Shown: positions 1-64,000 of the stretch, one piece after another
Layout of the letters: each line of letters begins with the position of its first letter
Position numbering within the stretch: position 1 is the stretch's first letter
Assembly (NCBI GenBank): GCA_963739065.1
Contig: CAVTYV010000004.1
Coordinates: 193,677 to 257,676 of the forward strand
DNA from: an uncultured Actinomycetes bacterium
GTDB taxonomy: Bacteria > Actinomycetota > Thermoleophilia > Gaiellales > Gaiellaceae
Direction: 5' to 3'
Length of the DNA stretch: 64,000 nucleotides
Program-made: the position numbers and the translations under genes
The notes under the pieces: model-generated
Seen by the model: the letters and a program-made list of their open reading frames with translations, nothing else
The model's database searches: none
What the model was told of the DNA's origin: nothing

Positions 1-17
1 ATGGCGAAAGAGCTCGA

Positions 18-368
18 ATGACCGAGCCCGGCGTCTACCAGCGACTCGACCTCGAGCTCGATGTCGAAGAAGACCTTTGGACCGATGACTCCCAGGATGA
101 CCACGCCGGGTGGTTCTGCGTCGCGACCGATCCGTTCCCCTGCCCTGCCGACGGCTGCCCGTTCGTGGCGCTGTTCATGACGGCTGTGCACCTGATCCTG
201 GTCTGGGAGCGCCGTGACGACCCGAACCTGCTGCGTCACGCGCAGCGGGCGAAGGAGGTGGGGCGCAACCCGCGGGTGGTGACATACGAGCAGTTGTTCG
301 GCCCGAGTGCGTCGTACTACGCTTGGGAGGCGGCCGGTCGCCCCGTCCACGGGATCCGCAAGGAATAA
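18..368 (+). CDS. hypothetical protein (116 aa)
   Basis: ATG-initiated ORF from the track. Acidic N-terminus and a Cys-containing core (CPADGCP). No family recognised. Confidence 0.4.
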   Translation: MTEPGVYQRLDLELDVEEDLWTDDSQDDHAGWFCVATDPFPCPADGCPFVALFMTAVHLILVWERRDDPNLLRHAQRAKEVGRNPRVVTYEQLFGPSASYYAWEAAGRPVHGIRKE

Positions 369-400
369 ACGCATCCGGCTAGAGCCGCCGGCCAGAGCCG

Positions 401-1012
401 CTAGAGAGGCTCGACTCGGCCGTTGCCGGAGGCGCGCTCGCGGATGTCGCGGTCGCGCCTGACTGCGTCGGCGGCCTGATTCAGCATCGGCGCGAGCCGC
501 AGGACGCGCTCGCGCTCTGACTGCAGCTCCAGCAGGCCTTGCTTGATCTCCGTGCCGAAGTCGACTCGCGCGGCGATCTGGAAGGCGATCGAGTCGGCGT
601 CGAAGTCGAGGTCCTCGAGCTCCGCATCCGCGGCCTTCACGACGCGGTCGTATGCGGCCAGGCACTGCTCGACTTCCTCCTCGGTCGGCTGCTCGCCGTC
701 GTCGTCGATGTCCACGACCTCGGCCGTCTGGTAGGAGAGGCCCTCGGTCACCTCGACCAGGCGGAAGCGCTCCCGGCCCTCGATGACGACGTTGAGCCGG
801 CCGTCGTCAAAGCGCTCGAGCACCTCGATCACGCCGGCCCGTGTGCCGATCTCGCGGAGGCCCTCGTCATCGGCCAGGACGAGCCCGAACTCCTCGTTGT
901 CGGCGAGGCACTCACCGATCAGCTCCTTGTAGCGCGGCTCGAAGACGTGCAGCGGCGCTTGCTCTCCCGGGAGGAGGACGAGGTTCAGCGGGAACAGCCC
1001 GAGCTCGGTCAT
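401..1012 (-). CDS. LON N-terminal (substrate-binding) domain protein, 203 aa
   Basis: The C-terminal 203 aa of the 663-aa track ORF start at ATG 1012 (MTELGLFPLNLVLLPGEQAPLHVFEPRYKEL), the typical Lon-N/PUA-like signature. The upstream part of the ORF is an Arg-rich shadow of hisC. Confidence 0.8.
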   Translation of the reverse strand: MTELGLFPLNLVLLPGEQAPLHVFEPRYKELIGECLADNEEFGLVLADDEGLREIGTRAGVIEVLERFDDGRLNVVIEGRERFRLVEVTEGLSYQTAEVVDIDDDGEQPTEEEVEQCLAAYDRVVKAADAELEDLDFDADSIAFQIAARVDFGTEIKQGLLELQSERERVLRLAPMLNQAADAVRRDRDIRERASGNGRVEPL

Positions 1013-1132
1013 TGCTGAAAAGATTAGGCCATCGCCGACGAGTCGCTCTTCCGTTCCGCCCTCGGCCCGCTGGTCCCGTACGAGCCCGGGAAGCCGGTCG
1101 AGGAGGTCCAGCGCGAGCTTGGCCTCGACCGC

Positions 1133-2149
1133 GTGGTCAAGCTCGCCTCGAACGAGGGCCAGTTCGGGCCCTTCCCCGAGGCGCTTGAGGCGATCGCCAA
1201 AGGGGCGCGCGAGCTGAACCGCTACCCCGACGGGGGCGCTTACCGCCTTCGGACGGCGCTCGCCGAGAAGCACGGCGTCGAGTTCGAGAACGTCGCCGTC
1301 GCCGCGGGCGCCGACGCGGTCGTGATGTACCTGTCGCTCGCGGTTCTCGACCCGGGTGACGACATCGTCTGTGGCTGGCCCTCGTTCCCGAGCTACGTCC
1401 TGGACGCGATCAAGCTTGCGGCCGAGCCCAAGCGCGTCCCTCTCACCGAGCACCGCTACGACGTGGAGGCAATCCTCGCCGAGATCGGGCCGCGGACGAA
1501 ACTCGTCTACCTCTGCAATCCGAACAACCCGACGGGCAGGATGATCTCCCGGGACGAGGTGGAGAGCTACTTCGAGCGCGTGCCCGACCACGTCCTCACG
1601 GTCCTCGACGAGGCCTACTTCGAGTACGTCGATGCGCCCGACTACCCCGACGGGATCGAGGAGAGCTTCAAGGAGGGCCGCCGGGTTCTGGTTCTGCGCA
1701 CCTTCTCCAAGATCTACGGGCTTGCGGGCCTTCGAGTGGGCTATGGGATCGCCGCCCCAGATGTGGTTGCCGCGATCGGCAAGGTGAAGAACGCGTTCGA
1801 CATCAACCAGTCCGCGCAGGATGCTGCGCTCGCAAGCCTGGGAAACGACGAGGAGATCGCCCGCCGGCGGGAGCTGACTGCCGAGGGCCGCGCGCAGCTC
1901 GCAGACGCGTGCGAGCGCCTGGGATTGACGGTGGCAGTTCCGGCGGTGGCGAACTTCGTCTACGTCGAGGTGGGGGAGGACTCGCGTCCGGTGTTCGAGG
2001 CCCTTCTTCGCGAAGGCGTCATCGTCCGCCCGCTTGCTCCGTTCGGAGCCCCCGGCGCCATTCGCGTCACCGTCGGCACGAGCGAGGAAAACGACCTCTT
2101 CGCGACGGCGCTCGAGCGAGTTTTGGAGACCGCGAAGACCGCCCCTTGA
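1133..2149 (+). CDS. hisC: histidinol-phosphate aminotransferase
   Basis: Class II PLP aminotransferase motifs KLASNE, NPNNPTG and FSKIYGLAGLRVGY. The track start is GTG 1133, but the conserved N-terminal PYEPGKPVEEVQRELGL is encoded in frame upstream (1076-1132), so the true start is upstream and uncertain. Confidence 0.85.
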   Translation: MVKLASNEGQFGPFPEALEAIAKGARELNRYPDGGAYRLRTALAEKHGVEFENVAVAAGADAVVMYLSLAVLDPGDDIVCGWPSFPSYVLDAIKLAAEPKRVPLTEHRYDVEAILAEIGPRTKLVYLCNPNNPTGRMISRDEVESYFERVPDHVLTVLDEAYFEYVDAPDYPDGIEESFKEGRRVLVLRTFSKIYGLAGLRVGYGIAAPDVVAAIGKVKNAFDINQSAQDAALASLGNDEEIARRRELTAEGRAQLADACERLGLTVAVPAVANFVYVEVGEDSRPVFEALLREGVIVRPLAPFGAPGAIRVTVGTSEENDLFATALERVLETAKTAP

Positions 2150-2180
2150 GGGCTGCTCGCCTTTCAGAGGCGCTGCTACG

Positions 2181-3434
2181 GTGCGGTCCGTGACGCGGGC
2201 CCTGAGCGGGGCCGGACTCGGTCTGTTGCGGGAGGCCAGGAGCTTTCGCCTGCTCTTCCTCGCCACGCTCGCGTCCAGCATTGGCACCTGGCTCGCGTTC
2301 GTCGCGCTCGTCATCGACGTGTGGGACCGGACCGAGGACTCGAACTGGGTGAGCGCGCTCCTCATCGTCGAGTTCCTGCCGATCGTCTTCATCGGCCTCT
2401 TTGCCGGGCGCCTGATCGACCGGGCCTCGCGCCGCTGGATCCTCGTCCTCTCCGACGCCGCCCGCGCGGGCGTGTTCTTCGCGCTGCCCTTCGCGACCAG
2501 CGCGCTCCAGATCGTGATGCTCGCGCTGGCCGCCGGTCTCGCGACCAGCGTGTTCCGGCCGGCCGTCTACGCGGGGCTGCCGAACCTCGTGTCCGACGCC
2601 GAGCTGCCCCAGGCGAACGGGCTTCTCCAGACGGCGGACAACCTCACATGGACGATCGGCTCGCTCGTGGGCGGCGCCCTCGTCGCGGCGACGAGCCCGG
2701 ACGTGGCCTACGTCGTCAATGCTGTCAGCTTCACGGTCTCGGCCGTCCTCATCCTCCGCATCCGCGGGCGCCTCGAGGAGGCCGAGCGCGAGCCCAGCCA
2801 GGGAGGGTGGAAGGACATCGTCGAGGGCCTATCGCTCGCCGTCCACTCGCGCGCGCTCGTGACGGTGCTCGTCGCCTGGAGCATCGTGATGCTCGCGAAC
2901 GCCGGGGTGAACGTGTCGGAGGTCGTGCTCGCCAAGAAGGTCTTCGAGGGCGGCGACTTCGGCTACGGGCTGCTCGTCGCGGCGACCGGCTTCGGCCTCG
3001 TCATCGGGAGCTTCTTCGGCGCAACCTGGATCGCGCAGCGTGGCCTGGCCATCCCGTACGGGATCTCGATCGGGCTCATGGCCCTCGGATTCGGAGCGGC
3101 CGCAGCCGCGCCGAACGTCTGGGTGGCCGCGCTCGTCGTCATCGCGGCCGGAGCCGGAAACGGCGTGGCGGTCATCACGAACGCCCTGCTCGTCCAGCGC
3201 GGTGCGCCCGATCGCCTGCGCGGACGCGCGTTCACGGTGGTGATGAGCATCGGCTACGCGGTCCTCGGGCTCGGCATGGTGATCGCCGGCCCCCTGACCA
3301 ACGCGATCGGCGCGCGCGCCGTCTGGGGAATCTCAGCAGCCCTCATGGCCGTCGGAGCGGTCGTCGGCTACCTGCTCGTTCGCGGTGTCACCGCCGAGGC
3401 GAGATCCGCCGAGGCCCTGCCGGCAAGCGATTGA
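2181..3434 (+). CDS. MFS transporter
   Basis: Multi-TM hydrophobic profile with an MFS loop motif (GRLIDRASRRW). The likely start is GTG 2181 or 2190; the earlier part of the track ORF overlaps the hisC 3' end. Confidence 0.8.
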   Translation: MRSVTRALSGAGLGLLREARSFRLLFLATLASSIGTWLAFVALVIDVWDRTEDSNWVSALLIVEFLPIVFIGLFAGRLIDRASRRWILVLSDAARAGVFFALPFATSALQIVMLALAAGLATSVFRPAVYAGLPNLVSDAELPQANGLLQTADNLTWTIGSLVGGALVAATSPDVAYVVNAVSFTVSAVLILRIRGRLEEAEREPSQGGWKDIVEGLSLAVHSRALVTVLVAWSIVMLANAGVNVSEVVLAKKVFEGGDFGYGLLVAATGFGLVIGSFFGATWIAQRGLAIPYGISIGLMALGFGAAAAAPNVWVAALVVIAAGAGNGVAVITNALLVQRGAPDRLRGRAFTVVMSIGYAVLGLGMVIAGPLTNAIGARAVWGISAALMAVGAVVGYLLVRGVTAEARSAEALPASD

Positions 3435-4393
3435 CCCGCGGCTGGACGGTCGAGCGGCTCGTGGAGGGCGTTCGCCAGGGCGACCGCCGGGCGCTCGCGC
3501 GCGCGATCACGCTGATCGAAAGCTCAGACCCGATCGCGTACGAGCTTGTCCGGGAGCTCTATCCCGAGACGGGTAAGGCGTACGCGGTCGGTGTCACCGG
3601 GCCGCCCGGCGTGGGCAAGTCGAGCCTCATCAGCGCGCTCGTCCGGCACGTCCGCGAGCGTGACGTGACCGTCGGGGTCATCTCCGTCGACCCGTCGAGC
3701 CCGTTCACCCGCGGGGCCCTGCTCGGAGACCGCATTCGGCTGGCCGACCATTTCCTCGATCCCGAAGTGTTCATCCGCTCGATGGGCACCCGAGGCCACC
3801 TCGGCGGTCTTGCAGAGGCCACGCTCCAGGCGGCGTTGCTCCTGGACGCGGCCGGCAAGGATCTCCTCTTCGTGGAGACCGTTGGAGCGGGGCAGAGCGA
3901 GGTCGAGATCATCTCGATCGCCGACACGGTGCTGCTCGTGCTCATGCCCGGCTCGGGCGACTCGATCCAGGCCCTCAAGGCCGGGATCATGGAGATCCCC
4001 GACGTGATCGCGGTGAACAAGCGCGACCACCCCGCCGCGAAGACGATGGTGAACGAGGTGCGCTCAATCCTCGCCCTCGACACCGAAGAGGGCTGGCAGC
4101 CTCCAATCGTGCTCACGGAGGCGATCAAGGGCGAAGGGATCGACGAGCTGTGGAGCAAGATCGAGGAGCATCGCGCGTATCTGCAGGACGACGGGCTGCT
4201 CGCCGAACGGCGCGCGCGCAACCTGGCCGCAGAGGTCTTTGCAGTGGCCAGCGCGCGGGCGAAGGGCCACCTCGAGCAGGCGGTCGGAGACGATCCCGAA
4301 CTGCGACGTCTTCTCGACGCCGTGCAGCGTCGTGAGCTCGATCCGCTCACCGCAGTGCGCGAGATCCTCGAAAAGGTGTTCAAAATCTCCTGA
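3431..4393 (+). CDS. meaB: methylmalonyl-CoA mutase-associated GTPase (MeaB/ArgK family)
   Basis: P-loop GPPGVGKSS, ETVGAGQSE and an NKRD G4 motif. The TTG start overlaps the stop of the upstream MFS gene (TTGA). Confidence 0.85.
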   Translation: MTRGWTVERLVEGVRQGDRRALARAITLIESSDPIAYELVRELYPETGKAYAVGVTGPPGVGKSSLISALVRHVRERDVTVGVISVDPSSPFTRGALLGDRIRLADHFLDPEVFIRSMGTRGHLGGLAEATLQAALLLDAAGKDLLFVETVGAGQSEVEIISIADTVLLVLMPGSGDSIQALKAGIMEIPDVIAVNKRDHPAAKTMVNEVRSILALDTEEGWQPPIVLTEAIKGEGIDELWSKIEEHRAYLQDDGLLAERRARNLAAEVFAVASARAKGHLEQAVGDDPELRRLLDAVQRRELDPLTAVREILEKVFKIS

Positions 4394-4395
4394 CG

Positions 4396-5589
4396 ATGGC
4401 TACCAGGACCGGTCCCACCCTCGCCGAGATCGAAGCCGCCCGCGGGCGGATCGGTGGCCTCGCGCGGGTGACGCCGGTCTACTCGTCGGAGGCGCTCTCC
4501 CGCATGAGCGGGCGACCCGTCGTGCTGAAGGCGGAGAACCTTCAGCGCACCGGCTCCTTCAAGATCCGCGGAGCCGTGAACCGGATCGCTGCTCTGACGG
4601 ACGAGCAGCGGGCGACCGGCGTCGTAACCGCGAGCGCGGGAAACCACGGTCAGGCGGTCGCGCTCGCCGCCCGGGAGGCGGGCGTCAAGGCGACGGTGTT
4701 CATGCCCGAGGACGCGCCGATGGCCAAGGTCGATGCCACAAGGAGCTACGGCGCGGAGGTCGTCCTCACCGGCGAGGGGTTCGACGAGGCGAACGTCGCC
4801 GCCCAGGCGCGCGTCGATGCGGGCGCCATCTTCATCCATGCCTTCGAGGACGAGATCGTCATCGCCGGCCAGGGGACCGTCGGGCTGGAGATCGCCGAGC
4901 AGGTCGGCGAGCTCGAGGCCGTCGTCGTCCCCATCGGGGGCGGCGGGCTGGCCTCGGGGATCTCGCTTGCGCTCGGCGAGCTCCGCCCCGAAGTGAAGAT
5001 CATCGGCGTCCAGGCCGAGAGCTGCGCGCCCTTCGCGGGCGACGGGGAGCCCGGTCACACCATTGCAGACGGCATCGCGGTCAAGGTGCCGGGAGAGCTG
5101 ACCAGGCGGATTCTCGACGACCGGCTCGACCGCGTCGTCACGGTGAGCGACCGCGAGATCGCGCAGGCAATCGTCCTCCTGCTCGAGCGGGTGAAGCTCG
5201 TCGTCGAGGGGGCCGGCGCGGCCTCGGTCGCCGCTCTGCTCGGAGGCAAGGTCCCCGGCAAAGGGCCGGCGCTCGCGCTGCTCTCGGGCGGCAACATCGA
5301 CGCGACGCTCCTGATCGAGATCGCGCGCCACGGGCTGACGCAGGCGGGCCGCTTCCTCGTCGTGCGGACGAGGCTCGAGGACCGCCCGGGCGCGCTGGCC
5401 CGGGTGCTCGGCCTCATCGCCGGTGAGCGCGTCAACGTGCTCTCCGTCGACCACCATCGGGAGGGAATGGATCTCCCGGTGTCAGGGACGGAGGTCGAGC
5501 TCACCCTCTCCATGCGAGACGACGAGCACTGCGATGAGCTGCTCGCACGTCTCGCTGAGTGGGGCTACTCGACCGAGCGCGTCAGCTAG
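4396..5589 (+). CDS. ilvA: threonine ammonia-lyase (threonine dehydratase) with C-terminal ACT-like domain
   Basis: PLP-lysine motif SFKIRGA, SAGNHGQA and GGGGL. The C-terminal about 80 aa form a regulatory-type domain (VVRTRLEDRPGALARV). Confidence 0.85.
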   Translation: MATRTGPTLAEIEAARGRIGGLARVTPVYSSEALSRMSGRPVVLKAENLQRTGSFKIRGAVNRIAALTDEQRATGVVTASAGNHGQAVALAAREAGVKATVFMPEDAPMAKVDATRSYGAEVVLTGEGFDEANVAAQARVDAGAIFIHAFEDEIVIAGQGTVGLEIAEQVGELEAVVVPIGGGGLASGISLALGELRPEVKIIGVQAESCAPFAGDGEPGHTIADGIAVKVPGELTRRILDDRLDRVVTVSDREIAQAIVLLLERVKLVVEGAGAASVAALLGGKVPGKGPALALLSGGNIDATLLIEIARHGLTQAGRFLVVRTRLEDRPGALARVLGLIAGERVNVLSVDHHREGMDLPVSGTEVELTLSMRDDEHCDELLARLAEWGYSTERVS

Positions 5590-5771
5590 ACCGGGCGGAC
5601 GGCCGGCTGGTGCCTCTCGCCGCGGCTGGGGAAGAGGTTGCGGACCCGCGCGACCAGACCCGGGCGGTCGTCTTCGACGAGCCGCGCCAGCTCACGGTTG
5701 CGCGCGTCACGCAGCATGTCTTCGTGCCGGGCGCGGGAGATAGCCAGGTGCGTATGGGGGCTGTAATACAT
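5586..5771 (-). CDS. small hypothetical protein (61 aa)
   Basis: ATG at 5771 (MYYSPHTHLAISRARHEDMLRDARNRELARL). It is the tail of a long shadow ORF and is convergent with, and overlaps, the ilvA stop. No family recognised. Confidence 0.25.
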   Translation of the reverse strand: MYYSPHTHLAISRARHEDMLRDARNRELARLVEDDRPGLVARVRNLFPSRGERHQPAVRPV

Positions 5772-5810
5772 GCCCACTAGACGGACGTATGGCCAACTAT
5801 CTTCCCGGCG

Positions 5811-6224
5811 ATGCACAAGGACTACTCCCAGACGCCGCTCCCCGACAAGCTCGGCATCAAGGATGGCTCCCGCGTGGCCTTGCAACGCGCGCCCGAGGGG
5901 TTTGCCGAGCGGCTCGGTGTACGGCCGCGGAGCAGGGGCGAGCTCGACGTCGTCGTGCATTTCGCGACCAAGCGCGGCGCGCTGACCCGCGCGTTCGCGC
6001 CGCTCGCCCGCCGGCTCGCGCCGGCCGGCGGCCTCTGGGTCGCCTGGCCGAAGAAGAGCTCGGACGTCCGTACGGATCTCTCCTTCGAGGCGGTGCAAGA
6101 GATCGGACTGGCCGCCGGCCTCGTCGACAACAAGAGCTGCTCGATCGACGAGACCTGGCAGGCGCTGCGCTTCGTCTACCGGCTCGAAGACCGGCCCGCA
6201 AGCTCGAGCAAGCGCTCGGCGTAA
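5811..6224 (+). CDS. DUF3052-like protein
   Basis: 137-aa ORF (PLPDKLGIKDGSRVAL...GLWVAWPKK...ETWQALRF) that matches my recollection of the DUF3052 consensus. Verify with Pfam. Confidence 0.65.
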   Translation: MHKDYSQTPLPDKLGIKDGSRVALQRAPEGFAERLGVRPRSRGELDVVVHFATKRGALTRAFAPLARRLAPAGGLWVAWPKKSSDVRTDLSFEAVQEIGLAAGLVDNKSCSIDETWQALRFVYRLEDRPASSSKRSA

Positions 6225-6859
6225 CGCGGGGCGGTGGGCTCGTCCTCGTGGCGGAAGTAGCAGTAGACGTCCTTGCCCTCGGCCAAAACCGGGAGAATCG
6301 CCTCGGCGGCGACGGCCAGACCGGCCTCGTCGTACGGGGTGTCGCGCAGACGGACGTACGCGAACGGAGTCGGCCCCTCGAGCGAGTCGACCCTCGCCAC
6401 GCCGCGCTCCGCAAGCCGCTCGTCGACTTCGGGTGGAGACCAGGACTCGTGGCGGAAATCGAGTACCCAGCGCAACTCGGGAGAGAGCGAGTCCAGGAGC
6501 AGGAGCAGGAACCCGTCGTCCCGGGCCTGTGGGACCTTGATCCGCACCGGGCCGAGTCGTTCCCCGAGGACGCCGGCGGTCTGGACGAAGGCGGGGATAC
6601 CCTCGAGACGGCCGAACGAGGTCGCGCCGCGAGTCATCGTGAGCGCGAAGCGGAAATCCGGCGGGGTTTGGGCCGCCCAACGCTCGAACTGCGCCTCCGC
6701 GGGCAGGCGGTAGAAGGTCGTGTTCAGCTCGACCGAGGGCAGACGCTCCGAGTAGAAGCGCAGAAAATCCTCAGGGCGCGCCTCGACCGGGTAGAACCCG
6801 CCCTTCCAGGACGGATATGAAAACCCGGACGAGCCGGCGTAGAGGCGGCCGGAGGCCAA
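6176..6859 (-). CDS. DUF72 family protein
   Basis: 227-aa ORF with GSSGFSYPSWKGGFYP, VELNTTFYRLP and a final FRHE motif, typical of DUF72 (UPF0759). Confidence 0.8.
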   Translation of the reverse strand: MASGRLYAGSSGFSYPSWKGGFYPVEARPEDFLRFYSERLPSVELNTTFYRLPAEAQFERWAAQTPPDFRFALTMTRGATSFGRLEGIPAFVQTAGVLGERLGPVRIKVPQARDDGFLLLLLDSLSPELRWVLDFRHESWSPPEVDERLAERGVARVDSLEGPTPFAYVRLRDTPYDEAGLAVAAEAILPVLAEGKDVYCYFRHEDEPTAPRYAERLLELAGRSSSR

Positions 6860-6867
6860 GCCCTCTT

Positions 6868-7119
6868 TTACGACCCTTCCTGCACCTCGTAGATCTCGTC
6901 CGCGACGAGCCCGTGCGCGTCCCGGTGCACCTGAGCGGCGGTCTCCGCGTCAGGAGCCTCGACGAGGCAGAAGATCTTTCCCTCTGCCTCCGCGACCCAA
7001 TAGCTCTTGTAGTTGACCCCGTGGTCTCCCTGGACCTCGAGATCCTTCTCATGCGCCTCGCGGACGGCGTCACAGGTGACTGTGCCATCCATGTTGTGGA
7101 CGTCCATGAAGAGCGGCAA
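6868..7119 (-). CDS. DUF4242-like small protein
   Basis: 83-aa ORF (MPLFMDVHNMDG...AHEKDLEVQ...GVNYKSYWV...GKIFCLVEAPD). It resembles the SCO4226/nickel-binding DUF4242 family and has a paralogue at 18128-18412. Confidence 0.65.
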   Translation of the reverse strand: MPLFMDVHNMDGTVTCDAVREAHEKDLEVQGDHGVNYKSYWVAEAEGKIFCLVEAPDAETAAQVHRDAHGLVADEIYEVQEGS

Positions 7120-7161
7120 GCTGTCCTCCTTCGTCGGCTCGGCGATCCTAGCTCCGCCTGC

Positions 7162-8295
7162 TCACAGGCCCAAGTGCCTGGCGATCACTAGACGCTGCAC
7201 CTCGTTCGTTCCTTCCCCGATCTCGAGCACCTTCTGGTCGCGATAGAGGCGGGAGATTGCATACTCGTCCATGAAACCGTAGCCCCCATGGATCTGCAGC
7301 GCGTGGTTGGCAACCCGGTGGGCGAGCTCGCCCGTGTAGAGCTTCGCCATCGCAGCCGCCTGGGCGAACGGACGGCCTTGATCCTTCAGCCAGGCGGCCT
7401 TGTAGACGAGGCCTCGCGCGGCTTCGATCTCGGTCGCCATGTCGGCGAGCTTGAACTGGATCGCCTGAAAGGTCGAGATCGGCTTGCCGAACTGCTTGCG
7501 CTCGCGCGCGTAGCTGGAAGCGAGCTCGAAAGCGCCCTGCGCGAGCCCGAGCCCCATGGCGGCGACCGAGATGCGCCCGCCGTCGAGGATCTCGAGAAAC
7601 TGCCGCAGACCGGCGCCCCGCTCGCCGAGCAGGTTCCCCTCGGGCACGGCGCAATCGCGAAAGGAGAGCTCGCGCGTGTCGGAAGCCCGCCAGCCCATCT
7701 TGCGCATCGGCTCGGAGACCGAGTATCCCTCGGTTCCGCTCGGCACGACGAGGTTGGAGATCTCGTCCTCGCCGGTCCGGGCGGTGATCGTCACGCAGGC
7801 GGAGATGTCCGTGCCCGCGTTGGTGATGAAGATCTTCGAGCCGTTGACGAACCATTGCCCGTTTCGGAGCTCGGCGGTCGTCCGTGTCGCCCCGGCGTCG
7901 GAACCGGCTTCCGCCTCCGTGAGCCCGAACGAGGCGAGCTTCTTCCCAGAGGCCAGGTCGGGCAGCCAGGCCTCCTTCTGCTCATCCGTCCCGTAGAGGA
8001 GGATCGGCATCGTCCCGAGTGACGTGTGCGCCGCAACCGTGATCGCGACGGAGGAGTCGATTCGCGTGAGCTCCTCGATCGCAATCGCGTACGAGAGCGT
8101 GTCTCCGCCGCCGCCGCCGTGCTCCTCCGGGATCGGGATGCCCATGAGCCCGAGCTCGGCCAGCTCGGCGATCAGGTCGTACGGAAAGCGGTGCTCGCGG
8201 TCGAGCTCCTCGGCGACCGGAGCGATCCGCTCCTCCGCGAACTCGCGGACGGTGCTGCGCAGGAGCTCGTGCTCTTCGGGAAGGTCGAAGTTCAA
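7162..8295 (-). CDS. acyl-CoA dehydrogenase
   Basis: FGLTEAEAGSDAG, QIHGGYGF and YRDQKVLEIGEGTNEVQRLVIAR. The TTG start at 8295 overlaps the pepA stop (TTGA). The rest of the 684-aa track ORF is shadow. Confidence 0.9.
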   Translation of the reverse strand: MNFDLPEEHELLRSTVREFAEERIAPVAEELDREHRFPYDLIAELAELGLMGIPIPEEHGGGGGDTLSYAIAIEELTRIDSSVAITVAAHTSLGTMPILLYGTDEQKEAWLPDLASGKKLASFGLTEAEAGSDAGATRTTAELRNGQWFVNGSKIFITNAGTDISACVTITARTGEDEISNLVVPSGTEGYSVSEPMRKMGWRASDTRELSFRDCAVPEGNLLGERGAGLRQFLEILDGGRISVAAMGLGLAQGAFELASSYARERKQFGKPISTFQAIQFKLADMATEIEAARGLVYKAAWLKDQGRPFAQAAAMAKLYTGELAHRVANHALQIHGGYGFMDEYAISRLYRDQKVLEIGEGTNEVQRLVIARHLGL

Positions 8296-9794
8296 GCGGA
8301 CACGCGCCGAGCGAGCTCGGTGAGAAGCCGCACCCCGTATCCCGTCGCACCCGGGCTGTCGTAGTAGTCGTCGCGGCCGCGCTCCAGGTAGGCCGTGCCG
8401 GCGATGTCCATGTGGGCCCATGGTCCCTCGCCGACGAACTCCTCGAGGAAGCGCGCGGCGAGGATGGGGGAGCCTTGGCGGTACTCGGACGAGTTCTTCA
8501 TGTCTGCGAAGCTCGAGTCGATGTAGCGGCGGTAGGTCTCGTGGAGCGGCCAGATCCACGCGTGGTCGCCACTCGCCTCGGCCGCCCCTCGGATGGTCTC
8601 CGCCCACTCCTGGTCGTTGGCGAAGAGCCCGGCGTAGTAGTCGCCCATGGCGATCACCATCGCGCCGGTGAGGGTGGCGAGGTCGATCATGTGGGTGGCG
8701 CCCGACTGGCGGGCGTGCCAGAGCGCGTCGGCCAGGATCAGGCGGCCCTCGGCATCCGTGTTCGTGATCTCGATCGTCTTGCCGTTGAGGGCCGTGATGA
8801 TGTCGCCAGGGCGGTAGGAGTGACCGCCAGGCATGTTCTCGCAGGATGGGACGACGGTGAGGACGCGGACCGGGAGCTCGAGCTCCGCAATCGCGCCGGT
8901 CGCCGCCAGAGCCGCGGCCCCGCCGCCCATGTCCGACTTCATCTCCTCCATGCGGTCGGCAGGCTTCAGCGAGAGCCCTCCGGAGTCGAAGGTGATCGCC
9001 TTGCCGATCAGGCCGAGGACGACACCGCCCTTGGCGTTCGCCGGCTCGTAGGACAGCTTGATCAGGCGCGCTGGGTTGTCGCTTCCCTGGCTGACCGCCG
9101 CGAGTGCGCCCATACCGGCGGCCTTGATCTCGTCGATCCCGAGCGCTTCGAAGCTCAGTGTCGGGAAGCGGCCCGCGGTCTCCTCGGCCCACTCGGCGAG
9201 GCGGATCGGCGTGCACTCGTTCGGAGGCGCGTTCACGAAGTCGCGGCAGCGGTTCGTCCAGGAGGCGACGACGTTGGCGCGGCGGGCTTCGTCAGCCGCG
9301 GCAGCTGCGCCGGGCCCACAGAGGACGAGCCGCTCGATCCCGTGGCGGCGGTCGTTCTCCCCGGTCTTCCAGCGCCCGGAGTCGTAAGGGCCGAGTGCTG
9401 TTCCGTCGACGATCGCCCGCGCCTGCTGGGCTGCAGCAAGCCCGTCCTCCCCGAGGATCCAGGCTACCGACCGGCCGCCAATCTCTCCGGCGCGGATGGC
9501 GACCGCCGCGGCTGCGGTACGCAGTGCGTCGGCGTCGAGCGTCTCTCCCCCGACCCCGCCCACCCCGGCCGCCGCGACCCGGTGAGCTCCGAGCCGCCCG
9601 GACGTGTGGACGAACGTCGTTTTCCCGAGGCGGCCCTTGAGCTCTCCATCCTCGATCAAATGGCCCAACTCGCCGCCCACGCGCTCGTCGAGCTCCCGCC
9701 CGGACACGGGCAACTCGACGGGGTCTGGTACCGCGAAGGCGAGCACGTCGGCATCAACCTCCGCAGGCGAGATATCGACGGCTTCGATCTCCAT
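8292..9794 (-). CDS. pepA: leucyl aminopeptidase (M17)
   Basis: GKAITFDSGGLSLKP and the NTDAEGRLILADAL active-site motifs. 500 aa. Confidence 0.9.
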   Translation of the reverse strand: MEIEAVDISPAEVDADVLAFAVPDPVELPVSGRELDERVGGELGHLIEDGELKGRLGKTTFVHTSGRLGAHRVAAAGVGGVGGETLDADALRTAAAAVAIRAGEIGGRSVAWILGEDGLAAAQQARAIVDGTALGPYDSGRWKTGENDRRHGIERLVLCGPGAAAAADEARRANVVASWTNRCRDFVNAPPNECTPIRLAEWAEETAGRFPTLSFEALGIDEIKAAGMGALAAVSQGSDNPARLIKLSYEPANAKGGVVLGLIGKAITFDSGGLSLKPADRMEEMKSDMGGGAAALAATGAIAELELPVRVLTVVPSCENMPGGHSYRPGDIITALNGKTIEITNTDAEGRLILADALWHARQSGATHMIDLATLTGAMVIAMGDYYAGLFANDQEWAETIRGAAEASGDHAWIWPLHETYRRYIDSSFADMKNSSEYRQGSPILAARFLEEFVGEGPWAHMDIAGTAYLERGRDDYYDSPGATGYGVRLLTELARRVSA

Positions 9795-9890
9795 CCTGGG
9801 CGGGCGGGATGCTATCCGAAGCCTGTTCTACCGTGATCCTCGAATGGGGGATACGTCTGTAGCCCTCAAGGCCGATGAGAGGGTTGCGCA

Positions 9891-10103
9891 ATGAGCGCAG
9901 CTCTACCCTCTCGGCCCGCACCCTCCCCTCGCGGGCCAAACCCTCTCCCAGTGGAAGCCCTCCAAGAAGCTCTCGGAGGGCTTCTGCGCGAGAGGGAGCT
10001 CCTGCGCTTTTCGGGCGCAAAGCGCGCTCTCGAGCGGAACCGGCGAGAGATCGTCCGGATTCAGTGGGAGCTGACACACGCGCTCGTCCGCCGCTACCCC
10101 TAG
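9891..10103 (+). CDS. small hypothetical protein (70 aa)
   Basis: ATG ORF filling an otherwise empty gap. The C-terminal half is helical and charged (LRERELLRFSGAKRALERNRREIVRIQWEL). No family recognised. Confidence 0.3.
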   Translation: MSAALPSRPAPSPRGPNPLPVEALQEALGGLLRERELLRFSGAKRALERNRREIVRIQWELTHALVRRYP

Positions 10104-10118
10104 CTAACCTCAGCGGCC

Positions 10119-11300
10119 GTGGCTGGGGTGGACCGGAAAGCGATGGCGGCCCTGTCGTCGGGCCATCTCGCGACCGACCTGGCGCAGGGGTCGCTGCCAG
10201 CCCTCCTGCCCTACCTCGTCGACAAGTTCGACCTCACGTACACGCTTGCCGCGGCGCTCGTCCTGGCGGCGACGATCTCGTCTTCGCTCATCCAGCCGGC
10301 GTTCGGCCTCTGGTCGGACACGCGCGGAGCGCTCTGGCTCCTGCCGGCCGGCGTGGCGCTCGCAGGGGTCGGCATGGCGGCGACCTCCGTGGCACCCGCG
10401 TACTGGGTCGCGCTCGTCTGCGTGCTCCTGGCCGGGATCGGAGTGGCCGCCTATCACCCCGAGGGCTCGAAGTTCGCGAGCTATGTCAGCGGCTCCAAAC
10501 GCGCGAGTGGCATGTCCTTCTTCTCGGTGGGAGGAAACGTCGGCTTCGCGCTGGGCCCGCTTCTCGCCGCGGCCTTCATCAGCATCTTCGGGCTCCACGG
10601 CGCGGTATTGCTCGCGGTGCCGGGGCTCCTCGTCGCCGCGGCGCTCATCGCGGTCCGGGATTACCTCGCCGCGTTCGCCCCGAGCCGTGCGGAGCAGGCC
10701 TCGTCGGGCGCGATCCAGGCCGCTGAGCGCCGTGGCCTCACGCTTCTCCTCGTCGTGGTCGGCCTGCGGAGCGTCGCGCACATGGGCCTCTTCACATTCA
10801 TCCCGCTCTGGGAGGAGTCGCTGGGGCACAGCGCGACCTTCGGGACGGTCGTCCTTGGCGGGTTCCTCATCGCCGGGGCTGTCGGAACCCTTTGCGGAGG
10901 CCCGCTCGCCGACCGTTTCGGCCGTCGCCCGGTGCTCCGCTGGAGCTTCGTCGTGGCGACGCCCCTGATCCTCGTCTATGTCCTCGTCGGCGGCCCGATC
11001 GGGATCGCGGCTGTGGTCCTCGCCGGGGCCGCCGTGATCGGGACGTTCGGCGTGAGCCTCGTCATGAGCCAGGAATACATGCCCTCGAGAGTCGGCATGG
11101 CCTCCGGGCTCTCAATCGGCCTCGCGATCGGCCTCGGAGGAGTCGCTGCGCTCACGCTCGGGGCGATCGCGGACGCCGTCGACCTGGAAACGGCCCTGCT
11201 TTGCACGGCAATCGGGCCGGCAGTCGCGCTCTTTGTCAGCATGTTCCTGCCTCCGGCCCCTGTCAGGCGCCGGGTCGAGCCGGCGCCCGCGACGATATGA
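10119..11300 (+). CDS. MFS transporter (Fsr/fosmidomycin-resistance-like)
   Basis: The N-terminus SSGHLATDLAQGSLPALLPYL is typical of the Fsr subgroup, and the profile is 12-TM-like. The start is GTG 10119 or ATG 10143. Confidence 0.8.
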   Translation: MAGVDRKAMAALSSGHLATDLAQGSLPALLPYLVDKFDLTYTLAAALVLAATISSSLIQPAFGLWSDTRGALWLLPAGVALAGVGMAATSVAPAYWVALVCVLLAGIGVAAYHPEGSKFASYVSGSKRASGMSFFSVGGNVGFALGPLLAAAFISIFGLHGAVLLAVPGLLVAAALIAVRDYLAAFAPSRAEQASSGAIQAAERRGLTLLLVVVGLRSVAHMGLFTFIPLWEESLGHSATFGTVVLGGFLIAGAVGTLCGGPLADRFGRRPVLRWSFVVATPLILVYVLVGGPIGIAAVVLAGAAVIGTFGVSLVMSQEYMPSRVGMASGLSIGLAIGLGGVAALTLGAIADAVDLETALLCTAIGPAVALFVSMFLPPAPVRRRVEPAPATI

Positions 11301-11611
11301 GCTACAAAAGCGCACGAGAATTCTTCGAAAGCCTCCCGGGGAGGGTGGACCCCGCGCGGGCCCGCGCCCTCGCCGGCTCCTATCGCTTCGACGTCGAGGG
11401 GGCGGGCAGCTGGCGGCTCGAGGCGGAGGGCGACCGACTTGTCGTCACTGAGAGTGACGCGCCGGCCGACTGCATCATCCGCGCCGACGAACGCACCTTC
11501 CTCCGCATCGCCGCGGGCGAGCAGAGCCCCATGGGCGCCTATATGACCGGCAAGGTCAAGGTGGAAGGCGACCTGGGGCTCGCTCTGAAGCTCCGCGACG
11601 TCTTCGGCTAG
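11297..11611 (+). CDS. SCP2 sterol-binding domain protein
   Basis: 104 aa ending in YMTGKVKVEGDLGLALKL, an SCP2-type C-terminus. The ATG overlaps the upstream stop (ATGA). Confidence 0.75.
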   Translation: MSYKSAREFFESLPGRVDPARARALAGSYRFDVEGAGSWRLEAEGDRLVVTESDAPADCIIRADERTFLRIAAGEQSPMGAYMTGKVKVEGDLGLALKLRDVFG

Positions 11612-11620
11612 CTAGCGACT

Positions 11621-11663
11621 CTGGACGGCGGACCCCGCCGGGCAAATACGCGTCCGCGTCCAG
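11621..11663. terminator. GC-rich hairpin between convergent genes (possible bidirectional terminator without a U-tract)
   Basis: CTGGAC-G-GCGGAC ... GTCCGC-GTCCAG gives about 12 bp with one bulge. It lies between the SCP2 gene (+) and the DJ-1 gene (-). No flanking T-run. Confidence 0.3.
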
Positions 11664-11701
11664 TTAGACGCTGACGCCGCTCGCCGCCCCAGAGCCCCTA
11701 G

Positions 11702-12289
11702 CTATGTGCGGCTGGCTTCGGCAGCCTGCTCGACCCGCATGGCGGTCTCGCCGTCACGGAAGGCTTCGACGATCGCCTCGCAGAAGGCCGGCAGGTCGTC
11801 CGGGTTCCGGCTGGAAATCAGACCGCCGTCGACGACGACTTCCTCGTCGACCCAGTTGCCCCCTGCGTTTCGGATGTCGGTTCGGAGGCTCTGCCAGGAC
11901 GTCATCGTGCGGCCCTTGACGACGTCCGCTTCGACGAGTGTCCACGGCCCGTGACAGATGACTCCGATCGGCTTGCCCGACTCGAAGAAGCTCTTCACGA
12001 AGCGGACGGCGTCCTCGTCCATGCGGAGGAAGTCCGGGTTCGCCACCCCTCCGGGTAGCACGAGGCCGTCGTAATCGTCGACGTCCGCCTGGGAAACGTG
12101 CTTGTCGACGCGGAACATCTCGCCCTTGTCGAGGTGCTCGAAGCCCTGGATCTTGCCGCCCTGGGTCGAGAGCAGCTCGGGCTCCCCGCCTGCGTTCTCG
12201 ACGGCCTTCCACGGCTCGGCCAGCTCCACCTGCTCGACGCCGTCGGTCGCGAGGAACGCGATCCTCTTGCCCTGCAGCTCGTTGGCCAC
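11702..12289 (-). CDS. DJ-1/PfpI family protein
   Basis: The nucleophile elbow GVICHGPW plus KRIAFLATDGVEQVEL are typical of type 1 glutamine amidotransferase-like PfpI. The GTG start at 12289 is preferred over the longer track ORF. Confidence 0.85.
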   Translation of the reverse strand: MANELQGKRIAFLATDGVEQVELAEPWKAVENAGGEPELLSTQGGKIQGFEHLDKGEMFRVDKHVSQADVDDYDGLVLPGGVANPDFLRMDEDAVRFVKSFFESGKPIGVICHGPWTLVEADVVKGRTMTSWQSLRTDIRNAGGNWVDEEVVVDGGLISSRNPDDLPAFCEAIVEAFRDGETAMRVEQAAEASRT

Positions 12290-12380
12290 CTTGCTCGACC
12301 TCCCTGTGGTTGCTCTCCAGGCGGGGGTACCCGTCGAACGTGCGAAGAAACCTTGCAACCGGGGCCGCACCCCTCTTCAA

Positions 12381-13211
12381 TTGGCGGCTGTGGAAGCGCA
12401 CGAGGAACTCCCCGCCTGGAGCCTTCCGGCAGACGCCGTCGACGGCATCGCGATTTCGGCCGACTGGCCCGAGCGAGTCGACCGCGAATGGGCGTGGGAA
12501 GGGTCGACCGGTGCCGGCGTTCGAGTGTGCATCCTCGACAGCGGCATCGAGGCCGGCCACCCGCTAGTCGGCGAGATCGAGGGCGCAGTGGCGGTGTCGA
12601 TTGGAGAGGACGGCGAGCCCGTGGTCGCGGACGACGACGAGGGCGACCTCTGCGGTCATGGAACCGCGTGCGCAGGGATCGTCCGCTCGATCGCTCCGGA
12701 CTGCGGATTGTTCAGCGTGCGCGTCCTCGGCGGCGGCTACACCGGGAGCGGCCCGGTGCTGCTCGCCGGGCTGCGCTGGGCGGTCGAGCAAGGATTCGAC
12801 GTGGTCAACATGAGCCTCTCCACGACGAAGCAGCAGTTTGCCTCGACGCTGCACGACATAGCCGACAGCGCCTACTTCAAGCGCACCGTCCTCGTCGCAT
12901 CCGCGCACAACATGCCGGTCGAGAGCTTCCCCTGGCGCTTCGCGTCGGTGATCTCCGTGGGCAGTCACGAAGGGAAGGGGGCGCTCGAGCTCTACTACAA
13001 CCCGACCCCGCCGGTCGAGTTCTTCGCGCGGGGAGTGGACGTCGAGGTCGCGTGGCTGGGCGGAGGCTCGATTCGCGCCTCGGGGAACAGCTTCGCCACG
13101 CCGCACGTCGCGGGGCTCTGCGCGCTCGTCCTCGCCAAGCATCCTGAGCTCACGCCTTTCCAGCTCAAGCACGTCCTCCATCTGACCGCCGCCAACGTGG
13201 AGACGCCATGA
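12381..13211 (+). CDS. S8 (subtilisin-like) serine peptidase, no signal peptide
   Basis: The catalytic triad contexts are all present: VCILDSGI (Asp), CGHGTACAG (His) and GNSFATPHVAG (Ser). Start is TTG 12381 or GTG 12390. There is no hydrophobic N-terminus or propeptide, so it is probably intracellular. Confidence 0.8.
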   Translation: MAAVEAHEELPAWSLPADAVDGIAISADWPERVDREWAWEGSTGAGVRVCILDSGIEAGHPLVGEIEGAVAVSIGEDGEPVVADDDEGDLCGHGTACAGIVRSIAPDCGLFSVRVLGGGYTGSGPVLLAGLRWAVEQGFDVVNMSLSTTKQQFASTLHDIADSAYFKRTVLVASAHNMPVESFPWRFASVISVGSHEGKGALELYYNPTPPVEFFARGVDVEVAWLGGGSIRASGNSFATPHVAGLCALVLAKHPELTPFQLKHVLHLTAANVETP

Positions 13212-13852
13212 GCGACGAGAGCCTGCGCGAGGCGGTGGCCGCGGGCGTCATGGGCTCGGAGGAGGCGCACCAGGCCCTCCTGCAGTCAATCGTCGAGGTC
13301 GCGCGCGCCATCTTCCACGCGCGTGCCTCCTCGATCTTCCTGCTCGACGAGGCCAAGGACGAGCTGGTCTTCGAGGCGGTCTCCGGGGAAGGCTCGGATC
13401 GCCTCGTCGGGACACGCTTCCCCGCGGACACAGGCATCGCAGGCTGGGTGCTCGTGACGAGGCAGCCGCTCGTGCTCGAGGACGTCGCTTCCGATCAGCG
13501 TTTCGCGCGCGAGGTCGCCGAGGAGACCGGCTACGTCCCCAACGGGCTCATGGCCGTGCCCCTCTTGCACGAAGAGCGGGCCCTGGGGGTACTCGAGGTG
13601 CTCGACCGGCCCAACCGCTCTCGGTTCACGCTCGCCGAGAGCGACCTGCTCGGGTTGTTCGCGAACCAGGCGGCGATCGCGCTCGACCTCCTACAGTCCG
13701 GCCGCCGCGCGCGCGCGGCGCTCACAGGCGCGTCTGGGGAGGAAGCCGTCGTCGCAAAGATCGCCTCGGCGCTTGCCGGCCTGGAAGGTGAGGAGCGGGC
13801 GGCCGGCCTGCGGCTGCTCACGGCGCTGGAGGAAGTGCTGCGAAGAGGTTGA
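13208..13852 (+). CDS. GAF domain protein
   Basis: 214 aa with a GAF-like core (ASSIFLLDEAKDELVFEAVSGEG...GIAGWV...PLVLEDV...MAVPL). The ATG overlaps the S8 stop (ATGA), which suggests translational coupling. Confidence 0.8.
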   Translation: MSDESLREAVAAGVMGSEEAHQALLQSIVEVARAIFHARASSIFLLDEAKDELVFEAVSGEGSDRLVGTRFPADTGIAGWVLVTRQPLVLEDVASDQRFAREVAEETGYVPNGLMAVPLLHEERALGVLEVLDRPNRSRFTLAESDLLGLFANQAAIALDLLQSGRRARAALTGASGEEAVVAKIASALAGLEGEERAAGLRLLTALEEVLRRG

Positions 13853-13880
13853 GCCGGGCGGCGGCCTTGCCGCCCGGCTC
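13851..13880. terminator. perfect 12-bp GC hairpin between convergent genes
   Basis: GAGCCGGGCGGC-ggcctt-GCCGCCCGGCTC begins at the GAF stop codon. There is no clear U-tract on either strand. Confidence 0.45.
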
Positions 13881-13894
13881 CAGTTGCCGTCGAG

Positions 13895-14063
13895 CTAGGC
13901 CTTGTGGCGGTGAGCCTCGACGTCGTCGGACTCTTCGCCCGTCTCTCGACGCTCCGCCCCTTCGCGGTCGGCCTCCTCGTCGCCGTAGCCCTTGGTCCTA
14001 TGGGCCTCGACTTCCGGGTCGTCCGACGCGGCGCTTGGTCCGCTCCTTTTCCTGCTCCGACAT
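13895..14063 (-). pseudogene. small acidic protein with DPEVEAHRxK / DDVEAHRHK repeats, frame inconsistent with its SD-ATG
   Basis: The strong SD AAAGGAGG lies 5 nt upstream of ATG 14063 (MSEQEKERTKRR...). That frame stops after 21 codons, while the repeat-bearing frame (...SDDPEVEAHRTKGYGDEEADREGAERRETGEESDDVEAHRHKA*) is +1 relative to it. The track's 70-aa ORF would have to start at GTG 14107, which reads through the SD. Confidence 0.35.
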
Positions 14064-14205
14064 TGCGCCTCCTTTTCAGTGCCGCCTGTAAGCGGCTGGC
14101 CGCTCACAAGACGGCGACCTAAGGCCTATATCTTCCCACTCGACCGAAAAGGCGCAAACATCCGCGCAGTGACCAGGGGAGCGCGTGAGCGTCTAGATCG
14201 AGTCC

Positions 14206-15840
14206 TTGCGGGCGGTCCGCGCCGTCTTCGCCAACCCGCGCCTGCGCAGCCTCGAGCTGGCGCTCGTGGGCTCGGTCACGGGGGAGTGGGCCTACGCGAT
14301 CGCCCTCGCCGTCTACGCGTTCGAGCAGGGGGGCGCGGGCGGCGGTGGGTCTCGTGGGCCTGATCCGCTTCCTCCCATCGGCCTTCGCCGCCCCTTTCGC
14401 TGCCGTGTTCGGGGATCGTTTCTCGCGCGTGCGCGTGATGGTCGTCTCGGACGTTCTCCGAGCGCTCACCATGGCCGGGGCGGCCGTCGCAATCTTCGGG
14501 GACGCTCCTGCCGGAGTCGTCTACGCGCTGGCCGGGGTCGTCGCTGTCGTCTCCATGGCGTTCCGCCCCGCGCAGGCTGCGCTGCTTCCTTCCCTCGCGA
14601 GAACTCCCAGCGAGTTGACGGCGGCGAATGTCGCCTCGACGACGATCGAGAGCATCGGGAGCTTCGCCGGCCCGGCCCTCGGTGGCCTGCTGCTTGCGGC
14701 GACCGACGCGGGCACGGTCTTCGCCGCGACAGCCGGGGCATTCGTCTGGTCCGCCGCTCTCGTGCTGGGCGTGGACTCCTCGCCGCCCGAGCGTCGCGAC
14801 GCCGAGACGTCCGGCATCGTCGCGGAGGCGGTCGCCGGGTTTCGCGCGATTCTCGGCGAAGCCCGCCTCCGCCTGGTCGTCGCCCTCTACGCCGCCCAGA
14901 CGTTGGTGGCCGGCGCGCTGAACGTCCTCATCGTCGTCATGGCGCTCGAGCTTCTCGACCTCGGCAGCTCCGGCCCGGGATTCCTGAACGCCGCGGTCGG
15001 GATCGGAGGCCTGTTGGGCGCCGTACTCGCTCTGGCGCTCGTCGGGCGCCAGCGGCTGGCCGGAGACTTCGGCCTCGGGCTCCTTCTGTGGGGGATCCCG
15101 ATCGCGTTGATCGGCGTGTGGCCGCATGAGGCGCCGACGCTCGTCCTCCTGGCCGTGGTGGGGATCGGGAACACGCTCGTCGACGTCGCCGCGCTGACCC
15201 TGCTCCAGCGGGCGGCTCCGGACGAGGTGCTGGCCCGGGTCTTCGGCGTGATCGAGAGCCTGCTCGTCGGCGCGATCGGCCTGGGCGCGATCCTCGCACC
15301 GGTGCTCGTGTCGGCCTTCGGTGCGGACGGCGCCCTCATCGCCACCGGAGCGTTCCTCGCCGTCGTCGCCGCTGTGTCGTGGCCGCGCCTCCGCCGGATC
15401 GACGCCGAGGTGGCCGTTCCGGAACGCGAGCTGGCTCTGCTCGCGAAGTTGCCGCTCTTCGCCCCCCTGCCTCCGGCGACCATCGAGCATCTGGCGCGGA
15501 GCCTCCAGCCCGTGCTTGTGGCCGCGGGAGAGGAGATCGTGCGCGAGGGGGAGCCGGGAGACCGGTTCTACGTTGTCGCGAGCGGAGAGGTCGAGGTGGC
15601 CGCCGACGGCAAACCGCTGCGCACGCTAGGACCCTGGTGAGTACTTCGGCGAGATTGCCCTCCTCAGGCCCGTCCCGCGCACCGCGACCGTGATCGCCCG
15701 CGCGGACGCCGAGCTCCTCACGCTCGACCGGGACGAGTTCGTCGCCGCGGTGACCGGACATCCCGAGAGTCGCGAGGCGGCCGACGCAGTCATCGGCGCG
15801 CGGCTCGGCACGCTGCGGGCAGGCATGGCGTCCCTTTAGT
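14206..15840 (+). pseudogene. MFS transporter fused to a C-terminal cyclic-nucleotide-binding (CAP_ED) domain, two frame breaks
   Basis: The N-terminus (TTG 14206, LRAVRAVFANPRLRSLELALVGSVTGEWAY) continues into the 14345 ORF only after a 1-nt shift in the G6 run at 14328-14333. The cNMP domain (PLFAPLP...GEPGDRFYVVASGEVEV...) is cut at 15631-15640. It resumes in another frame with the canonical [10 protein letters not shown]...RTATVIA motifs and runs to TAG 15838-15840. Confidence 0.8.
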
Positions 15841-15854
15841 CGTAGGCTTAGGCG

Positions 15855-17960
15855 ATGCCCCGCTGCCCCAACTGCCAGGAGGAAAATCCGGACGCGGCCC
15901 GGTTTTGCCTCGCGTGCGGAAAACCCCTCGAGGAGCGGGCGGAGGAGCCCCGGGACGAACGCAAGATCGTCACCGTCCTCTTCGTCGACCTCGTCGGCTT
16001 CACCGCGCGCGCCGAGACCCTGGATCCCGAGGATGTGCGGGAGATGCTGAACACGTACTACACCCGCCTACGTTCGGAGATCGAGCCCTTTGGCGGCGTC
16101 GTGGAGAAGTTCATCGGGGACGCGGTCATGGCGGTGTTCGGCGCTCCGACTGCGCACGGAGACGATCCCGAGCGGGCGGTCCGGGCCGCTCTCGCGGTGC
16201 GCGAGGCGGTCGCCGATCTGAACGAGGCCGATCCCGAGCTCCATCTCCAGATTCGGCTCGCGGCCAACACCGGTGAGGCGATCGTCTCGCTCGCAGCCAG
16301 GGCCGAGGCGGGCGAAGCGATGATCGCCGGTGACGTTGTCAACACCGCCTCCCGACTCCAGTCGGCGGCACCGACGAACGGCATCCTCGTCGGCGAGGAG
16401 ACCTATCGCGCCACGCGATCGTTGATCGAGTACGAGGAGGCCGACCCGGTCACCGTGAAGGGCAAACGGGAGCCGTGCAGCGTCTGGCTTGCTCAGGGAA
16501 CCAGGACGGCCCCCGGCGAACGCCTCATGAGCACCGTGCCGATGGTCGGGCGAACGAACGAGCTCTCCGTTCTTCACCGGATCTTCGAGAGCGTCACGTC
16601 AGAGCAGCGGCCGCACCTGGTCACCGTCCTCGGGGACGCGGGAATGGGGAAGACCCGTCTGACCGCCGAGTTCACGTCCCAGCTCGAGGACCGCGGCATC
16701 CGCGTCCTCCTGGGACGCTCGCATCCCTACGGCGCCAGCACGTTCTACGGGCCCTTCACACAGCACGTCAAGTCGCTGGCCGGCATCTTCGCGAGCGACG
16801 ATGTGCCCGCGGCGAGGGAAAAGCTGCGTGCGGCCATCGCGCAGCTGCTTCCTGGTGCCGGCTCCGAGGAGGTCGTCTCCCACCTGGAGCTCCTCATCGG
16901 CCTCGGCGCCGACGAGGAGGTCGCCGACCGCCAGACGCTGTTTCTCGCCGCCAGACGCTTTGTCGAAGGCCTCACGCGCGAGGGGCCTGCGGTGCTGGTG
17001 TTCGAGGACCTGCACTGGGCCGATTCGGGCACGCTCGACTTGCTGGAGATCCTCGCCTCGCGCGTCCACGGCGCGCCGTTGCTCCTGCTCGCCCTCGCGC
17101 GGCCGGTGATTCTGCTCGAGCGGCCCGGTTGGGGCGGCGGGCTGACCGCGTATACCGCTCTCACGCTCGAGGCCCTCGCCGAGGCGGATGCGGTCGAGCT
17201 GGCAGCCTCGCTCGCCGGCCCGGAAGGCCCGGCCGGCGATGCCATGCGGCTCGCCGCGGCCTCGGAAGGGAACCCGCTCTTCATCGAAGAGCTCGTCGCA
17301 TCGGTCCGCGAGCGACCGGAAAGCGTCTCAAGCCATTTGCCGACCACGATTCGCGGGCTTCTCTCGGCGCGGCTCGACACGCTCCCGCCGGCCGAGCGGC
17401 TCGTCCTTCTCGATGCGGCCGTCGTCGGCAGGGTGTTCTGGCGCGGCGCTCTCGAGCGGATCCTCGGCGACGGCACGGACCTCAGAGAGGTTCTCGACGC
17501 TCTCGAGGCGCGCGATCTGATCAGGCGTGAGCCGTTTTCGTGGATCGAGGGCGAGGAGCAGTTCGCCTTCAAGCATGTGATGATCCGGGACGCTGCGTAT
17601 GCGACCGTCTCGCGCGCCACGCGCAAGGAGCTCCACGCGGCCGTCGCCGAGTACCTCGAGGAGGCCACCGGGGACGCGGCAGCGACGGCGACCGCGCTCG
17701 CGGGCCACTGGCGCGAGGGGGGCCACCCCGACCGAGCCGTCGGCTACCTCGTGGTCGCCGGTGACCAGGCCGGCCGCGGCTGGGCGAAGGACGAGGCCGC
17801 GAGGCTCTATGGCGAGGCGCTCGAGCTCTTGCCGGAGGACGACGCCGAGCGCCGCCGGGAGCTCAGCCGCAAGCGGGCGCTCGCACTCGCGGCGTCAGCT
17901 CACGTCGAGGACGCTCTCAACCTCACCCAGGTCCGCGAGCGGGAGCCGACCGAGCGGTAG
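15855..17960 (+). CDS. zinc-ribbon / class III adenylate-guanylate cyclase / AAA(STAND) ATPase / TPR-like protein
   Basis: CPNCQ...CLACG zinc ribbon; cyclase homology motifs VTVLFVDLVGFT, KFIGDAVMAVFG and ANTGEA; P-loop GDAGMGKT; a helical-repeat C-terminus. No HTH was seen. Confidence 0.85.
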   Translation: MPRCPNCQEENPDAARFCLACGKPLEERAEEPRDERKIVTVLFVDLVGFTARAETLDPEDVREMLNTYYTRLRSEIEPFGGVVEKFIGDAVMAVFGAPTAHGDDPERAVRAALAVREAVADLNEADPELHLQIRLAANTGEAIVSLAARAEAGEAMIAGDVVNTASRLQSAAPTNGILVGEETYRATRSLIEYEEADPVTVKGKREPCSVWLAQGTRTAPGERLMSTVPMVGRTNELSVLHRIFESVTSEQRPHLVTVLGDAGMGKTRLTAEFTSQLEDRGIRVLLGRSHPYGASTFYGPFTQHVKSLAGIFASDDVPAAREKLRAAIAQLLPGAGSEEVVSHLELLIGLGADEEVADRQTLFLAARRFVEGLTREGPAVLVFEDLHWADSGTLDLLEILASRVHGAPLLLLALARPVILLERPGWGGGLTAYTALTLEALAEADAVELAASLAGPEGPAGDAMRLAAASEGNPLFIEELVASVRERPESVSSHLPTTIRGLLSARLDTLPPAERLVLLDAAVVGRVFWRGALERILGDGTDLREVLDALEARDLIRREPFSWIEGEEQFAFKHVMIRDAAYATVSRATRKELHAAVAEYLEEATGDAAATATALAGHWREGGHPDRAVGYLVVAGDQAGRGWAKDEAARLYGEALELLPEDDAERRRELSRKRALALAASAHVEDALNLTQVREREPTER

Positions 17961-17978
17961 GAGGCTCTTGACAAAACA

Positions 17979-18130
17979 TCGGCTGTTGCCGCCGGAGGCG
18001 CGCCGCTCGCCCCCAGGCTTCGTCCTCGGTCGCCCCCGTATCTAAAGTCGATACGAGGGCTCCCTGCGTCCTTGCCTGGGAACGACCGTCCCGTTCCGGC
18101 GACGAGCGACGTTCCGCCAAAAGCCTCCTA
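17979..18130 (-). repeat. copy A of a ~150 nt structured repeat element, read on the minus strand
   Basis: The reverse complement aligns with 39165-39314. My manual count gives 5 substitutions and 2 single-nt gaps. It starts at the TAG stop of the DUF4242 gene. Confidence 0.8.
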
Positions 18131-18412
18131 GACGGGCGGAAAGTCGTTCGGCGTGACGTCGCCGACGACTTCGTAGACCGCGAGGATCTGATGCATTCCC
18201 AGCGCGTCGGCGTGGCTGCGCACCGCATCCTCGCTCGGGGCGCCGTACACGCAGAACGTCTTGACCATGCCGCGCTCGTCCAGCGTCACGTGACTGTGGT
18301 GCCAGGTGATCTCCGGGAATTGGCCCTCGATCAAGGATCGCGACCGCCTGCCGATCGCTGGCATGTCTTCCTCTCCGACCTCGAACTGCCGCTCGACGAG
18401 GTACACCGGCAC
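18128..18412 (-). CDS. DUF4242-like small protein (paralogue of 6868-7119)
   Basis: 94 aa (MPVYLVERQF...ITWHHSHVTLDERGMVKTFCVYGAPSEDAV). Same family impression as 6868-7119. Confidence 0.65.
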   Translation of the reverse strand: MPVYLVERQFEVGEEDMPAIGRRSRSLIEGQFPEITWHHSHVTLDERGMVKTFCVYGAPSEDAVRSHADALGMHQILAVYEVVGDVTPNDFPPV

Positions 18413-18457
18413 GGACGATCCTCCTGTTCGCTGACCGCGAAAGCTTACGCCAAGGCT

Positions 18458-37574: not shown

Positions 37575-38411
37575 GTGAAGTTCGAGCACGTGCTGGTAGT
37601 GGGCGCGGGGCAGATGGGCGGCGGCATCGCCCAGGTGCTCGCGGCGTCGGGGCGACGGGTGTCGCTCCACGACGCCGCGCCGGGAGCTGTGGAGCGAGGG
37701 CTCGAGACGATGCGAAAGAGCGTCGAGCGCCTCGCCGCGAAAGGAGCCGAGCTCGACGCGGACGAGGTGCTTCGGCGCGTCGAGCCCGTCGACGACCTCG
37801 TTCCGGCCGACCTCATGATCGAGGCGGTCGTCGAGGACGCTGAGGTGAAGAGGGACATCTTCCGCCGCGCCGACCAGACGCTGCCTCCCGAGGCGATCCT
37901 CGCCTCGAACACGTCCTCGATCCCGATCTCCTCGCTCGCCGAAGAGACGAGTCGTCCCGACAAGGTGATCGGGATGCACTTCTTCAACCCTGTGCCCGTG
38001 ATGGCGCTCGTCGAGGTCGTGAGCACGCCGCAAACGTCTCCGGAGACGCGGGCGGCGGTCGACGAGCTTGCGCAGGAGCTCGGCAAGACCCCGGCTGAGG
38101 CGAACGACTTCCCGGGCTTCGTCTCGAACCGGATCCTCCTGCCGTTCATCAACGAGGCCGTCTGGGCGCTCCACGACGGAGTCGCGGAGCCGGAGGCCAT
38201 CGACACGATCGCGAAGCTCGGCTTCAACCATCCGATGGGGCCGCTCGCCCTCGCCGATCTCATCGGCCTCGACACGTGCGTCGCCATCCTGGAGGTGCTC
38301 CGCGACGGCCTCGGCGACGCGCGCTACGAGCCCTGCCCTCTGCTGCGCGAGCACGTCGCGGCCGGGCGCCTCGGCCGCAAGTCCGGCCAGGGTTTTTACT
38401 CGTACGCGTAA
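37575..38411 (+). CDS. hbd: 3-hydroxyacyl-CoA (3-hydroxybutyryl-CoA) dehydrogenase
   Basis: [24 protein letters not shown] and GFVSNR motifs. GTG start. Confidence 0.9.
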
Positions 38412-38468
38412 CAATCCTCACCTTTTCGCGTGATCCACTCGGGGTCGCCGGAAGCCGATTCCTACGTC

Positions 38469-39167
38469 ATGCGGCGCGGGCTCGCGCTCCTGCTCGTCAC
38501 GGCCGTCGCGGCGGTGGCCGCGGGCTGCTCCGGCGCGGACGCGCAAGAGGCCCAGACGCTGCTCGCGGAGTCGAACGCCGCCTTCGCCCAGGTCCGCTCC
38601 GCCACCTTCACCGCTCGCATCGCGATGACCGGGGGTCCGCAGGAATTCGACATGACGATGAGCGGCGGCGGCTACGCCAAAGGCCGACACGCCGGCGAGT
38701 TCTACGTCGTCGCCACCTCGGACACGCTCCCGTTCCGGGAGCTGACCGCGATCAGCAAATCCGGCCGAGTCGCGATGACCGTCGACGGCACATCGCTCGG
38801 CAACATTCCGGCGCCGCAGCAGACGGACAACCCCATCCAGCTCGTCGACCTCTCCCAGTACGTGAAGGACGTCGAGGTCGAACACGGGAAGCTCATCGAC
38901 GGCGAGTCCATGGCGAAGATCTCGGGTGTGATCGACACGGCCGGCCTCGCCAAGGGCGCACTGGCCGACGTCACGGGGATGGGGGAGAGCGGCATCGATC
39001 TCTCGAAGGCGCTCGGAGACACGCGCGTCGTCTTCTACATCTCCGAGTCGACGCACCTGCCCATGCGCGGGCTCGTAGACGTGCCGATCGAGGTCGCGGG
39101 GCAGAAGATCGAGATGCACCTCGACTTCGCGTACACGTCGTACGACACCAAGATCGACTTTCCCTAG
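38469..39167 (+). CDS. lipoprotein (family not identified)
   Basis: ATG 38469 MRRGLALLLVTAVAAVAAGCSG carries a lipobox. 232 aa. Its last codons and TAG stop lie at the edge of repeat copy B. Confidence 0.65.
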   Translation: MRRGLALLLVTAVAAVAAGCSGADAQEAQTLLAESNAAFAQVRSATFTARIAMTGGPQEFDMTMSGGGYAKGRHAGEFYVVATSDTLPFRELTAISKSGRVAMTVDGTSLGNIPAPQQTDNPIQLVDLSQYVKDVEVEHGKLIDGESMAKISGVIDTAGLAKGALADVTGMGESGIDLSKALGDTRVVFYISESTHLPMRGLVDVPIEVAGQKIEMHLDFAYTSYDTKIDFP

Positions 39168-39314
39168 GAGGGTTTGGCGGAACGTCGCTCGCCGCCGGGA
39201 CGAGACGGTCGTTCCCAGGCAAGGACGCAGGGAGCCCTCGTATCGACGTTAGATACGGGGGCGACCGAGGACGAAGCCTGGGGGCGAGCGGCGCGCCTCC
39301 GGCGGCACAGCCGA
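39165..39314 (+). repeat. copy B of the ~150 nt structured repeat element
   Basis: See copy A. It lies between the lipoprotein stop and the acyl-CoA dehydrogenase start (39377). Confidence 0.8.
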
Positions 39315-39376
39315 GTTTCGTCATGCCCTCTTACGAGACGGGAGGGCGGGCGGCCGCCTCTATACTCGCCGCCGGG

Positions 39377-40528
39377 ATGGACTTCGAGCTCTCGCCCGAA
39401 CAGCTCGAGATTCGGGGGCTTGCGCGGGACTTCGCCGCGGCAGAGATCGAGCCCCACGCGGCCGACTGGGATCGGGAGCATCGCTTCCCGAGCGACCTAC
39501 TCGTGCAACTTGCCGAGCTGGGCCTCATGGGCGTCTGCGTTCCAGAGGAGCTCGGTGGGGCCGGCGCCGACTTTCTCTCCTACATCCTCGTGCTCGAGGA
39601 GCTTTCGCGCGGCGACGCCGGCATCGGCGTCACGGTCGCCGTCCACACCAGCGCCGGAACCCTTCCGATCGTCGCGCACGGAACTCCCGAGCAGCAGGCC
39701 GAACACGTCCCTCCACTCGCGCGTGGAGAGAAGCTCGGAGCCTTCGCGCTGACAGAGCCGGAAGCCGGCTCCGACGCCGCGTCGCTGCGCACCCGCGCCG
39801 AGGCCGACGGCGACGGGTGGCTGATCACCGGCACCAAGCGCTGGATAACGAACGGCGGCGGGCGGGGGACGTTCGTCCTCTTCGCCCGCACCGACGCCGG
39901 CATCTCGTGCTTCCTCGTCGACGGCGGCGCCGATGGTGTCGAGATCGCCCGCGAGGAGGAGAAGCTCGGTTTGAACTCGAGCTCCACCGTGGATCTCGCC
40001 CTCGACGGCGTTCGCGTCGGCCCGGCCCAACTGTTGGGCAAGGACGGCAAGGGGTTCACGATCGCCATGCAGACCCTGGACGGTGGGCGCATCGGCATCG
40101 CGGCCCAGGCACTCGGCATCGCCCAGGCGGCCTACGAGGTGGCGCGGTCGTACGCGCTCGAGCGCCGCCAGTTCGGCAAGCGCATCGCCGAGTTCCAGGC
40201 GATCCAGTGGAAGCTCGCCGACATGGCGACTGAGATCGAGGCGGCTCGGGGGCTCGTCTACCGGGCTGCCGCGCTCCGGGACGCCGGCGAGCCCCATGCC
40301 GAAGCCGGGGCGATGGCAAAGCTCTTCGCCTCGGGTGTCGCGCGCCGCCAGACGGCCGAGGCGATCCAGGTGCTCGGCGGCGCGGGGTACACAAAGGATT
40401 TCCCGGTGGAGCGCTACTACCGCGACGCCAAGATCACGGAGATCTATGAGGGGACAAGCGAGATCCAGCGCCTCGTCATCGCGCGCTCGATCCTCGGGCT
40501 GAAAGGCCGTGAGAAGGTAACCGCGTGA
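39377..40528 (+). CDS. acyl-CoA dehydrogenase (short/butyryl-CoA type)
   Basis: MDFELSPEQLEIRGLARDFA, FALTEPEAGSDAAS and YRDAKITEIYEGTSEIQRLVIAR. ATG 39377 is preferred over the much longer track ORF. Confidence 0.9.
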   Translation: MDFELSPEQLEIRGLARDFAAAEIEPHAADWDREHRFPSDLLVQLAELGLMGVCVPEELGGAGADFLSYILVLEELSRGDAGIGVTVAVHTSAGTLPIVAHGTPEQQAEHVPPLARGEKLGAFALTEPEAGSDAASLRTRAEADGDGWLITGTKRWITNGGGRGTFVLFARTDAGISCFLVDGGADGVEIAREEEKLGLNSSSTVDLALDGVRVGPAQLLGKDGKGFTIAMQTLDGGRIGIAAQALGIAQAAYEVARSYALERRQFGKRIAEFQAIQWKLADMATEIEAARGLVYRAAALRDAGEPHAEAGAMAKLFASGVARRQTAEAIQVLGGAGYTKDFPVERYYRDAKITEIYEGTSEIQRLVIARSILGLKGREKVTA

Positions 40529-41100
40529 GGAAGCGAAGCGAGCCCGTACGCCTCACCCGCATCTACACGCGCGGGGGAGACGCCGGCGAGACGAGCCTGG
40601 GGGACGGTCGGCGCGTTCCCAAGACCGATCCGCGCATCGAGGCCTACGGCACCGTCGACGAGCTGAACTCGGTGCTCGGGCTCGTCCTCGCCTCGCCCGA
40701 GCTGCCGGACGAGTTCCGGCCCTGGCTCGAGCAGGTGCAGAACGACCTCTTCGACGTCGGCGCCGATCTCTGCGTCCCCCTCGAAGACAAGCGCGAGCGC
40801 CTGCGTATCGATCCCGCGCAGGTGGGGCGGCTCGAGGCGCTTTGCGACCTCGTCAACGCGCGCCTGGAGCCGCTGAAGAGCTTCATCCTGCCCGGCGGCG
40901 GCGAGGCCGCCTCGCGCCTCCACGTCGCGCGCACGGTCTGCCGCCGGGCCGAACGGGCGGCAGTGGCGCAGGCCGAAGCGGAGGACGCGAACCCCGTGGC
41001 CCTCGCGTATCTCAATCGCCTCTCGGATCTGCTCTTCATCCTCGCGCGCGCCTCAGCGGTCGGCGACGAGCCACTCTGGAAGCCTGGGAGCTCCTCCTAG
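40525..41100 (+). CDS. ATP:cob(I)alamin adenosyltransferase, PduO type
   Basis: IYTRGGDAGETSL and TVDELNSVLG are typical of the PduO/MMAB family. The GTG overlaps the upstream stop (GTGA). Confidence 0.85.
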   Translation: MRKRSEPVRLTRIYTRGGDAGETSLGDGRRVPKTDPRIEAYGTVDELNSVLGLVLASPELPDEFRPWLEQVQNDLFDVGADLCVPLEDKRERLRIDPAQVGRLEALCDLVNARLEPLKSFILPGGGEAASRLHVARTVCRRAERAAVAQAEAEDANPVALAYLNRLSDLLFILARASAVGDEPLWKPGSSS

Positions 41101-41819
41101 CCGGCGCGGCCTCCTTCGCGACCGCGTTCCTCGGCGGCGCGATCGGCCTCGTCCTCGGCAGCCTGCGTCTACCGGCGCTCCTCCTCGCCGCGACGAGCCC
41201 CGCGGCTGCGGCCGGGACGAACATCGCCGTCAGCGCCTCGGCCGCGCTCACCGCCGGCGCCACCCACGCCCGAGCCGGTCGCGTCGACTGGAGGATCGCC
41301 GCCTGGATGACACCTCCGTCGGTCGCGGCCGCCTTCCTCGGCGGCTACTTCGGCGGGCTCCTGCCGGAAGGGCTCCTGCTCGCGGCGATCGCGGCGCTGC
41401 TCGCCTGGAACGGCGCCCAGCTCCTGCTCGAGCTGGGGACGCCGCGCCGGGCCCGGCGCCCGCATCTCGCCGCAGCCCTCGCCGGCGCGGCGATCGGGCT
41501 TATCGGCGGCGCGGTCGGCCTCATCCTCGGCACCCTGCGGATGCCCGCACTGCTCGGAAGCGTCGGCCTGGATGCCTACCGGGCCGTGGGGACGAATCTC
41601 TTCGTCGGGTTCTTCCTGGGCGTCTTCGGATTCGCCGGCCATGCGATTCGGATGGAGGTCGACTGGGTGCTGCTCGCGGTTTGCGTAGCCGCGACCGTTC
41701 CCGCTGCGTGGCTCGGCGCTCGTTTGACCGGGAGGCTCTCGGAGCGCGCCGTGCGCCGCTGGCTCGGAGTTGCACTGATCGCGGTTGCCGTCGCGATCGC
41801 GCTTGCGGCCGCGCTCTAG
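41076..41819 (+). CDS. TauE/SafE family (sulfite exporter-like) membrane protein, start uncertain
   Basis: Two-fold repeated GGAIGLVLGSLRLPALL / GGAVGLILGTLRMPALL motifs in a hydrophobic protein. No ATG/GTG/TTG is available near the first TM, so CTG 41076 is the nearest candidate. Confidence 0.7.
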   Translation: MEAWELLLAGAASFATAFLGGAIGLVLGSLRLPALLLAATSPAAAAGTNIAVSASAALTAGATHARAGRVDWRIAAWMTPPSVAAAFLGGYFGGLLPEGLLLAAIAALLAWNGAQLLLELGTPRRARRPHLAAALAGAAIGLIGGAVGLILGTLRMPALLGSVGLDAYRAVGTNLFVGFFLGVFGFAGHAIRMEVDWVLLAVCVAATVPAAWLGARLTGRLSERAVRRWLGVALIAVAVAIALAAAL

Positions 41820-41822
41820 TAG

Positions 41823-44529
41823 CTAGCGCCCGCGTGACGCGGCGGAAGCGACTGGCTCACCGTGTGCATGAGGCGCTGATCCCAGAACAGGATCGGGCTC
41901 GACGTTTCCCGCCGTGACGTTGCGGGGGAGACGCGGCTTGCGGGCGCGCAGCGCCATTGCGCCGGCCGCGACGAACGCGCCGCCGAGGAGGGTGAGACCG
42001 AGCCAGTCGGCGCAACGGTGAGGAGCTGTCTTCGCCCGCCGTGAAGCTCTGCGGCTGCACTTCGCCCGAGCCGCCCGAGCTTTCCGTTCCATCCGACCCG
42101 GTCGCCGGAGTCAGCGGGGTGCCGCCGGTCGTGCCTCCGGTCGTTCCTCCGGTCGTGGCCCGAGGTGGGGCCGGGAGTCGGTGCACCGCCGTTGTAGGAA
42201 GGCCCCGGATAGGTCGGCCCACCAGAGGTGGTCCCTGATCCGAACCCGCCGCCGGCCGGCGGCGGAGGAGTCGTGCCGCCCCTGCTGGCGGGCCCGCGGG
42301 AAACCGTTAGGCCGATCGCGGCACCCTTCAGCGCCACGCCCGAGCGCGAGCTCAGGACGAGCCCGGCGCCGACCGTTGCGGAGTAGGAGTAGCGCACCGC
42401 GCCGGTGCGAAGTCCGCGGGCGGTCAGGCGAGCCTTCGCCGCAGCCGGGGTCAGCTTCTGCACGGCGGGGACGATCACGAGCGCGCGGGTCTTGGGCCCG
42501 ACGTTGCCGGCCGCGTCGCGCGCCGCGAGCTGGAAGGCCCGGGAATCCGAGGTCTTGAAGGCGCCCATGTTGGCGGAGCGCTTGGATCCCGCCAAGGTCT
42601 TGACCACGGATCCGTTCGCGTAGACGAGGTACGCGTCGACGACGCCGCTGTTGTCCGTGGCCGCCTTCCACTTGAGGACGAGGTGGCGGTTCCGGTTCGT
42701 GCCGGAGAACTTCCGAGGCTTGGTGGGCACCCTGACGTCCTTGAGGAGGCTGAAGGAGGAGAGGTGCTTCGTGAGGATGTGGACGTTCGACCCGGACTTG
42801 TAGAAGCCGTCGACCCAGCCGCTCGGGAGGCTCGTGCCGCTCGGGATGCGGGCGATCGTCCGCCAGGCACCGCTTTCGAACGTGGCGGGCACGACGTTCG
42901 CTGCGCCCGGGATGGTCAGGTCGAGGGCCTTCGAGAAGGTGTGCACCGCAGTGCCCGCGAGCGCCCAATGCGCCGAGACGTCGTAGATGTCGCCCGCAGT
43001 CTCGAACCCGCCCGGCACGGTCGCCGGCGGCCGCGGGTCGATCCGGATGACGAGCCAGTCGCCGCTCGGTGCGCCGCTCCACGCTCCCGACGGGACGTTG
43101 ATCTGGCCCTCGCCGCTCGTCGCCGTCAGCGACGTCAGCCGACTCCAGGGAACGAGTTCTTCTCGATCCACGGGTAATCGGCCGCGGCGAGGCTCCAGAC
43201 CGTGAAGTGGACTGCAATCGCATGCGCGGTTGCCCGCCGCATCCTCGAGCTCGCCGGTGAACGTGTGCGGCCCGTCCGCGAAGGCGGCGGTGTAGGTGGC
43301 GGTCCCGCCGAGCGAGGAGCGGGGCCGGGGCGGCCGAGCCGTCGAGGGTCGCATTGGCGATGCCGGCAGAGGTTCTCGTCCGCGACGATGGCCAGGGACC
43401 CGGCGGCGGCCACGAGCTCGCCGTCGGCGGGCACAGAGGAGGTCAGCGAGGGAGCCGTGTTGTCGACCGTGACCGTTCGCACGGGCGAGTTCGCGGGGTT
43501 GCCCGCGTTGTCGGTCGCCCGGGCACGGAGGTCGTAGCTGCCGTCGGCAACCCCGGTCGTGTTCCAGCTCGTGGCGATCGTCGTCCAGATGCCGGCGCCC
43601 GCAGGCGAGCGCTGGACGATGAGGCTGGCGACTCCAGAGCCGCTGCCGTCGTCTGCCGAGGGGCTCAGGGTCACGGTGCCGCGCAGGGGCGAGCCGGGGT
43701 CGGCCAGAGAGACGTTCGGCGCGGTCGCGTCGATCGTCCACGCGGCGCTGTCGGGCGTCGCGTCCGTGTTGGCCGAGCCGTCGGTGGCGCGAACGTCGAA
43801 GGTGTGGGCGCCGTCCGCGAGGCCGGTGAAGGTGGCAGGGCTCGAGCAGGAGGCGAACGCCGCGCCGTCCACCGAGCACTCGAAGGTGCTGCCGGACTCG
43901 TCGGAGGTGAACGCGAAGGTCGCATCCGGGACTCGCCGAGAGGGCGGGCGGGCCCGACGTGATCGTCGTCTCGGGCGGGTCGAGGTCGGCGGCGTTGTTG
44001 ACCGCTGCTCCAGTCGAACTGGACGCTCACCGCGGAGCCCTGGTACGCGTTCTCCGACGCCGGGGCCGGCGTCGGGGAAGAAGACGCGGAACTCGTAGAC
44101 GCGGGCCGCTCCGGCCGTCAGCGTTCCGAGCGCGACCGGCGTGAGCGCGTCGATCTTGCCGTTGTAGACGACGACTGGGGAGCCGGGGGCCGTCACGTCG
44201 CGAATGCGTAGGTCGAGCTCACCGGAGAGGACGCCGCCGCCGCCGCCCGGCGTGTCGACCAGGTTGGAAGTGGAGAGCGAGAGGTCGCCTTCGAGCGTGC
44301 CGGTGTTCCCGAGCGTCACGGTGTCGGTGACGGAGTCGCCCGGCCGCATCCCGCCGAGCGAGAGGATGGCGGCGCCTTCCTTGTCGTTGGAGAGGGTCAG
44401 CGAGCCGCCGGGGCCCGCAGCGAGCTCGAGCTGTGCGCGAGAAGGCTGCTGGCCGCCCGAGAGGACGGCCAGGCAGATCGCGACGATCACGACGGCGAGG
44501 ACTTCGAGTCTGAGGAAGATGCGTCGCAT
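41823..44529 (-). pseudogene. giant surface protein 2: TasA-like N-domain + Ig-like + FN3-like + PASTA-like + C-terminal anchor, many frame breaks
   Basis: ATG 44529 (MRRIFLRLEVLAVVIVAICLAV) lies 2 nt after the upstream TAG. The N-domain parallels the TasA-like protein at 47575-48135 (GMRPGDSVTDTVTLGNTGTLEG, YEFRVFFPDAG, SVQFDW). It is followed by PPETTITSGP...TFECSVDGAAF...HTFDVRATD and one 96-aa Ig-like unit. Then come FN3-like LVLKWKAATDNSG, PASTA-like LTARGLRTGAV...GLTVSRGP, a G/T/P linker, and a hydrophobic segment plus RARKPR. By my reading at least eight frame changes are needed (near 44050, 44000, 43950, four in 43400-43140, and 42190-42030). Confidence 0.6.
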
Positions 44530-44531
44530 TC

Positions 44532-46884
44532 CTAGAACTCCGCGTCCACCGGAGGGGAGGTCTCGAGGCAGGTCACCGTCGTGATCGCGTTGCCAGCGAT
44601 GTCCGTGAGGGCCGCTGCGACCGGCCAGCTCGGTCTGTCCCGTGGTGCCGGCCTGGGTGAACTGGGGCTTGTCGGGGGCGCCGAGCGTCAGCGTGACCGT
44701 CGTCCCGCTCTGAGCGATCGTCGAGTTCGAGAAGACGACGGCCTTACCGTTCTGGATGTAGCCCGTGCCGCCGAGCGTGATGAACCCGTTGACGAGCGTC
44801 GCGCCGGTGATGGAGAGGTGGTTGCCGGTGTCCATCGTCACCGTCACGTTCTGCGTGCCGGTGCCGTTCCAGCCGGCGACGATCGTGCCGGGGGCAATCT
44901 GCTCGCTGAAGGTGAAGACGAGGGTGTCGCCCTGCTGCGGCTGCCCGGGCGTCGTGCCGGTGACGCCGGTCTGGACGTTCGTCGCCGTCGGCGCCGTGTT
45001 GTCGACGACTCGGTTCGAGACTGTCGAGGAGTTGGTGGCGTTGCCGGCGTTGTCGGTCGTGACCGCGCGGAGGTCGTAGCCGCCGTCGGAGACGCCGGTC
45101 GTGTTCCACGAGCAGGAGTAGGGGCTGGTGGCGTCGGTGCAGATCGTCGTCCACGTCGATGTGCCGGTCGGCGCGCGCTGGATGGCGACGTTGAGGACGC
45201 CGGAGCCGGCGTCCGTGCCCGTCGCGTTGAGCGTGACGGTCTGGCGGAGCGGCGAGCCGGGGTCGGTCAGGCCGGCCGTCGGCGCCGTGTTGTCGACGCG
45301 GCGGTTCGTCGACCGTGGAGGAGGTCGTCGTGTTCCCCGCGTTGTCCGTGGTAATAGCGCGGAGGTCATAGAGGCCGTCGGTGACTCGCGGTCGTGTCCA
45401 AGGCGCAGCAGTAGGGCGACGTGGCGTCGGTGCAGATGTCAGTCCACGTTCCGGCGCCGGCCGGCGAGCGCTGCATCTTCACGCTGGCGACCCCGGAGCC
45501 GCCGTCGGTACCCGTGGCGCCGACAGGTGACGGTCGGATGCAGAGGCGTGCCCGGATCCGTGAGGCCGGCGGTGGGAGCCGTGTTATCGACGCGCCGGTT
45601 CGTCACGGTCGACGAGGTCGTCGTCTTGGCCACGTTGTCCGTCGCGATCGCGCGCAGGTCGTAGAGCCCGTCGGAGACGGCCGTCGTGTTCCACGAGCAC
45701 TGGAAGGGCGAAGTCGTGTCGGTGCAGATGTCCGTCCAGGTGCCCGCACCGGCGGGGGAGCGCTGGATCTTGACGTTCGCGACGCCGGAGCCTGCGCCGT
45801 CGCCCGCTGTCGCGTCGACGGTGATCGTGCCCTTGAGGTACTGGCCTGGATCCGTCACGGAGACGGTCGGAGCGGTGTTGTCGACGATCGCGCCCGAGTA
45901 GACGGTCGAGTTGGCCGTGTTGCCCGCGTTGTCCGTGGCGACCGAGCGGAAGTCGTACTGGCCGTCGGCGAGCCCGGTCGTGTCGTAGGAGCACGAGTAG
46001 GGCGACGTCGTATCGGAGCACATGTCGCTCCAGGTGTTCAGCCCGGTCGGGGAGGACTGGAACTTGAGGGAGGCGACGCCCGAGCCGCCGTCGCTCGCCG
46101 TGCCGTCGAAGCTCTTGTTCCCGGTGATGGGCGAGCCCGGATTCGTCATCGTCGCCGTCGGGGCGGTGTTATCGACGCGCCGGTTGGTGACGGTCGAGGA
46201 GTTCGTCGAGTTGCCCGCGTTGTCGGTCGAGACGGAGCGGAGGTCGTAGAGCCCGTCGGAGACGGCCGTCGTGTCCCACGAGCACGAGTAGGGGGAGCTC
46301 GCATCGGTGCAGATGTCAGTCCAGGTTCCGGCGCCTGCCGGCGAGCGCTGCACCTTCACGTTGGCAACGCCCGATCCGCCGTCCGTGCCGGTCGCGCTGA
46401 CACTGACCGTTCCCTTGAGGGGCGTGCCCGGGTCGGTGATTCCGGCCGTGGGTGCCGTGTTGTCGACGCGGCGGTTCGTCACCGCCGTCGAGGTTGCGGA
46501 GCCGCCGGCGTCGTTCTGGACGAAGGCCCGGAAGTCGTACAGCCCGTCCGTGACGGTCGTGCTGTCCCAGGAGCAGGAGTAGGGCGACGTCGAGTCGGTG
46601 CACGCCGTCGTCCAGGTGCCCGCGCCCGCTGGGGACTTCTGAATCGTCACGAGCGTGATCGAGGAGCCGTCCCCTCCGTCCGAGGCTGTGGCCTGGAGCG
46701 TGGCCGTCGCGTGGAGGTTCGTTCCCGGATCCGTCATCGTCGCGCTGAGGTTGAAGGCGTTCGAAGCCGTGAAGCTGTTCCCCGAATTGGCGCTGGCCGC
46801 GGTGAACGCGGCCCCGGAGAACGTGACGCCAGCCACGACGAGAGCCGCGACCGCGAGGAACGATGCGAGGGCGCGAAGCCTCAC
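44532..46884 (-). pseudogene. giant surface protein 1: SipW-type signal peptide + six tandem ~96-aa Ig-like repeats + C-terminal domain, frame breaks in the 3' half
   Basis: The N-terminus MRLRALASFLAVAALVVAGVTFSGAAFTAASANSGNSFTA is TasA-class signal-like. Repeats fit VDNTAPTxxxTDPGxPLxGTVxxxATGxDxGSGVANVKxQRSPAGAGTWTDICTDxxSPYSCSWxTTxVxDGLYDLRxxxTDNAGN. The gene is intact from 46884 to about 45560. About four frame changes are then needed at 45300-45530 and one near 44600, before TAG 44532-44534. Confidence 0.65.
45006..46749 (-). repeat. tandem array of six ~288-bp coding repeats (Ig-like modules)
   Basis: Protein-level periodicity is seen in the track ORFs 45439-46884 and 43135-45369. The units are divergent at nucleotide level but share conserved blocks. 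Confidence 0.7.
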
Positions 46885-47552
46885 GAACGAGCCTCCGGAG
46901 CCGTCGCAGCCTTGCGCACGTCACGGCGGAAGCCGACGAGCACTGCGAAGGCGATCAGGAGTGCCGGCAGACCGATCAGCACCATCCGGACCTGGCGGAT
47001 CGCCAGGGCGGAGAGCACGTAGCCGACGTAGGGAACATGGAAAGCGACGCGAGCCTGTGTGGCTCCGTCGAGGGTGAACGTCCAGGGATCGGCCGACTCG
47101 TTGGCGTCGCCCTTCGTGCGAAGGGCCTGCCGGCCGAGCTGATCGGAGCCGATCCAGACGATCCGGTGCGTGATGCGGCCGCTCGGGCCGGAGCCCGCAG
47201 GCGGCGTGTAGGTGATGGCGTCGCCGACGCGGAGGTCGGAGACGGGAACCACCTTGTCGAAGACGACTGAGCCGCGGTCGTACGTGCCCGTCATCGAGCC
47301 GCTCGTGATGACGTACCGCTGGTAGCCGAGGAGTCCCGGCAGGAGCATGAGCCCCGCAAGACCCAGGCAGGCCGCACAGAGGGCGGTCGCCAGAGCCGTG
47401 CCGAGCCGCTTCCGCGGGTTCCTCGGCTCCCAGCGGTAGTGATAGTCGTACGCCGTCTTTGTCGTCATCGACGTCTCCTCTTCAGGCTTCGGAGTGGTGA
47501 GCACCGGTTGTCCGGTGGAGGCGGGGCCGCCGAATTGCGGCCCCGACGCCAT
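46881..47552 (-). CDS. sipW: signal peptidase I, SipW/archaeal-ER type (S26B)
   Basis: ITSGSMTGTYDRGSVVF (Ser box), ITHRIV (His box), TKGDAN, an N-terminal TM and an extra C-terminal TM. It overlaps the downstream gene by 4 nt. Confidence 0.8.
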   Translation of the reverse strand: MASGPQFGGPASTGQPVLTTPKPEEETSMTTKTAYDYHYRWEPRNPRKRLGTALATALCAACLGLAGLMLLPGLLGYQRYVITSGSMTGTYDRGSVVFDKVVPVSDLRVGDAITYTPPAGSGPSGRITHRIVWIGSDQLGRQALRTKGDANESADPWTFTLDGATQARVAFHVPYVGYVLSALAIRQVRMVLIGLPALLIAFAVLVGFRRDVRKAATAPEARS

Positions 47553-47574
47553 TGCTCAATGGTCCGATCCGCCC

Positions 47575-48135
47575 TTAGGAGGCGTTCCAGTCGAACTGGA
47601 CGCTCGAGCTGTCGCCCTGGTAGGCATTGGTCGCGCTCGAGTCGAAGGTCACCGCGAACTCATAGCGGTGCTTCTCGCTCGCCACGAACGTGCCGAGAGC
47701 CGTCGAGCCCATCGCTGCGATCGTCCCGGTGTACTTGACCGGGTCGCCGACATCGCAGGTCGGCGCGCCGCTCGAGAAGTCGCCGCAGTCCTTCACGACG
47801 AGGTTGAGCTTGGCCGACATGGGGTTGGCTCCGTCAGAGTCGACGATGCTGGAGCGCGAGAGCACGAAGGCGCCGGAGAGCGAGCCCGAGTTCTGGACGT
47901 CAACCGTGCCAGTCGCCGAGTCGCCGGGCTTCATGTTGCTCGCTGTGAGGACCGCGAGGCCCTCCTTCGAGTTGAGGATCGAGAGCGTCCCGGCCGCGAA
48001 CGTGTTGCTCGGGTTCGCGGAAGTCGCCGTGAAGCTCGCGCTCGATCCGACTGCCACCGCGACTGCCGCGATCAGCGCCGAAAGGGCGCCCAGCGCGCGC
48101 AGCGGATGGCGTGCTACGAAGTCGAACGTGTGCAT
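47575..48135 (-). CDS. TasA/camelysin-like exported protein (186 aa)
   Basis: ATG 48135 is preceded by the SD AAAGGAAG. The signal region ALIAAVAVAVGSSASFTATSANPSNTFAAGTL is of SipW-cognate type. Body motifs are NMKPGDSATGTVDVQNSGSL, YEFAVTF and SSVQFDW. Confidence 0.75.
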   Translation of the reverse strand: MHTFDFVARHPLRALGALSALIAAVAVAVGSSASFTATSANPSNTFAAGTLSILNSKEGLAVLTASNMKPGDSATGTVDVQNSGSLSGAFVLSRSSIVDSDGANPMSAKLNLVVKDCGDFSSGAPTCDVGDPVKYTGTIAAMGSTALGTFVASEKHRYEFAVTFDSSATNAYQGDSSSVQFDWNAS

Positions 48136-48428
48136 TTGACTTCCTTTCTCTGCCGCAGGTTGCCGTTTGCATCCCTGCCGTTTGACAGTCTCGATATCGA
48201 CGGCCGCGGCGAGGCAAGGGCCGGAAGTCGGTAAGAAAACGGTCAGCAACCCCTCAAGAACCCTCATTCGAGGGACGTTTTCGGGGGTCGGCGGCGCGGC
48301 AGCCCTCATTTGGAGCCGCCGCGCCGCTGCCAAACCCTCCTAGCGGTGGATCTGGATGTTTCCGCCTGCGAGCACTGGTCGCCCGAGGCGTAGCCGTTGA
48401 CGGAAGGCTTCGGCCTCCCGGACGTAGA

Positions 48429-50105
48429 ATGAGCACGCCCATGGCCGCCACAGAGGACCGCCGGGAGGCGGACGCGACGGACGAATGGCGCCGCGAGCTC
48501 TACGCCTCCAAGGCCGAGCGCGAGGCGCTCTTTTCGACCGTTTCAGGGCTCGAGAACGAGCCCCTTTACACCCCGGACAACGTCGAGATCGACTACGAGC
48601 GAGACCTCGGCTATCCGGGCGTGTATCCGTACACGCGGGGGGTCTATCCCTCCATGTACCGGGGCCGTCTCTGGACGATGCGTCAGTTCGCGGGCTTCGG
48701 CACCGCAGAGGAGACGAACACCCGCTTCCGCTACCTGCGCGAGCACGGTCAAACCGGCCTCTCGACCGCATTCGACATGCCGACGCTGATGGGCTACGAC
48801 TCCGACCACCCGAAGTCGCTCGGGGAAGTCGGGCGCGAGGGTGTGGCTGTCGACTCGCTCGAGGACATGGAGCAGCTCTTCGCCGGCATCCCGCTCGGCG
48901 AGGTCTCCACCTCGATGACGATCAACGCCCCGGCGGCGATGCTGCTGGCCTTCTACATCTGCGTCGGCGAGGAGCAGGGCGTCACGCGCGACCGGCTCCG
49001 CGGGACGATCCAGACGGACATTCTCAAGGAGTACATCGCGCAGAAGGAGTGGATCTTCCCGCCGGAGCCGTCCATGCGGCTCTGCGTCGACATGATCGAG
49101 TTCTGTGCGCGCGAGGTGCCGCTCTGGCATCCCGTCTCGATCTCCGGCTACCACATCCGCGAGGCGGGCTCGACGGCCGCGCAGGAGCTCGCGTTCACCC
49201 TGGCCGACGGATTCGCGTACGTGGAGGCGGCGATGGAGCGGGGGCTGGGCGTGGACGACTTTGCGCCGCGACTTTCGTTCTTCTTCAACGCGCACATCGA
49301 TTTCTTCGAGGAGATCGCGAAGTACCGCGCGGCCCGACGCATCTGGGCGAAGGAGCTGCGCGAGCGCTACGGCGCCAAGAACCCGCGCTCCTGGCTCATG
49401 CGCTTCCACACGCAGACGGCAGGTGTCTCGCTGACGGCGCAGCAGCCGGAGGTGAACATCGTGCGGACGGCGCTCGAGGCGCTTGCCGCGGTGCTTGGCG
49501 GCACGCAATCCCTGCACACGAACTCCTTCGACGAGGCGCTGGCCCTCCCGACCGAGCATGCGGTCAAGCTCGCCCTTCGCACGCAGCAGGTGATCGCGCA
49601 CGAGACGGGCGTCGTCAACACGATCGACCCGCTCGGCGGCTCGTACTACGTCGAGGAGCTCACCAACCGGCTCGAAGCGGAGGCTTATGACTACTTCGAC
49701 CGCATTCGGGAGCTCGGGGGCGTCGTCGCGGCGATCAAGGAGAACTTCTTCCAGCGTGAGATAGCGGAGGCCTCGTTCCGCTACCAGAGCGAGGTCGAGT
49801 CCGGTCAGCGCGTCGTCGTCGGAGTCAATCGCTACGAGGATCCGAACGAGAAGGAGATCGAGATCCTCTCCATCGACCAGGCGCTCGAGAGCAAGCAGGT
49901 GGAGCGGGTGAAAGCGCTCCGCGCCCGCCGCGACTCGCGAGCTGCGGAGGCCGCTCTCGCCCGCCTGAAGCAGGACGCCGCCTCGGAGGACACGAACCTC
50001 ATGCCCGCGATCGTCGACGCCTCGAAGGCGTACGTGACTATGGGCGAGATGTGCGACGAGCTGAGGGCCGTATGGGGAGTCTGGAGAGAGACACCGGTCT
50101 TCTGA
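48429..50105 (+). CDS. B12-dependent acyl-CoA mutase large (catalytic) subunit, isobutyryl-CoA-mutase-like signature
   Basis: Mutase TIM-barrel motifs are present. [16 protein letters not shown] has Phe where MCM has Tyr, and [16 protein letters not shown] has Gln where MCM has Arg. There is no C-terminal B12-binding domain. The start is ATG 48429 or 48441. Confidence 0.85.
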
Positions 50106-50402
50106 ATTCCGCAAGGACAAGGGGGTTGGCCGCACGTGGGACGTCGCGGCAGACTCCAACTGCCCTTCCGGCCAGTGGCGGAGGGTGCCTAGGCGGGCGT
50201 AAGGTGGCCCCCGGCGGCGGGGCTGGCCGCGGCCTTCGCCGGGGCGGAGCGCACTCTGTGCCCCTCCGTCGGGCGAGCGGGCAGTCCCGCAGACCAAACG
50301 GGGAGGCCCGCTCGCCCCCTGAAAAGCTCAAGAAACTCGCGAGGGCGGTGCCTAGTGCACGGTCTGCGGCCGCCCCAGATTGGTCGGAGGGCGGTGGCGC
50401 CC

Positions 50403-51458
50403 TTAAAGGGAGGAAATTGGGAGCGGCACGACGCTTGCCGAATCCAGCGCGCCGCCGATTGCTTCCCCTGCGCCGCTTCGGTCGAGCGAGTTCTGGAGGG
50501 CCTCGAGGACGTTGACGACACACGCGCTCTCGCGGGCGCCGGCGATCGGTTCGGCGGTCGATCGTACGACGGCCACGAAGTGCTCGCACTCGAGCCGGAG
50601 CGGCTCCCCAATGGGCAAGCGCGGGCTAACGAGGTCGCCGACGACGTTGTGGGCATCGTTGGTGAGGCCGGCGGAGGCGGGAGTCAGGCGTTCGCACACG
50701 GTGAGCTTGTGCGCCAGCTCGAGGTCGTCAAAGAGAGCCATGCCCGCCGAGCCGACGACTCGCAGCTGGCGCGTTCGCTGAGGCTCCAGCCATGAAAAGT
50801 GCAGATGAGCTTGAATTCCGGTCGCGAACGTGAGCGAACAGAACGCGGCGTCGACGAGGCTCGCATCCCCATAGGAGCCGCCCTGAGCCGACACTGCGAC
50901 CGGCTCGTCGCCGAGGAGGTAGAGGACGGTGGCGACGTCGTGTGGGCCGAGGTCCCAGACGACACTCTCGTCGTGACGGGCCCTGCCCAGACCGAACCGG
51001 TTCCCGAGCAGGTAGTAGATGTCCCCTAGCCGGCCTGCGTCGAGCAGCTCTTTCAGCCGCTGGATCGCGGGGTGGAAGAGGAGAACGTGCCCCGTCATGA
51101 GGCGCCGCCCGTGCCGCGTCGCGCGGTCGACCAGATCGGTGGCGTGCGCTCCGGTGAGGGCGAGCGGCGTCTCGACGAAGACGTGCTTCTCGGCGTCGAT
51201 CGCACGACAGGCGAGCTTGTAGTGCGTCGCCGGAGGGGTGGCGATGACGACGGCGTCGAGGGTCTCGTCGTCGAGAAGCTCGTCGAAGTCGTGAGTCGTC
51301 CGCACGGTCCGGAAGCGAGGCTGGAGGCGGAGAAGGGCAGCAGGGCTCTCATCGCACAACCAGCGCAGCTCTGCCGTCGGCAGCTCATCGAAGGTGCGCA
51401 CGAGCAGCGGTCCCCACTCCCCGAGACCGACGACGCCGACGGTGACAGGCGTCCTCAT
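50403..51458 (-). CDS. Gfo/Idh/MocA family oxidoreductase
   Basis: N-terminal Rossmann motif VGVVGLGEWG, 351 aa. The ATG overlaps the upstream stop (ATGA). The rest of the 672-aa track ORF is shadow. Confidence 0.85.
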   Translation of the reverse strand: MRTPVTVGVVGLGEWGPLLVRTFDELPTAELRWLCDESPAALLRLQPRFRTVRTTHDFDELLDDETLDAVVIATPPATHYKLACRAIDAEKHVFVETPLALTGAHATDLVDRATRHGRRLMTGHVLLFHPAIQRLKELLDAGRLGDIYYLLGNRFGLGRARHDESVVWDLGPHDVATVLYLLGDEPVAVSAQGGSYGDASLVDAAFCSLTFATGIQAHLHFSWLEPQRTRQLRVVGSAGMALFDDLELAHKLTVCERLTPASAGLTNDAHNVVGDLVSPRLPIGEPLRLECEHFVAVVRSTAEPIAGARESACVVNVLEALQNSLDRSGAGEAIGGALDSASVVPLPISSL

Positions 51459-52750
51459 GCTCGGCGGGTCCTCGTCAGGAGGAGGACAGCGAGGAGGACG
51501 AGATCCGTGAGCGTTGCGATCGCGAACGCGACGCTCACGCGCATGAGCTCGTCGCCGGCGAGGCCGAAGTAGAGGCCGACGAAGAGGGCCGCGGACGCGA
51601 CCCACGCCGTCGCTGCAGCCGCGCCGCGGTCGAGAGCGAGCAGCGCCTGCGAAAACGTCGTCGCCGCGAGGTAACAGGCAACGCCGACGCCGAGGAGGAC
51701 GAGCTCCACCCGGCCTGCGGCGAAACTCGACCCGAAGAAGAACTCGAGCGCCTCCGGGCCGGCGACGGCTGCGAACGCAACGATCAGGCCGCCGGCGACG
51801 ACGAGAAAGCCGGCCGTTTGCACAACCGCTCGCTGGAATGCCCGTGGGTCGTCGGCCACATGCATCCGGGTGAGATTCGGGAGTATCGAAGAGGCGAGCC
51901 CCTGAAAGACGAAGACGGGCACCCGCACGAGCATCGTGGCCGCGAAGACGAGCCCCGCAGTTTTCGCCGCGCCGCCCTCGAGCGTGATGAGGAGCGGACT
52001 GCAGTTGACCAGGAGCTGATCCGCCGCTGCAATCAAGGTCGCAGGCCCCGCGAACGCGACGGTCGCGCGCAGGGGGAAGCGCCCACCATCGCCGGGCCTC
52101 AGGAGGGCCCGCAGGCGGTTGCGGCCGACCGTGAGCGGCACGAGCGCGCCGGCGAGGCCCGCAACAGCTACGGCAGCCGCGGCGATGTTCTGCGAGGCAA
52201 CGACGAGGAGCGGTATCGCTATGGCGATGCGCGCGACCCCGTCCGCGACCAGCCCCAGGCCGTAGCCGCTGAACCAGCGTGCCCCCGTCATCGCTCCGCG
52301 CGAGACGTACGCGACGCCGTAGCACGCGATCCCGACCAGGAGCATTCCGAGGAGGACGTCGCTGCCGTCGAAGAGGCGGTCGGCGAGGAAGTCCCATGCG
52401 GATGCCGCGACGGCGACGCAAGCGAGCAGGATGGCCGACCCAACGACCGTGACGGAGCGGAGGACGCTGCGGACCTCCTCTCCGCGGGCCAGCCGCTCAG
52501 CGATCGTGCGCGACGCGGTCTGTTCGAGCGGCCGAAAGGCGACGATGACGACGAGAAACATCGCCGCCCAAAGGACGGCGATCTGTCCATAGCCCTCGGC
52601 GCCGAGGACCCTGGCAGCGAGCACCATGAACGCGTAGATGAGCGTCCCGGAGAGGATCGTGGAGGCCGAGACCACCCAGGCGCCGGCAAGTGCTGGGCGC
52701 CTTTCCTGCGGGGTGCTCGCGGCCTCAAGAGCGACGGCGTGGCTGCTCAT
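51455..52750 (-). CDS. polysaccharide biosynthesis protein / flippase (MOP/Wzx-like)
   Basis: 431-aa multi-TM protein with a flippase-like N-terminal region (SGTLIYAFMVLAARVLGAEGYGQIAVLWA) in an EPS gene context. Confidence 0.7.
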   Translation of the reverse strand: MSSHAVALEAASTPQERRPALAGAWVVSASTILSGTLIYAFMVLAARVLGAEGYGQIAVLWAAMFLVVIVAFRPLEQTASRTIAERLARGEEVRSVLRSVTVVGSAILLACVAVAASAWDFLADRLFDGSDVLLGMLLVGIACYGVAYVSRGAMTGARWFSGYGLGLVADGVARIAIAIPLLVVASQNIAAAAVAVAGLAGALVPLTVGRNRLRALLRPGDGGRFPLRATVAFAGPATLIAAADQLLVNCSPLLITLEGGAAKTAGLVFAATMLVRVPVFVFQGLASSILPNLTRMHVADDPRAFQRAVVQTAGFLVVAGGLIVAFAAVAGPEALEFFFGSSFAAGRVELVLLGVGVACYLAATTFSQALLALDRGAAAATAWVASAALFVGLYFGLAGDELMRVSVAFAIATLTDLVLLAVLLLTRTRRA

Positions 52751-52834
52751 GGTGCTGCTCCATGATCATCCTGCGACGCGTCACCGCGGAATCCCCGGAG
52801 GATCAGGATTCGGGCTCGAGTCCTCGCGGGGGGA

Positions 52835-52850
52835 CCACCCAATCGGTTAG
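52835..52850. promoter_or_regulatory. imperfect palindrome CCACCCAATCGGTTAG shared with 58821-58836
   Basis: It lies in the divergent region between the flippase (-) and GT2 (+) genes. The extended similarity 52826-52855 versus 58813-58841 is about 26 of 32 positions by manual count. Confidence 0.4.
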
Positions 52851-52916
52851 CTGCCTCGTCGCCCGAACGGTTTTCTCTTTCTGGCCTGGAATGGGCGTTC
52901 GGACGTCCATACGCTC

Positions 52917-53780
52917 GTGACTAGTCGGCCGCCCGCCGGGGTGCCGGAAAGGGGAGTGGGGAGAGGAAACGTGGCCTCGATCGCCGTTTCGATTTCGCCG
53001 CCAGAGGCGCTGCTCGATCGTGCCCCGAGCGAGCCGGCGGACTCTCCGCCGAACGTCTTCGTCATCCCCGCCTACAACGAGGAGCAGAACCTGCCTCGGC
53101 TGATCGGGGACCTCGAGTCTCGGCCGTCTCTCTTTCCGGCTGGAAGCCGTATCTTCATCGTCGATGACGGATCCGAGGACGGGACGGCGAACGTCGTGAG
53201 CTCGTACGACGGCGATCTGCCCCTCGAGCTCGTCCGGCTCGACCACAATCAGGGGCCCGGCGCCGCATTCCGCGCCGGCTTCGCTGCGGCGCTGAAGGAC
53301 TGTCCTCAGGAGGCGCGCATCATCACGCTCGAGGCCGATACCACGAGCGACCTGGATGCACTCCCTCGGATGCTGGAGCGTGCAGCGACCGGCGCGGAAC
53401 TCGTTCTCGCTGCCTGGGTCATGCGCAACGTGAGCTATGTCCGGCGGGTCTTGAGCGAGGGCGCCGGCCTCTTCGCGCGGCGCGCTCTCGGTCTCGAGGC
53501 CAAGACGGTTTCCTCGTTCTTCCGCGTCTACCACGCGAGCGTCCTCCGTGAGGGTTTCCGGCAGTACGGCGACGAGCTCATCCAGGAACAGGGCTTCGCC
53601 TGCAAGGCCGAGATCCTCGCCAAGCTCACCCGTCTGGGCGCACGCGTCGCCGAGGTCCCCGTCGACCTGGACACTTCCCGTCGCATCGGCAAGAGCAAGA
53701 TGCCCGTGTTGCGCACGATCCTCGCCTACTGGCGGATGGCCGCACGCGAACGCGTGGCCCGGAGCAGCGCCGAAGCATGA
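52917..53780 (+). CDS. family 2 glycosyltransferase (dolichyl/polyprenyl-phosphate sugar synthase-like)
   Basis: VIPAYNEEQNL and IVDDGSEDGT motifs. The start is uncertain (GTG 52917 or GTG 52971). Confidence 0.8.
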   Translation: MTSRPPAGVPERGVGRGNVASIAVSISPPEALLDRAPSEPADSPPNVFVIPAYNEEQNLPRLIGDLESRPSLFPAGSRIFIVDDGSEDGTANVVSSYDGDLPLELVRLDHNQGPGAAFRAGFAAALKDCPQEARIITLEADTTSDLDALPRMLERAATGAELVLAAWVMRNVSYVRRVLSEGAGLFARRALGLEAKTVSSFFRVYHASVLREGFRQYGDELIQEQGFACKAEILAKLTRLGARVAEVPVDLDTSRRIGKSKMPVLRTILAYWRMAARERVARSSAEA

Positions 53781-55099
53781 CCGGCCCCAAGGTGGGCATC
53801 GTCGGCGGGGGGATCCTCGGGCTGACCGCTGCTCTGCGCCTTGCGCAGGCAGGCACCCGGGTGACGCTCGTCGAGCGCGCGCCCGACCTCGGGGGGCTCG
53901 TCGGCTCCTTCCAGTTCGGCGACCGTAGCGTCGACCGCTTCTACCACGTGATCCTGCCCACGGACGACCGCGTGCGCGGGCTGGCGGAGGAGCTCGGGCT
54001 CGGCGATCGGTTCCGCTTCAGACCGACGAAGGTCGGCTTCTACGGCGATGGACGTGTCTTCTCGATGACGTCTCCGCGGGAGTTCCTCACCTTCCCGCTT
54101 CTTCGCCCTCGCGACCGCGTGCGTCTGGCCGCGTTCGTCGCGCGTTGCCAGCTGACCTCCGACTATTCGGAGCTCGACGACCTGCCGCTCCTCGAGTGGC
54201 TCGAGCGGCGAAGCGGGAAGGCCGTCGTCGAGCGGCTCTGGCGTCCGCTGCTCGATTCGAAGTTCGACGGTCGGTACGACGATCTGCCGGCCACCTACAT
54301 CTGGGCCCGAACCCGGCGCATGGGGGGAACTCGGGATCGTTCGGGACGCGAGGTGATGGGCTGGCTCGAGGGCGGCTACCAGACGCTTGTCGATGCGCTG
54401 GAGGCCCGCATCCGCGCCCTTGGGGGCGAGATCCACGCCGGAACGGCCGTCGAGCAGATCGCAGGGTCACAGCAGCGCGTCACGGGTCTCGTCATCGAAG
54501 GGCGCCACCGGCACTTCGACTCCGTGCTCTGCACGCTCGCGCCGCCGCAGGCCCGGCAGCTCCTCTCGCCGGAGCTCGCGGCCTCCGCGCCCGAGGATCA
54601 TTGCCGCTACCTGGGGGTCGTCTGCCTCCTCCTGCGGGTCAAGCGCAGCGTTAGTCCCTACTACCACTTGAACCTCACGGATCGGCGAGTGCCGCTGACG
54701 ACGATCGTCGAGACGACGCACGTGGTCGATCCCGACTACGTCGGCGGCTCGCTGCTCTACGTCTCCAAGTACGTCGACCCCTCGCACGCAGACCACGAGC
54801 GGCCGCTCGACGACGTCAGGCGCGACTACCTCGCGCATGCGCGAACGATCTTTCCGGACCTGCGCGACGACGAGATCGTCGATTCGATCGTGCAGCGCGC
54901 GCGGATCACCGAGCCGGTCCACCTTCTCGGCGGCGCGAAGCGCCTGCCCGACATGTTCCCGCTCCCGAACCTGGCGCTCGCCTCGACAGCGCACGTCTAT
55001 CCGGAGATCGTCAGCGGCCAAGCCGTGATCGGGGTGGCGGACCGCGTCGTGCCGGGAATCCTCGAGCGCCTCCCGGGCGAGACGAGGGCGGCCGCGTGA
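53777..55099 (+). CDS. NAD(P)/FAD-dependent oxidoreductase (amine-oxidase/phytoene-desaturase-like)
   Basis: N-terminal VGIVGGGILGLTAALRL...VTLVERAPDLGG dinucleotide fold. 440 aa. It overlaps both neighbours by 4 nt. Confidence 0.75.
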   Translation: MTGPKVGIVGGGILGLTAALRLAQAGTRVTLVERAPDLGGLVGSFQFGDRSVDRFYHVILPTDDRVRGLAEELGLGDRFRFRPTKVGFYGDGRVFSMTSPREFLTFPLLRPRDRVRLAAFVARCQLTSDYSELDDLPLLEWLERRSGKAVVERLWRPLLDSKFDGRYDDLPATYIWARTRRMGGTRDRSGREVMGWLEGGYQTLVDALEARIRALGGEIHAGTAVEQIAGSQQRVTGLVIEGRHRHFDSVLCTLAPPQARQLLSPELAASAPEDHCRYLGVVCLLLRVKRSVSPYYHLNLTDRRVPLTTIVETTHVVDPDYVGGSLLYVSKYVDPSHADHERPLDDVRRDYLAHARTIFPDLRDDEIVDSIVQRARITEPVHLLGGAKRLPDMFPLPNLALASTAHVYPEIVSGQAVIGVADRVVPGILERLPGETRAAA

Positions 55100-56085
55100 A
55101 ACGAGTCGGGGTCACGGGCGCTGCCGGCTTCATAGGCTCGCACCTGTGCGAGCGGCTGCTGAACGAAGGCCTCGAGGTCGTCGGAGTGGACGATCTCTCG
55201 TACGGGTCCGTTTCGAATCTCGCTCAATGTCTCGATTCGCCGCGTTTCCGGTTCGAGGTCCTCGACTGCACGAACCGGCTCGCACTCCAATCGGCCTTCG
55301 AGGGCTGCGACGCGATCGCCCATCTGGCTGCGAAGAAGATCCCGCGCTTTGGCGGCACGCTCTCGACGCTCGAGGTGAACGTGGGGGGCGTCAATGCGGC
55401 CTGCGCGGTCGCCCTCGCGCTTGATGCGGATCTCATCGTCACGTCCACGTCGGACGTGTACGGCGACGGCAAGCCGCCCTATGCCGAGGACGACTCGCTC
55501 GTCATCGGTCCGCCGACCACGAAGCGGTGGGCGTACGCGGTCTCGAAGATGTACGACGAGCACGTCGCGCTTGCGCTCGCCGAGGAACGCGACCTCCGCG
55601 TGACCATCCTCCGACTTTTCAACGCCTACGGACCTCAGAATCACCTCAGTTGGTGGGGAGGACCGACGGTCACCTTCATCGAGGCGCTCCTCGACGGAAA
55701 GCAGATGGAGATTCACGGCGACGGGCACCAGACGCGGACGTTCACGTATGTCACGGACACGGTCGACGGTTTCGTGCGTGCCCTCGTGACGCCGACGTCC
55801 AGGGGGGAGGTCCTGAACGTGGGCGGCACGGACACCGTCACCATCGTCGAGCTCGCCGAGCGGATTCAGCAGCAGCTCGGAATTCCAGCGCCGCTCCGCG
55901 CGCAGTTCATCCCCTACGAGCAGCTGCCCGGCAAGTACCAGGACGTCAGGGACCGCATCCCGGACACGGCGAAGTCGCGGCGGATCCTCGGGTTCGAAGC
56001 GAGCGTGACCCTCGACGACGGGCTGGCGCGCACGATCGAGTGGCATCGGGGCCTGCGGTCGGCAGGCGTTGCCGGCGCGCTGTAA
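55096..56085 (+). CDS. NAD-dependent epimerase/dehydratase (extended SDR)
   Basis: VTGAAGFIGSHL and the YAVSK catalytic motif. 329 aa. Confidence 0.85.
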   Translation: MKRVGVTGAAGFIGSHLCERLLNEGLEVVGVDDLSYGSVSNLAQCLDSPRFRFEVLDCTNRLALQSAFEGCDAIAHLAAKKIPRFGGTLSTLEVNVGGVNAACAVALALDADLIVTSTSDVYGDGKPPYAEDDSLVIGPPTTKRWAYAVSKMYDEHVALALAEERDLRVTILRLFNAYGPQNHLSWWGGPTVTFIEALLDGKQMEIHGDGHQTRTFTYVTDTVDGFVRALVTPTSRGEVLNVGGTDTVTIVELAERIQQQLGIPAPLRAQFIPYEQLPGKYQDVRDRIPDTAKSRRILGFEASVTLDDGLARTIEWHRGLRSAGVAGAL

Positions 56086-56091
56086 GAGGAG

Positions 56092-57249
56092 CTACTGCAG
56101 GGTAGGGCGCGCGCGAACTGCGAGCGGGTGGGTGAGGGCCGTCGTGGTGACGCGCTCCGCGCCGACCTCGAGGTAGCTCTCCACGGCCGAGGCGGCGCGC
56201 TCACCGGCGTGGCCGTCCCAGAGCGGTGGAGGCCCGGCCGGAACGATCTCGTCGAGGAGCGCGGGCACTTCGTCGATCCGGGCAGGCTCGAGCCCGAGGA
56301 CCGTGTTGGTGCCGTGAGTGACCGTCACGGGCCGCTCGGTGTTCTCGCGTAGCGTGAAGCACGGAATCCCGAGGGCCGTCGTCTCCTCCTGGACGCCGCC
56401 CGAATCCGTGAGCACCGCGGCTGCGCCCACCTCGAGCGAGACGAAGCGCCTGTAGGCCAACGGCGTCGTGACTGTCAGGCGTTTCGAGGCGACGAACCCG
56501 AGGTTGGATAGCCGCTCGAGCGTGCGCGGATGAACAGGGAAGATGACCGGCAGGCTGCGTGCCACGCGCTCGAGCGCGGCCATCGTTTCGAGCAGCAGGC
56601 CCGGGTCGTCGACGAGCGCCGGCCGGTGGAGGGTGACGAGCAGGTACTCCCGGCAGCGGAGGCCGTAACGGCGCCACGCCCCCATGGAGCGGGCGCGGTC
56701 GACCGTGTTGAGGAGCGAGTCGATCATCGTGTTCCCGACGAAGGCGATCCGGTTCTCCGGAATTCCCTCGCGGGCGAGGTTGTCGTTGGCCACTGCCGAG
56801 TGGGTCAGGAGGAGGGACGAGATGTGGTCGGTGAGCCGACGGTTGTGCTCCTCCGGCATCTCCCAGTCGAAGCTTCGGAGCCCGGCCTCGAGGTGGCAGA
56901 CCGGCGTGTGGAGCTTCACCGCGGCAAGGGCGGCCGCGAGCGTCGAGTTGACGTCGCCGGGGACGATGAGGAGGTCGGGACGGAGGTCGAGCAGCACCTG
57001 CTCGATGCCGGTTAGCGCTCGCGCCGTCTGTTCCCCGTGGGCTCCAGATCCGACCGCGAGCTGAATGTGCGGCCGTGGGAGGGGGAGCTCCGCGAAGAAG
57101 ACGTCCTTGACGATCGCGTCGTAGTGCTGACCCGTGTGTACGAGGCGCTGCTCGACGTGCCCGCTTTCGGCCAGCGCCGCGTAGAGCGGCGCCACCTTCA
57201 TGTAGTTGGGGCGCGCGCCGACGACGTGGAGGACGAGCTTCCGCTTCAT
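56092..57249 (-). CDS. wecB: UDP-N-acetylglucosamine 2-epimerase (non-hydrolysing)
   Basis: GARPNYMK, HLEAGLRS and DSGGVQEE motifs. 385 aa. Confidence 0.9.
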   Translation of the reverse strand: MKRKLVLHVVGARPNYMKVAPLYAALAESGHVEQRLVHTGQHYDAIVKDVFFAELPLPRPHIQLAVGSGAHGEQTARALTGIEQVLLDLRPDLLIVPGDVNSTLAAALAAVKLHTPVCHLEAGLRSFDWEMPEEHNRRLTDHISSLLLTHSAVANDNLAREGIPENRIAFVGNTMIDSLLNTVDRARSMGAWRRYGLRCREYLLVTLHRPALVDDPGLLLETMAALERVARSLPVIFPVHPRTLERLSNLGFVASKRLTVTTPLAYRRFVSLEVGAAAVLTDSGGVQEETTALGIPCFTLRENTERPVTVTHGTNTVLGLEPARIDEVPALLDEIVPAGPPPLWDGHAGERAASAVESYLEVGAERVTTTALTHPLAVRARPTLQ

Positions 57250-57252
57250 CTC

Positions 57253-58722
57253 CTAGTACGCACCCCGCTTCCCGAGGACGACGGGAATCGTTTGACAGAG
57301 GATCTTCAGGTCCCACCAGAGGGACCAGTTCGTCACATAGAGGTAGTCGAGCTTGGTCATCTCCTCGAAGGGAAGATCGTTGCGGCCGAGCACCTGCCAG
57401 AGGCCGGTGATTCCCGGCGTCATGTCGAGCCGGCGGCTCGCCCAGCCGGTGATCTGATCCGCCTCGTAGACGACGAACGGGCGGGGGCCGACGAGGCTCA
57501 TCTCGCCCTTGAGCACGTTCCAGAGCTGGGGCAGTTCGTCGAGGCTCGTCCGCCGGAGGAACGCCCCTACCCGGGTGACGCGGGGGTCTTTGCCCTTGAT
57601 CTTGAAGAGCGGCCCGTCCACCTCGTTCATGTGGAGGACCTCGCTTCGCTGCGTCTCCGCGCCGATCGCCATCGTCCGGAACTTCGCGATCCGGAAGGTG
57701 CAGCCCATTCGCCCTCGCCGGGGCTGCCGGTAGACGGCCGGGCCGGGACTGTCGAGCTTGACGGCAACTGCGATCGCCGCGAGGACGGGGGAGATGAGCA
57801 GGAGCGCGACGCCCGAGACGGCGACGTCGAAGCTGCGCTTCAGGAGCCTCGAGCTGCGCCCGAGGCGCATCGGCGGAAGCGTCACGACCGGCATGCCCTC
57901 GATGTCGTCGAGGGTGGCGTGCGAAGTGAAGATCTCGAAGTAGCGCGGCACGATCGAGACGTGGACGTCCGGCCGCCGGACAGTCCGCACGAGGTCGAGC
58001 ATCTCCTCGTGGCTCGCGATCGAGGAGGCGAGGAGGACGCGGTCGATCTCGAACTCGTCCACCACCTGCGCGATGTCGTCGGCGGCGCCGAGGATCGGGC
58101 CCGGCACGTCCTCGCTCTCCCGGCCTCCCGCAAGGAAGCCGACGACCTCGAGCCCGTACTCCGGGTGAGCCTGGAGCTTCCGGTACACGAGCCGCGCGTC
58201 GTGTCCCCCGCCGACGACGAGCGTTCGCCTCGGGCTCATGACGCGCGGGAAGACCCAGCTGCGGATCGAGCCGCGGACGATGGGAACCAGGACGAGGGCG
58301 GCTGTGATGAAGAACAGCGCTTCGACCGCGGTGTACACCCACCAGTCGAAGAAGAAATCGACTCCCTGGGACAGGATGAGGAAGCCGAGCGAACCGGCGA
58401 GCATCGCGTGGAAGAGGTCGCGCACTTCGTCGAAGCTCGCGATCGAGATCTTCAGATTGTCGTTTTCGTACAAGTGGTAGGCGGTGAAGACGGCGAGCCA
58501 GATCGGGCCCGCCACAACCGCGAGCGAGACGAGGAACCAGCCCGGAGCCGAGATGGGCGGGAGCGCCCCGAGCCAGTCGCTGGCGATGTACGTCACGACA
58601 TAGGCCACGACCAGCGCGGCGAGGTCCCCTGTCGCGAGGATCCAGGTGCGGCCGCTGTGAAGCAGCCCCTGCTCCGGCACGGCCTGGGGCCGTGAAAGGA
58701 TTTGCTTGGTCCCGATTTCCAT
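57253..58722 (-). CDS. polyprenyl-phosphate sugar phosphotransferase (WbaP/exopolysaccharide initiating transferase)
   Basis: N-terminal TM bundle and a C-terminal bacterial sugar transferase domain (KRSFDV..., LDELPQLWNVLKGEMSLVGPRP). Confidence 0.85.
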   Translation of the reverse strand: MEIGTKQILSRPQAVPEQGLLHSGRTWILATGDLAALVVAYVVTYIASDWLGALPPISAPGWFLVSLAVVAGPIWLAVFTAYHLYENDNLKISIASFDEVRDLFHAMLAGSLGFLILSQGVDFFFDWWVYTAVEALFFITAALVLVPIVRGSIRSWVFPRVMSPRRTLVVGGGHDARLVYRKLQAHPEYGLEVVGFLAGGRESEDVPGPILGAADDIAQVVDEFEIDRVLLASSIASHEEMLDLVRTVRRPDVHVSIVPRYFEIFTSHATLDDIEGMPVVTLPPMRLGRSSRLLKRSFDVAVSGVALLLISPVLAAIAVAVKLDSPGPAVYRQPRRGRMGCTFRIAKFRTMAIGAETQRSEVLHMNEVDGPLFKIKGKDPRVTRVGAFLRRTSLDELPQLWNVLKGEMSLVGPRPFVVYEADQITGWASRRLDMTPGITGLWQVLGRNDLPFEEMTKLDYLYVTNWSLWWDLKILCQTIPVVLGKRGAY

Positions 58723-58820
58723 GGTTTTCGCAGCGCTCGCGCGCCCGTGGAAGTGAGCGTATGACCCGGATACGGGTCACTTGAAGACCAGAAAACGAAA
58801 ACCCACCGAGCGGCGAGGGA

Positions 58821-58836
58821 CTAACCAATCGGTGAG
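58821..58836. promoter_or_regulatory. imperfect palindrome CTAACCAATCGGTGAG shared with 52835-52850
   Basis: It lies in the divergent region between the sugar transferase (-) and the membrane protein (+). The arms CTAACC and GGTGAG are 5/6 complementary around AATC. Confidence 0.4.
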
Positions 58837-60018
58837 TTGCCCGCCACGGGGGATCGAGGGAGCATCAAGTACGTGCGAAACCTCGCGGTCCTCTGCACAG
58901 CGGGCGCGCTCGCCGCGATCGCCTGCGTGAACATCTGGCCCGCCACGGGCGACCCAGTCACGTGGACGCCCGATGCGCTCTTCTACCAGGCGCGGCTGCT
59001 CGAGATCCGCGGCGCCGACCACGACGAGGCCATCGCGAGGACATTCGGCGGCCCCCTTTCGGCGGAGCTCCGGGCCCGCGATCCACTGCACACAGGTAAC
59101 CCCACCTGGGTCGCCTACAACGAGCGCTTCTACGAGCGGCGGATCGCGGTACCGGTTGCCGGCGCCGCTCTCTATCCCGCCGGCCACGACCGCTCGCTGC
59201 TCGACATCTCTCTCGCGGGCTATGTGGCGGCCGTCCTCGCCGTCTTCGGGCTATTGCTGCTGCGGTTCAGGCTCGTCGTCGCCGCCGGAGCGGCGCTTGC
59301 GACGCTCTTCTTGCCGCCGCTCGTGAATCACTCCTCGTTTCCGCTCACGGACAGCTGGGGGCTCGCTCTCGAGGCGACGGCCTTCGCAGCGGCGATTCTC
59401 ACGCTCGACCGCGGCCGACGCTGGCTCGCGCTCTGGGTTCCGGTCATCATCGTCCTCTCCCTCACGCGGGACAGCACCTGGATCCCCGTCCTCGCGATCG
59501 GCTGGTGCGCTTGGCGCTTGCGGTCTAGAAGCGCGCTCTGGCTCTTCGGCACGGGGGTGGCCGCGGCTCTCCCCGCTCTCCTGCTCTTCCGGATTCCCGT
59601 ACAGAACCTGCTCGCGTTGCTCGTCAACGACTCGAACCTCCCGTCGGACACGTCGTGGTCGTTCATCGCCCGCCACTACCCCGGCGCGGTCGTCGACCTG
59701 ATTCGTGCGAACGCGGGCTTCCTGCGGGACGGCGAGTGGTACACCGCTCTCTACTTCCTCGGCGCGGGGCTCTCGCTCGTGCTGTGTCTCATCTGGCTGC
59801 GCCGGCGAGATCCTGTGACGCTGCTGATGGCAGCGGGCGCGGTTCTCTCAGTGCTCTATGTCGTCGCGGCGCCGGCGTTCAGCGCGTTTCGCCTCGAGCT
59901 CGCATTCGTGCCGATGGCTGCCTACGCCATCGCCCTCGCGATCGAGGCTGCCGTGGCGCGCATCGCCGGCAGAGCGCCCGCCGGGGAACACGTCGCGGTC
60001 GGTTCGCCGCGGCCCTAG
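58837..60018 (+). CDS. integral membrane protein (polymerase or GT-C-like role possible, family not identified)
   Basis: 393-aa ORF with many hydrophobic segments in an EPS cluster context. The start is uncertain (TTG 58837 or GTG 58873). Confidence 0.5.
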   Translation: MPATGDRGSIKYVRNLAVLCTAGALAAIACVNIWPATGDPVTWTPDALFYQARLLEIRGADHDEAIARTFGGPLSAELRARDPLHTGNPTWVAYNERFYERRIAVPVAGAALYPAGHDRSLLDISLAGYVAAVLAVFGLLLLRFRLVVAAGAALATLFLPPLVNHSSFPLTDSWGLALEATAFAAAILTLDRGRRWLALWVPVIIVLSLTRDSTWIPVLAIGWCAWRLRSRSALWLFGTGVAAALPALLLFRIPVQNLLALLVNDSNLPSDTSWSFIARHYPGAVVDLIRANAGFLRDGEWYTALYFLGAGLSLVLCLIWLRRRDPVTLLMAAGAVLSVLYVVAAPAFSAFRLELAFVPMAAYAIALAIEAAVARIAGRAPAGEHVAVGSPRP

Positions 60019-60152
60019 CGGCTCCCGCTGCCCATAGGCAAACCGCGGCCTCGACCTATGGGTAGGTGCAGCCTGCACTTCGGGGCGTTGCCCCACAGGC
60101 CCTGAAAACGGGATAAATCCTAATACCGGCGAGCCTCGCCGGGCTCAGTGAC

Positions 60153-63100
60153 GTGCGGACCGCAGCGGCCCAAACCAACCGCCTCTGGCGGCTGACCCGA
60201 ACAACCCTCTGGCAGCGCTCCGCGCTCGCCGCCGGAATCATCGTCCTGGGCTTGATTCAGCTTGCCGGCTCGCAAGCGGCAGTCAGCGCGACGCCGGATG
60301 AGGTCGGGCAGTGGAGCGCGCCGGTCGCCTGGCCGCTCGTCGCCGTCCACATGTCCCTCGAACCCGACGGCCGGGTGTTCACGCTCGACGGGTTCGACGC
60401 AGCGCTGAACTCCGAACGGCTTTGGAACCCCGTCAACGGAACGTTCACCGCGGTTCCGTACAGCCGGAATCTCTTCTGCGCCGGCCACGTCCAGCTCGCG
60501 GACGGCCGCACGCTCATCGTGGGCGGCCACATCACAGCGAACTCGGGTCTCGCGGACACGACGATCTTCGATTCGCGGACGAACACGTACTTCCGCGGGC
60601 GCGACATGTCGGTGGGCCGCTGGTATCCGACCGCGACGGTGCTGCCCGACGGCCGCGTTCTGGCCTTCTCGGGCGACAACATCGTCCAGGACCGGCCCGG
60701 CGCAACGCATCCCTTCTCGGACGCCTCGGTTGACTCGCTCCCCTCTGTCTACGACCCGAAGACGAACACCTGGACGGACCTGACGGCTGCGACGCTGACG
60801 TCCCCGCTCTACCCATTCATGTTCGTGCTGTCGGACGGTCGCGTCTTCGACGCAGGCCCCGATACGACGACTCGCATCCTCGACGTCGGGACGTCCACGT
60901 GGACGACGGTGGGAACCAGCCCGATCGACGGCATGAGCGCGGTCATGTACCGGCCCAACAAGATCATGAAGGCCGGCACATGGGCCGACCCGGACTGGAA
61001 CGGAGCGCTCGCGTACAACGCCGCAGGCGGCACGGCGGTCATCGACATGAGCGCTCCCACGCCTACGTGGCGCTCGACCGCGCCGATGGCGTTCGGGCGC
61101 TCGTACCACAACCTCACCCTGCTTCCCGACGGAACCGTCCTCGCGAGCGGCGGCATGTCCGGGTCGGATGGGACCGATCTCACCAAGGCCGTGCTTCCGG
61201 CCGAGATCTGGGATCCGGACACGGAGACGTGGACGACGGTCGCCTCGCTCCAGAACGGCCGGGAGTACCACTCGACGGCCCTCCTCCTGCTCGACGGCCG
61301 CGTGCTCATGGCAGGCGGCGGCGCTCTGCCGGGCCGGGCCACCGACCAGAAGAACGCGGAGATCTACTCGCCTTCGTACCTGTTCAAGGGAGCGCGCCCG
61401 ACGATCTCGTCGGCTCCCTTGTCGGCCACCTACGGCTCTTCCTTCGACATCCAGACTCCGGACGCCGCCCAGATCACGAAGGTCTCCCTGGTCAGGTCGC
61501 CTTCGGTGACGCACGGGTTCGACCAGAACCAGCGCTTCCAGTTCCTCAACTTCACTCAAGGCGCCGGGAAGATCACCGTGCAGGCGCCGGCGAATGCGAA
61601 TCTGGCGCCGCCGGGCGACTACATGCTGTTCATCCTCAACGGCTCGAAGGTCCCCTCCACCGGGGTGATGATGTCCGTCTCCGCGCCGGTCGACTCGGCG
61701 CCGCCGACGGCTCCCTCGAACCTCCAGGCGGCCAGCGCGCCGGGGCAGGCGTCGCTCACGTGGACCGCGGCGACCGACGACGTGGGCGTCGCCCATTACA
61801 ACGTGCACCGCGGCACTACGAGCGGGTTCACCCCTACGGCCGCGAACCGGATCGCGCAGCCGGTCGGCACGAACTACACGGATGCCAGCCTCAGCGCGGG
61901 CACCTACTTCTACAAGGTCACCGCGGAGGACGTGGCCGGCAACGTCGGTCCGGCGTCGAACGAGGCGAGTGCGACGATCGTCGGCGGGCCGGCGATCGCT
62001 TCGTACGGGTTCGAGGAGGGGACCGGTTCGACCACGGTCGACATATCCGGCAACAGCAACAACGGGACGATCTCCAACGCGACGTGGTCCACAGCCGGGA
62101 AATTCGGAAAGGCGCTCTCCTTCAACGGCACGAACGCGTCCGTCTCGATCCCCGACTCGAGCTTGCTGGACCTCACGACGGGAATGACGATCGAAGGCTG
62201 GGTCAACCCGGCCGCGAGCGGCGGCTTCCGGACGATGATGGTGAAGGAGCGGCCCGGCGACCTCGTGTACGGCCTCTACTCGAGCTCGGACACGAACCGC
62301 CCGCAGTCGCAGGTCACGGTCGGGGGAACGGCGCGGCTTTTGAACGCGACCGCCACGATCCCCTCGGGCTCCTGGACCCATCTTGCGGCTACGTACGACG
62401 GGACGACGCAGCGTCTCTACGTCAACGGGACGCAGGTCTCGACGCTCGCCATTTCGGGGACGATTCTCACCTCGAACTCGCCGCTGAAGATCGGCGGAAA
62501 CTCGATCTGGGGCGAGTGGTTCGCCGGGTTGATCGACGAGGTGCGCGTGTACAACCGCGCGCTCACTGCAACGGAGATCCAGGCCGACATGAATGCTCCG
62601 GTCAGCCCACCGGACCCGCTGCCCCCGAGCGCGCCGGGGACGTTGACGGCAACCGGCGGGCTGGGGCAGGTCAACCTGAGCTGGGGAGCCGCGACCGACA
62701 ACCTCGGCGTCGCGAGGTACAACGTCCACCGCTCGACGACTCCGGGATTTACGCCGAGCGCGGGTAACCGGATCGCCCAGCCGACGGGGACGAGCTACAC
62801 CGACTCCGGTCTGGCAGCCGGCACCTACTACTACAAGGTCACTGCTGAAGACGCCGCCGGGAACGTGGGCCCGGTCTCGAATGAGGCGAGCGCGGCGGCG
62901 ACGGCCGATACGACGCCGCCGACGGCGCCGACCAACCTCCTGGCGACGGGAGCACCCCAACAGGTGAGCCTCACATGGACGGCGGCCACCGACGCCGGGG
63001 GAATCGCCCGCTACAACGTCCACCGGAGCACGACGAGCGGCTTCACGCCTTCGGCGGGGAACCGGATCGCTCAGCCCACGGGGACGAGCTACACCGACTC

Positions 63101-64000
63101 CGGTCTGGCAGCCGGCACCTACTACTACAAGGTCACTGCTGAAGACGGCGCGGGCAATGTCGGGCCCGGTTCGAACGAGGCCAGCGCCACCGTGCCCAAC
63201 GGGCCGCCGCCCGGGCTCGTCGCCGCCTACGGCATGGATGCCGGATCCGGCACGACGCTCGCCGACCAGTCGGGCAACGGCAACAACGGCACGCTCGCGA
63301 ACGTGAGCTGGGCCGGGCCCACGGCGGGCAAGTTCGGTAACGCCCTCTCCTTCAACGGGACGAACGCCTCGGTGAGCATCCCCAGCTCGGCCTCGCTCGC
63401 CCTCACGACAGGGATGACGCTCGAGGCCTGGGTGCGCCCGACGACGCTCTCGAACGGGGACTGGAACACGGTCATCTTCCGCGAGCGGCCCGGCTACTAC
63501 GCGGACGCCCTCTATGCCAACACGGGTGCGAACCGTCCCTCGGGCAACATCTACACGAACCTCGACTACGACCTGCGCGGGACGGCCCAGCTACCGCTCG
63601 CCACCTGGACGCACCTCGCCGCCACCTACGACGGCACCGTGTTCGCGCTCTACGTGAACGGGACGCAGGCCGCGACGGTCTTCGCGAGCGGCTCGATCAT
63701 CACCACCACGGGGGCGCTCAAGATCGGCGGCAACGCCATCTGGGGCGAGAACTTCAACGGACTGATCGATGAGGTGCGCATCTACAACCGCGCTCTCACC
63801 GTGGGTCAGATCCAGAGCGACATGAACGCGGCGATCACGAACCCCGATTCGACGCCTCCCTCTGCGCCCGGCACGCTGACGGCGACAGGCGGACTTACGT
63901 CTGCGCAGCTCACTTGGGGCACGGCTACCGACAACGTCGGTGTCGCGCGCTACAACGTCCACCGGTCGACGACCCCGGGCTTCACGCCATCGGCGGCGAA
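60153..64000 (+). CDS. giant secreted galactose/glyoxal-oxidase-like protein with FN3 and LamG (concanavalin-like) modules, 3' end outside the window
   Basis: This frame is open from 60117 to the window end; it is not in the track, presumably because it has no stop. GTG 60153 gives a signal-like N-terminus (SALAAGIIVLGLIQLAGSQAAVSA). It is followed by kelch-type propeller motifs (LFCAGHVQLADGRTLIVGG, VGRWYPTATVLPDGRVL, REYHSTALLLLDGRV). A DUF1929-like end (GDYMLFILNG) follows, then FN3-LamG-FN3-FN3-LamG-FN3. Confidence 0.8.
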   Translation, partial: MRTAAAQTNRLWRLTRTTLWQRSALAAGIIVLGLIQLAGSQAAVSATPDEVGQWSAPVAWPLVAVHMSLEPDGRVFTLDGFDAALNSERLWNPVNGTFTAVPYSRNLFCAGHVQLADGRTLIVGGHITANSGLADTTIFDSRTNTYFRGRDMSVGRWYPTATVLPDGRVLAFSGDNIVQDRPGATHPFSDASVDSLPSVYDPKTNTWTDLTAATLTSPLYPFMFVLSDGRVFDAGPDTTTRILDVGTSTWTTVGTSPIDGMSAVMYRPNKIMKAGTWADPDWNGALAYNAAGGTAVIDMSAPTPTWRSTAPMAFGRSYHNLTLLPDGTVLASGGMSGSDGTDLTKAVLPAEIWDPDTETWTTVASLQNGREYHSTALLLLDGRVLMAGGGALPGRATDQKNAEIYSPSYLFKGARPTISSAPLSATYGSSFDIQTPDAAQITKVSLVRSPSVTHGFDQNQRFQFLNFTQGAGKITVQAPANANLAPPGDYMLFILNGSKVPSTGVMMSVSAPVDSAPPTAPSNLQAASAPGQASLTWTAATDDVGVAHYNVHRGTTSGFTPTAANRIAQPVGTNYTDASLSAGTYFYKVTAEDVAGNVGPASNEASATIVGGPAIASYGFEEGTGSTTVDISGNSNNGTISNATWSTAGKFGKALSFNGTNASVSIPDSSLLDLTTGMTIEGWVNPAASGGFRTMMVKERPGDLVYGLYSSSDTNRPQSQVTVGGTARLLNATATIPSGSWTHLAATYDGTTQRLYVNGTQVSTLAISGTILTSNSPLKIGGNSIWGEWFAGLIDEVRVYNRALTATEIQADMNAPVSPPDPLPPSAPGTLTATGGLGQVNLSWGAATDNLGVARYNVHRSTTPGFTPSAGNRIAQPTGTSYTDSGLAAGTYYYKVTAEDAAGNVGPVSNEASAAATADTTPPTAPTNLLATGAPQQVSLTWTAATDAGGIARYNVHRSTTSGFTPSAGNRIAQPTGTSYTDSGLAAGTYYYKVTAEDGAGNVGPGSNEASATVPNGPPPGLVAAYGMDAGSGTTLADQSGNGNNGTLANVSWAGPTAGKFGNALSFNGTNASVSIPSSASLALTTGMTLEAWVRPTTLSNGDWNTVIFRERPGYYADALYANTGANRPSGNIYTNLDYDLRGTAQLPLATWTHLAATYDGTVFALYVNGTQAATVFASGSIITTTGALKIGGNAIWGENFNGLIDEVRIYNRALTVGQIQSDMNAAITNPDSTPPSAPGTLTATGGLTSAQLTWGTATDNVGVARYNVHRSTTPGFTPSAA
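62783..62852 (+). repeat. 70-nt block identical to 63078-63147 (inside adjacent FN3 modules)
   Basis: ACGGGGACGAGCTACACCGACTCCGGTCTGGCAGCCGGCACCTACTACTACAAGGTCACTGCTGAAGACG is present at both positions. Confidence 0.85.
63078..63147 (+). repeat. second copy of the identical 70-nt block
   Basis: See 62783-62852. The flanks are similar but diverged. Confidence 0.85.

Follow-up and report, generated by a model that had tools for sequence, protein, structure and literature searches.

Several families of short repeats placed at gene boundaries have been described in bacteria. The ERIC or IRU sequences of enterobacteria are imperfect palindromes of 127 bp with a conserved centre, which are inserted in the transcribed intergenic regions of operons, are present or absent at a given site depending on the species, and exert orientation-dependent effects at the RNA level; they are not known outside Gammaproteobacteria. 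In mycobacteria, the MIRUs lie between cistrons, with one end overlapping the upstream gene's stop codon and the other the downstream gene's start codon. The Correia elements of Neisseria (CREE or NEMIS), the best studied among bacterial MITEs that duplicate TA, are flanked by a TA duplication and undergo RNase III processing. These elements are ~100–160 bp long, with terminal inverted repeats, a conserved internal core and no ORF, and tens to hundreds of copies lie next to genes, on which they act as co-transcribed hairpins (PMC2649163). Among autonomous elements, the IS630 family duplicates TA, IS630 itself favouring the TA in CTAG, and the Tc1-mariner type ISY100 makes staggered cuts two nt inside its 5′ ends and can leave cut-and-paste footprints (PMC2170065). 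Finally, the REP, BIME and REPIN sequences associated with RAYT proteins are extragenic palindromes, many of them placed right after stop codons, between convergent or co-directional genes, which are thought to act as RNA hairpins and are recognised strand-specifically as single-stranded DNA (PMC3733652, PMC12306157).

The 64-kb stretch of DNA analysed here (the window) carries exactly two copies of a non-coding element whose behaviour is closest to that of the TA-duplicating MITEs (Correia) and of IS630, and whose placement resembles that of REP, ERIC and MIRU. On the best reading, both are members of a multi-copy, MITE-like non-coding family of Thermoleophilia, and the window is probably of Gaiellales origin. 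The copies and the genes that adjoin them are the following:

17960–18128, minus strand: copy A of the element, 169 nt, sub-family T1, GGAGGCTTTTGGCGG...CAAGAGCCTCC, delimited by alignment and folding
18129–18130, minus strand: left TA of copy A, which with the first G of the element makes the TAG stop of the DUF4242 gene
17958–17959, minus strand: right TA of copy A, the duplicated target according to the empty-site comparison
18128–18412, minus strand: DUF4242 / SCO4226-like gene (PF14026) upstream of copy A, its stop overlapping the TA and the first base of the element
15855–17960, plus strand: convergent guanylate-cyclase/AAA_16 gene, 701 aa, its stop overlapping the far end of copy A
39167–39331, plus strand: copy B of the element, 165 nt, sub-family T1, GGAGGGTTTGGCGG...CATGCCCTCT
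39165–39166, plus strand: left TA of copy B, which with G39167 makes the TAG stop of the lipoprotein gene
39332–39333, plus strand: right TA of copy B
38430–39167, plus strand: lipoprotein gene upstream of copy B, with its actual start probably at the ATG at 38469

A first-pass annotation of the window had reported two inverted copies of ~150 nt, and a repeat search, blastn and a covariance model all confirmed that they are real and not due to chance. The repeat search paired the arms 17987–18121 and 39173–39307 (135 nt, 97% complementary), blastn aligned the copies with 94.5% identity over 163 nt (E=8e-67), and a global alignment including the flanking TA gave 160/173, placing the identity at 92–95%, with TA on both sides of each copy. 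A covariance model of the core (R1), run on the 64-kb window, scored the two copies at 83.9 and 83.3 bits and its next best match at 13.4 bits. The reported length held for the aligned part but fell short at the 3′ end, where the element continues for ~20 nt more; these last ~20 nt of the 3′ arm are the most divergent stretch between the copies and still pair with the 5′ end, one terminal pair being swapped between them (GGAGGC/GCCTCC in A, GGAGGG/CCCTC in B). The terminal inverted repeats are GGAGGCTTTTGGCGGAACGTCG / CGATGTTTTGTCAAGAGCCTCC, with the family consensus GGAGGGTTTGGCGGAAT.../...CCAAACCCTCC. The element has no coding capacity, and only spurious high-GC ORFs cross the 165–169 nt between annotated stop and start codons. 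That each copy starts as TAGGAGG, with the TAG being the stop codon of the upstream gene, was correct for both; moreover, the convergent 701-aa gene ends in a TAG (17958–17960, +) whose G is contributed by the far end of copy A. The similarity had also been described as reaching into both genes. The shared CGACTTTCC, encoding DFP, is indeed there, but it does not belong to the element: it occurs in DUF4242 alleles that lack the element, ..(D/E)FP is how the lipoprotein natively ends, as conserved in 16 homologues, and the lipoprotein homologues looked up (P0002, P0007, P0016) have no element after the gene. A co-transposed flank was ruled out by its presence in empty alleles and its being native to both genes and, on these comparisons, the shared stretch is a coincidence of two native gene ends.

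The window holds other repeats as well. Tandem repeats of 291–294 nt with 63–83% identity (families D1–D10) occupy 43458–46693 and 61683–64000; these probably correspond to Ig-like domains repeated within very large surface proteins, and the neighbours in relatives have Big_13/PASTA matches. An inverted repeat of 175 nt (7338–7512 / 40151–40325, 74%), whose second arm lies within an acyl-CoA dehydrogenase (ACAD) gene, probably reflects a paralogous acyl-CoA dehydrogenase gene on the other strand.

Each copy was predicted to fold end to end into one long imperfect hairpin, of −116.2 kcal/mol for copy A (z=−9.9) and −115.5 kcal/mol for copy B (z=−7.8), and the complementary strands folded more weakly (−78.3 and −87.5, respectively) because many of the pairs are G-U. 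The absence of a match to a known RNA family, already stated in the first-pass annotation, stood up to searches with Rfam 15, which at gathering thresholds gave 0 matches over the whole window and in E-value mode, with copy A and two other family members, gave noise (E>2, at most 15 bits against thresholds of 38–142), and with ARAGORN, which recognised neither a tRNA nor a tmRNA. A confident Rfam or known-MITE match, which had been named as what would remove the novelty of the element, did not appear, and the element is still MITE-like in behaviour. Moreover, blastn against plasmid and phage collections returned no match, and an IMG/VR scan with a 17-mer of the core found 3 contigs only. No σ70 promoter was found within the elements by a scan at both copies, and neither an IHF-type site nor end promoters were recognised in the window copies. 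The reading as an intrinsic terminator was rejected, as the scan gave no terminator-like site and no T-run (U-tract) after the hairpin at either copy. Other candidates were discarded by inspection. The segment CUGACGAG at the 5′ side of short family copies, suggestive of a hammerhead, is accounted for by pairing with CGUCA of the opposite arm, and no Rfam model matches it; a kink-turn was ruled out by reading, since the tandem G.A pairs lie between Watson-Crick pairs on both sides and have no adjacent 3-nt bulge. Similarly, integron attC sites were rejected in view of the GGAGG../..CCTCC ends in place of R″/L″...L′/R′ boxes with a GTTRRRY core, the two copies inverted 21 kb apart, and the lack of arrays and of an integrase among recurrent neighbours.

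Comparison with orthologous loci showed that both window copies are insertions, as their sites are empty in relatives. At site A, ten metagenome contigs (L118–L127) encode the identical DUF4242 protein with 6 nt, and not 167, between the convergent genes. In the nearest outgroup (L144–L146, 89% identical protein), the site reads CCGCCCGTC-TA-G-CGCTCGG, with the two convergent stops overlapping in CTAG, and the window reads CCGCCCGTC-TA-[GGAGGC...GCCTCC]-TA-C-CGCTCGG. Relative to this outgroup, site A shows one TA duplicated at CTAG, and the sole difference in the flanks is a synonymous CGC>CGG change in the last codon of the 701-aa gene. The allele of the ten contigs (~6011–6020 in L118) has 10 extra bases (GCTCCTAC+TA) compared with the outgroup CTAG and reads GTC-TA-GCTCCTAC-TA-CCGC, retaining one base from the start of the element and four from its end. 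In its simplest reading, this allele is possibly an imprecise excision footprint, which differs from the canonical TA-GG-CC-TA.

At site B, three outgroup lineages (L132–L137), with a lipoprotein 82–91% identical, have the TAG, a spacer of ~40 nt and the next gene, without the element. The right junction of copy B has 6 bases (CGAGAC) after the TA that are missing in these outgroups, in a fast-evolving spacer. A near-identical strain (L128) carries the copy-B element with a 106-nt internal deletion. A third comparison of filled and empty sites, at L027, shows only that insertion took place in the TA of a TAG stop, as the relatives are non-syntenic downstream. As a separate observation, the ACAD gene that follows copy B (39377–40528) is missing in L132–L137, where only ~40 nt separate the lipoprotein gene from Cob_adeno_trans, the next gene; the ACAD ORF of the window starts at the same ATGGAC as the Cob_adeno_trans gene of the relatives, and the latter gene (40525–41100) restarts at a GTG at 40525. 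The arrangement suggests that a gene was inserted precisely at a start codon.

Copies were also searched in other genomes, as the first-pass annotation had proposed, by means of a 20-mer from the centre of the element (CAGGCAAGGACGCAGGGAGC) in genome contigs. This seed occurred at more than 117 loci among the matches listed, all in soil MAGs of Thermoleophilia, carried by Gaiellaceae, Solirubrobacterales, Conexibacteraceae and Thermoleophilaceae (orders Gaiellales and Solirubrobacterales), and the covariance model retrieved ~10 additional unseeded copies in 772 kb of fetched loci, or ~1 per 77 kb. The view that the window holds a dispersed element and not a gene duplication was borne out by both copies being insertions relative to orthologous loci and by the family lying at these more than 117 unrelated loci among the matches listed. 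Identity reaches 98% within one MAG, against a mean of 83% between genomes. The family has a purine-rich, invariant core of ~95 nt around a covarying hairpin, CAAGGACGCAGGGAGC ... GCGACYGAGGACGC, which in aligned form reads (G)CCAGGC-AAGGACGCAGGGA-GC[variable hairpin]GC-GACYGAGGACGCN-GCMTGG. The core is enclosed by outer arms paired with one another. In the window, its parts are placed as follows:

18000–18096, minus strand (copy A), and 39198–39294, plus strand (copy B): core module matched by R1
18059–18074, minus strand (copy A), and 39220–39235, plus strand (copy B): 5′ core motif CAAGGACGCAGGGAGC, invariant, part of R1
18032–18060, minus strand (copy A), and 39234–39262, plus strand (copy B): apical hairpin, free in sequence, with pairing kept across the family
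18017–18033, minus strand (copy A), and 39261–39277, plus strand (copy B): 3′ core motif GCGACYGAGGACG(N)(N)GC, near-invariant

The core motifs were invariant or nearly so in more than 100 species-level MAGs from at least two orders. In an alignment of 108 sequences, most positions of the 3′ half of the core, which lies outside the search seed, were at least 90% conserved or invariant, and its single variable base, a Y, pairs with G as G-C in 57 sequences and as G-U in 51. CAAGGACGCAGGGAGC was identical in 8 of the 10 members that had not been selected by it, with GCGACYGAGGACGC kept and the closing helix covarying. Covariation was pronounced in the apical hairpin (e.g., GC:42/CG:40 and CG:49/AU:28); over the 108 sequences, 86% of the cells were paired, against at most 40% when the partners were slid, and the covariation score was 0.297 against 0.130 after shuffling, with none of 500 shuffles reaching 0.297. 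By our reading, the apparent internal loop of the core can also be represented as an uninterrupted helix that contains three tandem G.A/A.G mismatches and a single bulged C. The core is asymmetric, with GGACGC in both halves on the same strand, and is not a duplex palindrome. In one Gaiellaceae MAG, two copies (L038 ~2960–3060 and L073 466–564) carry inside the 3′ half of the core a GC-rich hairpin of ~45 nt (GGGGCCCCGC..CACGAAGTG..CACTTCGTGGGG), which may be a nested small repeat of another family.

The family is also biased towards the strand defined by its core. On that strand, the mismatches of the outer arms were G.T in 409 cases and A.C in 106 (~4:1), with the same ratio in every gene context, and 108 of 114 copies folded better on it, by a mean of 19 kcal/mol. 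Therefore, some single-stranded form of that strand would be under selection. For 61 of the 80 copies in co-directional contexts, the strand that folds better runs against the flanking genes, and the host mRNA carries the weaker, pyrimidine-rich complement, so that the selected form would not simply be the host mRNA.

Different termini surround the same core. Sub-family T1, to which both window copies belong, ends as TA-GGAGGGTTTGGCGGAAT.../...CCAAACCCTCC-TA, termini shared by ~20 loci, and sub-family T2 as TA-GTGSNCC.../...GGNSCAC-TA; a third group consists of short copies of ~100 nt without arms of either type. T1 copies were mostly found between convergent genes (12) or behind a co-directional gene (6 against 2), and 25 of the 28 T2a copies lay between co-directional genes in the same orientation. 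The neighbouring genes share no functional theme. Two T1 derivatives have lost the core and keep both termini and the TA flanks: the deleted copy at the copy-B site (L128:140–250, JGI 3300028796) and a 66-nt mini-element after a propionyl-CoA carboxylase gene (L047:6615–6681). In one T2 copy (L102 ~1030–1060), the right end is followed by a partial second right end (CCACTAGTGGAGGGCCACTAATGG). Among the short copies, four sets (L016/L084/L110, L037/L048/L077, L045/L085/L116 and L044/L105/L108) have common flanks in three species each, at sites that include the end of a σ70 gene, the vicinity of ilvN (ilvBN) and the space between pitA and its partner gene, a pattern suggestive of retention over long periods at orthologous positions.

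At 38 operon junctions, the first bases of the element overlap with or directly adjoin the upstream stop, and CACT(G/A) precedes the start codon. For example, in the S10/spc ribosomal-protein operon the element was found at L2|S19 in two MAGs and at L23|L2 in a third, with the sites empty in others, which points to independent insertions at different junctions; each of these copies provides the upstream cistron with its stop and places a GGAGG ahead of the following start. The empty L23|L2 sites read GTC-TGATG-GCT and the filled one GTC-T[AGTGGCTC...GAGCCACT]GATG-GCG, with the stop now made of T+AG, the start retained and a GGAGAG 8 nt before it. The operon copies in L011, L035, L114 and L033 are all antisense to the S10/spc operon. 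Where a T2 copy adjoins an ATG, the junction is CACTG-ATG, and the empty L23|L2 site, TGATG, contains no TA that could be duplicated; such T2 junctions without a TA duplication are a problem for a uniform IS630 model.

T1 copies were flanked by TA in 12/17 cases on the left and 15/17 on the right, and T2 copies in 23/40 and 19/40, respectively, against a TA background of 1.05% in these loci. By our reading of 19 T1 copies, a G or an A follows the right TA in 12, which is what insertion into the TA of a TAG or TAA stop codon would leave behind. Transposition of IS630/Tc1 type with TA duplication is the best-supported mechanism, and we favour it with slightly better than even confidence. A transposase acting in trans, most likely of the IS630/Tc1-mariner type, would cut and paste the element into a TA, preferably in CTAG or in a TAG/TAA stop codon, and the TA would be duplicated. 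The TA and the first G of the element would then restore a TAG stop, with the old stop left behind the element, so that insertions into stop codons would be nearly neutral and would accumulate exactly at gene ends. As a consequence of this placement, the mRNAs of the DUF4242 and lipoprotein genes would carry from the stop codon onwards a 3′ hairpin of about −116 kcal/mol which, by analogy with REP, ERIC and Correia elements, should affect ribosome termination, 3′-end stability or read-through. The core would be a site needed for propagation, bound by the transposase or a host factor or acting in a single-stranded intermediate.

Part of the evidence fits this mechanism poorly. Neither the window nor ~1 Mb of fetched loci contained a transposase gene with matching termini, pairs of termini 0.6–3 kb apart gave nothing convincing beyond chance pairs, and the clustering of 901 neighbouring proteins from 117 loci revealed no enriched family, the largest being present at 9/117 and none being a transposase. 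The most conserved part of the family is its centre, common to sub-families with different termini, which is the reverse of an ordinary MITE and counts against the MITE model; the G.T excess over A.C is not predicted by a transposase that binds duplex DNA and likewise counts against IS630/Tc1-type transposition, as do the 6 extra bases at site B and the deviation of the putative footprint of site A from the canonical form. The unexplained core, the strand bias and the transposase that was not found keep a mechanism or function based on single-stranded DNA or RNA alive. One such reading, which we regard as rather unlikely, is that the element moves as single-stranded DNA, like REP/REPIN-RAYT or IS200/IS605, and is mobilised by an HUH/Y1 enzyme specific for one strand. 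In that case, the folded sense strand would be bound by the enzyme, putatively at the irregular G.A-rich core, and the TA...TA would be a cleavage-site dinucleotide present at the target and at the right end of the element, without true duplication. The strand bias is in accordance with it, since it holds whatever the direction of host transcription, as are the asymmetry of the core and its tandem G.A mismatches (by our reading), which would be stable in single-stranded DNA and RNA alike, and the T2 junctions without TA duplication; moreover, insertion 3′ of a TA by an element with its own right-end TA looks identical to the TA duplication of site A. On the other hand, no recurrent Y1/RAYT-like gene family was seen around the 117 loci, the GTAG and CGTC tags that define the known REP super-families (PMC3733652) are both missing from the elements, the two termini form true inverted repeats of the kind seen in DDE elements, and IS200/IS605 carry separate sub-terminal hairpins at their ends, which do not pair end to end, and need a target of 4–5 nt.

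It is also possible, although held here with low confidence, that the core is a structured RNA module selected for a function in the host, mobility only spreading its copies, which is compatible with IS630/Tc1-type transposition. The module could be a platform for a protein or the ribosome, a processing or stability signal, or a coupling cassette made of stop codon, hairpin and Shine-Dalgarno sequence. The near-invariance of the core in so many species-level MAGs with covarying helices, the short copies apparently kept at the same positions in several species (judged by their common flanks), the overlap of operon copies with the upstream stop together with a GGAGG 7–8 nt before the next start, and the uniform orientation of T2a all agree with such a function, and E. 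coli REPs placed at most 15 nt from a stop codon have been reported to stall ribosomes (PMC12306157). What argues against it is that the better-folding strand is mostly antisense in co-directional contexts, that the neighbouring genes are functionally diverse, that the core-less derivatives in L128 and L047 persist, and that both window sites are empty in close relatives with no visible compensation. A chance or local duplication, e.g., by ectopic gene conversion involving two intergenic regions and not reflecting any family, would account for there being only two copies in the 64-kb window, but it has a negligible probability: it is refuted by the same core occurring at the many listed loci and in the unseeded copies of other genomes, in unrelated contexts, with the same termini at ~20 of them, and by both window sites being empty in relatives. 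Beyond these readings, and with no more than tentative support from us, the G.A-rich, strand-asymmetric core might be the working part of the element, a putative RNA or single-stranded DNA module for a dedicated protein, and the family a new class of structured mobile elements instead of passive IS630 MITEs, with T1 specialised for stop codons and T2 for operon junctions, where it would provide the stop, a coupling hairpin and a Shine-Dalgarno sequence.

In relation to the described systems, the family has the properties of MITEs in being non-coding, shorter than ~300 bp, bordered by terminal inverted repeats and dispersed, with presence/absence polymorphism; a target-site duplication is seen at site A, with 6 extra bases at site B and some T2 junctions without TA. 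The resemblance to the Correia elements extends to size, the flanking TA duplication, terminal inverted repeats, lack of an ORF, copy number next to genes, a conserved internal core and co-transcribed hairpins acting on neighbouring genes. In contrast to them, the sequence and host phylum are unrelated, the invariant centre is common to sub-families with different termini, the one-strand pairing bias is strong, insertions coincide precisely with stop and start codons, and the window copies showed neither an IHF-type site nor end promoters. With IS630 and ISY100 the element shares the duplicated TA target in CTAG, found at site A as CTAG -> C-TA-[element]-TA-G/C, but it carries no transposase gene, its cognate IS was found neither in the window nor in ~1 Mb of fetched loci, and some T2 junctions lack TA. 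REP/BIME/REPIN sequences are similar extragenic palindromes after stop codons; however, REPs have 20–40 nt with a GTAG/CGTC tag (PMC3733652), whereas the present elements have 100–200 nt, are tagged by TA(G), end as (C)TA-GGAGG or (C)TA-GTG and show no RAYT gene near the 117 loci. Identity with REP/REPIN was therefore rejected on size and tag. ERIC/IRU sequences are likewise imperfect palindromes with a conserved centre, placed in operon intergenic sites that may be filled or empty, but they are unrelated in sequence and have neither a reported precision at stop and start codons nor a G.A-rich core. The MIRUs share the actinobacterial host and the overlap with stop and start codons; unlike the present family, they are direct tandem repeats that encode small coupling ORFs, with neither hairpins nor inverted termini.

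Thus, the kind of element is known and the family is new, as is the combination of an invariant core with pairing biased to one strand; the literature on Thermoleophilia repeats and MITEs, in searchable sources, contained no description of it and nothing relevant. The Thermoleophilia are abundant soil actinobacteria of which very few have been cultured, and no repeat or RNA family had been described for them in these sources. The family is widespread (more than 117 listed loci, ~1 copy per 30–80 kb), and the precision with which it marks gene boundaries will confuse gene callers, assemblers and operon predictions in Thermoleophilia MAGs; the covariance model R1 could be used to annotate it. 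It also provides an example of a nearly harmless transposable element in a compact high-GC genome, in which the rare TA of stop codons would be targeted and the stop rebuilt, with one sub-family (T2) also providing the ribosome-binding site of the next gene. Moreover, the invariant core and the one-strand bias, which the standard MITE model does not predict, constitute a testable lead to a new protein-nucleic-acid recognition system.

Follow-up and report, generated by a model that had tools for sequence, protein, structure and literature searches.

A TA-flanked foldback repeat of Gaiellales-type Actinomycetota with the features of a MITE-like mobile element

Two inverted copies and their neighbouring genes

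The window analysed here is a 64,000-nt stretch of genomic DNA from an uncultured Gaiellaceae bacterium (GCA_963739065.1, contig CAVTYV010000004.1). It carries two copies of one repeat, 21 kb apart and in opposite orientations: copy A lies between two convergent genes, and copy B separates a 245-aa ORF from an acyl-CoA dehydrogenase gene (acd). The genes and elements at the two places are as follows.

15855-17960 (+): cyclase/AAA-ATPase gene, 701 aa, Pfam Guanylate_cyc and AAA_16
17958-17960 (+): TAG stop of this convergent gene, formed on the opposite strand by the final three bases of copy A
17958-18130 (-): copy A, full element, 173 nt
18128-18412 (-): SCO4226-like gene, 94 aa, Pfam PF14026
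18128-18130 (-): TAG stop of the SCO4226-like gene, the first three bases of copy A
38430-39167 (+): upstream 245-aa ORF, called a lipoprotein in an earlier sequence-only reading; no Pfam match
39165-39167 (+): TAG stop at the end of this ORF, the left TA plus the first G of the element
39165-39333 (+): copy B, full element, 169 nt, TA + GGAGGG...CCCTCT + TA; bounds from the comparison of the two copies and the family alignment
39377-40528 (+): acyl-CoA dehydrogenase gene (Pfam Acyl-CoA_dh_N, _M and _1), beginning 43 nt past the end of copy B

The sequence-only reading had reported two repeat copies with five differences between them. The copies are real, aligning over 135 nt at 97% identity (17987-18121 versus 39173-39307, inverted relative to each other), and the differences lie where it had placed them. 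The unit of 39165-39314 that it gave is too short, as both copies run TAGGAGG...CCTCYTA (39165-39333 and 18130-17958) and the full element in copy B reaches 39333. Its distance of 62 nt to the acd start codon (ATG at 39377) is right when counted from that shorter end; from the true end of the element the distance is 43 nt. No intrinsic terminator was found in 39000-39500, where no T-run follows the hairpin, and a search of the lipoprotein-acd spacer for a promoter consensus gave none.

Because the element starts with G, ends with C and sits next to TA, each outward junction reads TAG, and an insertion in or beside a stop codon thereby leaves or creates a stop for the genes on both sides. When copy B and one TA are removed in silico, the 245-aa ORF loses its stop and fuses in frame to acd, giving 643 aa. 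The SCO4226-like protein would be 113 aa long if copy A were absent, and the stop of the cyclase/AAA-ATPase gene survives removal of copy A plus one TA.

A dispersed family and its insertion sites

Scanning genomes with a pattern from the apex of the repeat returned 9 loci in 5 Gaiellaceae/Actinomycetota MAGs, and scanning metagenomes with a 3'-arm pattern returned at least 120 loci; since an exact 22-mer of the 3' arm served to pick the metagenome copies, diversity is under-sampled and this arm looks artificially invariant. An nhmmer search gave 117 hits, which yielded at least 84 unique full-length copies at at least 65 independent sites, the flanks of which are unrelated to one another. In all, more than 100 copies beyond the two in the window come from Gaiellaceae/Actinomycetota MAGs and soil metagenomes, and the family is abundant in this uncultured soil lineage of Gaiellales-type Actinomycetota. 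It appears to be undescribed, with no account of it in the Gaiellales literature searched. The window matched none of the Rfam 15 covariance models at gathering thresholds, and a permissive Rfam search produced, at best, plant miRNA-precursor hairpins and the sodF sRNA, far under the cut-offs. A search of a plasmid collection gave only one chance match inside a coding gene, and a scan of viral contigs gave no match to the element.

Copies share the constant ends C-TA-GGAGGGYTTGGCGG...CAAGCCCTCC-TA, and the element itself can be written GGAGGGYTTGGCGGAACG...GTTTCGTCAAGCCCTCC with a TA on either side. Most are about 170, 180 or 187 nt long, modular variants span 137-205 nt, and internal deletions have left derivatives of 66-95 nt. 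Modules are also shuffled: the apical hairpin, module H1, is swapped for a different module H2 in other size classes. Copies at non-orthologous sites share a mean identity of 91%, against 77-82% for syntenic host DNA. Across the divergent subfamily (L122, L111) conservation is higher in the interior than at the termini, the opposite of the usual MITE pattern.

At 61 independent sites the left flank has C in 53, T in 53 and A in 56, and the bases directly after CCTCC on the right are T in 56 and A in 49. TA is found at both ends in 80-92% of copies, and the termini are symmetric (GGAGGG/CCCTCC). The target is asymmetric: C precedes the left TA in 87%, and G follows the right TA in 17 of the 61 (28%). 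Sites with TTAG at the left keep CCTA at the right.

Empty sites were sought by aligning the joined flanks of filled copies across related contigs. Four clean filled/empty pairs were obtained (L048/L056, L030/L095, L088/L036, and L028 versus both L083 and the window), and each empty site is a single CTAG. The site in the window and the corresponding TA of copy B are:

5586-5589 (no strand): unoccupied CTAG target; the element is present there in related contigs L028 and L042
39332-39333 (+): right TA of copy B, the second copy of the duplicated target TA, from the flank logo (61 sites) and the single TA in empty sites

Around 5586 the window reads GGTC-TAG-CTGACG, the filled site reads GGTC-TA-[element]-TA-ACTGACG, and the joined L028 flanks align across. 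Over positions 1-11,600 the window shows synteny with L042 (about 80% identity), and L042 has three insertions that are absent from the window. Filled and empty sites together show that the target is a TA, as a rule the one in C-TA-G, and that insertion doubles it. Formally this outcome cannot be told apart from that of an element which has a terminal TA of its own and goes in 3' of CTA. A duplication of 3 or 4 nt (CTA or CTAG, as in IS5-like insertion) is disfavoured, the fourth base being single, and 2 nt fits better than 4 because the right G is rare and left TTAG sites retain the right CCTA. In this respect the element departs from MITEPsy1, an IS5-family-derived element of Pseudomonas syringae, which makes a 4-nt duplication, whereas the Gaiellales element has a single fourth base, with G after the right TA in only 28%. 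It resembles MITEPsy1 in its termini, which begin GGAGGG here and GGAAGG there, and in its target, MITEPsy1 inserting at CTAG or YTAA (PMC3189936).

The window holds 33 CTAG where 182 are expected, and 657 TA where 1519 are expected. With 69% G+C, this genome has few TA and CTAG, and those it has cluster at gene ends, which explains why copies come to lie at stop codons and between convergent genes. Most copies are at gene 3' ends rather than before any particular gene class, and their orientation relative to neighbouring genes is unbiased. By flank gene calls made with a crude GC3-frame rule, a co-directional upstream gene stops at the element's TAG in 20 of 30 such sites, and a convergent downstream gene ends 0-7 nt from the 3' end of the element in 34 of 41. 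Many genes take their working stop codon from the element, which matters for the annotation of these MAGs.

One long hairpin and its strand asymmetry

Copy B folds as one hairpin at -110 kcal/mol, and copy A at -118.9 kcal/mol on the (-) strand and -80.0 on the opposite strand. Strong folding of 39165-39314 was borne out by a fold check (z = -5.0, far beyond chance). For the family, the consensus RNA folds at -124.5 kcal/mol in the sense and -85.5 in the antisense direction. The consensus hairpin has 63 pairs with 97.8% of cells paired, whereas slid controls reach only 40-49%. Its parts in copy B are:

39167-39184 (+): left terminal inverted repeat GGAGGGTTTGGCGGAACG, near-invariant in 84 copies; pairs with the right end (helix 1)
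39214-39220 (+): CCCAGGC, 5' half of stem 2, pairs with 39276-39282; in the consensus fold
39235-39261 (+): apical hairpin CCCTCGTATC-GACGTTA-GATACGGGGG, module H1, helix 4 of the consensus
39276-39282 (+): GCCTGGG, 3' half of stem 2; in the consensus fold
39316-39331 (+): right terminal inverted repeat GTTTCGTCATGCCCTC, family consensus GTTTCGTCAAGCCCTCC; G·U pairs with the left end

Across the family, 21 of the 63 pairs show double-sided changes, against 4.8 in shuffles (0 of 500 shuffles did as well); when the set is conservatively cut down to 32 independent copies, 8 pairs do so, against 2.0 in shuffles (again 0 of 500). In helix 1, GGAGGGYTTGGCGGAACG pairs with CGTTTCGTCAAGCCCTCC over 24 pairs, 96.7% paired. 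Helix 4 is 99.4% paired and has four pairs with double changes. In stem 2, alignment columns 56/120 form a G:C pair in 24 sequences and a C:G pair in 10. The 10-bp apical hairpin with its variable base in the loop and the stem CCCAGGC/GCCTGGG, both picked out from the sequence earlier, are thus present in the copy and in the family consensus fold, where they belong to the hairpin of the whole element.

Conserved base pairing had also been claimed for a first stem-loop. Covariation is significant along the family-wide long hairpin, but this stem-loop does not share in it. It is absent from the minimum-energy fold, a single long hairpin in which the 3' arm takes up the 5' bases of this stem-loop, and across 39 family members it shows no covariation: 284 of 500 shuffles are at least as paired and 494 of 500 equal it in double changes. 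The pair that looked like a compensatory double change, U:A in copy A and C:G in copy B, is U:G in 36 of 39 members, one step from each copy; the two copies have therefore each changed once, independently, from an ancestral U·G. A third change, read as a U:G wobble becoming U:A, concerns a U:R pair of the same stem-loop that is unpaired in 22 of 39. In the supported long-hairpin fold one of the five changes turns a wobble into a Watson-Crick pair (U:G to C:G), another, in copy A, is disruptive (G:C to A:C), and the remaining three fall at unpaired positions. An apparently compensatory pair thus dissolves once the whole family is compared.

Mobile hairpin repeats, REPINs among them, often show compensatory changes too (PMC3116915), which therefore do not identify a dedicated RNA gene. 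What the family shows counts against the earlier structured-RNA reading, as the sequence is a mobile repeat, MITE- or REP-like, dispersed over many sites. The compensatory-looking changes between the two copies came from a mobile foldback element and not from a regulatory RNA, which corrects a tempting misreading.

Pairing is better on one strand than on the other. The consensus hairpin contains nine G·U pairs and zero A·C pairs, and of the variant types found among copies 21 are G·U and 6 are A·C (p = 0.006). Variants common to at least two sites account for 9 G·U and 1 A·C; singleton variants (12 against 5) show no significant bias (p = 0.14). The sense strand folds better in 84 of 84 collected copies, by a median of 32 kcal/mol. 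Split by sense or antisense gene context, the G·U:A·C ratios are 11:1 versus 17:7 and 9:7, suggestive figures that are too few to use. One-strand pairing points to selection on a single-stranded form, either RNA or ssDNA. Such a G·U strand bias is unexpected for a purely double-stranded cut-and-paste element. Together with the asymmetric target, it offers a handle on whether such repeats spread via single-stranded intermediates.

A probable non-autonomous element and the alternatives

Dispersed copies, constant TA-flanked ends, empty sites and differences within syntenic regions together make it probable that both copies are a non-autonomous transposable element, a MITE-like palindromic repeat of Gaiellales-type Actinomycetota. 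Hallmarks of bacterial MITEs are a length of 100-200 bp, terminal inverted repeats, a target duplication, TA termini and a long stem-loop from pairing of the 5' and 3' ends (PMC2229807). Among the MITEs with TA termini are RUP of Streptococcus pneumoniae (linked to IS630-Spn1), Correia/NEMIS of Neisseria and ERIC/IRU of enterobacteria. Like these, the Gaiellales element is 100-200 bp long and non-coding, has terminal inverted repeats with TA at both ends and a target duplication, is dispersed between genes, yields a transcript with one long stem-loop and has size variants made by internal deletion (PMC2229807). It differs from them in several ways: no sequence similarity to them was detected, and its host belongs to another phylum, a Thermoleophilia-type lineage of Actinomycetota; it is complementary over almost its full length, its arms differing by G·U-compatible transitions only; with G at one end and C at the other it restores TAG on either strand, and copies often supply stops; and it is asymmetric in its target, with C before the left TA only, and no partner IS was found for it in the loci searched.

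The element would presumably be moved by a transposase supplied in trans. An enzyme of the IS630/Tc1-mariner group, for which TA duplication is typical, is a candidate, and an IS5-type enzyme targeting CTAG is an alternative; the asymmetric target, with C on the left and seldom G on the right, is unexplained by classical IS630-type insertion. The arms are extended inverted repeats, through which a single strand folds into one long hairpin, part of which the sequence-only reading had detected. Pairing is kept along the propagating lineages and is much better on one strand, and the single-stranded form, be it transcript or ssDNA, may matter for the spread of the element or for its tolerance. Where the hairpin is co-transcribed, as for copy B behind the 245-aa ORF, it would probably act generically at the RNA level, and might keep 3' exonucleases out, make transcription pause or end, be cut by RNase III or hinder ribosomes at the stop codon.

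A search of 844 kb of collected loci plus the window for the ends of a partner IS turned up no orphan terminal repeats. Among 808 called ORFs no recurrent non-syntenic ORF emerged, and no ORF was multi-copy in the 844 kb. Two genes enclosed by inverted copies were considered as transposases and rejected: one (L061) reads as an XdhC-type accessory protein, judged from its translation and not from a database match, and the other (L033) is an unrelated 200-aa ORF.

It is unlikely that the family is chiefly a host-beneficial RNA, its hairpin kept as a bidirectional terminator, 3'-end stabiliser or insulator and its mobility a matter of origin only. Such effects have been reported for ERIC, Correia and REP elements (PMC2229807); the copies at gene 3' ends and between convergent genes, a hairpin that is very stable on either strand (-124.5 and -85.5 kcal/mol) and a mean identity at non-orthologous sites (91%) above that of syntenic host DNA (77-82%) would all suit this role. 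However, no U-tract or terminator-like site was found, orthologous sites in related genomes lack the element, which is therefore dispensable there, and the scarcity of TA and CTAG away from gene ends accounts passively for its location. As singleton variants lack a significant G·U bias (12 versus 5, p = 0.14), selection in place is not demonstrated.

A further proposal, which we regard as doubtful, is that the element is a strand-specific hairpin replicator of the Thermoleophilia and no ordinary cut-and-paste MITE. Its spread would depend on a single-stranded intermediate (ssDNA handled by an HUH/RAYT-like enzyme, or a transcript), its conserved core module AAGGACGCAGGGAGC...GCGACCGAGGAC would survive exchange of the terminal arms, and its TAG-rebuilding termini, evolved to this end, would open up to it the stop codons of convergent genes that overlap or are tightly packed.

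Movement as ssDNA in the manner of REPINs or PATEs is improbable. Here an HUH tyrosine transposase (RAYT or IS200/IS605 TnpA) would use the hairpin as its substrate and insert the element 3' of CTA with no true duplication, the right TA being the element's own; this predicts the same empty site as the duplication model. Strand-specific pairing (9 G·T/U versus 0 A·C in the consensus, 9 versus 1 among lineage variants) and an asymmetric logo with C-T-A conserved at the left only would fit. Like REPINs, the Gaiellales element is an extragenic, well-conserved hairpin repeat with compensatory changes and a hairpin predicted in ssDNA or mRNA (PMC3116915), and its 5' arm also folds alone, recalling the alternative 'clover' configuration proposed for REPINs (PMC3116915). 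REPINs, however, consist of two short REPs and a spacer, leave the target unduplicated and go together with a single-copy RAYT gene, whereas the element is some 170 nt long, paired right to its ends and perfectly symmetric at its termini (GGAGGG/CCCTCC), with TA at both ends in 80-92%. In the collected loci no gene between or adjoining copies resembles a RAYT, and both orientations occur a few kb apart in 5 of 8 multi-copy loci, which argues against strict lagging-strand targeting. The MITE-like element moved in trans is the reading that we prefer.

The sequence-only reading had suggested a cis-regulatory or processing role, which would make the element an RNA dedicated to the lipoprotein-acd operon. 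Copy B does lie on the sense strand, 43 nt upstream of acd and behind the 245-aa ORF, in a region that folds strongly. A role specific to acd is nevertheless very improbable, as the element occurs at at least 65 unrelated sites with no common gene class, in both orientations without bias and mostly at gene 3' ends; copy A, between convergent genes, has nothing downstream to regulate, the first stem-loop is unsupported and no Rfam family matches. That the repeat is a protein-coding sequence or small ORF is scarcely credible: stop-free frames cross many copies, as expected at 70% G+C, but element lengths are spread over every class modulo 3 (21, 42 and 21 copies), none of the frames stays open throughout the family, inward-reading genes meet a stop codon at either end and the copies differ by indels. 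Integron attC sites, which follow each cassette ORF in tandem arrays next to an integrase, were likewise rejected, the copies being single, 21 kb apart and in opposite orientations in the window, and scattered at unrelated loci.

The flanks of one rearrangement (L010 versus L083) do not fit a simple inversion between two copies. Several copies were found at contig ends; the element breaks assemblies and marks rearrangement breakpoints.

The repeat and its place in the window

An inverted pair at 17987-18121 and 39173-39307 (135 nt, 97% complementary) lies in the window, and the region that a sequence-only reading had proposed as a structured RNA is one of its arms. The five differences which that reading saw between the two copies, A and B, are all where it placed them. 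When wider stretches are aligned, the similarity extends outward beyond the 135-nt core at lower identity, and both copies begin with TAGGAGG and end with CCTC(C/T)TA. In copy A and copy B alike, the element opens with the TAG stop codon of the upstream gene.

Copies of the element in the window and their neighbouring genes
39165-39333, + strand: copy B, full element (169 nt)
18130-17958, - strand: copy A, full element (173 nt)
38430-39167: 245-aa ORF upstream of copy B; its stop is copy B's first three bases
18128-18412: 94-aa SCO4226-like ORF upstream of copy A; its stop is copy A's first three bases
15855-17960: convergent 701-aa cyclase/AAA-ATPase gene; its TAG stop is copy A's last three bases, on the other strand
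Start 39377: acyl-CoA dehydrogenase gene (acd), 43 nt past the end of copy B

Between copy B and acd, TATACT at 39361-39366 (11-16 nt 5' of the acd ATG) could be the -10 box of a short-leader or leaderless transcript; a sigma-70 consensus scan reported no promoter in that region. The window also holds an inverted match, 7338-7512 / 40151-40325 (175 nt, 74%), whose second arm lies within acd and whose first probably belongs to a second paralogue of acyl-CoA dehydrogenase, encoded on the opposite strand. Tandem arrays at 43458-47628 and 61683-64000, the latter continuing past the window end, are built of 291-294-nt units with 63-83% identity (families D1-D10), probably repeated ~97-aa domains of large proteins.

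A search with the apical hairpin as an exact pattern located nine loci in five MAGs named Gaiellaceae or Actinomycetota, and a scan with a 22-mer from the 3' arm found at least 120 metagenome loci, a set in which the 3' arm appears invariant and distant subfamilies are under-sampled because it was ascertained by that exact 22-mer. Applied to all fetched DNA, nhmmer gave 117 strong hits; they comprise 84 unique copies of full length with flanks of 40 nt, and grouping by orthologous flanks leaves 65 independent sites. The flanks are unrelated between sites, and the ends are nearly always C-TA-GGAGGG(T/C)TTGGCGGAACGTC ... GTTTCGTCAAGCCCTCC-TA. The interior is modular: slot 1 holds a TCGTATC hairpin (H1) or a GAACGCGGATGCGTT module (H2), and slot 2 holds GAGGACACAGCCTCGG (S) or H2. 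Shorter derivatives of 66-95 nt retain the arms only, and some copies sit at contig ends; like the modular interior, both point to a transposable family. Nothing comparable was found in Rfam, a plasmid collection or viral contigs.

Two loci, L122:1847-2015 (-) and L111:6095-6264 (-), form a divergent subfamily that keeps the interior (GAGGC.AGGACGCAGGGAGCGC...GCGACCGAGGACG); its outer arms differ from those of the family yet stay complementary (AGAGCTCGTTTCAGAATGGG / CTCATTTTGGAACGAGCTCT), so the core is better conserved than the termini. The apical hairpin is flanked by a direct repeat (AGGACGCAG at 39222-39230 and AGGACGAAG, in the family consensus AGGACACAG, at 39267-39275), whose halves oppose each other as a symmetric internal loop, at the same positions in the consensus, and whose 5' half is nearly invariant family-wide.

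Fold and covariation

The interval first singled out folds at -85.4 kcal/mol (z = -5.0 versus shuffles). At full length, copies A and B each form one hairpin, with sense-strand energies of -118.9 and -110.0 kcal/mol and complementary-strand energies of -80.0 and -83.7 kcal/mol, respectively, a gap that arises because many pairs are G·U. For 39 copies of the 170-nt class (alignment A2), RNAalifold predicted a long hairpin of 63 pairs. Its pairing was also scored in a conservative subset of 32 independent copies that excludes the divergent subfamily, copy A and orthologous duplicates. When the 3' partners were slid by 1-3 columns as a control, just 40-49% of long-hairpin cells paired.

Pairing in the long hairpin and in stem-loop 1 (SL1) of the sequence-only reading, shuffle means in brackets
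Long hairpin, 39 copies: paired cells 97.8% (94.8%); double-change pairs 21 (4.8); observed values reached in 0/500 shuffles for both measures
Long hairpin, 32 independent copies: paired cells 97.9% (96.7%); double-change pairs 8 (2.0); reached in 0/500 shuffles for both
SL1, 39 copies: paired cells 91.2% (91.2%); double-change pairs 1 (1.2); reached in 284/500 and 494/500 shuffles

The clearest covariation is in the previously proposed stem 2, with G:C in 24 sequences and C:G in 10. SL1 is absent from the minimum-energy structure, where its 5' bases pair with 3' bases instead; in 22 of the 39 sequences the bases of its U:R pair do not pair, and its Y and R bases have other partners in the supported fold. 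The Y:R pair is U:G in 36 of 39 sequences, so what looked like a compensatory double change amounts to two independent one-step departures from U·G. Folded alone, the 5' arm forms SL1 locally (-20.8 kcal/mol), which may be a transient or alternative conformation. The sequence feature and its conserved pairing are real; the fold and regulatory role proposed for it are unsupported.

Filled and empty sites

When the two flanks of each copy were joined and searched against all loci, contigs emerged in which they are contiguous. Only four empty sites are clean (L048 vs L056; L030 vs L095; L088 vs L036/L031; L028 vs L083 and vs window 5586-5589): C-TA-G stands once in the empty site, against C-TA-[GGAGG...CCTCC(T)]-TA-(G/A) in the filled one. 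Over its first 11.6 kb the window shares synteny with L042 and L083 (77-82% identity), and L042 has three copies at intergenic points, with none at the matching window points. The combined features of the element are the defining set of bacterial MITEs: 100-200 bp, terminal inverted repeats, target duplication, TA termini and a long stem-loop by end-to-end pairing (PMC2229807). The family is new; the type of mobile repeat is already known. A MITE mobilised in trans, with TA duplication, is the best supported interpretation. IS630/Tc1-mariner elements are the usual source of TA duplications, and a transposase of that family would be the likely mobiliser; the fetched DNA yielded no partner transposase. 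An alternative enzyme is that of an IS5-type element, with GGAAGG-like ends and CTAG targets (PMC3189936), whose 3-4-nt duplications fit the element more poorly.

At 61 independent sites the left flank is C in 53, T in 53 and A in 56, and the right flank is T in 56 and A in 49, followed by C/A/G/T in 19/20/17/5. The element's first base is G and its last is C, so that TAG is read at each junction on the strand entering the element. By crude, heuristic GC3-based gene calls, the stop of a co-directional upstream gene is the element's TAG at 20 of 30 sites, and a convergent downstream gene ends 0-7 nt from the element's 3' end at 34 of 41. In the window (69% G+C), TA occurs 657 times versus 1519 expected and CTAG 33 times versus 182, a five-fold under-representation, and called stop codons overlap 10 of these CTAGs; target availability and tolerance thus account for the element's position at gene ends.

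Deleting copy A and one TA in silico retains the cyclase TAG and extends the 94-aa ORF to 113 aa. At copy B the same deletion takes away the stop, and the 245-aa ORF continues in frame into acd (643 aa); the base after the right TA, now C (39334), was therefore presumably G or A before insertion. The right junctions of related copies, for example in L030 and L028, hold a mismatch: G follows TA in 4/4 empty sites (CTAG) versus 17/61 (28%) filled sites. TACTAG, as if CTA were repeated, occurs at 7/63 right junctions (TACTACTAG in L009). By the GC3 rule, 51 ORFs are called in the window, and TAG ends more of them than any other stop (26 TAG, 18 TGA, 7 TAA); at 69% G+C, TGA would have been expected to dominate.

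Strand asymmetry and alternative origins

The sense strand folds better in 84/84 copies (gap median 32, minimum 17 kcal/mol), and the gap persists with DNA parameters (-56.3 vs -41.9 kcal/mol). Nine G·U pairs and no A·C pair occur in the family consensus. At Watson-Crick positions in 33 independent copies, variants creating G·U outnumber those creating A·C by 21 types to 6 (p = 0.006); those common to at least two sites number 9 versus 1, and singletons 12 versus 5, a non-significant difference. C-to-T changes are not in excess at unpaired positions (4 C>T vs 6 G>A column-types). With 16 convergent, 9 sense-tandem and 12 antisense-tandem sites, copies have no preferred orientation relative to genes. 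We infer a filter on one strand's single-stranded form, RNA or ssDNA, that acts mainly as lineages propagate and less on the transcript of each resident copy. In REPINs, pairing is likewise maintained by compensatory changes (PMC3116915), and compensation alone is therefore no sign of an RNA gene.

This strand bias, with the conservation of C-T-A on the left only, makes a REPIN-like single-strand mechanism the main rival to a trans-mobilised MITE; against it stand the termini, which are symmetric and flanked by TA, neighbouring copies that lie in mixed orientations, and the lack of any RAYT in the fetched DNA. The hairpin may benefit the host as a terminator or stabiliser; it lacks the U-tract of a terminator, and related genomes have the same sites without the element. 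A dedicated regulator of acd, the role first suggested, is contradicted by the element's distribution.

Between L010:9397-14081 and L083:8991-13465, in contigs 92% identical, blocks beside copies are rearranged with breakpoints at the copies, two inverted copies in L010 standing in place of one in L083; the flanks did not fit a simple inversion. In L061:1735-3058 and L011:3092-4382, a 311-aa gene, XdhC-like judging by its sequence alone, lies between two inverted copies whose 5' ends face it. At one of the two sites, L061 and L093 carry a 180-nt copy, of which L011 has a 137-nt form with an internal deletion.

Follow-up and report, generated by a model that had tools for sequence, protein, structure and literature searches.

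A probable operon for a cell-anchored TasA-family fibre in the actinobacterial family Gaiellaceae

In Bacillus, the attachment of TasA fibres to the cell has been an open question, and both anchoring and nucleation have been proposed as roles of TapA. The tapA-sipW-tasA operon of Bacillus subtilis resembles the locus analyzed here in three ways: a TasA-family jelly-roll subunit adjoins a dedicated S26B signal peptidase, conserved aromatic residues mark the N-terminal donor strand of both subunits, and an accessory protein (TapA in Bacillus, g3 here) appears to present a mimic of the donor strand at its mature N-terminus without having the TasA fold. In TasA, the donor strand is held by F29, I32 and F39 (PMC9674648), and TapA donates its N-terminus to TasA (PMC10151520, PMC9674648).

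Related assemblies have been described in archaea. The model of the haloarchaeal Tafi pilus comprises TafC as tip, TafA as shaft, TafF as anchor and TafD as peptidase, the anchor TafF being composed of an N-terminal pilin-like domain and C-terminal membrane segments (PMC11821415, PMC12337348). Our locus would share with Tafi a tip or initiator supplying the first donor strand (TafC), a polymer of small beta-sandwich pilins (TafE/TafA), and a terminator in which a pilin-like acceptor domain at the N-terminus is joined to one or more C-terminal membrane segments; a dedicated archaeal-type signal peptidase is encoded within both clusters. However, the Tafi pilins are DUF1102-like, are reported to be distinct from ABP/TasA-like pilins, carry Tat signals and come from an archaeal host, and the anchor described here has a far longer Ig/FN3/PASTA stalk. 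In Pyrobaculum calidifontis, the bundling pilin AbpA, a homologue of TasA whose subunits polymerise through donated strands, matches the predicted fold of g1, and AbpB is a proposed starter with a complementing strand and distal beta domains as adhesins. Unlike ours, that locus lacks a signal peptidase of its own, nor has any fusion of an anchor to an acceptor-only domain been reported for it; the sequences are distant.

Among Gram-positive bacteria, Clostridium perfringens has a SipW-dependent TasA-like matrix protein, BsaA, encoded beside sipW. BsaA polymers are reported to be joined by intermolecular isopeptide bonds and to require a type IV pilus-like system (PMC11580942); genes of this sort are absent from the surroundings of our locus. 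Sortase-assembled and chaperone-usher pili offer an analogy only, in their order of tip adhesin, shaft and basal or terminator subunit and in their growth from the base: sortase, LPXTG, chaperone and usher are all absent here, and the folds and enzymology are unrelated. Literature searches gave no account of a TasA/SipW system in actinobacteria that includes anchor or tip proteins.

The operon studied here lies in a stretch of 64,000 nucleotides (the window; positions are counted from its first letter). In contrast to B. subtilis, its host is a soil actinobacterium of the family Gaiellaceae, class Thermoleophilia. Four co-directional genes, g1 to g4, occupy positions 41823-48135 of the minus strand, on which all features given below are located; a first-pass annotation of the same DNA had placed them at essentially these positions. 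The gene order (tasA-like, sipW, g3, g4) differs from that of Bacillus. It was found again, with intact reading frames, in the Gaiellaceae relatives L001, L003, L004, L005 and L087, which answers the synteny question raised by the annotation. The genes had also been called tightly packed; this holds for g2 and g3, whose stop and start overlap in GTGA, and for g3 and g4 (2-nt gap), but not for g1 and g2, which are separated by 106 nt containing a hairpin. Between g1 and a divergent methylmalonyl-CoA mutase gene lies a leader, the presumed promoter region (48136..48430), where a GC3 frame model gave no coding signal. In the interval 41500-48700, scanning for the sigma-70 consensus yielded no promoter-like site, and scanning for U-tract terminators yielded a single terminator-like site, on the wrong strand, a count no higher than expected by chance. 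Besides the mutase, the neighboring genes encode TauE, an acyl-CoA dehydrogenase and an oxidoreductase.

The first gene, g1 (47575..48135), is an intact open reading frame of 186 residues with the ribosome-binding site AAGGAAG. Its product consists of a SipW-type signal peptide, a donor-strand motif, SFTATSANPSNTFAAGTL (47983-48036), and a jelly-roll core. The protein scored 37 bits against Pfam PF12389 (Peptidase_M73/TasA; cut-off 22.5), and its sequence matched the TasA entries 5OF1 and 8AUR in the PDB. In an AF2 monomer model, the core reached pLDDT values of 77-94 and the N-terminus was disordered. When this model was compared with the PDB by Foldseek, the TasA fibre 8AUR ranked first (E 1.2e-5, TM 0.48), 5OF1 sixth and AbpA (7UEG) eighth, with modest TM-scores. 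By profile match and predicted fold, g1 is a TasA-family protein, in agreement with its initial description as TasA/camelysin-like. The segment SSA-SFTATSANPSNTFAAGTL aligns to A-AFNDIKSKDATFASGTL of TasA, and the donor motif of the free subunits is kept across Thermoleophilia. The signal of g1 lacks a twin-arginine; with this and its PF12389 match, g1 falls outside the Tafi pilins, to which its likeness is architectural only.

Orthologs of g1 are named 'TasA family protein' at NCBI and 'spore coat-associated protein N' at JGI. The latter name, like the Pfam family name Peptidase_M73, would suit a secreted camelysin-type metalloprotease, with the operon as a protease-export cassette and not a fibre system. 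We regard this as highly improbable: in structure, g1 is matched best by the TasA fibre and the archaeal bundling pilin, its sequence showed no metal-binding motif, and TasA itself is a fibre subunit (PMC9674648). We propose instead that g1 forms the shaft of a fibre.

The second gene, g2 (46881..47468), encodes a signal peptidase of 195 residues. It scored 67.4 bits against TIGR02228 (archaeal/ER-type signal peptidase I; cut-off 51.85), and its best PDB sequence matches were SEC11A and SEC11C. Alignment to SEC11A located the motifs SGSM (47286-47309), THR (47157-47174) and KGD (47100-47117). The catalytic Ser, His and Asp are retained, the enzyme being of the Ser/His(/Asp) and not the Ser/Lys type, and a C-terminal hydrophobic helix is encoded at 46929-46985. 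Against the equivalog model of Bacillus SipW (NF046067), however, g2 reached only 57.7 bits, far under the cut-off of 190. Judged from these profiles, g2 is SipW-like by type and context and is not an equivalog-level ortholog. Its first-pass description as an S26B SipW-type peptidase with a C-terminal helix was thus right as to type; the start assigned at 47552 was not. Translation almost certainly begins at ATG 47468, because a GAGGAG ribosome-binding site is present and the orthologs and gene calls in public contigs give 195 residues; the longer frame up to 47552 is probably not used.

The spacer between g1 and g2 carries a conserved GC-rich hairpin, CGGGGCCGC-AATTCG-GCGGCCCCG (47522..47545). 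The 126-nt region around it has a folding energy of -62.4 kcal/mol (z = -5.0). Nine pairs are kept in 7 Gaiellaceae loci with variable loops, and one pair occurs as C-G, U-G (3 sequences) or U-A (1 sequence). The hairpin may be a terminator or attenuator that lacks a U-tract or, lying behind the gene of the major subunit, a 3' stabiliser.

After correction of the reading frame, g3 (44532..46884) encodes a conceptual protein of 782 residues. It comprises a SipW-type signal, a donor-strand-like motif, AAFTAASANSGNSFTAS (46762-46812), which is kept in g3 orthologs, six Ig-like repeats of about 97 residues and a C-terminal beta domain of 150 residues (44535-44985). The corrected protein gave six Big_7 matches (E 1e-41), and the intact ortholog in L087 has 783 residues and 93% identity. 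The Ig-like repeats are encoded by a tandem array of 291-nt units at 44984..46626 (Tandem Repeats Finder; 5.6 copies, 72% matches). Their copy number varies among relatives: the L001 protein has 873 residues from its likely start, and that of L002 about 1058 after the donor motif. No TasA domain is present in g3, and both donor Phe/Tyr positions are kept. Pfam and NCBIfam scans of g3 returned only Big_7, Big_3_3, Big_13 and OmpL47-type domains, placing it outside the TapA family, and Pfam returned no match for the 150-residue C-terminal domain. Unlike TapA, to which it is not homologous, g3 is thus built of six Big_7 repeats and a C-terminal beta domain. We propose that g3 is an initiator or tip protein.

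The fourth gene, g4 (41823..44529), encodes a conceptual product of about 900 residues, again after frame correction; its intact ortholog P0001 has 897 residues and 93% identity. Domain boundaries were taken from the AF2 model of P0001 (mean pLDDT 79.4). From the N-terminus, g4 contains a signal or anchor helix (44452-44529), a TasA-like domain (about 44007-44403) in which the two donor Phe residues are missing, three Ig-like domains and a larger beta-sandwich, an FN3-like domain (from about 42727), a PASTA domain (about 42290-42469), a disordered Gly/Thr/Pro-rich linker of about 90 residues, a transmembrane helix (41943-42002) and a cytoplasmic tail with the motif FWDxRL (41849-41893). The PASTA assignment is borderline, with 24.5 bits on the g4 fragment and 20.8 on the full-length protein for a PF03793 cut-off of 23.2; the AF2 model of the ortholog shows a helix (692-701) and strands (705-741) in this region at pLDDT around 90, and precomputed Pfam assigns PF03793 to many g4 orthologs.

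The N-terminal domain of g4 is 36% identical to g1 (BLASTP E 5e-30), and on this sequence comparison it is a paralogue of g1. The profile searches suggested in the first-pass annotation retrieved PF12389 for g1 and TIGR02228 for g2; the g4 domain alone scored 15.1 bits against PF12389 (E 0.02), under the Pfam cut-off of 22.5. Among g4 orthologs, the donor Phe positions are occupied by Q/K and G/P. The N-terminal sequence MRRIFLR is similar to RRxFLK, and the RR is not kept among orthologs. If the N-terminal helix were left uncleaved, it would place the TasA-like domain at the membrane, altering the geometry. The anchor announced for g4 is present as the C-terminal transmembrane helix and not as a wall-sorting signal: NCBIfam found none in P0001, no LPXTG was seen, and no sortase gene occurs among the neighbors. 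An acceptor-only TasA-domain protein with a stalk and a membrane anchor has no Bacillus counterpart. We propose that g4 is such an acceptor-only terminator and membrane anchor.

The first-pass annotation described g3 (about 780 residues, six repeats, the common signal motif AAFTAASANSGNSFTA) and g4 (about 900 residues, a TasA-like N-terminus and Ig-like, FN3-like, PASTA-like and anchor modules) as single genes and called their products giant, an overstatement for 780-900 residues. These lengths, repeats, motif and domains are right, but as single genes g3 and g4 are recovered only after frame correction, for in the sequence as given the two genes are interrupted by 16 frameshifting indels, 4 in g3 and 12 in g4. 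The +1 frameshifts of g3 lie at about 45527, 45388, 45309 and 44637. The indels of g4 lie at 44055, 44008, 43927, 43368, 43313 and 43225, and at 43139 (2 nt), 42158 (2-nt deletion), 42002, 41897, 41847 and 41833. In the low-complexity linker (42150-42290), frameshift-aware alignment was unreliable and an alignment to the L081 DNA was used. As written, the reading frames span 481 residues in g3 (45439-46884) and 464 from ATG in g4 (43135-44529).

Several explanations of these shifts were discarded. Programmed frameshifting is at odds with 16 sites without a common motif and with intact orthologs. Compensated, function-preserving shifts would be expected to keep the frame open; +1 triplets do restore it locally, but stops arise at 43135, owing to the 2-nt insertion at 43139, and at 45439, owing to the first g3 shift. 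Fourteen of the 16 events are 1-nt insertions, and most of the inserted bases lie outside base runs, unlike a homopolymer-type error.

Sequence or assembly errors, and not biology, are the most likely origin of the 16 frameshifts, because orthologs are intact, the corrected g4 frame has a dN/dS of 0.195 with zero stops in 895 codons, and frameshifts in the same direction (at least 3) occur elsewhere in the window in housekeeping genes, including pdxH and an MFS/cNMP-binding gene. Indeed, intact genes (783 and 897 residues) are present in two independent Illumina contigs, at a nucleotide identity of 94-95%. A uniform error process does not account for their distribution, however: the 16 indels fall within the 5.06 kb of g3-g4, against at least 3 in the other ~59 kb, a density about 60 times higher. 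No indels occur in the 1.5 kb directly downstream or in the 1.67-kb upstream gene, and local divergence is also higher in the g3 repeat hit by frameshifts. This clustering would suit real frameshifts, g3 and g4 being freshly inactivated pseudogenes in the strain of the window; the cell would then make at most free g1 fibres, a truncated g3 and a truncated, unanchored g4. We consider such recent inactivation improbable in view of the constraint on the corrected g4 frame, the steady GC3 of the corrected frame (0.9-1.0), the same type of error in housekeeping genes, and the intact g3 on contigs with identical g1 or SipW proteins. Moreover, bacterial gene decay is deletion-biased, and the excess of insertions runs against this bias. 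The window also illustrates that single-base insertions crowded into a short region can conceal two genes of 800-900 codons from annotation based on open reading frames.

At their mature N-termini, g1 and g3 have a motif in common, (S/A)FTA(T/A)SAN..N(T/S)F, which aligns to TasA residues 28-39. Its distribution was examined in 80 sipW loci. All 53 TasA-like reading frames bearing the motif (53/53) are free subunits upstream of sipW, and it occurs in 0 of the 44 TasA-like frames downstream of sipW, half of which (22/44) have C-terminal extensions of at least 100 residues. Across relatives, g1 has both the donor strand and the acceptor fold, g3 the donor motif only, and g4 the acceptor fold only together with the anchor. 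From this distribution of donors and acceptors, g3 is predicted to be the tip, a polymer of g1 the shaft, and g4 the anchor or terminator.

The following assembly would be compatible with this pattern. Cleavage by g2 would free g1 and g3 of their special signal peptides and expose their N-terminal strand, (S/A)FTAxSANxxNxF. Having the strand without the TasA fold, g3 would donate it to the first g1, as TapA does to TasA, and would therefore occupy the distal tip, showing its six Ig-like repeats and terminal beta domain. Subunits of g1 would add head-to-tail, each N-terminal strand entering the next subunit. Growth would end when g4, with the TasA fold and without a donor strand, accepts the last free strand; its Ig/FN3/PASTA stalk, wall-spanning disordered linker and C-terminal membrane helix would tie the fibre to the cell.

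The shared motif could also be a SipW recognition element only. On that assumption, g1 would form unanchored fibres of a matrix, as TasA does in Bacillus, while g3 and g4 would be unrelated adhesins or wall proteins that are exported by the SipW or Sec route and share the operon, and the TasA-like domain of g4 would be one more beta-sandwich module. TIGR04088-type SipW signals are indeed described as a signal class and not as donor strands; TIGR04088 was absent from the NCBIfam results of this analysis. Foldseek with the full-length g4 ortholog, furthermore, returned only generic Ig/FN3 strings of adhesins and S-layers, with no specific functional lead, and fibre assembly itself is a prediction. 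We nevertheless find it unlikely that g3 and g4 are mere passengers, and that the motif and the g4 domain mean no more than this, because unrelated passengers would not be expected to give the patterns observed: donor motif and C-terminal extension are mutually exclusive across the 80 loci, g3 retains both donor Phe/Tyr positions despite having no TasA fold, and g4-type proteins of 511, 726 and about 900 residues are constant at both ends, with a TasA-like domain at the N-terminus and a transmembrane helix and tail at the C-terminus, around a variable stalk.

Altogether, we judge it somewhat probable that this Gaiellaceae operon serves a cell-anchored TasA-family fibre built by donor-strand exchange, with g1 to g4 in the roles proposed above and the frameshifts of g3 and g4 being errors. 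The fuller picture of a true TasA-family pilus in Gaiellaceae, polar and base-growing, with simpler forms in many other Thermoleophilia, is put forward more tentatively, the odds being slightly below even; its three specialised parts would be a donor-only Ig-repeat tip (g3), a donor-plus-acceptor shaft (g1) and an acceptor-only terminator (g4), held in the membrane by way of a wall-spanning stalk that contains PASTA. The first-pass annotation had suggested an anchored fibre different from the Bacillus model. Anchoring fits the donor/acceptor pattern, and assembly as such would follow if strands are exchanged as proposed; the difference is better seen as an elaboration, with g3 behaving like TapA as a donor-strand-only initiator. 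Nor is a layout of tip, shaft, membrane anchor and peptidase unprecedented, having been proposed for haloarchaeal Tafi (PMC11821415, PMC12337348). By analogy, the system would be an elaboration of the Bacillus TapA/TasA logic, parallel to the Tafi model.

The operon splits the roles into distinct proteins, whose sequences indicate the end that each of them can take in a chain of donated strands. This separation gives a clean, testable model of initiation, elongation, termination and anchoring. If the fuller picture is true, a subunit dedicated to termination and anchoring would be known here for the first time in a bacterial TasA-type system, and monoderm bacteria would have a third way of making anchored pili, next to sortase and type IV pili. 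In architecture, the finding would also connect the bacterial TasA system with the Tafi and ABP pili of archaea. Finally, TasA-type fibres could commonly serve attachment or aggregation in soil, since more than 1000 g4-type and g1-type proteins were found and Gaiellaceae/Solirubrobacterales relatives occurred in very many of the soil metagenome samples searched.

Only two of the four minus-strand genes listed between 41.8 and 48.1 kb are intact ORFs in the window, which has a G+C content of about 69% and whose nearest relatives are Gaiellaceae metagenome-assembled genomes (Thermoleophilia, Actinomycetota). The first, g1 (47575-48135, minus strand), encodes a free TasA-family subunit of 186 aa. 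Its product scored 37 bits against Pfam PF12389 (TasA/camelysin; cut-off 22.5), its sequence matched the TasA chains 5OF1 and 8AUR, and its orthologs are named 'TasA family protein' by NCBI. In the AF2 model, the beta-sandwich core was predicted with confidence (pLDDT 77-94), whereas residues 24-58 at the N-terminal end were disordered. The TasA fibre 8AUR was the top PDB match of this model (E 1.2e-5), with 5OF1 (TasA) and 7UEG (AbpA, an archaeal bundling pilin) within the top eight. Sequence and predicted fold both support the assignment of g1 as TasA/camelysin-like. Ordinary metabolic genes adjoin the operon. In a related contig, L087, an additional 564-aa gene (222-1916) is located between the mutase gene and g1, and its product has a post-COAP-1 domain and matches Big_1 faintly. 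Since it has no counterpart in the window, at 95% nucleotide identity, the locus gains and loses surface-protein genes.

The second intact gene, g2, lies in the minus-strand ORF 46881-47552. Its real start is the ATG at 47468, downstream of a GAGGAG ribosome-binding site, and the length is 195 aa in orthologs and public gene calls. The protein passes TIGR02228 (archaeal/ER-type signal peptidase I) and scores far under the cut-off of the Bacillus SipW equivalog model. Aligned with SEC11A, it retains the Ser, His and Asp motifs, and a hydrophobic helix is present at the C-terminus, as expected for the S26B SipW-type peptidase originally proposed. The g1-g2 spacer contains a perfect 9-bp GC hairpin without a U-tract (47522-47545, minus strand), in a region that folds with z = -5. 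Seven Gaiellaceae loci keep its nine pairs while the loops vary, one pair being altered on one side (U-G) or both (U-A). The hairpin may act as an attenuator or 3' stabiliser for the major-subunit transcript, and could increase the amount of shaft subunit relative to the accessory proteins.

The remaining region, covering g3 and g4, consists of three ORFs that overlap in different frames (45439-46884, 43135-45369 and 41816-43879). A GC3 frame plot and three-frame translations revealed a coding frame stepping repeatedly 1->2->0->1. Read literally, g3 ends at a stop at 45439 (481 aa) and g4 at a stop at 43135 (464 aa). The interruptions were mapped against two relatives: L081, a JGI Illumina contig 94.2% identical over 4.4 kb, and L087, an ENA MEGAHIT contig 95% identical over 5.3 kb with an identical SipW protein. 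On the minus strand, these alignments placed 1-nt insertions at about 45527, 45388, 45309, 44637, 44055, 44008, 43927, 43368, 43313, 43225, 42002, 41897, 41847 and 41833, a 2-nt insertion at 43139 and a 2-nt deletion at 42158. All 16 indels, spread over 5.06 kb, moved the frame in the same direction, and most lay outside homopolymers. The relatives carry intact versions: a g3 ortholog of 783 aa in L087 (93% identity to the corrected g3 translation) and a g4 ortholog of 897 aa, P0001, encoded on L081 (93% identity). Both genes are also intact in L001, L003, L004 and L005, where the four-gene order is kept. The four-gene list of the first-pass annotation is right after frame correction, but as written the window copies of g3 and g4 are broken.

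Such interruptions might result from genuine, very recent decay. Indeed, they are concentrated in the two surface-protein genes, and no indels against relatives were found in the genes immediately flanking them. However, the corrected g4 frame appears constrained: compared with L081, its dN/dS is 0.195 (0.09-0.14 for flanking genes), with no stops in 895 codons and a GC3 of 0.9-1.0. Moreover, bacterial gene decay is deletion-biased, and the fourteen 1-nt insertions therefore do not fit it. Like frameshifts also split housekeeping genes in other parts of the window. One of them, pdxH (pyridoxamine-5'-phosphate oxidase; 18458-19037, minus strand), carries a +1 frameshift at about 18,835 (18828-18848); its pieces match Pfam PNPOx_N at positions 12-54 and at 55-118, together with the C-terminal dimerisation domain, and score 86 bits when joined. 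An MFS transporter-cNMP-binding fusion (about 14197-15850, plus strand) carries two, at about 14,328 and 15,630, which put its first transmembrane helix and the latter half of its cNMP domain in other frames. We thus consider decay improbable, and regard errors of sequence or assembly as the most likely cause of the g3-g4 frameshifts. Divergence is also locally raised in the g3 repeat hit by frameshifts, as could arise from a poor consensus over strain-variable sequence. A further large surface-protein gene (60117-63998, plus strand), weakly matching the stalk region of g4, is a single uninterrupted ORF of >1294 aa running off the window end; the frameshifts therefore spare at least one large surface gene.

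Corrected g3 shows the expected signal peptide, followed by the motif AAFTAASANSGNSFTAS, and six Ig-like (Big_7) repeats, which correspond to a tandem array of 291-nt units (44984-46626). The C-terminal 150 aa form a beta domain for which no Pfam match was found. The first 175 residues of g4 share 36% identity with g1 (E 5e-30). For the intact ortholog, AF2 gave a model with a mean pLDDT of 79.4 that opens with an N-terminal helix and a TasA-like sandwich at residues 45-176. Residues 187-442 form three Ig-like domains, 453-595 a larger sandwich and 603-684 an FN3-like domain, and a PASTA-like alpha+beta unit occupies 692-741. The C-terminal part comprises a disordered Gly/Thr/Pro linker of 90 residues, a transmembrane helix (835-858) and a short conserved tail, FWDxRL. 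In the cytoplasmic tail (window 41849-41893), the motif (L/I)xFWDxRL...RR is near-invariant among orthologs. The modules assigned earlier to g4 were thus recovered, the PASTA-like unit with a borderline HMM match. The putative anchor is the membrane helix; no sorting signal was found in g4 and no sortase at the locus, where neighbouring genes are metabolic. The g4 N-terminus, MRRIFLR (44509-44529), resembles the Tat consensus RRxFLK, but some orthologs have RH or RG in place of the twin arginine, leaving the resemblance ambiguous. A protein both Tat-exported and C-tail-anchored would be unusual.

The distribution of donor strands was analyzed in 80 loci retrieved through the peptidase; in each of them, sipW is directly preceded by a TasA-like gene. 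The mature N-terminus of the free subunits is highly conserved, G-S-(S/G)-A-(S/D/N)-F-(T/S)-A-x-S-A-N-P-x-N-T-F-x-x-G-x-L, and aligns with TasA residues 28-47. In TasA, the donor strand comprises residues 28-38, with hydrophobic contacts at F29, I32 and F39 (PMC9674648). Orthologs of g3 carry the same motif, including both aromatic positions, which in g1 are F35 and F46, without the TasA fold, and several Solirubrobacterales loci encode 'donor-only' proteins with other C-terminal domains downstream of sipW. Orthologs of g4 have a segment of equal length in which Gln/Lys and Gly/Pro replace the two Phe residues, and their likely cleavage site differs (SRA|Q). Across the 80 loci, all 53 motif-bearing TasA-like ORFs were free subunits upstream of sipW, in which the domain is followed by no more than 6 aa; the motif was found in none of the 44 TasA-like ORFs downstream of sipW, half of which (22/44) have C-terminal extensions of 122-715 aa. 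Many Solirubrobacterales loci (L007-L080) have two TasA-like genes upstream of sipW and one downstream.

This pattern points to three protein classes: g1 would provide both donor strand and acceptor fold, g3 a donor only, and g4 an acceptor only, with an anchor. In TasA fibres, the N-terminal strand of each subunit completes the next (PMC9674648). Given this polarity and the three classes, g3 -> (g1)n -> g4 would be the sole consistent chain. The peptidase g2 would cleave before (S/A)FTA and expose the donor strands. The g3 protein would start the chain and end up distal, as TapA starts the TasA chain (PMC10151520, PMC9674648). By taking the last free strand, g4 would end growth and tie the fibre to the membrane, its stalk being probably long enough to cross the wall. 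We infer this scheme, including the hairpin effect, from sequence logic and precedent. The anchored fibre first suggested is thus largely retained, and sharpened into a putative tip-shaft-anchor model.

The closest bacterial system is Bacillus tapA-sipW-tasA, which shares the subunit family, the peptidase type and a donor-mimic accessory protein. The proposed difference from this model therefore holds only in part: g3 is not homologous to TapA, and g4 has no counterpart in Bacillus. In architecture, the haloarchaeal Tafi model is closest, with TafC as tip/initiator, TafE/TafA as shaft, TafD as peptidase, and TafF combining an N-terminal pilin-like acceptor domain with C-terminal membrane segments (PMC11821415, PMC12337348). 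However, Tafi pilins belong to a different group and have Tat signals. AbpA/AbpB of Pyrobaculum are further relatives (PMC9245690). PF12389 proteins were already noted in Actinobacteriota (PMC9245690); we found no paper in which the anchored or tip components of such a system are described from an actinobacterium.

When the g4 N-terminal domain was searched exhaustively, 1003 clusters at 50% identity were returned. Among sampled members, the nearest relatives were g4-type proteins (511, 726 or about 900 aa long) that have both ends in common, the N-terminal domain on one side and the transmembrane helix with its tail on the other, and differ in the stalk. Many others were about 300-350 aa long; the five inspected have a TasA-like domain without donor strand and a Pro/Ala-rich linker, and their C-terminal beta domain is very basic and may be a wall-binding anchor. 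Thus, a donor-less TasA-like domain joined to a cell-proximal module is a recurrent design.
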